NCBI GenBank assembly: GCA_030390025.1
Contig: CM059432.1
Coordinates: forward strand, 42,658,001 to 42,722,000
Source: Squalus acanthias
Lineage: Eukaryota
DNA: 64,000 bases
Direction of reading: 5' to 3'
Each line of letters begins with the position of its first letter. Position 1 is the first letter of the stretch. This document shows, in pieces, positions 1 through 64,000 of this stretch. The notes below the pieces were generated by a model that did not search any database, was not told where the DNA came from, and worked only from the letters and a program-made list of their open reading frames with translations. The position numbers were made by a program, and so were the translations under genes.

Positions 1-2138
1 AATGCTGCCTTGATGTCAAGGGCAGTCGTTTTCACCTCACCTCTGGAATTCAGCTCTTTTGTCCATGTTTGGAGCAAGGCTGTAATGAAGTCTGGAGCTG
101 AGTGGTCCTAGCGGAACGCAAACTGAGCATCGATGAGCAGGTTATTGGTGAGTAAGTGCCGCTTGATAGCACTGTCGACGACACCTTCCATCACTTTGCT
201 GATAATTGAGAGTAGACTGATGGGGCGGTAATTGGCCGGAGTGTGTTTATCCTGTTTTTTGTGGACAGGACATACCTGGGCGGTTTTTCACATTGTCGGA
301 TAGATGCCAGTGTTATAGCTGTACTGGAACAGCTTGGCTAGAGGCGCGGCTAGTTCTGGAGCACAAGTCTTCAGCACGACAGGCGGAATGTTGTCAGGGC
401 CCATAGCCTTTGCTCTATCCAGTGCACTCAGCCATTTCTTGATATCACGTGGAGTGAATCGAATTAGCTGAAGATTGGCTTCTGTGATGGTGGGGACCTC
501 AGGAGGAGGTCGAGATGGATCATCCACTTGGCACTTCTGGCTGAAGATGGTTGCAAACGCTTCAGTCTTGCCTTTTGTACTTGTATGCTGGGCTCCGCCA
601 TCATTGAGGTTGGGATGTTCATGGAGCCTCTTCCTCCTGTTAGTTGTTTAATTGTCCACCACCATTCACGACGGATGTGGCAGGAATGCAGAGCTTTGAT
701 CTGATCTGTTGGTTGTGACATCGCTTAGCTCTGTCTATAGCATGTTGCTTCCGCTGTTTAGCATGCATGTAGTCCTGTGTTGCAGCTTCTCCAAGTTGGC
801 ACCTCATTTTAGGCACACTTGGTGCTGCTCCTTCTACACTCCTTATTGAACCAGTGTTGGTCCCCTGGTTTGATGGTAATGGTAGAGTGAGGGATATGCC
901 GGGCCATGAGGTTACAGATTGTGGTGGAATATAATTCTGCTGCTGCTGATGGCCCACAGCGCCTCATTGATGCCCAGTTTTGAACTGCTAGATCTGTTCT
1001 GAATCTATCCCATTTAGCACAGTGGTAGTGCCACACAACACGATGGAGGGTGTCCTCCGTGTGAAGACAGGATTTCGTCTCCACAAGGCTTGTGCGGTGG
1101 TCACTGCTACCAATACTGTCATGGACAGATGCATCTGCCACGGAGATTGGTGAGGACGAGGTCAAGTAAGTTTTTCCCTCATGTTGGCTCTCTCACCACC
1201 TGCCGCAGGCCCAGACTGGCAGCTATGTCCTTCAGGACTCGGCCAGCTCGGTCAGTTGTGGTGCTACCGAAGCACTCTTAGTGATGGACATTGAAGTCCC
1301 CCACCCACAGTACATTCTGTGCCCTTGCTACCGTCAGTGCTTCTTAACATGGAGGAGTACTGATTCATCAGCTGAGGGACGGCGGTAGGTAGTCATCAGC
1401 AGGAGGTTTTCTTGCCCATGCTTGATCTGAAACCATGAGACTTCATGAGGTCCGGAGTCAATGTTGAGGACACCCAGGGCCACTCCTTCCCGACTGTATA
1501 CCACTGTGCCGCCACCTCTGGTGGGTCTGTCCTGCTGGTGGGACAGGACATACCCAGGGATGGTGATGGAGGATTCTGGGACGTTGGCTGAAAGGTGTGA
1601 TTCTGTGAGTATGACTATGTCAGGCTGTTGCTTGACTGGTCTGTGGGACAGCTCTCCCAATTTTGGCACAAGTCCCCAGATGTTAGTGAGGAGGGCTTTG
1701 CAGAGTCTACTGGGCTGCATGTGCCTTTGTCATGTCCGTAGCCAGTGCCTAGGTCGATGCCGGCTGGCCGGCCGGTTTTTATATAATTATTGTTTTTCGT
1801 AGCGGTTTGGTACAACTGAGTGGCTGGCTAGGCCTTTTCAGAGGGCAAATCAGAGTCAACCACATTGCTGTGGCTCTGGAGTCACATATATCTCAGACCA
1901 GGTAAGTACGGCAGATTTCCTTCCCTAAAGGACATTAGTGAAGCAGATGGGTTTTTACGACAATCCAGTAGTTTCATGGTTACCATTACTGATACTAGCT
2001 TTTTATTCCAGACTTACTTAATTAACATAATTTAAATTCCACAGCTACCGTGGTGGGCTTTGAACTCACATCTCCAGATCATTAGTCCAGGCCTCTGGAC
2101 TACTTGGCCAGTAACATAACCACTATGTTACTGTACCC
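1..2138 (-). mobile_element. Family B LINE (ORF1-less CR1-group), 5'-complete copy running off the window start; decayed APE endonuclease and start of RT
   Basis: Minus-strand ORF fragments TNIWGLVPKLGEL..PDIVILTESHL, SSDHR and KAMGPDNIP..LKTCAPELAAPL. A ~420-bp 5' UTR begins with a tRNA-like head (A box 2120-2130, B box 2055-2067). Inserted into a Harbinger Myb gene. Confidence 0.88.
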
Positions 2139-4318
2139 TGGAGTGTAGCCCCAAGGACCTGGATGCAGTGCCTTAGGAAGTTTAATGACCTCACACGAGT
2201 GGTCAAGGTCAGTGAATGCATCTTCAAATGGCATATCCTACCAGCTGCACCACTAGCCTCAGCCACTGCTCAAATCACCACACCCCCATTACTCACCTAC
2301 CAACAATCTCTATCAGTCATGACTCATACCTAACATGCATATGCTTCACCTCACCCTCACACACTCAGCACTGTTGCAAGCCTCACACCCACATCCCCCA
2401 GCTTGAACACACTGCCAGCTATTTCACCACATCACCCAAACATATTGCACGACACTCACTCTCACTATTCCCTCTCTCTTGCAGGACACGGTGGCATAAA
2501 ACTGGAGGCAGCAGGAACTAACCGGAGGGGGAGAGGTGCGTCTGCATGCTCTAACCCCCATGGAGGAGATGGTGCTGGCCATTGAAGGGCCATTGCTGAG
2601 GCCATAGCCAGCTGCGGGCCTGAATCCATTGATGATGACGGTATCCTCATACCTAATCCTCCTTCTCATACCCCCTTCCCGCTCATCCCACAATCTCTTC
2701 TGACTTACAAGCTGCAGATGGTATAAGCATGCACCCCTCACCACAACCTTACCCTTGTGACTTTTTCCTTTCAGATACACAAGAGGTGCAGCCTACCCAG
2801 GTAGTGGACAGAGAGCAAGAAGAGAGTGATAATGAAGACACACCGTCACTTGATTTCACACTCGCAGCCCCAGCTCAGATACTGACACTGCTCGTATCTT
2901 AGAGTATAGCATAGAGGGATCTGCACGTGGTGAGACACCGGACACAAGTGCGCTGCAGCCAGAGCAAGGGGCAAGGATAATGCAGGTGCCAGCTCGTTGG
3001 ACTCAGATGAGGACTTTGATGGGGCAGGCTACAAAAAAAGGCTGATGGGTGTACACAACAAAATGCTGGGTGCATTAGGAAGCCTGCCAGAAAGCCTGCG
3101 TTCAATGCCAAGGAGCATGGAGGAGTACAGCTCCAACTTGGCACAGGGCTTTACGCAGAGCTTGGAGCCCACCTTTCTTGCATGGAACTGGTGGCCAACT
3201 CCATCAACACACTTGTGAACCCAACCATGATGCAGCGTCTGATGGCCGATGTCTCGGCTTCCATTGCAGCACAAGCAGCTTCCACCAAAAGTCTGAGTGC
3301 TGCCGTGGAAGCTCAGACTGCTGCCATGCAAGGTCAGACTGCTGCCACCATGGCTGTGGATACCAGTGTTCAAAGGGGATTGCAGGGTGTCACAGCAGTC
3401 CAGCAATGTGTCTTCCAACAGAATACTAGGATTATTCTGGCACCGCCCCGGGGGAATGGCAGTGGCTCCATGGAGCACGAGCCTGCTGTCCTCTCTCAGA
3501 ATGAAAGCATTCGTGCTCCCACCCCTGCAACTCCTCCAGTGCCCTTGTTGTTGCCTGTCTGCCAGTCAGCTCAGACTGCTGCCGCCTATGCCAAGGTAGT
3601 TCAGTCTGAAGCTGAGTCTTCTAGGCCCAGAGCAGCTTGAGGTCATTCTGCAAGGCCATCTGCAGTCTCTTTCACTGAAAGTCAGCAACCTTCCACCAGC
3701 CATGCTGCTGCCACTGGGGTAGCACTGCATAGGAGGACTGGCAAAGGCACATGGAAGACGGGCACTAAGGAAGTGTACAAAGATGATTAGTTTAAAGTTT
3801 GTATGCAATATGGCATGATTTCATTGATAAATTTGGTTTGGAATGTTTATTTTGTGTTGGCTTTTATTTTTGCATTGTGGCCAAGAGAACGATGTAATGG
3901 TCAGTGACAGAGAGAAGGTAAGGAGTGTGGGACTGTTGGTGAATGGGGAATTGGGGTTGAGGTTACTGGTATCTCATTTGAATTAGTTCTTCATATACAT
4001 CCCGGGCAGAAAGAGGCTGTCTAGGTTTCTGCCTCGTCCTCTTCCATGTCCTCCTCTTCCTCCTCGTGCTCCTGCTCCTCAGCTTGTCGCCTGATAGATG
4101 GTGGCAAGGGCTGTCCCCTCATGATGGCAAGGTTGTGCAGCATACCGTCACGAATCTTGAGACCTGCTCAGTTGAGTACTGCAGGGCTCCTCTACAGCAG
4201 TCCAAGCTGCGGAATCATTGTGCGCATTGTGCGCAGGTGCCTCGGACGCCATTATAGGTCTCTCACGGCACTTATAGTGCCCAATAAAACGAGCGCTACC
4301 AAGCCCAATTTCTCGCCC
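2139..4318. mobile_element. PIF/Harbinger DNA transposon relic: spliced Myb/SANT gene (+) and convergent transposase C-terminus (-)
   Basis: + strand: PRTWMQCLRKFNDLTRVVK|gt (donor 2208), exon 2485-2640 with ..ELTGGG..LTPMEEMVLAI, and a last exon from 2775. - strand 3965-4147: GMLHNLAIMRGQPLP plus an acidic run, typical of a HARBI1-like C-terminus. Right end aatttctcgccc is followed by TAA. Confidence 0.8.
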
Positions 4319-5369
4319 TAAATTCCTAAAGATGGTCATTGATTAATGATCAGGAATGAAAACCATGGCTGATTCTTTTTTTCCCTTCTCCCCACACCCA
4401 CAGACATTACAGATGGTTGTGTTGCTACTATTGTCCAGATTAAGATGACCTAACTCAGCCCGGTACATAGATTAAGCCAGGAATATTCCTGCCATATCAC
4501 ATGGTGCTATGTAAATTTGAGATCTGAGATCAAAATAACTTTGAAGTGAAATGTCCTTTACACTGCAATTTCCAAGACGTTTTCAGCTGGAATTCCCTAC
4601 ATGGTGAAGCTAATTGCCGGAATGGTTGATAAAATATTTTGTTAATATTTGAACCACAGCAATTTAATTTGGTCAAGGTTAAATTATTGTTCAAATAACT
4701 TTTGCATACCCACAAGTAATATAGCAAGAAATCTTAATTTTTTTGATACTGCAGTGGGTTTCTTTCCTAGAATGTTTCAGCAATCGTGTAAGAATATCAA
4801 TGTACTTGGGTCTTCTGAGGTATAAACTAGTCTTTATGAGAGTACAGTGGGTGATGAGTTACAGTCCCAAAGGAATGTGTTTTTGATAACAACCTTCATT
4901 TCAAACATACCAATATAGATCTATTATTCCCTTTCCACATCTACAGCAACACATTTTAAATTACATTTGATACTTTATGCAAATGGCTATCTGATTAGAC
5001 ACTGTGGCACGTCTGCTGACGTCTCCTAGGATTTCTGTAGAGTTTTGTTTACTAACCATCAAAGCAGTGCGGGAGAATGAAGATTACTGTGTAGCTTTGA
5101 AGGAGGATAGCTATCTCACCATATTTTACATCGTATAATTAGAAATGTACAGTAGACCACAATGCAGTGTTTTCAGTGTACCTTGACTTTTAAGTACTGT
5201 AAAATATTTGATACCATAAATGTTGTATTTAATATAGCAAAGAATACTAACAAATATGGCTTCCAATTTATGCAGTAGTATTGCTAAGGCAAATAGAACT
5301 TGAAGTTGTGTAAGTGATGAGATATAAATCCAAGACGTAACACTTGAAAATTCTTTAAAGCATTGCTAA

Positions 5370-7130
5370 GACTGCATTTTGAGTATTGTGACTAGTATTG
5401 GCCATCATACTCATTGGAAAAGATGTCATATATGTAATGTACCTAGACTTCCTAAAGGCCTTTGACAAAGTACAGCATAAATAGCCTCTTTATAAATTTA
5501 GGTTAGTAAAGCTAAGGGTGAAGCTAAGACATAATTTAGTATTTGGCTGTAGGGAAGAAAGCACAGAGTTAAGGGGAGCTCGGTCACAATGGGGAATGTA
5601 TTGATTGATTGGCATAGAGAGTATACAGTGTAAATTTAGCAGGATGATGCCATGGATGAAAAACCATGAGGAGGATAGGAAACTGAGGAGCGATGAGATG
5701 CTGGGATTATTTCCACTCGAGCAGAGAAGGCCAAGAAGATATTTAACAGACGTTTTTAACACTGGCGCGTTTTGATGCAATGAAAAGGAAATATTATTTT
5801 CTCTGGGGAGTTACCAATTCACTAAGAGAATTAGGAGAGCGATTAAGAGAAATTTATTTACAGTATGGAAAAGCAAAATACTGCAGATGCTGGAAATCTG
5901 AAATCAGACTGCCTGACCTGCTGAGTATTTCCAGCATTTTCTGTTATTTCTTTGTAGAATGGGTCACTCGAGCATGAAATGCTTTGCCACAGGTAGTGTT
6001 TGAGGCAGGCTCCATTGCATCTTTTAAGGGAAAATTGGATAAATATTTGAAGCAGAGGAAGATACAAAGTTATGGAGAGGGCAGGCCAACAGGAATAGTT
6101 CTGGATTGCTTTAGCAAAGAGTCAGCACAGACATGATGGGTTGAATGGCCTCTTTCCCGGCTTATGGTTCTATGGGTGCTCCAGGGGCATGAACTGGGCA
6201 TGTTCCTGGTTTACAAAAATGAATGATAATGAAGTCTCAGTGCAAAGTAGTTAAATTTGAAGATGAAGCCAAGTTGGGAAGGGGGAAAAGCAGACTCAGT
6301 AGTCAGTCAAGATCTTGCATAGAAATCTTGATAGGGTATGCACCTGGGCTAATTATATTAAGTTCAATATAGACAAATGTGAGCTACTGCATATATTTTG
6401 ATATAAAAATAGAAGACATGTACCCTGAGTGCAATAGAACTTACCTAGAGTAGAGTTGAAAGAAACCTAGATTTTATCATTCATCACGTCTAAACAGCGT
6501 GAAGTGGCAGTAAGCAAGATGAATTGGATGCTGGGTTATATTACCAAATCAGTTCAGCTCATATCTCCAGAAGTTATGGTAGTCATGTAGTGCCCTGGTC
6601 AGTCGTCACCCCAGAATATTCTGTACATTTTTTCTCTCTTTTTACCTCTCCCAGGAGAATACATGGCTGCGGGGTTGGGGTTTAGCAATGATGGTCCGGC
6701 AGGCTTGATGGACCAGCTGGTCTTATCTTGCCATCAATTTCATAAGTTCGTATTCTGCTTGTCGCAACCCAAGAGGCCAACCAAAATCTAGAGTTGCTGC
6801 AGAGGAGAACAAGAAGACTAATCTCTGGTGTTGGGTTGATGAGCTATGAGGAACAACTTGATAAAGTGGAATTCTTCTGTCTCAAAAAAAGAGATGCATT
6901 AGCAGGAACCTTTATCGAGGTATATAAAGTACTTAATCGGATATAAATTAGACCAGGAATAATACTTTCAGATACCAAAAGGCAATAGGACAAAAGGGCA
7001 TACATTCAGGTTTGTGAAAGACAAGGTTAGAATCAACAGAAGTAAGTATATCTTTACACATGGTGATTAAGAGCAGGAAAGGACATTGGATTCATTTAAG
7101 GAATAGACTTGTTCTGTAATGGTTGATATT
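5370..7130 (+). mobile_element. Old, highly decayed CR1 RT/3' fragments
   Basis: Degenerate RT motifs (ctagacttcctaaaggcctttgacaaagt = LDF.KAFDKV; aaatttgaagatga) and CR1-like 3' UTR remnants near 6120-6175 and 6690-6750. Confidence 0.6.
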
Positions 7131-10100
7131 CTGAAAGGTTGGGATCATTTTATTTCACAGAAATCTATCTTGCCATTCATTGGAAAGGTAGCAAGAAAGA
7201 TTCTAGGCTTAAATAAATGAGCTGCGAAGACTGGTCAAGACAGCTAAATCAGTTTATTGCAAAGAAAGCTGATGGGAAACCTGATCCAAATAATGAATTT
7301 TAAAAAGCAAAAGGAGTCCATGGAGTGGAAGTGATACAATTATCTCTGTTGAACTAGTAGCAAGAATTAGGAGACAGGATTATAAATTAAGAATATCTCA
7401 AAATAAATATAATTTAAGGACTAGTTAATTCACACCTATAGTTAATTTTTGTAGTGGAGTACTCCTTTGCTTGGTGAATGTAACTTTTGTTGACGTGCTG
7501 ACAAAAATGCCTGATTGAACAGGGATGGAGATGTGTTGAAGGGATAATTACTAGTCCTAGCCCCTTTAGGGCTATCCCGGATCAGGCGTATTCCCCAGAC
7601 GTTCACTTTCAACTAAAGTTTGAGGTAGCCGAATCTTAAAGACGCTTAATTGGGTCTAAAGGTTTAGACTATCTCTCCCTGAAGGAAAGGAACAACCTGA
7701 AGATGTTACCGTCCTCCAGATAGCACTTTTAATAAGTTTAGCTAGACTATAACGTTCCGGATATTATGAGGATCCGGAAAACTCCCTCAGAATTCTGCAA
7801 CTCCTCACCAAAGAGCGTACAGAGATTGAGTTTGCGAGTTTGATACAGAAGTATTATGTGAGACAATTCTAAAAATATATAGATTTATTAAAGAACCGAC
7901 ATGTAATTACAGTAGGTGTTTCAATCGCAACATTAACAGTTCCAAAAACAGAGAGCTTACAATTCTTATTATCAGATTTTAACTTCGCTACATTTTTACA
8001 GTTCTTAGTCTTATTCAGAATATCCACCAAAATCAAATACACTGCCGTTGATCCCCGAGACACAAAGAGTTGTAGACTTACAGAGCCTGCCTCTGAAGCC
8101 TGAGAATCGCTTTGCCCCTTTACAGTGAATCTATCATCCCATTTGAAAGTTCAATATTTATATCCTTTTTCAGTGGTATGTCCTTTGAAGTTTTCTGCTG
8201 ATGTAAGCTAATTATCGCTAGTCATTTTTCTGCTGACCCCTGCTATTCTTACAGTCAGATCAGCTGGTAGCATTAAGAATTATGTCTCTACCCTAGGTGT
8301 TCGAAGCTCACCATAAAAACGATGTAACAGCAGGTGCATCTATTTGATGTCATTTTCACCAAGGTCTTCTGTTTGTGTCTTTTTACGATGTGTAAATTAA
8401 AACACCTCAACTAGGGTGATCTATGCAATTCTTAGTTACCTCAGCTGGTTGTAACACAGAATCGTGTCTCCTGTGTTTCATTTGATGTCATTTTTACGAA
8501 GGCATATGTTTCTTAATTTTCTGTGTTTCTTTCCGAAGTGTAATTTAGGACACCTTAACAGGGTGTACCATTGTGTTCTTTCCAAAGCTTCAGACTATCA
8601 GGAACCTCCAACCTCCTGTTTCAATAAGGTTATTGATTCAGTGTCAACAACTTATCTTATCTCAATAGCCTGAATGCTGCTACAGCTTCTCCGTTGTTAG
8701 GCCTTCAGATTTCCAAACCCAGTATGTCATGTTTTAATAAGGCTAGAATTCTTTCATAGAATGGTGTATTTTTCTGAATATGGCTCATTCCTTCACAGTG
8801 TGGTCTTGCTGCAAAGGCAAGAAGTTAAAAATGTTTGTAGCTATATCTTCAGAGTGAAACATGGAACTTGTACATTCTTGAGTTATGAAACTAAATATAA
8901 GTAAAAGAATGATGAGGGAGGTTAGGAGAACTTTTTTTAAAGGGTTGTTAGGGCATGATCAGAAACAGTGGTGGAAAAATAATCTATAATAACATTAAAA
9001 AAAAAAAGAAATGGATAAATATTGAAAAAATTTCTATAGTTTATGGGAAAGGGCAGGGGAATGGCACTAAGTGGATAGCTCTGTTGGAGAGCTGGCACAA
9101 GTGTGATGGGCCAAACAGTCTCTCTCTGTAAAATTATGATTGTATGAATTCTGGTTTCAATTTAAAATAGCAGGGCTACTAATGGCCAAACTTGGTTTAA
9201 AAATGACATCAAGTGCTATGAAGGTGGAGGTTGAAAGTAAGAACGTGATTCAGCAGGTTGTAGAGGAAAACAAGCTTGGTGCCAAGGCTAAAGGGAGATG
9301 AAAATAGTTTGATAGGGTCCTGCACATGGGTCGAAATGACAGGGTGATCTGGATGGGTTGAATGACCTTTTTCTTGTTCCTTGTTTGTGTTCTTCGATCT
9401 GGGGAAGATGTTCTATGACTTATAGAAATGACATGGTTTTTATTGTATAGGATACAGGGTTCATATAAGTGAACAGAATACAGGCATTGATTTCAAAGCT
9501 AATGACATTGCATGCTCTGATGCTGCACCTGTGGTGCTTAGGAATACTGTAATCTTTATGCATGATGTTTATTTGTTATTACATCAAGAGCACTGAAAAA
9601 TTGTGCTGCTTTCCAGGGTAGTAAGGTCACTTTGCACAGTACCTCTGACTGCATGGTAAGTTTGAACTGCTGTTGAGGGTGCTGTTCCATCTTGCCAGAT
9701 AGAAAAAAAAAACTTGTGATATGTGAAAATTGTTATTAAAATAAAAACAGTGCTGTGGTATTTTTTGTTTGGTGTTTTATATTAATGTAAATATGGAGGG
9801 ACTGAGTCAGGTTGGTCACATGATATTTGGAATGTATATGGTTGACGGTCATGGGAAATTTAAAATTTTGTTTCGCAGCTTGGTCTTAACCCAAGGAAAA
9901 GTGACAGATGTTTGGCTGACCCGCATCACCCACTCATATTTAATGTCAGATGTGTGCCTGTTACTGGCAGGCTGACAGAACAGTATGTAGTCATGATGGG
10001 GTAATGACTACTGTAAAGGATTAATAATGTAGGTATAGGTTGTCCTCAAGTGCTTTGTTTAGGTAGAAGCCCAGTGGAAAATACATGGTCCCTTCATTTT

Positions 10101-11589
10101 CTTTGCCTGTATGTGGTCATTACTAAATCCTTAGATGTGGCTCTCTCTGCACTACTGTGAGCTATAAAATAACCACAAAGAGTTAGAATGAAAATGGAGA
10201 AAATAAGAATATTCTGAACTAAGTTTGCTTTATTAAAAAAATACAATGATTGGAGTATTTTTGTGTATATTTGATCATTTTTGACATTGTACTTTTATTA
10301 TAACTCTGCTCCTTTGTCTTGCTTCCTGTGAAACTATTTAAAATATGTGAAGGATTTTTGTACTATGTGCCTCAATATAAACAATCCTCAGAGATGGATA
10401 TAGTATACTGATAGCGTGGCTGGTGAAGCAGAGGATCAAAACTGCATCAAATACTGTACCTGATCACTGTGATAGTCATTATAAACTTGTGTCTCCCACA
10501 TAATTAATCACCAAAGCATTTAAAAAGAAATAAGAGTATGCATAAGCAAATCTAAGTCCTGAATATATCCTAGTTATTCCTGTCTACGGAGTAAGATTTT
10601 CACTGTGGAATGTGTAGTGAAATTCTAAATGTGTTCTTTTATAAACAGGTTTATGTTTTCACTACACACAGTGCACTGATGAACTCTTCCCTCTATATTA
10701 GGCTCTTTCAGGTTTCTGGAAAGTCCAGGCCTCTGAAAATTAGATTGTTCCTAAATTAGGTTGCAGGTTTGTAGAGACTTGGGGCTCTCTATATCAGACT
10801 CCTGATAAATCAAGTTGCAAACTTGTCCATTTAGTCTTCCGTTTTACTTTGAGTCAAAATTCAAGCCATATGGGATTTGTTCAGTGCAGATTGCAATTCT
10901 TTATCTAGCTGTGCAGTATCCGATTGTTAGATGCATGTCTGGGTAACGAAAGTGTTTCATTGTCTGAGGAAATGTGTATAGGATACACATGGACTGAAAA
11001 TCAAGATCAAGCTCAAAATCAATGGCCCTTTCATTTGTGCAAGTTTCAGTATAAAGAAACAATCTATAGGCACATGTCAAGCATCTTAAACTTTTACTTT
11101 CATACCATCATGAATAGTAGTGTTTGGGATCTTGTCTTGCATGTGAGGGCCCATGGGTTATCACAAATCAATATCATGGAGATGGTCTGGGCAAGTCTTG
11201 AGGATGTTTGATGACAAATTAACTACAATTGTCTTGTATTCCTTGCTGAAAGAGTGCAAATAGTCTTATGGAGGAATGTTCAATCATTATAAGGACACAT
11301 TGGAAAGATATCTGAATAATAATTAGATCAATCTAAAATTCCAATAGCAGAATCCTGGGAGCAGCTGGCTCCCACCAGTGTCCTCCACCAAGACAGTCAG
11401 CACTTTGAGATAGTGTGCTGAAGCTGCAAAGGGAAAAGAGGAAGAAAAACTCTCAACCAGGCTGTAACAACAACAAACTTTCATTTGTATTAAATGTGGT
11501 TGAATCTGCCTCTTGCATTTCAAGCCATATAAGAACTCATCAGAGGAGACACGACACCCCAAAAATGTGACCTGGTCAAGATGACGTTG

Positions 11590-13290
11590 TTCAAATGGAC
11601 AATCAACCAACAAAACCCTGCATTTATATAGTGCCTTTAGCATAGGAAAACATCCTAAAGTGCTTTTAAAGAGGTGTAGAGGGAATGGAAACCGAGCATG
11701 TTTTAAGAAATCAATTAAGGGTATTGACTGAAGAAACAATAGAAGAGGTAGGCTTTGAGGAGTTTTTTGAAAATAGGAGGAGGTGTAGAAAAGCAGAGGG
11801 GATTAAGAAAATAATTGAGTGTGTGAGACTAAAGGCTGTGCCACTGATAGGCCAGAGCAAGGAGTGGATGCACAGTAATCGAGAGATGGAAGAGTGCAGG
11901 GTTGGAGGAGACTCCAGAGATGAGATGGAACAAGACTATGCAGGGATTACAAATGAGAAAAAGGATTTTGAAATTGATGTATGGTAGCATAGTGGTTATG
12001 TTACTGGACTAGTAATCCAGCGGCCTGGACTAATGATCCAGGAGACGGGAGTTCAAATGCTTCACAGCAGCAATCTGGAATAAAAAGGTAATATTATTAA
12101 TGGTGACCATGAACCTACCGGATTGTCGTAAAAACCCATCTGGTTCACTAATGTCCTTCAGGGAAGGAAATCTGCCATCCTTACCCGGTCTGGCCTACAT
12201 GAGACTCCAGGTCCACAACAATGTGGTTGACTCTTAACTGCTCACTGAAATGGCCTAGTAAGCCAATCAGTTGTATCAAAACTGCTACGAAAAGCTATAA
12301 TAAAAGTAAAATTGGACAGACCACCAGGCAGGTACCCAGGTAACATTCGCTCCACACAAGTGCCAGGCAATGACCAGCCCCAACAAGGAAAAGCCTAACC
12401 AACTCCCCTTGTCATTCAATGGCATTATCATCGCCTAAACTCCCACCACCAACACCTTGGGGGGTCACCATTGACCAGAAACTCAACTGGACTAACACTG
12501 TGGCTACAAGAGCAGGTCAGAGGCTGGGTATTCTGTGGCCAGTTTCTCACCACCTGACTCCCCAAAGCCGTTCTACCACCTACAAGGCACAAGTCAGGAG
12601 TGTGATGGAATACACTCCACTTGCCTGGATGAGTGCAGCTCCAACAACACTCAAGAAGCTTGATACCATCCAGGACAAAGCAGCCCGCTTGATTGGCACC
12701 CCATCCATCACCTTAAACATTCACTCCCTCTACCACCGGCGCAGTGTATGCCATCTACAAGATGCATTGCAGCAGCTCGCCAAGGCTTCGTCGACAGCGC
12801 CTCCCAAACCTGCGACCTCTACCACCTAGAAGGACAAGGGCAGCAAGCACATGAGGACACCACCACCTCCAAGTCACACACCATCCTGACTTGGAAATAT
12901 ATCGCCGTTCCTTCATTGTTGCTGGGTCAGAATCCTGGATCTCCCTCCCTAACAGCACTGTGGGAGTACCTTCACCACACAGACTGCAGCAGTTGAAGAC
13001 GGCAGCTCACCACCACCTTCTCAAGGGCAATTAGGGATGGGCAATAGATGTCCACATCCCGTGAATGAATAAAAAAAAATGTGCTGGGGGACAAGGAACA
13101 AGGAGTGGTCGATGCCAAGGGTGAGACTGATAGATATGTGGAACTTGGTTCAGGCATGATGTGGGTGGAAGAGCTCTGAGTAAATTGGAGTTTATGGCGC
13201 GTAGGAGACCAGCAGGAAAGTACTAGCAAGGTCAAGCCTCAAAGTCTTGAAGTGTGGATGACCGTTTGTTGGCAATTGGGATGAGGTAAG
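11590..13290 (-). mobile_element. Old L2-type LINE 3' fragment interrupted by a family B derivative
   Basis: L2-type tail tgcatttatatagtgcctttagc at ~11620; purine-rich antisense RT-like sequence on both sides of the 11983-13079 insertion. Confidence 0.5.
11983..13079 (+). mobile_element. Non-autonomous bipartite derivative of the family B LINE (tRNA-like head and 5' UTR fused to RT C-terminus and 3' tail)
   Basis: A box TAGCATAGTGG at 11985-11995, B box GTTCAAATG at 12051. 11983-12330 aligns with the reverse complement of 1760-2135. After ~12341 it is the RT C-terminus (GVTIDQKLNW..KAQVRSVMEY), ending atgaatAAAAAAAAA. Confidence 0.88.
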
Positions 13291-13561
13291 GACAGTATAT
13301 TTAATATCTTATGAATATGTACATTATTGGCAGCATGTAGCCATTGGTCTGATGCTGTCTTTTTTACAAAATGTTCTTTTGCTTTACCCTTTTTTTGTTG
13401 CAAAGGGGGACTGTTCTTAAAAAAAAAAGTTCCTTTTATTATGTATTAAAAAGTGTGCAAGCTGTACTAGGTTTCTCTTCCCCGATGATTACATGTATGC
13501 TTTGTACACTTAAAATAATGCTGAAACTTGTGAATGGCCTTACAAGTGATCTAAAACCCCA

Positions 13562-14263
13562 GGCCCGGATTTTCTGGGGGCTGTGACAGCATACGCAGCC
13601 GTAAGTGCCACCAGGCAAGTTCTGGGTTTCTGCATGCGATGTGCATGCGCGAAAACCCGAAACTTGACGGATCGTACGAATCCCCGAAAAATGGACGTTC
13701 GCTGGCGGAGAGTTGGGCTATTTGCCCAACTACTGCCCAGCGAATGCCCACGAAACTCTTCCGCCTGGTTTAACGAAATATTAAAATACATGTTTTAAAA
13801 TCATTTAAACTTTAAAAAAAACTTTAAAATTAGTTCAGGTTATTTTGGGCCCTCTAAAAATGTTTAAATTTATTTTTCAAAAAATTAAATTTTTGTTTTA
13901 AATGTGTAATTACTTTTGTATTTAAATTAATTTTGACCATGTAATGATTTATTTTTATTTAAGTTGTTTGACATTTGTATTTTTTGGGTGGTTCTTATTA
14001 AGCTTTTGGGGATTCCATACATAAATGGAATCCCCATAAGCATAATGGGAATCCCCCTTTCTCATTGGTTGGGCCGGCCCATGTGATCCCAGGGACGCTT
14101 GCGAACCGCATGCGCTCCCGGGATACGTGGGCCTTTACGCAGGCGTACGCCTGCAGACCCAGGAGCGCGAGTCTTCGTAGATACGGGACCATCAGGGGTT
14201 CGTATTTTGTTGCGGTTCGGAGGGATTCGCCCGCAGCAAGCCTCCGACCGCAAATTCGTGCCC
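13562..14263. mobile_element. Harbinger-type MITE, family M1
   Basis: Imperfect TIRs ggcccggattt / aaattcgtgcc(c); GC-rich arms and an AT-rich core. Internal blocks shared with 26368-27083 and 37580-38341, in the opposite orientation. Confidence 0.75.
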
Positions 14264-14700
14264 CCAGTTTTAAAGTGGATGATGATTATTTCCACCACAC
14301 ACTGACAATGTGCCCTCTCACTGCTGTGTTGCTGGTATAAAACTTGCATGCAGTACCTTCTTTAATGCAGTAGCTTTGGCTTATCATAATTTAAGGCTGA
14401 CTTCTCATACAGAACAACATTGTTAAGTGTAAAACCTCACTCCAGTATGTTGATGATGGGTGTGATTTTTACTTTGTTGTGGTGATATTAACATTTAGAA
14501 GCTTTGGTCACAATTTTTTTTTAAATCTGGTGATTTTAGTTACAGTATTATGAGGCTTTTAAGTATAAGTTATCTTGTAAAAGTTATGTTACAGGCTTTT
14601 TGTAAAATTAATGTTCATTCATGTAATTCTTTCACTGATGTGTGGTAGAACAATGGTGGTAATGTCGGGTGACTAAAATCACTGTTATGATATATTTTGT

Positions 14701-14960
14701 GGAGATGCCGGTGTTGGACTGGGGTGGACAAAAGTGAGAAGTTGCACAACACCAGGTTATAGTCCAACAGCTTTATTTGAAATCACAAGCTTTCGGAGCG
14801 CTGCTCCTTCGTCAGGTGAAGTGAAGAAATACAAATGGGCATATATGCTGTGACTATATGCATCTCTTCACTTCACCTGACGAAGGAGCAGCGCTCCGAA
14901 AGCTTGTGATTTCAAATAAAGCTGTTGGACTATAACCTGGTGTTGTGCGACTTCTCACTA
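14701..14960. mobile_element. Penelope-like element remnant: inverted pLTR pair with 14-bp TSD
   Basis: 95-bp inverted arms at 14733-14827 and 14865-14959 (1 mismatch), a 32-bp extension at 14701-14732, and TSD atgatatattttgt at 14687-14700 and 14961-14974. Confidence 0.8.
14872..14910 (+). ncRNA. Minimal type I hammerhead ribozyme motif (mirror copy on - strand at ~14782-14820)
   Basis: tcac-CTGACGA-a-GGAGC agc GCTCC-GAAA-GC-TT-gtga: conserved core boxes, stem II hairpin, stem I tcac/gtga and a palindromic AGCT stem III, as in Penelope-associated minimal hammerheads. Confidence 0.7.
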
Positions 14961-15329
14961 ATGATATATTTTGTCCAATGTCTTATTGTTTTTTACCAGA
15001 TTTAAAATGTTAGTGGCTCAACAACAAAATTGAATCAAATTGTAGCTTTTAAGCTCTGGTTCAAATTATTATGGTGACTGCAATTGAATTTTACTTATTA
15101 CAATTTGAATTTGCAAGGATATGCAACTTTAGAAATTCTCCAATTTGGAAGCATTTAAGTATTTTTTATAGGCATTGGAAATTTCATTGAAAGCACTGCA
15201 GTCCATTGTTTTTATTAGCGTTTTTGTGTTTACTATTGCACTGCAACTTGCTAATTGTTCCACAATGTGCATTCTTAGGTTCAAATAAATGTTAGATAGG
15301 TAGATCTTCTAGTACATGGGAAGAAGTCA

Positions 15330-16492
15330 AGAAAAAGAAAGAACTTGCATTTATAAAGCGCATTTCATGACCTCGGGCCATCCCAAAACGCTTTTAAAAA
15401 AAAAAAAAAAATTGTTTATGGGATGTGGGCGTCGCTGGCAAGGCCAGTATTTATTGCCCATCCCTAATTGCCTTTGAGAAGGTAACGGTGAGCTGCCTTC
15501 TTGAACCGCTGCAATCCGTGTGGTGAAGGTACTCCCACAGTGCTGTTAGGTAGGGAGTACCAGGATTTTGACCCAACGACGATGAAGGATCGGCGATATA
15601 CTTCTAAGTCAGGATGGTGTGTGACTTGGAGGGGAACTTGGATGTGGTGGTGTTTCTATGTGCCTGCTGCCCGTGTCCTTCTAGGTGGAAGAGGTTGCGG
15701 GTTTGGGAAGTGCTGCCGAAGAAGCCTTGGCGAGTTGCTGCAGTGCATCTTGTAGATGGTACACACTGCAGCCACGGTATGCCGGTGGTGGAGGGAGTGA
15801 ATGGCTAAGGTGGTGGATGGGGTGCCAATCAAGTGGGCTGCTTTGTCCTGGATGGTGTCGAATTCTGAGTGTTGTTGGAGCTGCACTCATCCAGGCAATT
15901 GGAGAGTATTCCATCACACTCCTTACTTGTGCCTTGTAGATGGTGGAAAGGCTTTGGGGAGTCAGGAGATGAGACACTCGCCGCAGAATACCTAGCCTCT
16001 GACCTGCTCTTGTTGCCACTGTATTTATGTGGCTGGTCCAGTTAAGTTTCTGGTCAATGCTGACCCCCAGGATGTTGACGGTGGGGGATTCGGCGATGGT
16101 AATGCCGTTGAATGTCAAGGGGCGGTGGTTAGGATCTCGCTTGTTGGAGCTAGTCATTGCCTGGCACTTTTGTGGCGCGAATGTTACCTGCCACTTATCA
16201 GCCCAAGCCTGAACGTCGTCCAGGTCATTGAAGTGCTTTTATAGTTTAGTCACTATTGTAAGGTATGGAAACGTGGCAGCAAATTTATGCAGAGCAAGGT
16301 CCCACAAACAGCAATGAGATAAGGACCAGATAATCTGTTTTTTAGTGATGTTGGTTGATGGATAAATATTGGCCAGGACTCCCCTGCTCTTCTTCGAACA
16401 GTGCCATCCATCTGAGCGGGCAGAGAGGTTTGACATCTCCTCTTAAAAAAAAACAGCACCTCCAAGAATGCAGCACTCCCTCATTACTACAT
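15330..16492 (-). mobile_element. Deu-domain SINE (SacSINE1/AmnSINE-like) split by a family B LINE 3' fragment at 15396-16226
   Basis: SINE 3' end at 15330-15395 (cttgcatttataaagcgc) and body at 16227-16492 (gtcccacaaacagcaatg, aatattggccaggac, gcagcactccctc). The intervening segment encodes the family B RT C-terminus on the - strand. Confidence 0.75.
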
Positions 16493-16504
16493 TAAGGTGT
16501 CGAC

Positions 16505-17096
16505 TACAACAACAACTTGCACTTATATAGTGCCTTTAACGTAGTAAAACATCCCAAGGTGTTTCACGGAAGCATTATCAAACAAAATTTGACACTGAGC
16601 CACATTAGGAGATATCAAAGCAGATGACCAAAAGCTTCGTCAATTAGGTAGGTTTTAAGGAAAGAGAAAGGCAGAGAGGTTTAGGGAGAGAATTCCAGAG
16701 CTTAGTGCCTAGGCAGCTGAAGGCATGGCTGCCAATGGTGGAGCAATTAAAATTGGGGATGCGCAAGAAGCCAAAATTGGAGGAGCGCAGAGATCACAGA
16801 GGGTTGTTCTGCCAGACTCTGCTGCCAACTCGGCCACCCGTGTCCTAACTCGCACCAAGTCCCATTCACCCATCACCCCTGTGCTCACTGACCTACATTG
16901 GCTCCCGGTCCGGCAACACCTCGATTTTAAAATTCTCATCCTTGTTTTCAAATCCTTCCATAGCCTCACCCCTCCCTATCTCTGTAACCTCCTCCAGCTC
17001 TACAACCCAATATTTAGTTGGAGGAAATTTTTGCTTATCCAGTACTGGATGTCGAACAAGCAGTGTGACAAATCAGAGAGAGTGGAGGGGTGGTGA
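16505..17096 (-). mobile_element. L2-type LINE 3' fragment with an internal inversion
   Basis: (caa)n tail and cttgcacttatatagtgcc at 16505-16535. ~16826-17008 reads + strand (ITPVLTDLHWLPV..FKILILVFK), while the flanks read - strand. Confidence 0.75.
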
Positions 17097-17289
17097 GGTA
17101 AATTATGATAGAAAATACACAATTCAGAGACTAGTACCTTCAGCTATCCTTGTAAAGTGATTATAAATCATTAATCCACTCAGTGGAGTTAGGAGTCAAC
17201 ATTATTCAAATATTTAAAGTATTTTATTGAAAATATCTTCTGATGGAAATATTCTTTTAATTTATAGATGCTCTGTTGCAACACTGAAA

Positions 17290-17350
17290 ATGGGAAGGAA
17301 AGATGCTGGTGCCTCTAAAATCCCAATCGATCACTATCGGAAACAAATAG
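17290..17350 (+). CDS. TRIQK: TRIQK (triple QxxK/R motif-containing protein), first coding exon; the exon itself starts at 17268
   Basis: Acceptor ttttaatttatag|17268, ATG at 17290, donor AG|gtaagt at 17351. Encodes MGRKDAGASKIPIDHYRKQI plus 1 nt, recognisably the vertebrate TRIQK N-terminus (MGRKDA...PVDQYRKQIG). Confidence 0.93.
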
Positions 17351-17608
17351 GTAAGTACAGTAAAATTCTAGATTATTACGGATAGTGCTTTTAATCCTTT
17401 AAATATTAACATTTTATGGCAGATTGTGAAATAACTATAAAATTATGACTGCCCAATTTTAGAAAAACATGTTTTGTTGAAGGAATAGTCCAGGTGTTCT
17501 TGAATATTCATTGAAAAATTACACTCTAATTTTTTTTAAAACATTATTTATCCACAAGTAAAAACGCTAGACTGGCCTCCCATTTGGAATAGTCACTTTA
17601 CAGTTTAC

Positions 17609-18341
17609 AGGGTAGAGTTTCCGATTTGGGCGCAATCAGTGATCCTGGCGCACATTGCGCCCAAAATTGAGCTATTTTGGGAAATGTTTTTTCCCCTCAA
17701 GTTTCTGCTCAAACTCATTTGCATATCGCTGAACGTAAAATCTGCCATGAACCAGTGCAATCGGGCAGCGTTTTACAACGTAATTTTTCAAAAAAATAAT
17801 CCTTGATATATTTAGGAATGGTAACTTGGTGCAGTTTGATTAATACAGCTGAAAATGGGTTTATCACAAAAATAAGCATTTTAATCAGAGTGTCCTAGTC
17901 CACCACCTGTGAATAACCCGATTTTTAAATGACTGAAAATGACTTTAAAAATCTATACAGAACCATTTGCTAGTTATATTGGTGTGCAGAAGTCAGTTTT
18001 TTTCGTAAATTAGAAAGAAATTATACTCAAAAGCTATTAAAATGTGCCTATTAGTGTCCTTGTGTCCAAAAGAACCAGCTTACTTTGAAGATCCTCCTCG
18101 GAGGCCCGCAAATGAGCGCAATTAGCGGAAACTCCCAATGGTGATTAATTCGATCGGGGGCGTGGCCAGTTATGTTGGCTGGGCCTGCTTCTAGCGTGAT
18201 ATTTTTTATACTAACACAAAACATCATGGAAACTCAATTTGCGCTGAACGTAACTTGCACTTAAAATTCCACGTTGGTTTGGCCAATTTCGGGCATGTTG
18301 CGCCAAAAAAAAACAACGCCACCGAGTGGAAGCTCCAGGCC
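17609..18341. mobile_element. Harbinger-type MITE
   Basis: Degenerate TIRs agggtagagtttcc / ggaagctccaggcc, flanked by TAC on both sides; repeated GCGCAA/TTGCGC subterminal motifs. Confidence 0.6.
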
Positions 18342-21084
18342 TACATATTTAGTGGAAACATCATCAACATGGTAGTCTGATCAGGAGCTCGGTACCTCAA
18401 AATCTGATTTTTGTAATATTTTTCTGAGGGAGAAATTCCCTCGATTTTCATGCCCATCTCTATAGTCACCCCAGGTTATGAGATGCCTAAAGCCAGGAGG
18501 GTGAGTGGGCAGCCCAGGTATAGGCCGGCACCAATATCACTTCGAAATAGCTGCTAGGATGTTAACAAAAGCAGTATGGGAATCATCGGGCTCGGATTTC
18601 TCCACAGGTATATGTAGTTAGGTCACAGATCAGCCATGATTTCATTGAATGGCGGAACAGGCCCGAGGGGCTAATAGGCCTACTCCTTTTCCTATATTCC
18701 CTGCTGCAGCATGATAACAGATTGCACTACCACTCCACCCATGGCAAATTATAAAAGTTTTTAAAATAGTTGCGTATCGTTTCTCATAGCATTGCACATG
18801 GACAAAGAAAGTGTCTCTTGTCTTTCTGTAACTCGTTGTGCTTGTTTCCCCAATCTCTAATTCTTTCTGCTTTCGTGGTTTCAGGAACAGTGGGGAACGA
18901 GGTAAGGGTGGAGGCAAGTTATATTGCAGAGATGAATAGGATATGGAGTTTGAAGCTCAACTCTGTTCTGCGTATTTGAGAAGAAGGTCACTGTAGGTCT
19001 TGTAAGCAATGCCAAATGGAGATTCCTGTCAGTATCAGATAAAATTAACTAGAATGGTAGTTAGTTTTTATCTTCAGCATTGGCGTGGTCCTGTTATAAA
19101 AGTACAGTCACTCAATGGGGATTAGGTAATTTAGCTCAATCCAAAGTATTTAAAATGGAGTGTGGGTGCATGCAGAAGGCTAAATTGAAGATACAGAAAT
19201 ATTTCCACGTGGTTGTAGAAGGTGAATTTCTGTCTCTCCATAATACCCCGTAACAAATATTGTCCTGAAAAACTGAATGTTTGTCCCCAGCAGGTCCCCA
19301 TATTTCCATATGTGTGCTTGGTTCAGTTAGAGCACATTCCAATAGCTATTCAAAGTATTGCAAAGTACATTTGCTATATTGTAGCAGCATTGAGATGATG
19401 ACTAAAACATGAAAAAGACACTGATAAGTCTATGTTTATTATTCTGGATTCCCATATCGCTTTTTTGTTTAGCTGGAGGGGAATGTGGAATTTCAACAAA
19501 GGCAGCAGGTGTAAAAGGCAAATTATACATGTTAGAAAGTAGTGCTTCTTCAATATGGCTATATTTTTACATCGACGCCACATGTCTGTTTGAGAAGTAA
19601 ATCCACAGTACCCAAAGCATAATAATGATGCCTTACAACTATTTACATACTTCCAGTCTTTGGAATAGTGGTGACACTTATGTTAATTTGCATTGGAACT
19701 GGTGATTGACAATTTATATTTAGAGAAGGTGGGAACAACCTGAAAAATGGAGGAAAGCACATTTCAACACTTGGTGATGCAGGTGCCAAGATGTACTGGG
19801 GTGGGAGATGCTGAATGAAGACCAGTGTTGTCCACATGTTAGGCACAATTGGGAATCCAGATGTGGCTAATTGTATTTTTGATTAGTAAATTTAAAAAAT
19901 GAAGAATAGACACAGTCGTTGGGCGCATACATGTGAACCTTTGTTGGTAAAATGCTAAGATGAAAAGCAGGGTGTGTGAGTGTTTTTAGATCTTTGTGTG
20001 CTTTTCTACTGCTTATTGGTTATCTGCTAAAATAGTGTGTGACACGGGTAAAAATACCAGATTTCAGCATCATGGAAAAATCAGCAACATTGTATGGAGA
20101 GGGGAGCTGTCATCATGGCCAGAATAACCGCTCCAGGCCAGCGGAAGAAAGCAAGAAGAAAGCAGGCCAGGGGATCCCTAAAGCTTGGCTGTTGATTACC
20201 TGTACTTAAGGTATCTGGACTTAGGTAGGTAGGAAGTGACCCTACAGTGAGAGAATATGCACTCTACATCAGGCAAACTGAAACTTTACTTATGTGAATT
20301 TCTCAGTAGCTTAGTTTGGAGACACTTAAGCACAGTGATGGGTTTCCGTGCATTTCCTCCTTTCTGGCATTCCCACTTCTATCCTGCATAAATTTCAACT
20401 TGTTCAAAACAGACTTGCCCACTTCACCCATCTCTCCCTTCCTCACTGACCTGTATCTGCTCCCTGTCTCCCAACACAATTGAATTTAAATCCTTGTCCT
20501 CATTCTCAGCTTCTGAAATTGGGAACTCAGCAGCTTCTGGAGGATGAAACCTGCATCCTCCCACGGCCATAGCGCAGTGTTTCATGTCTCCAATTAACGA
20601 TTGTTTACTTTGTTGATGTTTATTACGTGCATTTGTAAGTTTTTTATATATGAGCGTGTTCATACGCAAACAAATGATTGTTCAAACATGTGCTCTGCAA
20701 TACTTCAGGTGCAAGATGTGAACAGCACTGTAATTAGAACTCTTTTTTGATAATCCTCCTGTTTTGTGAATTTCTGCCATTTCTGCTTCTGGGCTGCATG
20801 GCAACAGTTTACTTTTACTTGTATGTAGGTACTGCCTATGACATCGAACTGTTAACTGATTTACTGTAATAAAATAAACCAGAAGCAATTCTTAATAACA
20901 TATACAAGATAATTAATATCCTGTTAACATACCTATCATATTTCCTTCCTGTTATGATATGGTGTCCCACTGTGGTAGTTTATCACATAGTAGCTGGAGC
21001 AGTGGAAGATCCAAATCAGTTGCAGACCATATGATCTTGAATAACAAAATAAAAAAAATTGTGTGTATTAATTGAGAATAACTG

Positions 21085-22270
21085 ATGAGTCTGGTAACTA
21101 CAGGCCAATCAGTCTAACGTCAGTGGTGGGAAAACTACTGGAGAGCAATGTTCCCGTTTAGCTGTGCGGCTGCGCAGCTGTCTGAAGCTCCCGCGCAGAC
21201 CGCTTGCCGGTTTCTCAATGGAAAAACCGCATATGCTCAGAAGTTTGAATGGGCCATGCAGCCCCTTAAAGGGGCCGCGCACCCGAAAAAAATGTTAGAG
21301 GGAACATTGCTGGAGACCATTGTCAAGGACAAAATTAATTCTCACTGGGGGAAGCATGGGTTAATAAGGGACAGCCAGCATGGATTTGTTAAAAGCAAAT
21401 CGTGTCTGACTAACCTGATTGAGTTCTTTGATGAAGTAACAGAGAGGGTTAATGAAGGTAGTGCAGTAAATGTGTGTATTTTTAGACTTTCAAAAGCTAT
21501 TTGATAAAGTACCACATAACAGACTTGTACGGAAAATAGAAGCACATGTTTTAAAGGGATGGTGGTAACTTGGGTGAGTAATTGGCTAAGGGATAGGAGG
21601 CAGAGAGTGGTGGTGAACGGATGTTTTTCTGACTGGAGAGAAGGATGCAGTGGGGTCTCCCAGGGGTCGGTAGTGGGACCATTGCTTTTCTTGTTATATA
21701 TAACTTGGGGATAGGGAGTACAAATTAAAAATTTGCAGATGATACAAAACTTGACAATGTAGTAAATAGTGAGCAGGATAGTAGCAGACTTCAGGAGAAC
21801 ATAGACAGGCTGGTGAAATGAGCAGACACATGGCAGATGCAATTAAAAGCGGATAAGTGTGAAGTTATGCACTTTGGGAGGAACAACATGGAGAAGCAAT
21901 ATAATCTAAATGGTTCTATTTTGAGGGTGGTGCAAGAGCAGAGGAGCCTGGGGGTGCATATTCACAAATCCTTGAAGGTGACAGGGTAAGTTGATCAGGC
22001 AGTTAAGAAAGTGTATGGATACTTGGCTTTTTAAATCAGGGCATTGAATACAAAAACAAATAAGTGATGTTAAACCTTTATATAGCACTGGTTAGGCCTC
22101 AGCTGGAGTATTGTGTACAATTCTGGGTACCGCTCTTTAGAAAACCTTGGAGAGGGTACAAAGGAGGTTTACCAGGATGATACCAGGGATGAGGAACTTC
22201 AGTTATGTGGAGAGATTGGAGATGCTGGGATTGTTCTCCTTAGAGCAGAGAAAGTTAAGGGGAGACCTAT
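21085..22270 (+). mobile_element. CR1 family A RT fragment (decayed)
   Basis: SQHGFVKSKSCLTNLIEFFDEVT, GVSQGSV and KFADD motifs, with stops and frameshifts. Confidence 0.85.
21146..21309. mobile_element. 164-bp hAT-type MITE inside CR1
   Basis: TIRs caatgttccc / gggaacattg; 8-bp TSD ctggagag (21138-21145) / ctggagac (21310-21317). Confidence 0.85.
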
Positions 22271-23461
22271 TAAATCTGATTGCATTACAGTCTTGAACAA
22301 AGTTATTAACTCAGTGATTCAAAAACGTCTATGCGAAGCAGAAATAAAACAAAGATTTGAGAACTTTGGATACATAAAGGAGTCATCATATCTAAAGGAC
22401 TGCCACACAGGAGCAGGAAGGTTTGATTTAATTAATACTTATGAGATGGAGGGTGGGAGATTTTAGAAGAGCAATTCAGATTATAAGGTGATCCTAGATT
22501 GTCCTGTAGAATTGATATAGTACAGGTTTGAGTCCTATGCCTTCTGAGGGTGACTCAGCACTTGGCAGAAATGAGTTGTACTGTCAGTTCTATCTTGCTT
22601 TCTGCCTAGGGAACAAGGAGCACACTGGCATCCAAAAGCCATTTAATTTAATGCGAACAAAGTGACCATCTAGTGTGCCTTCAACCCACAAGTCACTATA
22701 TTGCTCCCAAGTTTTTGGAGTACTGATATACATTACCTTACATTTATCTACTTCAGTGTCATTTGCTAATTTACACCTCTAATTTACAGTGGAAAGACTG
22801 CCTGAATCCCCCCAACTCACCAACCTAATTAGCCATCCCGCACAATTTGGTATCTGCAAATGCCAAGATTCTGCTCCGAATCCTTTCCTGCAGATCACTG
22901 GTAAAGCAGACACACAATGACCAATCCTTAGCAAACTTCAATGTGAGAAATTTATAATCACCTTGCTATTTATTATCTAGTTTTTTAAAAACTCCTGTTT
23001 GCAATTTTCTCTTGAATTTGCTGGTCAGCATTTTTTTCGACATGGTATTTATGAGGAATTATATCAGACGTGTTTTGAAAGCCTATATTCCTGTGAGAAG
23101 TCTAGTAAATTTGTAGGACATGATTCCCTTCCCCAAAATGAATATTTATTAAATTCAAAGTAAAGAGATCCTATAAATACATCCTTTGCTAACATCAACA
23201 TTATTTCCTGCAACTAATAAGCTAACTCATCAATAGTTCTCTGATTTTTGTTTTAGTCATATTTGTAGAATGGTGTAACATTTGTTATTTTCCATTTCAC
23301 TGGCTTTCCTTGTTTCCAATCAGCCATGTTAAGCTCCTTCTGCTCATTTGTTGTAAGATAGGTTTGCCATTCAAATGTTTTAGAGGAATCTGTTTTGTTA
23401 CTATTTCCTCCACCCATTCTCCATATTTTTGAAATTTTCTCCTCTTTCACTGTGATATTTT

Positions 23462-23846
23462 ACATAGGATTACATAGGATATACGGCACAGAAACAGGCC
23501 ATTCGGCCCAACCAGTCCATGCCGGCGTTTATGCTCTACTCCCGTCTTTCCTCATCTAAATCTATCAGCATAACCCTCTATTCCCTTCTCCCTCATATGC
23601 TTGTCTAGCCTCCCCTTGAATGCATCTATACTATTCGCTTCAACCACTCCCTGTGGTAGCGAGTTCCACATTCTCACCACTCTTTGGGTAAAAAAGTTTC
23701 TCCTGAATTCCCTATTGGATTTCTTGGTGACTATCTTATATTGATGGCCTCTAGTTATGCTCTTCCTCACAAGTGGAAACATTCTCTTTGTATTCACTCT
23801 ATCAAAACCTTTCATAATTTTAAAGACCTCTATTAGGTCACCCCTT
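23462..23846 (-). mobile_element. CR1 family A 3' end
   Basis: ORF 23552-23815 (TRGHQYK..FFTQRVVRMWNSLP) and a short tandem-repeat tail (atcctatgta)n. Confidence 0.85.
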
Positions 23847-25947
23847 GGAGAATTGAAAATATTTCTATTTTTCCCATTCCCACCTCAGATCTGATTAAAT
23901 ACTCAAATGTTCAATAACAGCTACTACATTCTAGGATAGTCTGATACTCTGTTTCAGCTTGAATGCTCTATATCCCTTCTAAAATATACTCCTCCCCTCC
24001 CAGTTCTTCTAATTATCAATTAAATCTAATTATCAATTAAATCTAATTATCTTTCTCCTGAAAGATCTGATATCTCCACTCTAGCCAAGCTGCGTACATT
24101 TAAAAGATGTTCCTTACCTCTATTCCACAAGCCTTAGTTTCCCATACAATCTAACCCTTTCTGCACAGAAGGGAAAGTAATTTTAAGGTGAAGTATTTGC
24201 TCTCGGGTTAGGTTTTATACTTTAACACCTCCTTAAGAACATGAATCTCTCAGTGAAAGTATACAAAGCAAAATCATATTATGCAGCAACAGATACACAT
24301 AGCTGACATTAGCCAGCCTCAGCTGTTGTGTACTCCAGACAGAAGGGAATTTGGCTCAATAGCTCCTCCTCTAAAGAAAACAAATTCCAATTTAGCTCCT
24401 GCAAAGCAGCATTAATTAGATTTACTTACCTCTGCAATTTAATAATTGTTCTTTATTTACAAAAAAGGCACAAGTATGAACATAAACATAAAATCATGAT
24501 TGGATATTCAATCCTATTTACCCCCCCCCCCCCCCGCAATTTTCTCTCCTCCACCCCTGTAGGTGGTGACACGTGGCATTATACGGTTCCATTAGCACCA
24601 GCAGCTTTCTGGTACTCATCCAAGTAGGCATTCTTCAAATGTGAGTTTAGACAGTGAGTGCCAACAGGCTATTCCATAGGAAGCATCATAGCAGAGCCCA
24701 ATCCTGTCCTTGTTCAACATCCAAACGCACACTATCCAGCAGGTGTCACAGGGTAGCAATCAGGAAGTAGAACACTGGCTGGTTTTCTCTGAAGCATGAG
24801 ATACTGAAACCAATTATACCACCGCCATTACTGCCCTGATTGTATGAGATAATTTGAGACCGTATCATTTACTGCAGGCTGCATGAGTAGAACTGATGAA
24901 TCAGCTGTTCAGAAGGCTAGTTTGTACAGTGAATAAGAACTAGAATCTGTTATCTTATTAGCTGGCTCTCACATTGTGATTTATAATACCTGTTGTGCTT
25001 TTATTAATTTTATATAGTTGTGTTTTGTTAGTAAGCAAAAAACGAGTTTAGCCAAGTACATGATGCAAAACACAACCGTATGCAGTTTGTGCTACAATAC
25101 TGTGGATAAGCATCTGGATTTTAAGAAAAAAGTCGTTATTTAGCAGAAATCTACTGCTAAGTATGCAGCTAACGGGAATGAATTCAGAGTGTGTGTCCTG
25201 TCAGTATAATTTGTTTACTAATTTATATTCATTCAAATAGAAATCAATTAAAATACCTGAAGAGCCTACCTCTTTTGTTTCACTTGTCAAGCTGTTGCTC
25301 ATATAGAATTGACAATATTTTATTATAAAGTTGCAATGACTTGAGCTTAAAATATAAAAACAAAAACCTGAATAGCATTTTATATTCTGTCAAATATGCA
25401 AATGCAATATTTTTCATCTGAGATTTTGTAATTGCTGTGCTTATGTCCAAAGCAAACAACGATTGTGACCTTGCATTTTTCCACTTGAGTCATTCCATTG
25501 TGCTGAAAGACTAAGTCTAATCTCTTGAAAAGATGTACTGTATCTCAGAAATAAATTCACTCCAGAGAAAGAGCATGCTGAATGAACTTCATTGTTTTTG
25601 TTTGAATACATAATATTTGAATTAATTTATGTACAACAGTCACACAATAAACTTTGGTAGAACAGAAATTTTATTTTAATCTTTGGGAAAGCTAAAAGTA
25701 GCAAACTCATTAATAAAAATATAAGTAAGGCTGCCATTAACTATTTCCCTCTTGACTTTTCATTAAGGGTTATATTTTCCTCCGTGTGTATTTAAAAAAA
25801 AAAACATTTTAATAAACTGTCGCAAATCTGTGAGAATTTAGTGAAAGAAAGTTTCTTTAGTTTTACACACTGAAGAAAATATGCCCTTAAATATCCCTGT
25901 AATCATGAATGTGTGTAATGTTTATCACCTTAGTCATATTTGTCTTT

Positions 25948-26328
25948 AATCTAATTGAGGTGTTTAAGATGATTAAAGGAGTTTATCGGGTAGATAGAGA
26001 GAAACTATATTTCCTCTAGTGGGGGAGTCCAGAACAAGGGGGCATAACCTTAAAATTAGAGATGGTCTTTTCAGGGAGGATTTCAGAAAGCACTTCTTCA
26101 TACAAAGAGTAGTGGAAATCTAGAACTCTTTCCTCTCAAAAGCTGTTGAGGCTAGTTCAATTGAAAATTACAAAACTGAGATTGATAGATTTTTGTTAGG
26201 CAAGGGTATTAAGGGTTACGGAGCCAAGGCGGGTAGATGGAGTTAAGATACAGATCAGCCATGATCTAATTGAATGGCTGAACAGGCTTGAGGGGCTGAA
26301 TGGCCGACTGCTGTTCCTATGTTCCTAA
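25948..26328 (+). mobile_element. CR1 family A 3' end
   Basis: SRTRGHNLK.. coding end and 3' UTR gatcagccatgatctaattgaatgg...(ttcctatg)n. Confidence 0.8.
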
Positions 26329-26367
26329 TATATTGAAATATCCATCTCTTGTTCTAAGTATGTTAAT

Positions 26368-27083
26368 GGCCCGTAATTTCCAATAGGAGGCTTCCTGCGT
26401 GCGGATGCCTCCTATCGGGAAAAAATCTACACCCTTACCTGAGGGCTCCCGAGGTCCGGACACTTCCGATCCTGGGCTTCTCCACAGTCGAAATGCGCAG
26501 GGCCCACGTATCCCAGGGGCGTATGCGGTTCGCAAGTATCCTTGGGATCACGTGGGCCAGGCGAGCCAATAAAAGAAGGGAATCCCCCATCGTACTTTTG
26601 ACAGATAGACCTGTCAAAAGTATGAATGGGGATCACTGAAAAAAGATACTAAAACATTAAATAATTTTTTTTAAATGATCACGTTTTTAAAATGATTTAA
26701 AATTACATTAAATTCAATATTTTAAACAAAAATTAAATTTTTTGAAAAAGTAATAAGTTTTTTACGGGGCTAAAAATAAACTTACCTTTTTAAAAGTATT
26801 TTTAAGTTATAAATGAGTGGAAATTAAAAAAAAACTTTAAAAAACTCTTATGCTAAGATTTTTAAGTGATTTCAGCGGGCGGAGATTGTGCAGAAAGCGG
26901 AACTCTCCACCCACAGAGGCCCTTCTCCAGGGCAGGCGTCCGATCTGTCAAGAGGATTCTTGACAGATCGGAAATGCCGGTTTTCAGCGCATGCGCTTTG
27001 CATGCCTGAAACCGGCATTTCCGATGTCCCTACAGGTGTGTACACAGCTCGTACTCACCCGTAGGCATCGGAAAATACGGGCC
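26368..27083. mobile_element. Harbinger-type MITE, family M1
   Basis: TIRs ggcccgtaatttcc / ggaaaatacgggcc (13/14 match), internal hairpins and an AT-rich core. Confidence 0.8.
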
Positions 27084-29796
27084 ATTGTCTATGATGAGGT
27101 GAATCGAGCATAGGCTAATAAAAGATAGATTAGTCTGAATTTGGAGAAAAAAAGGCTAAGCAATTCATGCTTTGCTTTTATGTAAAAATAGAAAATATTA
27201 AGGGTTATATCCAAAACGTTAATCAATCCTTCTGACTCTTCTTGACATGCTGGGCCTCAACAAACCTTGACTCTTGGATTGTGGATTCTTCCCCCTTACT
27301 GTGGCTACTCCAGATGGCTATACCTTCTACCATATCTCTTGCCCTCTCCGTTGTAATGGTTACATGGCTCTCATTGCCAGTTGCCGTCTCACAGTCTTCA
27401 GGTTTTTAAAACCCGAAGTATCACCTTGTCTCTATCTTTTCCCTATTTTTTTTTAACTCCTTTCAACCTTGGTGGTGTCCTGTACTACAAACCTGGTGTT
27501 TCACCTTGGTTTTTCAATTTAAAAGATACCATTATTATTTTAGATTTCCTGGATTTGTGGGCTTTTTTACTTGTGCTTTGATTTGATATTTGTTTTACTG
27601 TCTTTTTTTTGTGTGAATCATTGTCTTTTTTTGGTTAAAGGTCCTCCTTAATTCTCAAGATCCTACCAGCCAGTATCTAATCCAAAATCACAGACATATT
27701 AGGTAAACATTTAGGGCCATCAGATGATTGTGATAAATCATATCTTTTTCTTCATTTCAGACTGTCTTCTCTATAACCCTCTTGTCTTTGGGGGTTCTGT
27801 CAGCTGAATGGTTTGGGCTCTGTTTCTATGGCAACAGCAAACTATTAAAAATAAGTTTCATCATTTTTATTATGCCATTAGTTTCAGAAAGGATAAGTTA
27901 AACTATTCAAGTTGCAATACTGAAAGAAAGCTGTCCATTCAGGAACACTACTGCTATTCTCTACTTCTCTCCCATATGCAATTTCTTTGAAAATCATTTA
28001 AAAAAAAATAGCAAATGTAATTAATAGATTTGTATAAGTTTTTTTTAAATTAAAAGCATCCATTAGGAAAATATTTGTACATTGTTCATAGAGGCATATA
28101 AAGTTTAATTCATATTCTATATGAAAACATTTCAAAATTAATTTATGATACCCTTCGGTGTATTATATCAATATTCAGGCATAATGTGCATAGAACTTAT
28201 AAGTGAATGGTTGCATATTATTTCTTGATAAACCTGAAATAATGATGCAACAAGAGTTAATCCATACTGATGCTGAATATTGGTGTCTGCATTGACAGCC
28301 ACTGCTGATACAAAAACTGTCCGAAACAGAATAACACTCCTGTTTACATTGGAAATCAAATATAAAATAAACTACGACGGGTCCACATATATGGTAGATA
28401 TAAATTGGGAAGTGACTGCTTAAAAAATCTCATCAGTCTGTGAAACAAATTCTACTGTCACTTGACAAATCAAATAATTTGATCCCTACTGTCTATCATG
28501 GAATGCCCACTGAAAAAAAACACAGAACAATAATCCTGTAAAGATAAAATGGTAAGAAATCACTAAGACCTTGAAATGACTCTCCGATATTAATATGTTT
28601 GTATAAAATCTCTCTGCCTACCTGCTATTTAATGGAGACATTAAACACCTTTTTTAAACAACTTGCTACCTCTGTTAAAAATCAGAGGAACTTTTATTTA
28701 AATACATCAAGTTTACACTAATGTCATAATTTTAAGGCCTAACTTTCTACATAAAATGACACACTCTGGAATGTGTTCGAAACAGTAATCTCTTTCGGGG
28801 TTAAGATACTGTTAATAAATTGTTTTCAAATCCCTCCATGGCCTCGTCCCTCCCTATCTCTGTAATTTCCTTCAGCCCCACAACCCCCCGAGATATCTGC
28901 GCTCCACTAATGCTGCCCTCTTGAGCATCCCTGATTATAATCGCTCAACCATTGGTGGCCGTGCCTTCTGTTGCCTTTTTTAAAATTCGTTCATGGGATG
29001 TGGGCGTCGCTGGCAAGGCCAGTATTTATTGCCCATCCCTAATTGCCCTTTGAGAAGGTGGTGGTGAGCCGCCGCCTTGAACCGCTGTAGTCCATATGGT
29101 GAAGGCACTCCCACAGTGCTGTTAGGGAGGGAGTTCCAGGATTTTGACCCAGCGACGATGAAGGATCGGCGATATACTTCTAAGTCAGGATGGTGTGTGA
29201 CTTGGAGGGGAACTTGGAGGTGGTGGTGTTCCCATGCGCCTGCTGCCCTTGTCCTTCTAGGTGGAAGAGGTCACGGGTTTGGGAGGTGCTGCTGAAGAAG
29301 CCTTGGCAAGTTGCTGCAATGCATCTTGTAGATAGTACATACTGCAGCCACGGTACGCCGGTGGTGGAGGGAGTGAATGTTTAAGGTGGTGGATGGGGTG
29401 CCAATCAAGCGGGCTGCTTTGTCCTGGATGGTGTCGAGCTTCTTCAGTGTTGTTGGAGCTGCACTCATCCAGGCAAGTGGAGAGTATTCCATCACACTCC
29501 TTACTTGTGTCTTGTAGATAGTAGAAGGCTTTGGGGAGTCAGGAGGTGAGACACTTGACGCAGAATACCTAGCCTCAGACCTGCGCTTGTTGTCACAGTA
29601 TTTATGTGGCTGGTCCAGTTAAGTTTCTGGTCAATGGTGACCCCCCCCAGGATGTTGATGGTGGGGGATTCGGCGATGGTAATGCTGTTGAATGTCAAGG
29701 GGCGGTGGTTAGGATCTCGCTTGTTGGAGATGATCATTGCCTGGCATTTGTGTGGCGCGAATGATACCTGCCACTTATCAGCCCAAGTCTGAACGG

Positions 29797-32700
29797 TGAC
29801 GTAATAAAGACTCACTATGCACTTGAACATAAAGCAAGGCTTTAATCAACTTGTAACAAAACATGGAGGTCAAGTTAGCAGTCACTAGCTTCCTGTTTCC
29901 AGATTGTCTCTGCCCAAGGTGGGCCCATGCCTGAGTATTTATACTCCCTGGACGGCGCCCCAGCTGGCCGCCCAGTAGTACTTCCTGAGTTGTTACTTGC
30001 GATTTATGACATTCTTCCTCCCTAAAAGGTTTGGAAGTCCAGTCTTCCTTTAACGGACTAGGTGGACCAGAAATAGCCGCAGACGTTTAGCTCTCTGCTT
30101 GTGACTGGAAGGCACGTCTCCCCGGACCGTGTCCTGGTCCCTGGGTCGCTTGGCCCGTACCGGTAAGTCAGTAGAGTCCGCGTCATCTTGATCATCCTGT
30201 GGAGGACTGGGAATATCATGACTCCGGGTGCGGGTCCCCACAGGTGCTGAGCTGGCCTCATCCCGGGTCGTGGCTGGAGATTGTCCGGCGTCCTGGTTTC
30301 GGGTGGCCATCCTACGGGGAGCGTCCAGCTCCCGGAGTTGATCCGGTAGCGTTGCCGCCAGATCCCCCGATGTCCCAGGCGGGGCGTCATTTTCATAGGG
30401 GTGCGGAGTGTTGATATCATTGTCGGGGGATCCTTCATCATTCGGGCCCGTGTGACCGGTTGGGCAGGGAGCCAGATCTCGGAGCGAGACGGTGGTCTCC
30501 CGGCCATCAGGGTACCGTACGTGCGCATACGTGGGGTTTACCTCCGTTAACTCCACCTCGTCAACGAGAGGGTCGTTTTTGGCAGACCGGACGAACCTCC
30601 GGAGTAGCACCGGGCCGGGAGCCACCAACCATGACGGTAGAGACGTCCCATGTGTAGAGCGACGCCGGAATTTGAAGAATCGCTCATGAGGCGTGACATT
30701 AGTAGATGTGGAGAGAAGAGACCTGATAGAGTGTAACGCGTCGGGGAGCACCGTTTTCCACTGCTGGTCCGGCAGGTTGCGTGACCTTAGTGCCAGACGG
30801 ACAGCGTTCCAGATGATGGCATTGTATCGTTCAACCTGTCCGTTACCGATTGGGTGATATGGTGTCGTCCTACTTGAGGCGATTCCCCGTTGAGAGATAA
30901 CTTTTAAGTTCACTCGACATAAAGGAGGGACCCCGATCAGTGTGGATAAAATTGGCCGTCCCGCAAAGGGAAAAGACCTGATCGAGGCATTTAATTACCG
31001 TAGAGGTAAGCATATTAGGGCAGGGGAAGGCGAAGGGAAAGCGTGAATACTCGTCCACCATCGTAAGTAGGTAGGTGTTCCTTGTCGACGAAGGCAATGG
31101 CCCTTTAAAGTCTATGCTGAGCCTCTGCATAGGCTGCATTGCATGTATGAGTAAGCCATCTGATGGGCGAAAGAATTGTGGTTTCAGTTCTGCACAAATC
31201 CTACAGGAGGAGCATGTTTTCTTTACGTCCTCGGTTGAAAATGGTAGATTTTTGGAGCGCACAAAGTGCAACATGCGGGTCACACCAGGATGGCATAAGT
31301 CCATATGCAAATCCACCAGAGTCGACGTTGACATTGAGGAGCAAAATGCCCGTGTGAAGGTATCTGGGGCCACGTTCTGTTTGCCGGGTCGGTAACAGAT
31401 AGTATATCCAAAGGCAGCCAGCTCCATCCTCCAGAGTTGAATTTTATTATTTTTGATTTTCGTGCGCCTCCGGTTATCCAACATGAAGGCCACAGAGCGC
31501 TGGTCAGTTATAAGCGTAAAATGACGCCGAGCAAGAAAATGACCCCATTGGCGTACAGCCTCGATGATGGCCGTAGCCTCCTTCTCGACGGGGGGGTAAT
31601 GGAGCTCGCTACCCTGCAAGGTTCTGGATAGGAATGCCACGGGTCGGCCACCTTGATTCAAGGTAGCGGAGATCGCCACCTCCGATGCATCGCATTCGAC
31701 CACAAAAGGAAGATTTGTGTCAATGGAGCGAAGCGTGGCTTTCTCCAGCTGTCGTTTGAGGAGGTTGAAGGCAGAAATAGCCGTAGCTTCCAATGGAAAA
31801 GACTTCGCATGGAGCAGGGGCAGTATTTTATCGGAGAAGTGTGGTATCCATTTTGCGTAATAAGCAAACATGCCAAGTGCCCGACGAAGAGAGCCGAGGT
31901 TCGTCGGGGGAGGGAGCTCCTGAAGTGGACGAAGTCGCTCTGGGTCCGGTTTAATAACACCGTTGCCCACCCAGTAGCCAAGAATGTTCACCGATGGCAC
32001 CGACTTCACCGATTTGGATTCGTTTAACGTTAAGTGGCGACGGCGGAGTACGTCAAAAAATCTCTGAAGATTGGCGTCATGCTCCTTTTGATCATGGCCG
32101 GCAATAGTGATATTGTCTAAATACGGAAAGGTATCCGTCAAGTTCTCTTGCCAGACTAGGCCATCCATGGCCCGTTGGAAGACGGCCACCCCATTGGTGA
32201 CCCCGAATGGAAGGCGGCGAAACTGGAAAAGCCGACCATTGGCCTCAAAGGCCGTATACTTCTTGTCGGCGTCTTGCAGTGGCACCTGATGGTACGCGCT
32301 TTTTAAATCGAAGGTCGAGAATACCTTGTATTTGGCAAGGTTGTTGACCATGTCATCTATGCGTGGCAGCGGGTAGGCATCCAGATCGGTATATAGATTA
32401 ATAGTCTGCGAATAATCGATACACAGACGTTTTTTATGTTATTTTAAGGGATTCCTCACGATGACGACCTGAGCCCGCCAGGGAGATGAACATGGCTCGA
32501 TAATACCGTCGACTAAAAGGCGAGAGATTTCCGCCTCAATAAACGCTCGATCATCTTGGCTAAAGCGCCGCGATTTGGTGGCTATGGGTTTACAGCGGGG
32601 GGGAAGATTGGCAAACAGGGAGGGTTCACCGAGTAAGGCCGCCGAGAGTGCACAAAACGGCACCTTAGAAATGGTAAGCTCCGACCTTGACCCTCCAAAC

Positions 32701-34304
32701 TCAAAAGTGATCTTCTTGTGCTGCTTCTGGAAGTCCTATCCCAGAAGCACATCGCTGCATAAGTTTGCGAGTACTCCGAGCCGGGTGGAGAGATACGTGC
32801 GGCCGTTGAGGATGAGGTTGACCAGACAGAAGCCAGAAGAATTGGTGGTCAGAGTCGTCAGAGCCATTGCGATCTCCCTGTCCGAGGGATAAATGTGCAG
32901 TTTTAACCTGTTGACAGCCCGCTTACTAATGAAGCTGCCAGAGCTGCAGGAGTCGATTAGCGCGCTTAGAGTGTGCCCATTTACTGAAACCTTCGTGGCT
33001 GCATGGGACAAACTTTGGGGAAAAACAGCCGTGATGGGAGGAGGGGCAATTTTCCCTTCGGCAACTGTAGCCTTAACAGTAGTTCTTGGGGGAGGAGCAG
33101 CTCCATAGATAGCAGCTGTGAAGCTAACAGGAGCTCTCGACCGGTATACTTTAGAGGAGCGGCCTTTCTTGTTAGCAAAGGCCCGTGACTGGCATACCTT
33201 GGAAAAGTGTCCTTTCTTGCTGCAATGATTGCAGGTCACATTACGAGCCGGGCAAAATTTTCTGTGATGGCACGCCCCTCCACAAAAGAAACACTTTCTT
33301 CCTGATTGCCAGGATGCTGCTAGGGCGGGGTCGTCATCAGCGAAGGCCTCTAGGGTAGGGTCGTCGTCTGTTAGAGTAGAGTCAACATCAGTGGGGGCAT
33401 CCGCCCGAGACCTACCGAAAGACTCATTAAAGGAGATAGCCGCCGCCCGTGCACGTGGTGGGAGATAAGTGTCTGCATTTTTCTTGGCCAAGTCCAAGGA
33501 ACACGCCTGGTCATAAGCAGCCCGTAAATTGAGGGTTTTATTTTCCAGCAGGCGCTGACGTATAAAAGGGGACGCGATTCCATTGATAAAGGAATCGCGG
33601 ATTAGTTCCTCTTGATACTGTTCAGCTGTAACTGCTTTAAGGTCACAATCCTTGCTGAGCCTGCGAAGTTTCTGGAGAAATTCATCGAGTGATTCCCCAG
33701 GCTGCTGCCGAGTTGTGGCCAGTAGGTGTCGAGCAAAGATTTCATTTGGGGACTTGACATATAGCTGCTGTAAGATTTCGATAGCAGTGTCATAGTCTAT
33801 ACAGTCCTCAATATAATCATACACATGAGGAGACACGTAGTTGATAAGCATTCGTAACTTATTAGGGACATCCGCCCCACATTCTTCAAGAAAGTTGCTA
33901 AAGGTACGAAACCAATGCTTCCATACCTTTGCTGCCGCAGGTGCATTCGGGTCCAGGTCGAGACGAGCGGGTCGAAGGAGTTTTTCCATGATGGATCAGT
34001 TTCTTGCCCAAGTTCCCTTCTGTGGTTCGAGTTGCAGCTGGTTGTTCCGAATCACCCAAAGCGTGGAGACGATATCAAGTTGATTAAATTGACGTAATAA
34101 AGACTCACTACGCACTTGAACATAAAGCAAGGCTTTAATCAACTTGTAACAAAACATGGAGGTCTAGTTAGCAGTCACTAGCTTCCTGTTTCCAGATTGT
34201 CTCTGCCCAAGGTGGGCCCATGCCTGAGTATTTATACTCCCTGGACGGCGCCCCAGCTGGCCGCCCAGTAGTACTTCCTGAGTTGTTACTTGCGATTTAT
34301 GACA
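29797..34304 (-). mobile_element. Full-length Gypsy/Ty3 LTR retrotransposon
   Basis: LTRs at 34090-34304 and 29797-30011 (215 bp, TG..CA, 2 differences). TSD AACGG at 29792-29796 and 34305-34309. PPT agggaggaagaa at 30012-30023, TATA box at 34229-34236. Confidence 0.97.
30050..33989 (-). pseudogene. Gypsy gag-pol polyprotein (Gag with 2 CCHC knuckles, protease, RT, RNase H, integrase), disabled
   Basis: Gag CFFCGGACHHRKFC and CNHCSKKGHFSKVC; protease LIDSCSS; RT LPFG..YLDN; RNase H CDAS..EKEA..TD; integrase HHCC and D-D-E. Single frame with in-frame stops at 32736-32738 and 32439-32441 and a frameshift near 30895. Confidence 0.92.
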
Positions 34305-37300
34305 AACGGCGTCCAGGTCTTGTTGCATGCGGGCATGGACTGCTTCATTATCTGAGGAGTTGTGAGTGGCACTGAACACTGTGCGGTCATCAGCGAACTT
34401 CCCCATTTCTGACCTTATGTTGGAGGGAAGATCATTGATGAAGCAGCTGAAGATGGTTGGGCCTAGGACACTGCCCTGAGTAACTCCTGCAGTGATGTCC
34501 TGGGGCTGTGATGATTGACCTTCAACCACCACAACCATCTTCCTTTGTGCTAGGTATGACTCCAGCCAGTGGAGAGTTGTCCCCCGATTCCCATTGACTT
34601 CAGTTTTGCTTGGGCTCCTTGATGCCAGACTCGGTCAAATGCTGCTTTGATGTCAAGGACAGTCACTCTCACCTCACCTCTCGAATTCAGCTCCTTTGTC
34701 CATGTTTGGACTAAGGCTGTAGTGAGGTTGGGAGCTGAGGGAACCCAAACTGGGCATCAGTGAGCAGGTTATTACCGCTTGATAGCGCTGTCGATGACAC
34801 ATTCCATCTCTTCGCTGATGATTGATAGTAGACTGATGGAGCGGTAATTGGCTGTATTGGATTTGTCCTGCTTTTTGTGGACAGGACATACCTGTGCAGT
34901 TTTCCACATTGTCGGGTAGATGCCAGTGTTGTAGCTGTACTGGAACAGCTTGGCTAGAGGCGCGGCTAGTTCTGGAGCACAAGTCTTCAGCACGACAGCC
35001 GGGATGTTGTCGGGGCTCATAGCCTTTGCTGTATCCAGTGCGCTCAGCCGTTTCTTGATATCAAATGGAGTGAATTGAATTGGCTGAAGACTGGCTTCTG
35101 TGATGGTGGGGACCTCAGGAGGAGGCCGATATGGATCATCCACTCGGCACTTCTGGCTGAAGATGGTTGCAAACGCATCAGCCTTGTCTTTTGCACTCAC
35201 GTGCTGGGCTCCACCATCACTGAGGATTGGGATATTCATGGAGCCTCCTCCTCCTGTTAGTTGTTTAATGGTCCACCACCATTGACGACTGGATGTAGCA
35301 GTACTGCAGAGCTTTGATTTGATCCATTGATTGTGGGACCTTTTAGACCGGTCTGTAGCATGCTGCTTCTGCTTTTTAGCATGCATGTAGTTCTGTGTTG
35401 CAGCTTCCCCAGGTTCGCACCTCATTTTTAGGTACGCCTGGTGCTGCTCCTGGCAGGCTCTTCTACACTCCTTATTGAACCAGGGTTGTTCCCCTGGCTT
35501 GGTGGTAATGGTAGAGTGAATGATATGCCGGGCCATGAGGTTACAGATTGTGGTGGAATACAATTCTGCTGCTGCTGATGGCCCACAGCGCCTCATGGAT
35601 GCCCAGTTTTGAGCTGCTAGATCTGTTCTGAATGTATCCCATTTAGCACGGTGGTAGTGCCACACAACACGAGGGAGGGTGTCCTCAGTGTGAAGATGGG
35701 ACTTCATCTGCACAATGACTGTGCGGTGGTCACTGCTACCAATACTGTCATGGACAGATGCATCTGCAACAGGTAGATTGGTGAGGACGAGGTCAAGTAG
35801 GTTTTTCCCTCGTGTTGGTTCTCTCGCCACCTGTCAAAACCCAGACTGGCAGCTATGTCCTTCAGGACTCGGCCAGCTCGGTCAGTAGTGGTGCTACCGA
35901 GCCACTCCTGGTGATGGACATTGAAGTTTCCCACCCGCAGTACATTCTGTGCCCTTGCTACTCTCAGTGCTTCTTCCAAGTTGTGTTCAACATTGGAGGA
36001 GTACTGATTCATCAGCTGAGGGAGGGTGGTAGGTGGTAATCAGCAGGAGGTTTCCTTGCCCATGCTTGTCCTGAAGCCATGAGACTTTATGGGGTCCAGA
36101 GTCAATGTTGAGGACTCCCAGGGCCACTCCTTCCCAACTGTATACCACTGTGTCGCCTCCCCTGGTGGGTCTATCCTGCCGGTGGGACAGGACATAACCA
36201 GGGATGGTGATGGAGGAGTTTGGGACATTGGCTGAAAGGTATGATTCTGTGAGTATGACTATGTCAGTCTGTGGGACAGCTCTCCCAATTTTGGCACAAG
36301 TCCCTAGATGTTGGTGAGGAGGGTCGACTGGGCTGGGTGTGCCGTTGTCATGTCGGTAGCTGGTGCCAAGGTTGATGACGCTTGGTCCGTCCGGTTTTTC
36401 TTATTAGTATTGTGTTTCGTAGCAGCTTCCTAGGCCATTTCAGAGGGCAGTTAGGAGTCAACCACATTGCTGTGGGTCTTAGGCCCTAAGCTCTGGAATT
36501 CCCTGCCTAAACCTCGCCGCCTCGCTACCTCTCTTTCCTCCTTTAAGACGCTCCTTAAAACCTACCTCTTTGACCAAGCTTTTGGTCACCTGCCCTAATT
36601 TCTCCTTATGTGGCTCGGTGTCAAATTATTTGTCATATAATACTGCTGTGCAGCGCCTTGGGATGTTTTACTATGTTAAAGGTGCTATATAAATACACGT
36701 TGTTGTTGTTGTTCTTGTGGTTTCTGATGCCAGTGTATCCTTCAATGTGTTACTGCCTTGTAACATACTGCAAATTGTGAGCTGCCTTGTATGTAATGCA
36801 ACATTACCTATTATAGGAAAATGTTATCCTTCAGGTCACATGCTAGAATTGGCTTCAATACCTCTTTTTATCCATTGCCAAAATACTACAAAGTCACAAT
36901 TTTCCTCAGCATATTGATGCAATGATGTCACTGCTGAAAAAACAAATTGGAAAAAAAACCAGCTAGTTTATACTATTTTTAAAATAATTGAGTTAAAGGC
37001 TGTAATTTATTTGCAGGATTTAGAGGTTAGTCAGTGTACTCTGTAACTCATTGAGGAATTGATGAATTCTAGCTACATATTCTATTCTATCTATGATGAC
37101 AACACTATAGAATACCATGAATAATGTTTGCTTTCTATTAGTTCAAGTAAAAGTTATTTTGTAGTAAATTGTTTTTTGGTGATCTGTCATAAATATCATG
37201 TGTATCATCATTTATTTAATGATTATCATGATACAGCAGAAGCCATCTGGTAATGATATGGATGTGGGGAGGTTACTGGAATCTATCATCAGACAGAGTG

Positions 37301-37579
37301 ACTGAGCACTTGGACAAGTATCAGCTGATCAAAAGAGTCAGCATGAATTTGTGAAGGGTAGGTCATGTCTGACTAATCTAGTTGAATTTTTGAGGAGGTC
37401 ACTAGCATGGTGGATAGGGGAGTGTCTAGGGATGTTGTCTATATGGACTTCTAGAAGGTATTTGATAAGGTTCCGCACAAGAGATTATTGGCAAAAATTA
37501 GAGCACATGGAATTGGAGGTAACCTTGTGACATGAGTCAGTAATTGGTTGGGAGGTAGGAGACCAAGAGTAGGGATAAA

Positions 37580-38341
37580 GGCCCAGAAATTCGCCTCTCC
37601 AGCTTGCCGCGGGGGTAAGGATCGCACGCGCTCTTACCTACCGCGCCTGCCGTTGTGTTTTGGGCCCACAGGAACTTCGGGTCCTGGGCCTCTCCCAACT
37701 GCCGGCACGCAATGCTTGCGTGTTCCAGGGGCGCAGTTAGTGCGATGCGTCCCCTGGGATCACGTGGGCCATGGAGAGCCAATGGCAGCAGACCATCTTT
37801 CATTCATAGATTTGACAGGAGACCTGTCAAATCTGTGAATTGAAATCGGCCCCAAAAGAACAGCTAAACTTAAAATAATTTTTTTTAAAAACATCACATT
37901 TATAAAATAACTATAGTTAAATAAATTAACTACTTTAAAGAAAAATTTAAATTTTTGAAAAAATGTTAATACTTTTTAAAAGTGATAAAAATAAACTTAC
38001 CTTTCTTTAAAGTATCTAAAAAAGATAAACCTGTTGAAAATTTTTTAAATGATACTTAATTAACTACTTACCTTGTTGAAAACGGGTCTTGTGCCTCCTT
38101 TTTAATAGCGTAGTTTCTTCAATACTTACCCTCGCGTAGAAACCTGAAAAAAAATCTAAGTGTGCTGCGTGCGCGCAGCCTCTACCGCGCACGCGGTTCA
38201 CCTAGGAACCGCCCCCTTCACCAGACCGGAAGTTCCGGTTTCCCGCGCATGCGCAGTGCATGCAGGAAACCGGCACTTCGGGACGTCTTACGGGTGAGTA
38301 CACACTGTGTACTCACGCGGGAAGGGCCAAATTTTTGGCCC
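37580..38341. mobile_element. Harbinger-type MITE, family M1
   Basis: TIRs ggcccagaaatt / aatttttggccc. 3-bp TSD AAA; removal restores the CR1 sequence gggataaagggtttc. Confidence 0.85.
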
Positions 38342-38940
38342 AAAGGGTTTCTTCTCTGGTTGGTGGGATGTGACACGTAATGTTTCCCAAGGATCTGTAC
38401 TAGCGCCTCAGTTTTTTACCGTTTATATTAATGACTTGATTGAAGAAATAGAGAGTTGTCTATCCAAGTTTGCAGATGACACTAAGTTAGGAGGTACAGT
38501 AAGTTGTGACGGATGGGAGCAGTAAGTTGTGTGAATGGGGGAAAGAAACTTACAAAGGGACGTAGACAGATTAAATGAGTGGGCAAAACTATAGCAGATG
38601 GAGTTCAAAGTAGAGAAGTGTGAAGTCATCCACTTTGGATCTAAGAAGGACAAATCAGAATATTTTCTTACGGTTAGAGACTAGGAGCTGTAAAGGAGTA
38701 AAGAAATGTAGGTGTTCACGTACACAAATCACTAAAAGCTTGTACAAAAAGTAATCAAAACACTAATTAAATTTTGGCCTTTATCTCAAGGGGTTTGGAA
38801 TTCAAAAGTGAGCGATTGTTGCTTGGTCAGACCCATTCTAGAGTACTGCATTCAGTTTTGGGCACTGAACCTCAGGAGAGATATATTGGCTTTAGAAGGT
38901 ATATAGATTCACCAGAATGCTACCAGCTCTTAAAGACTTA

Positions 38941-39833
38941 GGGGTAGAAATTAGGTCGCGCCCCATTTGGGGCGCAAATATCGTCTGGACGCAAATATTA
39001 GCGCCTGGCGCTAATTATCGGCACTGACGGGAAACTTCACTTTTAGCGCCCCGGGAGGTGAGTGGAGCGCTAAAGCAGGCGCTGCACACCTCTCTTAAGG
39101 CGCAAAGGCCGAGCAGTGAGGCGCTAACTCGGAGCGCTGGCGAAGCTCATGTAATGTCAGTCAGCAATGGAACACACACACAATGGCACGGGCCAGTTCT
39201 TAAAGGGGATGGTTAATCTTGCTTTCCATCCACATCCTGTTCATTGCTGCCTTGAATCTCGGCCTGGAGAGACTTGCACATCAAATGTGCTGGAAAGAAC
39301 AATGGAGAGCACCAGGTAAAGAGCTCAGAGTGCAGTTCCCACGGTCTCTGCTAAATCGATACAAGGAATGGCAAATCAAAATGAACCTGCAAAGTGCTGC
39401 TCAGTACCCAAAACTCCTTCACACAACGTTGAATCTCTCCAGAAGTCTCTCCCTCTCTCTCTCAGAATGCGTAGTTCAAAAATGCCACCAACAATAAAAG
39501 ACAGGAAGAGGCCCCCTTTAAATAGCGCCCCCCCCAGCCCCACAGCGATTGATAGCGTTCCAGTCTTCTGGTCGTTGGAAGCGCCAGGCGGTAAGGCAGG
39601 GGACGCCACTCAATTTCCGCTACGGGGCGCCCCAAGGGCGTTGCACCATGGAATGACGTCACAATCTGCGCGCGCAGGTGGTCGCAGCGGTAAGTTTTAG
39701 CGCCGCCGCACAATCTCAAGTTAAGTTCTCGAGCGGCGCAAACATCGCTGCGCCCGGGCGTTAGCGGCTTTGCGCCCCATTAGCGCCCTCTTAAGGCGCT
39801 AACGGGTGGCGCAACCAAGTGAATTTTTACCCC
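38941..39833. mobile_element. Harbinger-type non-autonomous element
   Basis: TIRs ggggtagaaatt / aatttttacccc, TSD TTA at 38938-38940 and 39834-39836, and many subterminal TTAGCGCC/GGCGCTAA motifs. Confidence 0.88.
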
Positions 39834-41429
39834 TTAACGTATAAGGATAGGTTGCATAAACTTGGCTTGTATTTCCTTGAGTTTAGAAGATTGAGGGGTC
39901 ATCTAATCGAGGTATTTAAAATGATAAAGGTATTCAATAGGATAGATACAGAGAAACTATTTTCTCTGATGGGTGAATCCAGAACAAGAGGACATAATCT
40001 AAAAATTAGAACTAGGCTATTTAGGGATGAAATCAGGAAGCACTTTTTCACATGGGTAATGGAAATTTGAAACGCGCTCCCCAAAAGGCTGTGGATGCTG
40101 GGTCAATTGAAATTCTCAAGACAGAGATTGATAGACTTTTGTTAGATAAGGGTATCAAATTATATGGAACAAAGGTGGGTAAGTAGAGTTGAGGTACAGA
40201 TCAGCCATGATCTAATTGAATGGTGGAACAGGCTTGAGTAGCTGAATGGCCTACTCCTGTTCCTATGTACACATATTGATAGAATAGGTATAACGGTTGG
40301 CACTCTGTTACTAGACAGTAATTAAATTCAGGGGTTGAGATGAGAGTTTTGCTCCAACAGTTTACAAATGTCAAGTGAACTGCAAGATTAAATTACTGCG
40401 TTAAACTCACTACCAGCTATTTGTTATTCTCTATATTATGTACAATCCAACATCTGCCTTAAAATAACAATCCATTTTCTTTTTTTCTTAACCTTTATCC
40501 CATGTGCACACTGACTATTAGAAGCAGTGTGGCGTAGAGAAAAGAATAATTAAGATGTCCATAACACGGGGCAAGGGATACATGGTATCATCTGAGTTAG
40601 GTAGACGGCTTACTAAATTATGCAACACATGCATGGTTTATATCAATAACTTGCACTTGGTTGTTTATGCTATCACTGAACCATTGGTAGAACATTTTTT
40701 TGTCACAAACCATCAGAACTAGAGTAAGTGGCAAACCTCTGGCTCTTAATGTTGGTCCTGTTTATTTTAAAATACTAGCTCATTTCACGTGGCGTTGCAT
40801 ATAGGAGTCGAGACTAAATGTAGTCTACATGTGAAGTGGGTTAGAGGGCAGGGGCAATTGGACCAGGGCCCACAGATGTCATTCTTTTCCCATTTAAGGT
40901 CATATATTCTGTCCTTAATTTTATGTAATTGATTTGATATTATTTATAGTTAAATAGCAAAATTCAGAGCAAATTGGGAAGCAGAGTTGGTTGGAGCAGA
41001 GGAGTTTCTCTGCAGTCCAGGTTGAGACGCTAGTCGATATAATACTGAGGTGTTACAGTGCCATTGTTGTACTAATAGGGCTATTTGAGTTTTGTGTGGA
41101 AAAAGATTACGAAAATTATATTTTTTTGAGAAAGAAATTCAAACGTGTTGTATAAATAGATTGTAGAGTAAATTCTGGAAGGAAGGCTCTAAGCACAGAG
41201 CCTCACTCAGCAGAAAAGTAATTGGAGAATCGGGAGAGGAGCTCCGCATACCCAATTCTTGGTGTTTGATATTCCTGTGATTACTACCCGAAAAACTGGT
41301 AAGACTGCAAGTTGAGCACACTGACCGCCAGACCTGATTTTTCGATCTGTGTTCGGTGTCTCGTTTCCTCTTGTGAAGCATTTTAGGATGTTTTGTTACA
41401 TTACTGTTTTATTTTCCCTGCCGACTTGC

Positions 41430-41805
41430 TCCTTTCCTTCCTTCTCTGCTGACTCAGAACTGGTCATCCGCCAGTATCTCACCCAAGTAGCAATTTTGCA
41501 CGTGTGAGCCTTGATGGTGAATGTCGGCATGCTGTTCGACTACAGCGAGCATCATAGCTGAGTCTGATCCTTTTCTTGTCTGACGCCTTGCATGTGTGCT
41601 TTCAACTGGATAGCAAGCAGCAGTGTGAACTCTGCCAATGATCTCCCCCCCACCCCCTTTCCAAGAGTACTGAGTCTAGTTGCAGTGCCCCTTCCGCTGT
41701 CACAACTAAAGGCCAACTAATAGCACAAACTGGGGATTAAATCTGGCACTCTCTTGGTGTGGCTCAGCAACTCACTGGACAAACTCGCTCAGCCATCTGA
41801 GGAAC
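41430..41805 (-). mobile_element. Old SINE-like repeat; related relics at ~4330-4495 and ~24590-24845
   Basis: Shared degenerate blocks (ccaagtag..gtgag..gagcatcatagc.gag..atcc; ggatagcaa.cagga) and a tRNA-head-like end near 41720-41800. Confidence 0.45.
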
Positions 41806-42964
41806 TGGAAATAAAATTTCTAAAGCGTCATTGCAAAGATCAAAAGATTGTTCATGTTCAGTGATTATTTTGTGCAGTATTATATGATCTATTCTAGAAT
41901 ATATTTGCAAGATTAAAGCTTTGAATTTTTCCGTAATCAAAGGCAATTAAGTATTTGCAGTTAAAAATTTAAACAAAAGTAGAACTAAACACAGCTGAGA
42001 GTCCATTTGCAGGTGAAAGGATACTCCTTTGATGCTGTACCAGCTGTGTGTTTGTTGAAAGAACAGTTTACTGAGCTTCTGTGCAACCGTCCACTGACAG
42101 TATAATGTAGTCATAAGCAGCTTATGTAGTATTCAGAAATAGCAGTGCATTAATTTTTCAAGCACAAAATGCATATGAGGCATAGTACTGCTGCAGGATG
42201 ATAATGAAGCTAGAATTTTAAAATCTGCAGGGAATAAAGCTCTGAGCCACTGAGATACAAGTGTTCATCAAATAATTTAGAGACATTCACATGTTAATGA
42301 ACCTGGTCAACAGTATCAATGAACGGTTAGGATTTCTAGTTTTACCTTTAGCAATTTTTGTCTGTGTCAAATTTACACTTTTCGCACTTTCATTTTTGTA
42401 TCATTTAAAAAAAAAAGTAAAGTTGGAGCAAATTCAGATAAAAGTGGAAATCTTGAGCATCAGTCTCATACAGTTATAGCCTGGGGGAATGAGTATTAAA
42501 ACAAAGAGGGCTGTAGACCAGAGAGCAGAGGAATGGGAGCTTGAATTCTGTTTCTGAGCTGGGTACTTGACCCTTATTCTGCTGAAATAACTATCATTCT
42601 ACTGATCCTTTATACCTGGATTAAACTGTGATGGTAAGAATGCATCAGTAATCAAGTCCCATAGGTAGCATTTGGATTTTTCTTTGGTGTTATTAAAGAA
42701 ACACCAATTTCAATTTTTTTTAGTTCAGATTTGAAAGGAATGTTACTGGTTTAGCCTGACAACCAGGAACCTTACAAATGGTAAAATGTGGTACTGCTAA
42801 TAAGTCTTACTGATGGATAACAACATAGGTAGCACCATGTAAACTTGTGCAGGGCAACTAGTGGACATTAAATGGAGCTGTGTCTGTATTGCCTATATAC
42901 ATATATATTACATATTACATATAATAATATAAGTAGACTCTAAATAGAATGGAGGGTCAGCTGA

Positions 42965-45900
42965 GACCCGCAACGGGACCAACATCCTTGCGGGGAGGTT
43001 TGCTAGTGCTGTTGGGGGGGGTTTAAACTAACTTGGCAGGGGGATGGGATACAGAGTGGAGCTATAGTAGGGGGTGATGCACAGCCAAATATAGAGGAAA
43101 AAACAAGTCAGCCTGAAAGGCAGTGCAAATATGTAACGGCACAAGGGAGTATGGCAAGGCTGGATGGCATTTATTTTAATGCAAGGCGTCTTGCGAGTAA
43201 GGCTGATGAATTGAAGGTGTTGATGAACACATGAGAGTATGATATTGTTCCTATCACAGACTTGGTTGAGGGAGAGGCAGGACTGGCAGCTCAATATTCT
43301 GGGGTATAGAATCTTCAGGCGAGACAGAGGGGGGTGTAAAAGAGGAGAGGGTGTCGCAATATTAATCAAGGAGTCAATTACTTCTGTAAGGAGGGATGAT
43401 ATCTTAGTAGGTTCCTCTAATGAGGCCATATGGGTAGAACTTAAAAACAAAAAGGGGGCAAGCACTTTGCTGGGAGTGTACTATAGGCCCCCAAACAGTC
43501 AGGGGAAGATAGAGGAACAGATATGTAGGCAAATCTCAGAGAAGTGTAGAAATAATAGGATAATAATAGTAGGGGATTTCAACTTCTCCAATATATAGGA
43601 TATATATGGGATAGTCAGAGTGTGAAAGGCTTAGAGGGTGCGGAATTCTTAAAGTGCATCCAGGAGAGATTTTTGAGCCAGCATGTAGAAAGTCCTACAA
43701 GAGAGGGGGCGGTACTGGACCTAATTCTAGGGAATGTAGCCAGGCAAGTGGTAGAAGTGTCAGTAGGAGAGCATTTTGGTGACAGTGACCATAATTTGGT
43801 GAGATTTAAGGTAGTCATGGAAAAGGACAAAGATGGACCGGAAATAAAGGTTCTAAATTGGGGGAAGGCCGATTTTAATATGATAAGGCAGGATCTGGCC
43901 AAAGTGGACTGGGATCAGCTACTTGTAGTAAAATCCACATCAGAGCAGTGGGAGTCTTTCAGAAAGGAAATAGAGAGAGTACAATGCCAACATGTTCCCG
44001 TAAAGGTCAAGGGTGGGACCAACAAGCCCAGGGAACCCTGGATGTCGAGGGATATACAAGAATGGATTAGAAAAAAAAGGGAGGCTTTTGGCAGATACAA
44101 AGGACTAAAAACAGTGGCAGCCCTAGAGGAGTATAGAAAGTGCACTTAAAAAAAGAAATTAGGAGAGCGAAGAGGGGGCATGAATAAACACTGGCGGGCA
44201 AAATAAAGGAAAATCCCAAGGTGTTTTATAAGTATATTAAGGGCAAGAGGATAACCAGGGAAAGAGTAGGGCCCATTAGGAACCAAAGTGGCAATCTGTG
44301 TGTAGAGCCGGAAGATGTGGGTGAGGTTTTAAATGAATATTTTGCATCTGTGTTCATTATGGAGAAGGACGATGTAGGCATAGAAATCAGGCAGGGGGAT
44401 TGTGATATACTTGAACAAATTAGTATTGAGAGGGAGGAGGTACTAGCGGTTTTAGCGAGCTTAAAAGTGGATAAATCCCCAGGCCCAGACGAGATGTATC
44501 CCAGGCTGCTGTGTGAGGCAAGGGAGGAGATTGCAGGGGCTCTGACACAAATTTTCAGTTCCTCTCTGGCCACAGGGGAGGTGCCAGAGGACTGGAGGAC
44601 AGCTAACGTAGTACCATGATTCAAGAAGGGTAGTAGGGATAAACCAGGGAATTACAGGCCAGTAGCCTAACATCAGTGGTAGGGAAATTATTGGAAAAAA
44701 TTCTGAGGGACAGAATTAGTCTCTACTTGGAGAGGCAAGGATTAATCAAGTATAGTCAGCATGGCTTTGTCAGGGGGATATCATGTCTAACCAATTTGAT
44801 CGAATTTTTCGAGGGGGTGACCAGGTGTGTGGATGAGGGTAGTGCAGTTGATGTAGTCTACATGGACTTCAGTAAGGCTTTTGACAAAGTCCCGCATGGG
44901 AGACTGGTCAAGAAGGTAAGAGCCCATGGGATCCAGGGCAATTTGGCACATTGGATCCAAAATTGGCTTAGTGGCAGGAGGCAGAGGGTGATGGTCGAAG
45001 GTTGTTTTTGTGACTGGAAGCCTGTGTCCAGTGGTGTACCGCAAGGATCAGTGCTGAGTCCTTTGCTGTCTGTAGTGTACATTAATGATTTAGATATGAA
45101 TGTAGGAGGTATGATCAGTAAGTTCGCAGATGACACGAAAATTGGTGGAGTGGTAAATAGCGAGGAGGGAAGCCTCAGGCTACAGGACGATATAGATGGC
45201 TGGGCAGAACAGTGGCAAATGGAATTTAACCCTGAAAAGTGTGAGTTGATGCATTTTGGGAGGACTAACATGGCAAGGGAATACGCAATGAATGGTAGGA
45301 CCCTAGGAAGGACAGAGGATCAGAGGGACCTTGGTGTGCATGTACATAGATCCCTGAAGGCAGCAGGACAGGTAGATAAGGTGGTTAAAAAGGCATATGG
45401 GATACTTGCCTTCATTAGCCGAGGCATAGAATCTAAGAGCAGGGAGGTTATGATGGAGCTGTACAAAACACTAGTTAGGCCACAGTTGGAATACTGTGTG
45501 CAGTTCTGGTCGCCACACTATAGGAAGGATGTGATTGCATTGGAGAGGGTGCAGAGGAGATTCACCAGGATGTTACCTGGGCTGCAGAGGAGATTCACCA
45601 GGATGTTACGTGGGCTGGAGTGTTTCAGCTATGAAGAGAGACTGGACAGGCTGGGGTTGTTTTCCTTAGAGCAGAGAAGGCTGAGGGGGGGGGTTGATTG
45701 ACATGTACAAAATTATGAGGGGCATAGATAGGGTCGATAGAAAGGAACTTTTTCCCTTGGTAGAGGGGTCAATAACCAGGCGGCATTGTTTCAAGGTAAG
45801 GGGCAGGAGGTTTAGAGGGGATTTGAGGGAAAACTTTTTTCACCCAGAGGGTGGTTGGAATCTGGAACTCACTGCCTGAAAGGGTGGTAGAGGCAGGAAC

Positions 45901-46066
45901 CCTCACAACATTCAAGAAGCATTTAGATGAGCACTTGAAATACCATAGCATACAAGGCTACGGACCAAGTGCTGGAAAATGGGATTAGAATAGATAGGGC
46001 TTGATGGCTGGCGTGGACACGATGGGCCGAAGGGCCTCTTTCTGTGCTGTATAACTCTATGACTCT
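42965..46066 (+). mobile_element. CR1 family A LINE: end of ORF1, complete but disabled ORF2 and 3' UTR
   Basis: EN (YYRPPNS, VGDFN, SDHN), RT (QHGF, PQGS, KFADD) and tail ctatgactct; several stops and frameshifts. Confidence 0.93.
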
Positions 46067-46397
46067 CTGAGACCCATTGCCTGCAATTTCTGCGCCATGT
46101 GGGAATTCCAGGACGCTTCCAGCTGCTCAAGCTCAGGGTAGGAAGAGACAGGGAGTGCAGGAATTCTTCAGGAGTGTGGCACTCTCAAACTAGTTTTCAG
46201 TATTGAATACTAGTGAGGGTGACGACACCTCGAAGGAGAGCATGGCACCGTGGGGCAAAGAATTGCACAGGGGGGCACAGCAAAGTTTAGGAATGCAGGG
46301 GATTCAAAAGTCGGGGGGAAGTACCCAACTTAGAAACAATTCAAGTTTCCATTTCTCTGCTCGTTGGTCTGCAGCCCTCTTTGTTTTAATACTCATT

Positions 46398-47749
46398 CTG
46401 GAGGTGCTGTCGAAGAAGCCTTGGGGAGTTGCTGCAGTGCATCTTGTAGATGGTACACACTGCAGCCACGGTACGCCGGTGTGGAGGGAGTTAATGTTTA
46501 AGGTGGTGGATGGGGTGCCAATCAAGCAGGCTGCTTTGTCTTGGATGGTGTCGAGCTTCTTGAGTGTTGTTGGAGCTGCACTCATCCGGGCAAGTGGAGA
46601 GTATTCCATCACACTCCTTACTTGTGTCTTGTAGATAGTAGAAGGCTTTGGGGAGTCAGGAGGTGAGACACTTGCCACAGAATACCTAGCCTCTGACCTG
46701 CTCTTGTTGTCACAGTATTTATGTGGCTGGTCCAGTTAAGTTTCTGGTCAATGGTGACTTCCAGGATATTCATGGTGGGGAACTCGGTCATTGTAAATGC
46801 TGTTGAATGTAAAGGAGTGGTGGTTAGACTCTCTCTTGTTGGCGATAGTCATTGTCTGGCACTTGTGTGGCACGAATGTTACTTGTCACTTATCAGCCAA
46901 AGCCTGAATGTGGTCCAGGTCTTGCTACATGTGGGCATGAACTGTTTCATTATCTGAGGAGTTGCAAATGGCACTGAACACTGTGCAGTCATCAGCGAAC
47001 ATCCCCATTTCTGGCCTTATGATGGAGGGAAGGTCATTGATGAAGTAGCGGAAGATGCTTGAGCCGAGGATACTGGGCCGTGTAGCCTATCCTGCTCATA
47101 TTTCGTGTGTCCAATTCTGTTAGGTTCAGGAGATGGTTCTGTGATAGTAGATTGGCGGTTAGGATCAGATCAGCCATGATCTTATTGAATGGCGGAGCAG
47201 GCTCGAGGTGCCAATTGGCCTACTCCTGCTCCTATTTCTTATGTTCTTATGTATGCCCTGAAGAACTCCTGCATCGATGTCCTGGGGCTGAGATGATTGG
47301 CTTCCAACAACCACAACCATCTTCCTTTGTGCTAGGTATGACTCCAGCCAGTGGAGAGTTTCTCCCTGATTCCCATTGACTTCAATTTTACTAGGGCTCC
47401 TTGATGCCACACTTGGTCAAATACTGCCTTGATGTCAAGGGCAGTCACTCTCACCTCACCTCTGGAATTCAGCTCTTTTTGTTCATGTTTGGACCAAGGC
47501 TGTAATGAGATCTGGAGCCGAGTGGTCCTTGTGGAACCCAAACTGAGCATTGGTGAGCAGGTTATTTGTGAGTAAGTGCCGCTTGATAGCACTGAAGATG
47601 ACACCTTCCATCACTTTGCTGCTGATTGAGAGTAGACTGATGGGCTGGTAATTGGCCAGATTGGATTTGTCCTGCTTTTTGTGGACAGGACATGCCTGGG
47701 CAGTTTTCCACATTGTCGGGTAGATGCCAGAGTTGTAGCTGTACTGGAA
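46398..47749 (-). mobile_element. Family B LINE RT fragment with a short CR1 3'-UTR insertion at 47076-47255
   Basis: Matches the other family B copies; the host sequence gatactg|ccctgaagaactcc rejoins across the insertion. Confidence 0.88.
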
Positions 47750-50700
47750 CAGGAACAGCCAGAAGTCATGGTCAATGTGGGAACCAATGGCATAGGTAGG
47801 AAAAGGGTTGATGTTCTGCAGTCAGAGTTTCAGGATCTAGGGAGGAAGTTAAAAAGCAGGACCTCAAAAATAGTAATCTCTGGATTACTTCCAGTGCCAC
47901 GTGCTAGTAAGTATAGGAATACTAGGATAAAACAGGTTAATGGGTTGTTGGAGACGTGGTGTGGGAAGGAGGACTTCAGATTCCTGGAGCATTGGGACCA
48001 GATCTGGGGCAGGAGGGACCTGCTCAAGATGGACAAGTTGCACCTCAACAGAGCTGGGACTAATGTCCTCACAGGGAGGTTAACTAGTGCTGTGGGGGAG
48101 GGTATAATCTAATTTGACAGGGGGATGGGCATCAGGATGAAACATTTGAGAGGAGAAACAAGGTACGCAGAGGACTGGCAGACACGAATAGCACTGGAGT
48201 AAAGAATAGTTCAGAAATAGGTGGGATCAAAAAGTGGGCAAATATGAGGCAGTGTAAGATGGTTTTGGAGTTCATATGCGTAAATGCACGTAGCCTGGTA
48301 AACAAGGTTGGTGAGCTGCAGGCACAAGTCATGACATGGGACTACGATATAGTGGCAATAACAGAGACCTGGCTCAAAGAAGGGGAGGATTGGGAACTTA
48401 ATATTCCTGACTACAAGATATTCAGGAAAGGTAGGGGAGGAAAAAGAGGAAGGGTAGCAGTATTGATCAAAGAAACTATTATAGCACTGAAAAGGGATGA
48501 TGTAGTTGAGGAGTCAAAGACAGAATCTATTTGCTTAGAATTAAGGCACAATAGAGGAGCTATTGCTTTACTAGGTGTATACGATAGGCCACCAAATAGT
48601 GGGAAGGAGATAGAGGAGCAAATTACAGAAAGATGCAAGTACTACAGAGTAGTGATAGTAGGGGACTTCAATTATCCTAATATAGACTAGGGTAGCAACA
48701 GGGTAAAGAGGGGGACGAATTCCTGAAATGTGTACAAAAGAACTTTCTTGATCAATGTGTTTCCAGCCCAACAAGGAAGGAAGCAGGGTTGGATCTAGTT
48801 CTGGGGAATGAAGTGGGGCAAGTGTAGCATGTTTTAGTCGGGTAGTATTTGGGGAACAGTGATCATAATATCATCAGGTTTAGAATAGTTATGGAAAAGG
48901 AACAATCAAGTGTAAAAATACATAACTGGAGGAGAGCTAATTTCAATTTAAAAAGGGATCTCGCCCAGGTGGATTGGAATCAAAATTTGGTAGGCAAAAC
49001 AGTAATGAAACAATGGGAGGCCTTCAAAGAGGAGATGGTTTGAGTAGACACATTCTCACGAAGGGGGAAAGGAAGTATAACCAAAGCTAGAGTTCCTTGG
49101 ATGACTAAAGATATAGAGATTAAAATGAAACAGAAAAAGGAGGCTTATGACCAATGTACGGTTGATAATACAGTAGAGAACCAAAATGAATACAGAAAGT
49201 ACAGAGGAGATTTAAAAAAGGGAGTAAGATGGGAAAAGAGGGAGTATGAGAATAGATTAGCGGCGAACATAAAAGGGAACCCAAAAGTCTTTTATAAACA
49301 TAAATAATAAAAGGGTAGTCAAAGGAAGGGAGGGGTCAATTAGGAACCACAAAGGAGATCTTACGGATGCAGAAGGCATGGCTGAGGTACTAATTGAGTT
49401 CTTTGCATCTGTCTTCACTAGAGAAGAGGATGCTGCCAACATAGCAGTAAAGTAGGAGGCAGGAGCGATATTGGATAGGATAAAAATAGGTAAAGAGGAG
49501 GTACTTAAAAGCTTGGCAATACTCAAAGTAGAAAAGTTATCCGGTCCGGTTGGGATGCATCCTAGGTTACTGAGGGATGTAAGGGTGGAAATTATGGAGG
49601 CTCTGGCCACAATCTTCCAATCCTCCTTAGATAGTGGGGTGGTGCCAGAGGACTGGAGGATTGCAAATGTTACACCCCTGTTAAAAGGGAAGAAGGATAA
49701 ACTTGGCAACTACAGGCCAGTCCGTGGTGGGGAAACTTTTGGAAACATTAATGCGGGACAAAATGAATTGGCATTTGGAAAAGTTTGGGCTAATAACTGA
49801 AAGTCAGCACGAATTTGTTAAAGGAAAATCGTGTTTGACTAACCTGATTGAGTTCTTTGATGAAGTAATGGAGAGAGTTGATGAGGGTAGTGCGATTGAT
49901 GTTGCGCATATGGACTTTCAAAAGGCATTTGACAAAGTACCACATAATAGACTTGTAAGCAAAATTAAAGCCCTTGGGATTAAAGGGACCGTGGCAGCGT
50001 AGATACAAAATTATCTAAGGGACAGAAAGCAGAGAGTAGCGGTGAACAGGCGCTTTTCAGACTGGAGGGAAGTATACAGTAGTGTTCCCCAGGGGTCAGT
50101 ATTAGGACCACTGCTCTTTTTGATCTATATTAATGACCTGGACTTGAGTACACTGGCCATAATTTCAAAGTTTACATATGACGCAAAACTCAGAAATGTA
50201 GTAAACAATGAGAATAGTAACAGACTTCAGGTGGACATAGACAGACTGGAGAAATGGACAGATACAAGGCAGATGAAATTTAATGCATGGAAGTGGGAAG
50301 TGATACATTTTAGTAGGAAGAATGAGGAGAGGCAATATAAACTAAACGGCACCATTTTTAAATGGGTGCAGGAACAGAGAGACCTGTTTTTTTTTATTCA
50401 TTCATGGGATGTGGGCGTCACTGGCAAGGCCAGCATTTATTGCTCATCCCTTGTTGCCCTTGAGAAGGTGGTGGTGAGCCGCCGCCTTGAACCACTGCAG
50501 TCTGTGTGGTGAGGGTACTCCCACAGTGCTGTAAGGTAGGGAGTTCCAGAATTTTGACCCAGTGACGATAAAAGAATGGTGATATACCTCCAAGTCAGGA
50601 TGGTGTGTGACTTGGAGGGTAACTTGGAGGTGGTGGTGTTCCCATGCGCCTGCTGTCCTTGTCCTTCTAGGTGGTAGAGGTCGCAGGTTTGGGAGGTGCT

Positions 50701-51780
50701 GCTGAAGAAGCCTTGGTGAGTTGCTGCTGTGCATCTTGTGGATGGTACACACTGCAGCCACGGTACGCCAGTGGTGGAGGGAGTGAATGTTTAAGGTGGT
50801 GGATGGGGTGCCAATCAAGCGGGCTGCTTTGTCCTGGATGGTGTCGAGCTTCTTGAGTGTTGTTGGAGCTGCACTCATCCAGGCAAGTGGAGAGTATTCC
50901 ATCACACTCCTTACTTGTGCCTTGTAGATGGTGGAAAGGCTTTGGGGAGTCAGGAGGTGAGACACTCGCCGCAGAATACCCAGCCTCTGACCTGCTCTTG
51001 TTGTAACAGTATTTATGTGGCTGGCCCAGTTAAGTTTCTGGTCAATGGTGACCCCTAGGATGTTGATGGTGGGGGATTCGGTGATGGTAATGCCGTTGAA
51101 TGTCAAGGGGCAGTGGTTAGACTCTCGCTTGTTGGAGATAGTCATTGCCTGGCACTTGTGTGGCGTGAATGTGACCTGCCACTTATCAGCGCAAGCCTGG
51201 ATGTCGTCCAGGTCTTGTTGCATGCGGGCATAGACTGCTTCATTATCTGAGGAGTTGCGAATGGCACTGAACATTGTGCAGTCATCAGCGAACATCCCCA
51301 TTTCTGACCTTATGATGAAGGGAAGGTCATTGATGAAGCAGCTGAAGATGGTTGGGCCTAGGACACTGCCCTGAGGAACTCCTGCAGCGATGTCCTGGGG
51401 ATGAGATGATTGATCTCAAACCACCACAAATCTTTGAAAGTGGCAGGAAAAGTTGAGAAGGCTGCTAAAAGAGCATATGGGATCATTGGCTTTATTAATA
51501 GAGGCATAGAGTACAAAAGCAAGGGCGCTGTGCTAAACCTTTATAAAACACTGGTTAGGCCTTAGCTGGAGTATTGTGTTCATTCCTGAGTGCCACACTT
51601 TAGGAAAATTGTCAAGGCCTTAGAGAGGGTGCAGAAGAGATTTACTAGAAAGGTATAAGGAATGAGGGACTTCAGTTATGTTGAGAGACTGGAGAAGCTG
51701 GGGTTGTTATTTAATCAGAGAAGGTTAAGAGGAGATTTGGTAGAGGGGTCAGTAACCAGAGAATGTAGATTTTAGGTGAT
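47750..51780 (+). mobile_element. CR1 family A LINE with ORF1 SGNH-esterase part and disabled ORF2, interrupted by family B at 50387-51430
   Basis: ORF1 VNVGTN..IVISGLLP..DKLHLN; ORF2 EN (CVNARSL, AITETWL) and RT motifs; resumes at ~51430. Confidence 0.9.
50387..51430 (-). mobile_element. Family B LINE 3' part
   Basis: 285-aa ORF at 50444-51301 (MFADDCT..) and an oligo(A) tail at 50387-50396. Confidence 0.9.
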
Positions 51781-54263
51781 TTGAATCCAGCAAACCAGCG
51801 TTCACTGCACAAGCCGGCGACCTGTTCCATAGGTCCACTATTCTCTGGGAAATGTAGAACCGCCTAACATCTAACTAGTTCTGCCCTTACATAACTTGTA
51901 AGCATGACCCCATGGTCCTATCTAACCTATCCAGGTAAAATAATTGGTCCGCATAAACAAAATCTAGTACCTTCATTATTTTATAGACCTTGATCAAATG
52001 AAGACCCTGAGTCTATGCTTTTGTAAAGTGTGGAGACACAGCTTGTTGAGCCTATCTGGGTAATCAAGGTATTTTAAACTGGGAATTAATCTTGTGGCCC
52101 TCCTATGCACCCTGAATTAAACCTCAATATCCCCACCATGTGTGAAGACCAAACTGGACACAATATTCTAATTGAGGCCTAACCCCTGTTCTTCTAAACC
52201 CTCAGACTCACTGTGTGCATCACCACATGTGGTCTGCTAGTTATTAAATGTCATCTTTTCTGCATTTATTGTATACAATAACTCATTTGAGAGTTTTTTT
52301 CCCTTTCAGAATAAAAGAGAAACAAATTGAATTTGAAAACTTTTCAAGTAAACAAACTCGGGCTAATTGCATACACCTGTGTTTGTTTAAAATCCTCATA
52401 ATATAAACATTCTAATTCATCACACCTGTGCAGTCATCAAAAGCAGTAACCGTGCACTTCGCGTTTTAAAGAGAGTTAGAAGATGGCCACCACTAGTGCC
52501 GTGTAGTTGGGGAACTTGGTGAGGAAGGGAAGAGGAGCTGAATGGCCAAAATAGGTAGCAGACCGACTCAAAGTGGATGACAAGTAAAATCACTTGATGG
52601 CATTTCGGGGGTCAGAGACAAATCAGACCACTTTGTCCTTTGCCCCTTCCTCCTCACTCCCATTGCTGCCACACCCTAATTCCCTCCGTACTTCTGTGTC
52701 TTCCCCACCTTCAGTGCTCTCAGACTACAGAATATCCCTCTCTTGCACCCCAGAATTGCCCTTACTACTACCACATACCATGGCCCCCCCACCCCCAAGT
52801 CCTCCCTGTTCCATGATCTGTGCTCCCGGATCAGATAGCCCCTCTGAAATAGCTGCCAGACTCTTAAAATCTCCCGCAAAAGCACCCTTACCCCTGCCAC
52901 GCCACCCGCTGCTATCACAATCCAACACTGCCCTTCACCAGAACTTATGCACACACATTACTTCAGCCCCCCACTCCAAGCTGAGTTCTGATACACACTC
53001 TAGGACTCCTTAGTCCTCCATACCTCAGTACCCTACTCATTCTCTTGGGCCCTCTTCTCCCACAAGGCTGTTCATTCCTGTCCCCCAGCCCCAAAACCAC
53101 CAGAACCCCTGCTCTTTGATCCTGGGGGTCCCTCTCGGTGCTCACAAACTGCTTGAGTGCATTCCTAGTGGTCCCTGATCCCAGAACCACCCCAAGCTTC
53201 CAGATGCTCAGATTCTCTCCCAATACCCCCAGATTCCACGATCTCTCATTTAGTAATCCCAGGAACTGCCACATTGCACCTAGAATATCTCTCACTGGCG
53301 TTACTGGAGCTCTGGGACAGCCCACACACTGCTCCTAGATCCTGGGATACCCCTTAAAATATGGCAAGACTTTGAGAATCCATCCCAGTAATGTGAGATC
53401 CCATGTTCTCTTCCTAGGGCTCCCTGATTACAGGTCACCCTCAATGCTGATAAATGTCCTTGGTAATATAACTTGGCCTAACAACCCTGTTCTTCTAAAA
53501 CCTCAGATTCACTGTGAATATTCCCATGGAAGATCTCCTTGCAAAATATTAATATTTTATAGTGCACACTTCCTCTAAGTATAACACTTACTTTCTGTTG
53601 CTCCTTTTCATTTATAACATTACTATTTTTAGCGTTATTTTTTCTACTTATCTCTGGCTTATTGTTTTTCCCCACCCACAATTTAATAATTTGTAAATTT
53701 ATGCTAAATAATTTGTAAAGTTAATCAATTTCTTGGAGTTGAGAGTAATACACAAATTTATTCCACCAAGCAAATTTCTTGCAGCTGATTGGATGACATG
53801 CATTATTCATTGGGATTCGCTCATATATTTGAATTTGTTAGAACACAACGTTAGCCATGCAAACCAATCGAATCGCTCAAAAATTAGCAAATCTTTTTGC
53901 TCACCATTTTTTCTTAATGTCCAAAATAAGTTTTTAAGTATAATAAAAACATGAAAAATCAGATATTTGATAAAAAGACGAAATTGTGTCTTTTAATACC
54001 TTCATTAAAGTTTCTAATTCAAGGCCATGGCCTGTTTCAAAAGCCTAATCTTTAGACTATTTTTCCCCCCAGGACAGTTGAAGGAAGTTAACAATTTCTG
54101 TGCATGAGCAGTTTGCAGAGTTTCTTGGGATATATCAGTAAGATTCCCTTATTTGAAGGGCTTCTACCCTTATCCTTTTAGAATTTTAGAGGCATAGAAG
54201 TTTACAGCACAGAAGGAGGACCATTGTGTTTTTTTTTAGCTCTTTGCTAGAGCAATCTAAACT

Positions 54264-55524
54264 ATTTTTTTAAAATTCGTTCCTGGGATATGGGCGTCGC
54301 TGGCAAGGCCAGCATTTATTGCCCATCCCTAATTGCCCTTGAGAAGGTGGAGGTGAGCCGCCACCTTGAACCGCTGCAGTCCTTGTGAAGGTACTCGCAC
54401 AGTGCTGTTAGGAGGGAGTTCTATGATTTTAACCCAGCGACGATGAAGGAACGACGATCCTTTGATCTGATCCGTTGATTGTGGGATCGCTTCGCTCTGT
54501 CTATAGCATGCTGCTTTTGCTATTTAGCATGCATGTGTTGCAGCTTCCCCAGGTTGGCATCTCATTTTTAGGTACGCTTGGTGCTGCTCCTGGCATGCTC
54601 TTCTGCACTCCTCATTGAACCAGGGTTGGTCCCCTGGCTTGATGGTAATGATCGAGTGAGGGATATGCCAGGCCTTGAGGTTACAGATTGTGGTGGTATA
54701 CAATTCTGCTGCTGCTGATGGCCCTCAGCGCCTCATGGATGCCCAGTTTTGAGTTGCTAGATCTGTTCTGAATCTATCCCATTTAGCACAGTGGTAGTGC
54801 CACACAACACTTTGGAGGGTGTCCTCATTGTGAAGAGGGGACTTTGTCTCCACAAGGTCTGTGCGGTGGTCATTGCTACAAATACTGTCATGGACAGATG
54901 CATCTGAGGTAGATTGGTGAGGATGAGGTCAAGTAGGTTTTTCCCTCGTGTTAGTTCTCTCACCACCTGCCGCAGGCCCAGTCTGGCAGCTGTTTCCTTC
55001 AGGACTAAGCCAGCCCGGTCAGTAGTGGTGCTATTGAGCCACTCCTGGTGATGGACATTGAAGTCCCCCACCCAGAGTACATTCTGTGCCCTTGCTACTC
55101 TCAGTGCTTCTTCCAAGTGGTGTTCAACATGGAGGAGTACTGATTCATCAGCTGAGGGAGGGTGGTAATCAGCAGGAGGTTTCTTTGCCCATGCTTGATC
55201 TGAAACCATGAGACTTCATGGGGTCCGGAGTCAATGTTGAGGACACCCAGGGCCACTCCCTCCCGACTGTATACCACTGTGCCGCCACCTCTGGTGGGTC
55301 TGTCCTGCTGGTGGGACAGGACATACCCAGGGATGGTGATGGAAGAGTTTGGGACATTGGCTGAAAGGTATGATTCTGTGTGAAGATCTGACTATGCCAG
55401 GCTGTTACTTGACTAGTCTGTGGGACAGCTCTCCCAATTTTGGCACAAGTCCCCAGATGTTAGTGAGGAGGATTTTGCAGGGTTGACTGGGCTGGGTGTG
55501 ATGTTGTCGTGTCCGAAGCCGGTG
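54264..55524 (-). mobile_element. Family B LINE with internal deletion of RT (EN region joined to the 3' tail), inside an older antisense CR1 relic (~54185-55945)
   Basis: 3' tail at 54264-54458 abuts the EN/linker region from ~54460; EN motif WVGDFNVHHQEWL. Confidence 0.85.
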
Positions 55525-55946
55525 CCTCTGCTTTGCTTTTTCCCCATAGCCCTGTATTTTCCTCTACTTCAAATATTTATCCACTTTTCCCTTAAAAGAT
55601 GCAAGGGTCTCTGCCTCAACTACTCTCTGGCAAAGCATTCCATGCTCTGACAACCTACTTTGTAAAATTTCTCCTAACCTCTCTCCTTACTCTCAGTGAC
55701 AATTTTAAATTGATGACCCCCTCATCATTGACACCTCACCCAGAGGAAATACTTTGTTCCTATTCACCTAATCAGAACTTTTCCATAATTTTAAAAGCAT
55801 CTATTAAATCTCCTCCTAGCCTGCACTGCTCCAGGGGAAATGGTCGCAATATCCCAAATCTATTGTTATAATTGCTCAACCCCGTTATCATTCTGGTGAA
55901 CCTACGCTGTATGTTCTCTATGGCTTTAATGTTATTTCTGTGATGT

Positions 55947-58900
55947 TCCGATGGGACGGGCTTCACTTGGCCAGTGCTGGGGCTAGAGTCCTGACGGATC
56001 ATATAACTAGGGCTGCAGAGAGGGCTTTAAACTAACTAGTGGGGGGGAGGTTCCTAGAGAGCAAATAATAAAAATGACAACAGAGAAGGTCATAGACTTA
56101 GGTAGCAGTGGGGAAATTAAAAACCAGAGTGTGTCAGGAAGGGGCAGAAGGTATGGTGTAAAAGGTAAAGTAATAAAAAGGGCAAAAGCAGGAACTAAGT
56201 GTCACAAAACATATTTGAAAGTTCTCTATCTGAATGCACGTAGCATTCGTAACAAAATAGACGAGTTAATGGCACAAATAACTACATATGGGTATGATCT
56301 TGTGGCCATTACAGAAACATGGCTGCAGGTTGACAATGCCTGGGAATTAAACATACCAGGTTATTTAATGATCAGGAAGGACAGACAGGCAGGAAGGAAG
56401 TGAGGTGGGGTGGCTATGTTAATAAAGGAAGGAATCACTGTAATACAGAGAAATGATATTGGGTCAAAAGATCAGGATAATGAAACAGTTTGGGTGGAGA
56501 TAAGGAATAATAAGGGGAAAAAAAACACTAGTGGGCGTAGTCTATAGGCCTCCGAACAGTTGCAACTCTGTTGGACGGAGTATCAATCAGGAAATAGTTG
56601 AGGCTTGTAATAAGGGAACATCTATAATTATGGGGGATTTTAACTATCATATTAATTGGACAAATCAAATTGGGCAGGGCTGCCTTGAGGATGAGTTCAT
56701 TGAGTGTATTAGGGATGGGTTTCTTGAGCAGTATGTAACTGAACCGACCAGGGGGCAAGCAACCTTAGATCTGGTCCTGTGTAACGAGACAGGATTAATT
56801 AAAAATGTCCTAGTAAAGGATCCCCTTGGAATGAGTGACCATAACATGGTTGAATTCCATATTCAATTAGAGGGTGAGAAGGTTGGATCTCAAACAAGCG
56901 TGCTAAGCTTGAATAAAGGAGACTATGAAGGTATGTGAGCGGAATTGAGTAGAGTGGATTGGGAAAATAGATTAAAGGGTACGACGATACATGATCAGTG
57001 GTGTACATTTAAGGAGTTATTTTACAACTTCCAAAAAATATATATTCCACTGAGAAGAAAAGGGTGTAAAAGAAAAGACAGTCATCCGTGGCTAAGTAAA
57101 GAAATTAAGGATAGTGTTCGACTAAAAACAAGGACGAATAAAGTAGCCAAATCTAGTGGGAGGATAGAGGATTGGGAAAACTTTAAAAGACAGCAAAAAA
57201 TAACAAAAAGATTGATTAAGAAAGGGAAGATAGATTATGAAAGTAAATTAGCAAAAAATATAAAAACAGATAGTAAGAGTTTTTATAGTTATATAAAAAG
57301 AAAAAGGGTGGCTAAAGTAAATGTTGGTCCCTTAGAGGATGAGACCGGGAAATTAATGGTGGGAAATATGGAGATGGCAAATACACTGAATGGATATTTT
57401 GTATCAGTCTTTACACTAAGAATATCCCAACACTGGACAAACAGGGGGCTATGGAGGGGAGGAGCTAAACACGATCAAAATCACTAAGGAAGTGGTACTC
57501 GGTAAAATAATGGGACTCAAGGCAGATAAATCACCTGGACCTGATGGCTTACATCCTGGGGTCTTGAGGGAAGTGGCGGTAGGGATTGTGGATGCATTGG
57601 TAATAATTTTCCAAAACTCCCTGGACTCAGCAAAGATCCCGGCAGACTGGAAAACTGCTAATGTAACACCCTTATTTAAAAAGGGCAGTAGACAGAAGGC
57701 TAAAAACTATAGACCGGTTAGCCTAACATCTGTGGTAGGTAAAATTTTGGAGTCCATTATTAAGGAGACAGTAACGGGACATTTGGATAATCATAATTTA
57801 ATAGGACAAAGTCAGCATGGTTTTATGAAGGGGAAGTCATGTTTGACAAATTTGCTGGAGTTCTTTGAGGAAGTAACATACAGGGTGGATAAAGGGGAAC
57901 CAGTGGATGTGGTGTATTTAGACTTCCAAAAGGCATTTGACAAGGTGCCACACAAAAGATTATTGCTTAAGATAAAAAATCACGGGATTGGGGGTAATAT
58001 TCTGGCATGGATAGAGGATTGGCTATCTAACAGAAGGCAGAGAGTTGGGATAAATGGTTCATTCTCAGACTGGCAATCAGTAACTAGCGGTGTTCCGCAG
58101 GGGTCAGTGCTGGGTCCCCAACTCTTTACAATCTATATTAACGATTTGGAGGAGGGGATCGAGTGTAACTTATCAAAGTTTGCAGATGATACTAAGATGG
58201 GAGGGAAAGTAGTGAGTGAGGAGGACATAAAAAATCTGCAAGGGGACATAGACAGGCTAAGTAAGTGGGCAGAGATTTGGCAGATGGAATACAATACTAG
58301 AAAGTGTGAGGTTATGCACTTTGGCAGGAAAAATAGTAGAGCAAGTTATTATCTTAATGGCAAGGAACTGGAAAGTACTGAAGTACAAAGGGATCTGGGG
58401 GTCCTGGTGCACGAAACTCAAAAGGTTAGTATGCAGGTGCAGCAAGTGATTAAGAAGGCCAATGGAATGTTGGCTTTCATTGCTAGGGGGATAGAATATA
58501 AAAATAGGGAGGTATTGCTTCAGTTGTACAAGGTATTGATGAGACCGCACCTGGAATACTGCATACAGTTTTGGTGTCCATACTTAAGAAAAGACATACT
58601 TGCTCTCGAGTCAGTACAAAGAAGGTTCACTCGGTTAATCCCGGGGATGAGGGGATGGACATATGAGGAGAGGTTGGGTAGATTGGGACTCTACTCATTG
58701 GAGTTCAGAAGAATGAGAGGCGATCTTATTGAAACATATAAGATTGTGAAGGGTTGGATCGGGTGGATGCGGGGAGGATGTTCCCGATGATGGGTGAAAC
58801 TAGAACTAGGGGGCATAGTCTTAGAATAAGGGGCTGCTCTTTCAAAACTGAGATGAGAAGGAACTACTTCACTCAGAGGGTGGTAGGTCCATGGAATATG

Positions 58901-59243
58901 CTGCCCCAAAAAGCTGTAGAAGCTACATCATTACATAAATTTAAAACAGAAATAGACAGTTTCCTGGAAGTAAAGGGAGTTAAGGGTTACGGGGAGCGGG
59001 CAGGAATTTGGACATGAGTCTAGGTTCGGATCGGTCATGGCCCTGTGGGTAGCGTAGCGGGCCCAGGGGCCGTGTAGCCTGATCCTGCTCCTATTTCGTG
59101 TGTCCAATTCTGTTAGGTTCAGGAGATGGTTCTGTGATAGTAGATTGGCGGTTAGAATCAGATCAGCCATGATCTTATTGAATGGCGGAGCAGGCTCGAG
59201 GGGCCAATTGGCCTACTCCTGCTCCTATTTCTTATGTTCTTAT
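55947..59243 (+). mobile_element. Young CR1 family A LINE: ORF1 end, ORF2 with few lesions, extended 3' UTR
   Basis: YLNARSIRNK, 432-aa RT ORF at 57492-58790, tail (ttcttatg)2. Confidence 0.93.
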
Positions 59244-60790
59244 GATGGGATACCCAAAACTACACAGAGTACTCAAATCAATGGTATGCCATCTTGCTCT
59301 TTGCCCCTATTTATAAAACCGAAAATGCTAATTCCCTTTTTTTATGCCTTTATCTACCTGCATTTGCACATTCAAGGAATTATGTACTTGAACTCCGAGA
59401 ATTATGGCATTTTACAGAACAGAAGGAGGCCATTCAGCTTATCGTGCCTGTGCTGCCTCTTTGAAAGAACTAGCCACTTAGTCCCATTCCCTTGCCCTTC
59501 CCCATACCCTTTTATATTTTTTTCTGTTTCAAGTATTTATTCACTTTTAAAATCTATTATGGATTTTGCTTTTACCTCTGTCTCTGGTAGGGCATTCCAT
59601 CAAAAAAGAAATGCAATACCGAGTGGGTGCATCGGTCTATGGGTTACCACTGGAAACTAAGGCCCATTTGTGTGTCACTTCAAGTGGAACTGCACACTGG
59701 CCTCAGCCCATTTTCACAATGTCTGTTTTGACTCTGGAGTCTTTATTTGGTATTGCTTCTAATTCTGAGGTGCCCAAACTATGGCCCATATATGGCACAC
59801 AAGACCTGCAATTCAGTTTATATTTGCGTTTATACTTGTAACTTTTTTTTAAATTGTGGGTTGGAGACATGGAAAGGTCTGCTGACAATGTAGTAGATAA
59901 ATCCTAACTCTGAACACCAAGATCCTTTAGTGTTGGTAGTTTGAGATCTATCTGCCTCTTACAAGTCAAATCAAGCAAGGGGGACTCCATATGCCAGCTG
60001 TTCCTTAGTCTACACTGGAGCCTGACATATCAGTGAAAGCTGGTATGCTGAGTGAGGTGGGTTGCATAAGCCTCCACAAGAGTATACATGAGCCCCAACC
60101 ATGGGATCTAGGACAGGCAAGTGGCCTGAAGACAAGATTTTTTTAAACGTTTTACAGGTGCCCCCCTCCCCCTACCCTTACTAAGGGGCCAGAGGGAACA
60201 TGGACAGAGTTAGACCTGGGCAAAAAGAAAACCCTCTTCCTTTACCATAGGGTCAGGTGGGTGCTACAGTTACCGGCAATCATGGACAGGTGGGTGTTGC
60301 ACCCTCTTAACTCAAGTAAATAATGTGTTGTTCCCTGCAAAAACTGTGTGGTCACCATTGCGATCATGGCCAGAGGAATTTGGCTCAAGGATGAAAAGTT
60401 TGGATACTTCTTGCTCTACTTCATATTAGATGTGGGCGCAGAAAACATAATTTTCACAAGGCCTTTCTGCATTGGTTTTAGGGCAACAATAGAGCATATC
60501 TTCAAAGCTTATTTCCTGATAGCTAATTTGAGAAGTGGTAGTAGTATTTTAGAGCTGTGGGGGTCTTCTAATTCCATAACTAAATTTGAAATAAAACAAA
60601 TTGACCATTTTTGGCACCTAGTATTCAAATGTTATAGTGGTATCATTAAGTTTAATACAGAATGCCAGCAGTGATCTAGTTTGAATTTGACAATATATTC
60701 TGCATTATCAATAGTGTTTAAAAGATTCTCTAAAAGTCCTTTTCATATGGAAATAAAGCATTTCACTAACAATTGTTTTATTACCCTCAG

Positions 60791-60876
60791 GAAAACAAGA
60801 TTATAAGAAAACCAAATCAGTTTTAAAAGCAACTAGATTGAAAGCAGAAGCCAAGAAAACAGCACCAGGAATAAGG
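60791..60876 (+). CDS. TRIQK: TRIQK second coding exon (86 nt)
   Basis: Acceptor ttttattaccctcag|60791, donor AGG|gtgtgt at 60877. The phase-1 junction joins in frame with the first exon: (G)KQDYKKTKSVLKATRLKAEAKKTAPGIR. The C-terminal transmembrane exon was not found in the window. Confidence 0.93.
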
Positions 60877-61409
60877 GTGTGTGTAGTTGTTTGATAACCT
60901 TCATTAAATTTCAGTGGATGTCAAGTATCTTTTCCCTAAAGATAAATGAACTGAATATTGATTATTTCTCTGAGATATTGTTTGTGACATTTCAGAATCT
61001 ATGTGGAATGTTAGGAACTAAATATTTATGTGGTACTGCACTTAAAACTGGAAATTATCATAAGTTTTCAATGGTCTGTGATGTAAAAGCCAAACTATAA
61101 GCAGAAGGCTGCCTGACTATTCTGTGGGATCCAAATTCAGAATGTTATATTAAAAAACTTCTGGTAATGCAATGTGCACCTTCTACATCTGATTATAAAG
61201 CTATTCAAGTAGTATCTTACATTGTATTGCACAGCACTTATTGTCCTTAGTTTGAATTATTAATCCACTGTTCCTACTTTCCTGTGTAATTAATACCAAA
61301 GAAGAAACCACTATTTTAAATGCATAGCTTTTCTCTTATGATGCCAGTTTTAATTCCGTATCATCGTGGCTAGATAAATACATACCATAATTCTGATAAA
61401 AGCGTAATG

Positions 61410-62607
61410 CCTTTATATTTGGATTTTCAGAGGGTATTCGATAAGGTGCCACACAAGAGGTTGTTACACAAGATTAGGGCTCGTGGGATTGGGGGTAATA
61501 CATTAGCCTGGATTGAGGATTGGTTAACGGACAGAAAACAGAGAGCAGGAATAAACGGGTCATTTTCGGGTTGGCTGGTTTTAACAAGTGGAGTGCTGCA
61601 AGGATCAGTGCTTGGGCCTCAGCTATTTACAGTCTATATCAATGACTTTGTTGAAGGGACCGAGTATAATATATCCAACTTTGCTGATGATACAAAGCTA
61701 GATGGGAAAGTAGGCTGTGAGGAGGACGCAAAGAGGCTGCAAAGGGATATAGACCTGTTAAATGATTGGGCAAGAAGGTGGCAGATGGAGTATAATGTGG
61801 GGAAATGTGAAATTATCTACTTTGGTAAGAAGAATAGGAAATCAGAATAATTTTTAAACGGTGAGAGTCTAGTAAATGTTGATATTCAGATGGATTTGCA
61901 TGTTCTTGTATATAAATCACTGAAAGTTTTTAGAATATGGTGACCAGAACTGCACACAGTACTCCAAGTGTAGTCTAACCAAGGTTCAATACAAGTTTAA
62001 GAGTGAGGAAGTCTTGCTGCAATTATATAGGGCTTTGGTGAGACTACACCTGGAGTACTGTGTACAGTTTTGCTCCCTTTACCTAAGGAAGGATATACTT
62101 GCATTAGAGGGGGTGCAACAAAGGTTCACTAGGTTGATTCCTGGGATGAGAAGGCTGTCCTATGAGGAGAGATCGAGTAGAATGGGCCTATATTCTCTGA
62201 AGTTTAGAAGAATGAGAGGCGGTCTCATTAAAACAAATACAATTCTTAGAGGGCTTGACAGGGTAGATGCTGAGAGGCTGTTTCCCCTGGCTGGGGAGTC
62301 TAGAACCAGGGGTCATAGTTTCAGAATAAGGCGTCGGCCATTTAGGACTGAGACAAGGAAAGATTTCTTCACTCAGAGGGTTGTGAACCTTTGGAATTCT
62401 CTACCCCAGAGGGCTGTGGATGCTCAGTCGATGAGTATATTCAAGACTGAGATCGATAGATTTTTGGGCATTAAGGGAATCAAGAGATTTGGGGATAGGG
62501 CGGGAAAGTGGAGTTGATGTAGAAGATCAGACATGATCTTATTGAATGGCGGAGCAGGCTCGAGGGGCTGTATGGCCTACTCCTACTTCTATTTCTTATG
62601 TTCTTAT
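61410..62607 (+). mobile_element. CR1 family A RT and 3' end
   Basis: ORFs 61407-61850 and 62014-62517; tail ttcttatgttcttat. Confidence 0.9.
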
Positions 62608-63379
62608 ATTGATATAATAGTATGAATTTTTTCTGCCACATGTGTTGTCTGATGAGCAGTAATTTAGTTGCAGCACTTTTTTTCTCTGAATTATTTTCAT
62701 TGCCATGGTACACACCTCCTACAAGCACATTTTACTCTTTCTCCAAACATGTACACTAACTTTCTTGCAGCTCTACTGTCTTACTCCATCTTATCATTCT
62801 CCTGTCTGGCTTGCCCCTCTCATTTTACCAGTCATGCTGTCACCATATATGTACTCATTGTTCTGACATTTCCCTCACAATTTTGCAGCTGTGCCTTTTG
62901 GCATGTCTCTCAGGCCCTGAATTTTCTGGTCGTATCTACACATTTCTGTACATCTCACCTCAAATGCAAGACTACGACAAAAAAAACAAAGAAGTTTGGG
63001 GCCCCTTGTCTCCACCTCTACCCAACTGTTTTCTTTGCTATTAAGACAAGTTAAAGTCCAGCTGTTGGCTCACTATTACATAGCTACACAACATATGGTG
63101 CAAATAAAGTAAAATAAATTAATTTAATGGTGGTATAGGGAGAAATAAATGATTTTTGACACTGAACTATGTAACTCCTTCAGGCTTACAGTCTTGAGGT
63201 CCAGTGTCACTTAGTTTATTCTAGTGCTCTCTGCTTTATGTTAAAAACATTTTCAACATAAAGTAATTGAATTTGAATTTAATTTTATTTTACCTAGTGT
63301 ATTAACCAGCAATCATATTTAAAAATGCCCTTTCAAACAAATGTGAATTTTGTCAGTTTTCTTAGATTATCTCACTATC

Positions 63380-64000
63380 ATGTGGTGGTTATTTTTTCTT
63401 ATGGAGGGGAAACAGGACATGAATAGCTCACTGCAGTCAAAATGTGCTCCCAACAGCTGGTCACAGATTGCCATCTATACCATTGTTGAAGTCTACATAC
63501 CATAGCTTCTGTTGTGTCAAAGAGGAAAAGGATGGTACAAAATGAGTCAGATGAAATATGTTCAATATGTAGGACAGTAACAGTTGAAATTTAATGTAGA
63601 CAACTGTAAAATGTTGCACATGGAAAGAAAAATGGGAAACAAAGCATTTCATGAATGGTATTGAAATACCTATGGGTTGAAAGGCATCTAAGGATTTTAA
63701 TAGACTCACCACTTAACATGTCCAATCACTGCTAAGTAGAAATTAGGAAAGCAAATACAATACTGAACGAATAGCCAAGGCAGTGGGAGTACAAATTGGA
63801 GAAAGTCCTGATTGAATTATACAATGCCTTCTGGTCATACCACACTTGAGTACATTGTGCTGCTGAGATGCAAAAGAAACAGTTAAGAGCTGAAGGCAAT
63901 GCAGAGAATAGGCACAAGACCGATCCCCGTATTCTAGGACTCAAGAAAGAAGCAAGACTGAAGAATTTGGGCTTTTCTCATTGAAAGGAGGCAACTAAGA
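63380..64000 (+). mobile_element. Old CR1 RT C-terminal relic
   Basis: Degenerate aaatttaatgtagacaactgtaaa and cacacttgagtacattgtg (PHLEY) motifs. Confidence 0.55.

Follow-up and report, generated by a model that had tools for sequence, protein, structure and literature searches.

To our knowledge, RNA polymerase III (Pol III) is not thought to make protein-coding RNA. The divide between LINEs and SINEs rests on polymerase and coding capacity, since LINEs are coding Pol II transcripts and SINEs non-coding Pol III transcripts; in one treatment, 'SINEs cannot encode a protein' (PMC5786205). The element described here, family B, resembles the Zenon or CR1-Zenon LINEs (Zenon-1_Hmel, SIDE Persaeus; PMC6740152) in its length of about 3.3 kb, a single EN+RT ORF, the absence of ORF1, a poly(A) tail and internally deleted derivatives. 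As published, however, Zenon-1_Hmel has an AUG and many sense T4 runs, and Persaeus, a Zenon derivative, is described without tRNA homology or a Pol III promoter, unlike the SINEs of family B (PMC6740152). RTE-1_DAn and related elements (Repbase; Kojima, 2018, PMC5786205) are, like family B, LINEs with a tRNA-like sequence matching many SINE2 heads, but they belong to the RTE clade and are treated in that paper, one sentence of which served for the comparison, as a nuisance match; our full-text literature search found the name RTE-1_DAn in PMC5786205 only. The T+ SINEs B2, Dip and Ves (PMC8466645; PMC12358842) share with family B a tRNA head with A and B boxes, an AATAAA, a T run or its rudiment and an A tail, and their Pol III RNAs gain poly(A), through CPSF according to PMC12358842. 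They are, however, 150-400 nt long, non-coding and non-autonomous as described, whereas family B carries a selected 973-codon ORF between head and tail.

The SINE derivatives of family B have described counterparts as well. The bipartite-LINE SINEs Bov-tA, SINE2-1_ACar and WALLSI2 (PMC5786205) likewise consist of a head, a LINE 5' part and a LINE 3' end, but in that account the deletion came first and the tRNA head later, the parent LINE being headless. The family B parent LINE carries the head itself, so that one deletion yields a SINE. SacSINE1 and the CmiSINEs of cartilaginous fishes (PMC5499810) are tRNA-headed, of similar size and from the same animal group, but their description gives them Deu or CORE bodies and L2 tails. 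In the full-text literature searched, which leaves out subscription journals, Repbase Reports and Dfam, we found no description of a Pol III-driven autonomous LINE or of family B, which may already bear a name elsewhere.

The window analysed here is a 64,000-nucleotide stretch of Squalus acanthias DNA, in which family B makes up 11 BLAST pieces with a total of 10,440 nt (Table 1). Its minus strand from 2138 to 1 is confirmed as the 5' two-thirds of a decayed 3.3-kb single-ORF (APE+RT) LINE of this family; the remaining 1.1 kb, up to an AATAAA and A tail, lies beyond the window start and was found on L070. This copy is dead, with stops and frameshifts, and deviates by 6.7% from the commonest letter of the family alignment. 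The endonuclease follows the head, as the preliminary description of this DNA had stated, with the motif LLTNIWGL starting near 1693, which sets the distance at about 445 nt instead of the roughly 420 it had given. The same UTR is indeed joined to the ORF elsewhere, in the copy beginning at 36479 (UTR columns 261-390 plus ORF).

Table 1. Family B features in the window (columns refer to the family alignment).
Feature	Position	Strand	Basis or remark
tRNA-derived head; family 5' end at G2138	2045..2138	-	sequence; conservation step at +1; Rfam match on sister L249
A box, TAACATAGTGG in window copy; element positions 9-19	2120..2130	-	sequence
B box within T-arm loop, GAGTTCAAAGCC in window copy	2056..2067	-	sequence; pattern in 19/20 full copies
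Anticodon stem-loop, tandem duplicate	2074..2111	-	two 17-nt arms, 2111-2095 and 2090-2074
5' body, non-coding, element positions ~95-327	1811..2044	-	kept whole in SINE derivatives
Remnant of single APE-endonuclease + RT ORF	1..1810	-	stops/frameshifts in window copy
Sister copy with internal deletion	11984..13050	+	columns 8-381 (head, body) fused to columns 2521-3265 (3' part); head at 79% identity
5'-truncated sister	34305..36479	-	columns 261-2499, body joined to ORF; private T4 at 35836-35839
3' sister fragment with RT	50401..51429	-	private T4 at 50570-50573
Sister fragments	54278..55526	-	columns 390-1471 and 3123-3300; T4-free
3' sister fragment	15414..16226	-	T4-free
3' sister fragment	28988..29795	-	T4-free
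Sister fragments, parted by another insertion	46400..47752	-	columns 1835-2332 and 2331-3007; T4-free

The tRNA-like head with A and B boxes that had been noted at the start of the window copy is borne out. The element begins at G2138 and has GAGTTCAAA at 2067-2059 on the minus strand; the A box reads TAGCATAGTGG in most family B copies. On the better-kept sister L249, the Rfam tRNA model RF00005 matches over model positions 7-64 with 24.0 bits (E 0.011), and the alignment contains an insertion of 21-22 nt in the variable loop, which is the duplicated anticodon arm and lengthens the A-B spacing by about 21 nt. The D, anticodon and T arms can be made out, whereas no acceptor stem can be recognised. 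At E<=10, Rfam found no tRNA or ribozyme in the window copy head, ARAGORN called no tRNA in the window, and its scattered low-grade calls at a relaxed score in the metagenome loci were disregarded. The head folds no better than shuffled sequences (z -0.4 to 0.1). Family B therefore has the tRNA-related 5' head with A and B boxes of a SINE2 element, though its 24 bits stay below the Rfam gathering score of 29; only the derivatives of about 400 bp, and not the LINE, are short, non-coding and non-autonomous as SINE2 elements are. While the B-box pattern is present in nearly all of the 20 full copies, the strict A-box pattern is found in 12, and the A-box variant TAAC (G>A, position 11) is common to five of them. 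A subfamily was thus amplified despite a non-consensus A box, which counts against a Pol III reading.

The head-plus-ORF query of the 3.7-Gb genome gave 9,782 candidates, 40 of which were scored. From 39 fetched loci and the window copy, 20 colinear full-length copies were chosen by eye, the other 20 being truncated or interrupted. The full copies measure 3.17-3.65 kb, share 3,302 core columns and differ on average by 4.9% from the commonest letter; being descendants of a single lineage, all copies count as one observation. Their 5' boundary is sharp: across 90 anchored loci out of 95 head loci the commonest base accounts for 28-47% at positions -39 to 0 and for 74-100% at +1 to +23 (one column 50%), and 78 of the 90 start with GGG(A/T). 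When copies were picked by the ORF (n=32), 12 reached within 50 nt of this start and 20 ended at scattered points (116-1229); their upstream flanks had no colinear sequence in common and revealed no second 5' end. The one fixed 5' end across full and ORF-picked copies rules out, as had been argued from the window, that the head is a chance SINE neighbour, and an ORF1 upstream of the head is ruled out by the full-length copies and the ORF-picked flanks, none having been found in any copy examined. We conclude that the evidence supports the tRNA-type head as the true 5' end of an autonomous family, an architecture that is real, family-wide and unusual.

Contigs of four runs from four other organisms span the whole element at >=85% identity, with a summed depth above 11,000 in the element and below 20 upstream of the start, and also show SINE-type joints; these runs are guessed to be RNA and were used only for presence in other organisms. 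At three loci (L155, L157 and L233) the first ~20 nt are repeated immediately before the start, a pattern that template jumping by the RT at the 5' end of the RNA would be expected to leave. Neither the 20 full nor the 20 short copies examined showed regular target-site duplications. The search for an older independent LINE subfamily yielded no second lineage for comparison, since divergent pieces gave 69-77% matches only and the top matches of an old-type copy were mainline copies; relatives in viral contigs were not found.

In one frame no stop is shared over 973 codons (columns 330-3248), and in the sister ORFs L293 and L294 Pfam identifies Exo_endo_phos_2 (PF14529) and RVT_1 (PF00078). Variants common to at least four of the 20 copies comprise 43 synonymous and 25 non-synonymous changes and no stops, against 356, 909 and 57, respectively, among private variants, which implies that the headed lineages were autonomous and their ORF under purifying selection. 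An APE+RT ORF, selection on it, a 3' A tail and 5'-truncated copies are what autonomous APE-type LINEs have, and all are present here.

The RT phylogeny that the preliminary description had proposed assigns family B to a clade of 25 members that includes lepidopteran proteins (bootstrap 98) and is separate from the vertebrate CR1 of the window, family A, so that an assignment to vertebrate CR1 was rejected; the tree holds 35 sequences chosen from 128, with vertebrate CR1 as sole outgroup and no L2 or Jockey references. Within the clade, family B forms a subclade with elements of amphioxus and unnamed marine ones (bootstrap 97), at an identity of 33-40%, and close protein matches come from Heptranchias (69-87%) and Mobula (76%). 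The RT appears to group with Zenon elements, a label that rests on a match by eye between the lepidopteran clade member P0060 and the published Zenon-1_Hmel over a 22-residue motif. Family B has the single ORF, the ~3.3 kb and the poly(A) of CR1-Zenon but, in place of a 5' UTR without Pol III promoter and an AUG start, a tRNA head and no shared in-frame AUG. A 'CR1-Zenon like LINE' has been reported for the whale shark (10.1101/443036). The absence of ORF1 is described as normal in Zenon-type LINEs (PMC6740152); as a clade trait it has no bearing on Pol III. Bacterial symbiont MAG assemblies were found to contain dozens of animal LINE ORFs (L345-L380 and others), which represent host contamination in GTDB representatives.

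The T-run content of the family was, together with the head, what had first suggested a Pol III unit. As had been counted by eye, the window copy has no sense TTTT in 2138 bases, there are just two internal T4 in all family B pieces of the window, and the family A CR1 is rich in them (4.64 T4/kb in its ORFs). The frequent AAAA of the window copy was also confirmed (15 A4 runs), but its abundance is predicted by codon content (O/E 1.10) and was rejected as a signal. The 20 full copies contain 14 internal T4 runs in all, none of them in more than two copies, and 11 to 23 A4 runs each; despite their age, 11 are T4-free. Using the sub-optimal terminator classes given in PMC3141230, no T3VT2/T2VT3 or T3VT/TVT3 site is common to at least four of the 20 copies. 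As would be expected of a Pol III unit, the family thus inherited no internal run of four or more T and no sub-optimal terminator, save one weak T2CT2. At a T content of 19.7%, shared TTT windows number seven, compared with 67 AAA, 61 CCC and 49 GGG.

How far this exceeds composition depends on the run length considered. Against base shuffling, which predicts about five T4, their absence from the window copy has p~0.01, but synonymous-codon shuffling (p~0.09) and a first-order Markov model (p~0.12) give weaker values. Copy by copy, synonymous shuffling yields p 0.03-0.46 for T4 and p<=0.05 for T>=3 in 17 of 20, and the Markov null, with p 0.05-0.68 for T4 across copies, explains much of the T4 absence. 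Pooled in-frame segments have 0.10 T4/kb versus 0.81 under synonymous shuffling, the copies not being independent, while the T4 O/E of the CR1 and Gypsy ORFs of the window is 1.18 and 1.04. The codon-preserving comparison that had been proposed was made on six natural ORFs, 2.2-2.5 kb long, and held constant the protein, the codon pool and the CpG context. T4 alone did not stand out (0 vs 1.1-1.9 expected, p 0.11-0.27), but T>=3 runs were about halved (4-7 vs 8.7-11.8 expected, p 0.002-0.022 in 6/6). A4, C4 and G4 counts in family B ORFs agree with the synonymous-shuffle expectation, and since the T>=3 deficit persists with CpG context fixed, CpG decay was dismissed as its whole cause. Among 112 related LINE ORFs from metagenome and MAG contigs the T>=3 O/E has a median of 1.01 and a minimum of 0.81, and the family B ratio is lower than in any of them. 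Of 111 related LINEs, none had a T4-free ORF and none showed an A/B-box pattern upstream of it, the upstream DNA being short for many. Shared new T's arose at 0 of 238 run-making sites versus 18 of 2313 sites, which is not significant (~2 expected). The avoidance of T runs is therefore real and T-specific, on one lineage; the absence of T4 alone would not carry the claim.

A single relative tempers this result. L343, a host-contaminant MAG contig of 3.1 kb, holds an intact in-clade LINE ORF (953 aa) that is T-poor like family B, whereas most other control LINEs are T-richer (0.22-0.37), and it is the only T-poor in-clade relative with DNA. Its T|T codon-junction ratio of 0.47, the lowest among the controls, falls within the family B range (0.40-0.73), and it has one T4 versus 2.6-3.9 expected. 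It also has T5/T6 in the 3' UTR, and only 33 nt precede the ORF, the 5' end being missing. L343 avoids T in part although it does not look like a Pol III unit, so some of the bias may belong to the clade.

The start of translation is unusual. Past the upstream stop, the first shared in-frame ATG is at column 1188 (codon ~287), beyond the endonuclease, so that a non-canonical start is needed. Six shared ATGs precede the ORF in that frame, and two positions of another frame have one each. ATG303 lies in the ORF frame in a strong context and is followed in most copies by TAG and TAA, each before CAA, a context that favours stop read-through; a frame of 76 codons, which opens at ATG274 and ends with a stop at 502, overlaps. 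One or the other of the two stops within columns 303-330 (window ~1836-1810) is missing in single copies. The 5' body of the family contains short upstream AUG frames and two AATAAA, and for a Pol II mRNA it would be awkward to have, as this family does, three shared AATAAA within its first 360 nt. The RNAs of R2 and RTE elements are translated cap-independently. In family B the 5' body folded no better than shuffles, and no IRES-like structure emerged from the alifold of 12 LINE and 11 older SINE bodies, which gave -3.6 kcal/mol, was matched by 5 of 60 column shuffles and had a single compensatory pair. No covariation supported a loop-downstream pseudoknot at the ORF start in 91 copies. An apparent reading-frame signal in indels after the upstream stop (79/91 multiples of three, one class) was rejected, as an AAT triplet repeat explains it.

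At the 3' end of family B an AATAAA lies about 40 nt before the junction GAA(T)n(A)n. T>=4 is present at this junction in 13 of 54 tails, compared with 3 of 76 at an internal A-run, a few tails belonging to neighbouring copies; 33 of the 54 have one or two T only, and the T runs possibly reflect post-insertion slippage. T+ SINE terminators are reported to shrink on copying and to regrow later (PMC8466645), and growth of T runs at A-runs is also seen in the older SINEs here. Because tail T runs can regrow after insertion, their layout is not diagnostic. The SINE derivatives, about 400 bp long, join the first ~330 to the last ~90 bases of the LINE, with the junction 327>3208 in 16 of the 20 best short matches (four share flanks, and some are segmental duplicates). 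The head-pattern search gave 1,380 matches, and none for the reversed control; at least 14 of 20 loci picked from them are older SINE types (67-87% identity) with other junctions, and one runs on into the endonuclease. HE1/HER1 are cartilaginous-fish tRNA-headed SINEs of similar size, and the short forms of family B may already be named in Repbase or Dfam.

Taken together, this sequence evidence leads us to suggest, with a probability of roughly 0.6, that full-length family B RNA is made by Pol III, SINE-style, from the tRNA-derived head. The A and B boxes would be bound by TFIIIC, and Pol III would start at the +1 G and run for 3.3 kb, a run made possible by selection of active lineages against T runs. 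Termination is put at 75% per T4 (PMC6023835), at which rate 4.6 T4/kb, a density like that of CR1, would be a complete block to Pol III, while family B lacks such a site. Pol III would stop at a T run located at the 3' junction or past it, and the upstream AATAAA would allow the RNA to be polyadenylated in the manner of T+ SINEs. Lacking a cap, this RNA might then be translated without a canonical start, by reinitiation, a near-cognate codon or stop read-through, and the APE-RT protein would copy the RNA, promoter included, into new sites. That the coding RNA is a natural Pol III-made mRNA in a vertebrate seems to us slightly better than an even chance; PMC6023835 doubts, in the part relevant here, the translation of uncapped Pol III RNA. 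The preliminary description had proposed full-length Pol III transcription and selection against terminators. Its interpretation of the window copy is partly supported: the head as true 5' end, the lack of inherited T4 and the avoidance of T runs stand, whereas Pol III as the polymerase is probable. Neither an internal T4 in the consensus nor copies extending past the head with an ORF1, both of which it had named as contrary findings, came to light, nor did any other such finding at the sequence level.

The competitor that fares best, though we consider it doubtful, is that template switching provided a LINE with the 5' 330 nt of a tRNA-SINE and that Pol II makes the coding RNA from a promoter in the head or body. 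Pol III would then serve the short SINE forms only, and T-poverty would be a trait of clade or composition. Pol II is regarded as the polymerase of LINEs and of the bipartite elements derived from them (PMC5786205), and type 3 promoters are documented to be used by both Pol II and Pol III (PMC6023835). The non-significance of T4 absence by itself and the partial T avoidance of L343, yet with T5/T6 before its tail, agree with such an origin, and Pol II, too, would be served by an AATAAA 40 nt ahead of the tail. The T>=3 deficit, however, lies outside the range of the 112 relatives, and no T4, T3VT or TVT3 was inherited. The one-base start has a SINE-like spacing to the A box, and the strong-context AUG at column 303, which would serve a Pol II mRNA, is closed off by two in-frame stops in most copies, at least six upstream AUGs preceding the ORF.

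It is improbable that the tRNA-like fold is a processing signal at whose 5' side RNase P cuts host or read-through Pol II transcripts. Such a cut, comparable to that of the 5' ribozymes of R2/RTE elements, would leave a precise uncapped end and would account for both the one-base-precise 5' end and the missing AUG, and self-cleaving 5' ribozymes are reported from several LINE clades (PMC5786205). The acceptor stem is not kept, though, the Rfam match being confined to part of the model and the head folding like shuffles; no ribozyme family matched at E<=10, and the avoidance of T runs would be left unexplained. Equally slight are the prospects of a reading in which a headless master LINE elsewhere amplifies the headed form in trans as a non-autonomous SINE-LINE chimera, which would fit the missing usable AUG, the abundance of same-head SINEs with their older types and our sampling of only the top matches of each search, but which is opposed by the purifying selection on the ORF of the headed copies themselves, the lack of another 5' end in the ORF-picked set and the loss of depth at the same boundary in the four other organisms.

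If transcription by Pol III holds, a coding element run from a tRNA promoter would break the LINE/SINE rule. It would also offer a natural test of whether and how a kilobase Pol III RNA is translated, uncapped and with no AUG, as well as a one-step route from LINE to SINE and a compact self-contained module of promoter plus translation. Even if it were made by Pol II, a LINE with a SINE head as its fixed 5' end is an architecture undescribed in the literature searched.

Other elements of the window were recorded alongside family B. An open frame without Pfam match lies at 3020-3640 (+), and a further open frame at L063:2259-3422 (-) appears to resemble a Harbinger-type nuclease; the flank entered by the window copy is presumably such a DNA-transposon region. 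A Gypsy-like LTR retrotransposon at 30050-33995 (-), with long open gag-protease and RT-RNase H-integrase frames, sits between two family B pieces, and its 215-bp repeats (29797-30011 and 34090-34304) are 99% identical, which indicates a young insertion. A near-perfect inverted repeat of 227 bp (91% self-match) is found at 14733-14959.

Follow-up and report, generated by a model that had tools for sequence, protein, structure and literature searches.

The window, by which we mean the whole stretch of 64,000 nucleotides of Squalus acanthias DNA that was analysed, contains a Ty3/Gypsy LTR retrotransposon on its minus strand: the order PR-RT-RNase H-IN lies between LTRs bounded by TG...CA, with a polypurine tract (PPT) and a target duplication. 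Its parts are as follows.

34305..34309, other copy 29792-29796, minus strand: target site duplication of 5 bp, CCGTT
34304-34090, minus strand: 5' LTR, TG...CA, 215 nt
32736..33989, minus strand: gag with two CCHC knuckles, and protease, with an in-frame stop at the end in this copy
30870..32735, minus strand: RT, RNase H and the start of integrase, from the translation and Pfam
30050..30994, minus strand: remainder of integrase and C-terminal tail, without a chromodomain match
30012..30023, minus strand: polypurine tract
30011-29797, minus strand: 3' LTR, with a second copy of the paired piece described below at 29841-29853

The RT-IN region of this copy is broken by a second in-frame stop at about 32440 and a change of frame at about 30870-30994. 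Its two LTRs differ at 2 of 215 positions. The host genome holds at least 609 5' LTR-PBS junctions of the family (matches to a 34-place pattern), LTR pairs are about 99% alike, and all of the scored 265-nt matches to the window element (40/40) are identical; judged by these sequences, the family is young, abundant and recently active in Squalus acanthias. The search of viral contigs for relatives of the element found none.

The element sits in a LINE-like repeat (29282-29793 and 34311-34948 in the window), both halves of which match a second copy at about 46400-47752. Further pieces of non-LTR retrotransposons with RT or endonuclease domains lie at 44643-45701, 50444-51415, 54757-55215 and 57420-58790.

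The report concerns the primer binding site (PBS) behind the 5' LTR and the features around it.

34236-34229, minus strand: TATAAATA box, putative, TATA-like; kept in host-genome relatives and mostly absent elsewhere
34146-34134, minus strand: LTR piece complementary to the PBS, the predicted self-primer, reading CAAGTTGATTAAA
34144, minus strand: initiator-like A, the first base of the 11-nt core, predicted from the sequence
34134..34139, minus strand: ATTAAA, likely poly(A) signal and 3' end of the predicted primer, at LTR position 166
between 34134 and 34133, minus strand: predicted primer cut
34112..34133, minus strand: short predicted stem right after the primer piece, bulged in the window copy
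34092..34113, minus strand: predicted 9-bp hairpin at the U5 end
34089, minus strand: one-base spacer, A, between LTR end and PBS
34088-34076, minus strand: primer binding site of self-complementary type, without TGG, reading TTTAATCAACTTG

An earlier note on this DNA had reported, in the place of the PBS, 13 nt that lack TGG and are exactly complementary to the element's own LTR. Re-reading confirmed this: TTTAATCAACTTG is the exact reverse complement of CAAGTTGATTAAA over 13 nt, with a loop of 45 nt. Within the window the 13-mer occurs in the two LTRs only, apart from the inverted copy at the PBS place, and a chance match in a 215-nt LTR of the same composition is expected at about 5e-6. The poly(A) hexamer that had been placed inside the paired piece forms the last six bases of the LTR piece, and the TATA box said to lie about 80 nt upstream corresponds to TATAAATA, 83 nt before the paired piece. 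Each of the three folds predicts the 13-bp helix in its centroid structure; taken as wholes, the segments fold with unremarkable energies (z of -1.4, 0.2 and 0.0).

The pairing was scored in a set of 91 loci, namely the best 80 of 152 confirmed metagenome loci, 10 loci from the host genome and the window copy; 86 of the 91 were tested, and five were dropped as having fewer than 90 nt upstream. The PBS was anchored one base after the CA of the LTR, and its first 10 bases were scored against the upstream LTR. Nine or ten of these bases are paired in 65/86 loci compared with 13/516 dinucleotide shuffles, and all ten in 53/86 compared with 0/516. The unit used below is nevertheless the family and not the locus, because many of the metagenome loci come from a few contig series; the families themselves share ancestry. 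L115 was merged into the window family as a duplicate, and L096 stands for the family of L067.

Covariation between PBS and LTR in related families, the check that the earlier note had named for its reading, came out strongly: the PBS is self-complementary in 29/35 families, and the 29 carry 25 different core 11-mers. Five of the six other families have a truncated, interrupted or out-of-range LTR (the hairpin of L090 falls outside the scanned range, the LTR of L095 and L110 is missing from the contig, that of L065 and L099 is interrupted or replaced), and the sixth, L059/L062, has an unrecognisable 5' end. Wherever the pairing is found, it begins one base past the CA of the LTR, and the spacer base is A in 27/29 families. 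At core positions 1-11 the 29 families show Watson-Crick pairs in 316/319 cells, 61 double changes and no G-U pair, a zero that is partly built in by the selection of positions 1-10 on Watson-Crick matches. Positions 11-16, which were not used in choosing the register, are paired in 130/174 cells, compared with a cross-family mean of 78 and a maximum of 102 in 5000, and at positions 17-26 the pairing falls to chance level. At the LTR edge the duplex thus ends sharply, and its far end is ragged, at 11-18 nt; it is never shorter than 11 nt. G-U pairs number 3 at positions 11-14 across the 29 families, compared with 22/121 in the neighbouring stem.

None of the 29 hairpin families has TGG at the start of the PBS. 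Among other Gypsy-type loci of the host genome, taken as a control, a TGG-type PBS is present in 16/20; on a looser version of the pairing test 15 of these 16 score 7/10 or less, the lone exception (L239) reaching 9/10 in the wider search. The control loci L231-L250 include at least three other compact Gypsy families with a TGG-type PBS, one of them young, with LTRs 98-100% alike.

Several single cases may be recorded here. In the eight copies of the L036-L046 family, Gag is only 60% identical to that of the window element and the LTR is otherwise apparently unrelated; the 13-nt primer piece and the PBS are identical to those of the window element. L102 carries, upstream of gag, two PBS copies behind one LTR piece, which arose from duplication of the U5-PBS junction. 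In L037, L055, L096 and others the gag start codon stands a few bases past the PBS, so that the primer duplex nearly overlaps the translation start.

Beside the primer duplex, the stem at the predicted cut is unbroken over at least 4 bp in 23/29 families and tolerates G-U; its mean length is 4.17 bp, compared with 2.85 +/- 0.20 in shuffles (maximum 3.45 of 500). A G-U-tolerant stem in this place would suit a structured cut site at the primer end. Two further parts of the "pretzel" known from Tf1 were looked for across families, and neither the third duplex downstream of the PBS (p 0.58) nor the U5-end stem (p 0.77) is enriched.

We hold it likely that the element, and its clade with it, primes reverse transcription with RNA derived from its own LTR instead of a tRNA. 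In this respect the covariation in related families, which is strong, supports the tRNA-independent self-priming put forward in the earlier note. By analogy with Tf1, the LTR piece would fold back onto the PBS; the RNA would be cut right behind ...AUUAAA, probably by the RNase H of the element, beside the short stem that starts at the cut; and the new 3' OH, then at the LTR edge, would prime minus-strand DNA. Plus-strand synthesis would copy the primer and rewrite the PBS in every cycle, and first-strand transfer would use the short segment between the cut and the poly(A) site. We infer the copying of the self-primer into the PBS from three properties of the complement: it is strict, it stands in the place of the primer 3' end, and it tracks the LTR of its own element. 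Rewriting in each cycle would explain why the match is strictly Watson-Crick and why it stops at about 18 nt. The cut, the primer and the individual steps are predictions from the sequence and from the likeness to Tf1.

Copies that differ from the family at the PBS give a mixed picture. L046 has one change common to both LTRs and the matching change in the PBS, with an intact target duplication; it is one of the eight copies of its family (1/8), and judged by its sequence it is the end state expected of a self-primer copied into the PBS. Among about 609 junctions of the host family there are 12 PBS variants: one is compensated, six give G-U and five a mismatch. That only 1/12 is compensated, and this in a chimeric copy, we count against self-priming; the copy has no target duplication, and its 3' LTR is without the change. 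A solo LTR of the host family shows the same LTR change. At the one LTR position searched, two 5' LTR variants were found, both uncompensated. Most PBS variants of the host family probably arose once the copies had been inserted. In L113, an older relative, the pairing has two mismatches, which we likewise count against self-priming. L129 (G000:C3218) is a chimeric copy with LTRs that differ at about 13 places and no target duplication. L130, L131 and L132, on different contigs and with different LTR haplotypes, have a common PBS change at position 7 that gives G-U, perhaps inherited through replication. Repair of quasi-palindromes in the DNA was rejected as an explanation: it could account for individual compensated copies, but the register fixed across families lies beyond it.

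The helix could instead do nothing more than hide the poly(A) signal of the 5' LTR from premature 3' end formation, with priming left to something else. The LTR of the window element has a single AATAAA/ATTAAA hexamer, the ATTAAA at position 166; it stands 44 nt before the LTR end, upstream of a GT-rich stretch, and from this place we take it for the likely poly(A) signal. In 18/29 families the last six bases of the paired piece are such a hexamer, ATTAAA in 13 and AATAAA in 5, and a local helix is possible only at the 5' LTR, both of which would be expected of masking. Other families end in GTTAAA, TTTAAA, TGAAGA or GATAGA, some with a free hexamer in the loop, and two families, ending in TGAAGA or GATAGA, still pair over 15 bp. 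Since 11/29 families are without a canonical hexamer at the paired end, masking cannot, on these sequences, be the general purpose of the helix. Masking also leaves the 3' register one base from the LTR end and the near absence of G-U unexplained, and no other primer site is present. We therefore consider a helix that only masks improbable; where the hexamer overlaps, masking would be at most a secondary by-product, and in the window element it may be a real side effect. The masking hairpin offered in the earlier note is thus weakly supported as the purpose of the helix, though it may keep a place in this element. It is similarly improbable that the PBS pairs with the copy of the piece in the 3' LTR, whether on the same RNA or on a co-packaged one, and that the cut or trimming takes place there. 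The paired piece is present in both LTRs, and the 3' copy has bases upstream of it, which would explain pairing upstream of the -11 initiator discussed below; a cut there, however, would deprive that molecule of the 3' repeat on which strand transfer depends, and no precedent appeared in the available text of the literature searched. Very improbable, finally, is priming by a host tRNA fragment or another small RNA, with the LTR match secondary. Half-tRNA primers are known in Copia lineages (PMC6317226, in the part available), and the tRNA comparison set (the best 63 of 369,166 candidates, giving 39 distinct sequences) spans 5 isotypes only; against this, 25 different 11-mers each match their own LTR, the best anchored match to the 39 distinct host tRNA sequences of these 5 isotypes is 4-7 nt, and 33900-34400 has no Rfam match.

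Self-priming by the LTR piece being the preferred reading, the start of the RNA decides whether its mode differs from that of Tf1. AG[TCA] at -11, counted back from the end of the paired piece, follows a T-rich run in 21/29 families; elsewhere between -30 and -6 no position has it in more than 5. AG[TCA] after a T-rich run resembles an initiator. The block shared by five aligned host-genome copies begins exactly at the A at -11, and the pairing is never below 11 nt. Signs in the other direction are that in about half of the families the pairing extends at least to -16, that the last paired base is a pyrimidine in 16/26, and that all five aligned host-genome copies have a TATA-like box: TATAAATA at -102 in the window element, retained in L111 and nearly so in L113, and GATAAATA at -84 in L112 and L114. 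Pairing well past -11, the pyrimidine as last base and the retained box we count against a 5'-terminal primer. The sequence evidence on the start site is thus in conflict. An internal self-primer, with RNA starting about 30 nt after the TATA box and an unpaired leader of about 60 nt, is a sub-case of self-priming and was the reading of the earlier note; in that case hiding the 5' poly(A) signal would also depend on the same helix, and removal of the primer by RNase H would set the 18-nt limit. The retained boxes and the long, often pyrimidine-ended pairing speak for it, as do the alternative start sites of fission-yeast Tf2 (PMC5341516, as far as the available text goes). Against it, examination of up to 154 nt gave no TATA-like match in 24/29 families, and the matches in the remaining 5/29 lie at five different distances; the shared block that begins at the -11 A and the minimum of 11 nt point the same way. 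To judge from these signs, we give a short primer that lies at the 5' end of the RNA, or no more than a few bases away, about an even chance, and hold it somewhat likelier than a primer with a leader; one that carries about 60 nt of leader from the TATA box is possible, at clearly less than an even chance. A short primer whose starts are scattered would fit the ceiling of 18 nt, and so would a longer one copied only as far as RNase H allows.

Some further observations concern the same region. In L112 and L114 an 8-9-bp inverted repeat holds in its loop the TATA-like box, which precedes the end of the paired piece by about 84 nt. The LTRs and 5' leaders of 48 copies were compared, and the copies are too star-like for the start site to be traced by linkage. 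Inherited LTR variants fall within positions 159-215 at 1/21 sites (binomial p 0.013) and private ones at 15/77; the two do not differ significantly (Fisher p 0.18), and avoidance of 159-215 was dropped as start-site evidence, inherited variants not being significantly below private ones. Among the sequencing runs listed there was none of RNA; in the contigs of 8 of 15 runs no start, end or poly(A) junction was seen, and breaks near 34118 are k-mer effects. The TATA-bearing part of the window, 34208-34239, has far deeper coverage in two sequencing runs, with contigs resembling the L111-type LTR, which suggests many solo LTRs of an older subfamily.

The distinct mode of self-priming proposed in the earlier note is therefore to be divided: self-priming is supported, and distinctness from Tf1 is at most possible, Tf1 also requiring a cut. 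The only difference would be the long 5' leader, which rests on the TATA assignment. A fuller account is rather unlikely in our estimate: that an animal clade invented self-priming apart from Tf1/sushi with a poly(A) signal as the primer end, that the host-genome primer lies about 60 nt inside a TATA-driven transcript, and that one helix silences the 5' signal, primes once cut and fixes the length of the strand-transfer repeat.

The hairpin-bearing elements form one RT-RNase H clade (support 100/99 in a 29-row tree, 100 in a 76-row tree). In the best tree this clade stands with compact TGG-PBS elements, presumably Mag, a label given from motifs and not from named references, and away from chromovirus-like proxies, on a 95/90 branch; joining it to these proxies is not rejected by the AU test (p 0.285), the comparators being unnamed proteins labelled by Pfam SH3_Tf2-1. 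A chromodomain has no Pfam match in the C-terminal frame of the window element, is found in 0/10 scanned homologues, and is absent from the precomputed domain lists of the 120 matches listed. Named homologues come from shrimp, copepod, nematode, tunicates, mussel, soft coral and cartilaginous fishes; protein searches for a name of the clade returned matches without informative names.

The pairing is real and clade-wide and, as the sequences suggest, most likely reflects Tf1-like self-priming in a separate animal Gypsy clade. If so, a large animal clade without a chromodomain would be another probable origin of self-priming. Its elements would not depend on the supply of tRNA and would escape silencing through tRNA fragments that target the PBS, and tRNA-based annotation would miss the clade or mark it "no PBS". 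The overlap of primer end and poly(A) hexamer bears on whether a self-primer may lie inside the RNA. Self-priming is mentioned in some Gypsy entries of Repbase, and the clade may already be annotated there. In the available parts of the literature searched (including PMC3601003, PMC6934838 and PMC2774666), self-priming in a chromodomain-less animal Gypsy clade was not found; there it is tied to the Tf1/sushi/Tcn1 chromoviruses and the Copia TAR lineage.

Among known systems, the Mag lineage is close in build. Two CCHC arrays in Gag are a feature of this lineage. Mag-lineage Gypsy elements (A/B/C, Cigr-1 and MolGy clades; PMC6238403, PMC8556966) share with ours, by the available text, the compact size, short LTRs, two CCHC knuckles, the 5-bp target duplication and the wide spread in aquatic animals, and our clade is on the same side of the 95/90 branch as the compact TGG-PBS host-genome elements. 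It differs in forming a clade of its own (100/99) without a tRNA-type PBS, matched to no named clade; a motif search of 5 PMC6238403 supplementary files and the literature found no named Mag-type references. The fungal GalEa elements with a "conserved hairpin site" and Dictyostelium Skipper are likewise LTR elements without a tRNA site (PMC5445492, PMC5006619), but their motifs, as described in the available sections, are without an LTR complement, whereas here the partner is in the LTR. The TAR (Houba/Osr-1) lineage of plants is an independent lineage predicted to self-prime (PMC6317226, available part), from which self-priming is known to recur; it differs in belonging to the Copia superfamily and to plants, and an overlap with the poly(A) signal is not mentioned in that part.

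The likeness is greatest to Tf1/Tf2 of Schizosaccharomyces pombe, Tj1, Tosmo1-3 and the Tf1/sushi group including plant Tcn1, which also lack a tRNA site, have a PBS complementary to an 11-nt core in the 5' LTR, and obtain the primer by a cut (PMC7175516, PMC4600332, PMC10085805 and PMC6317226, in their available parts). In Tf1 RNase H cuts between bases 11 and 12 and the first 11 bases prime (PMC7175516), and three duplexes around the PBS make up the "pretzel" (PMC10085805), as given in the available text of both. Our clade differs in being without a chromodomain, in pairing over 11-18 nt, in a primer end that usually falls on a poly(A) hexamer, and in that only one of the two "pretzel" side duplexes is evident. 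Judged by sequence, it would work like Tf1, but a chromodomain and the full "pretzel" are not found in it, and it should not be assigned to the Tf1/sushi group; the priming chemistry itself is likely that known from Tf1.
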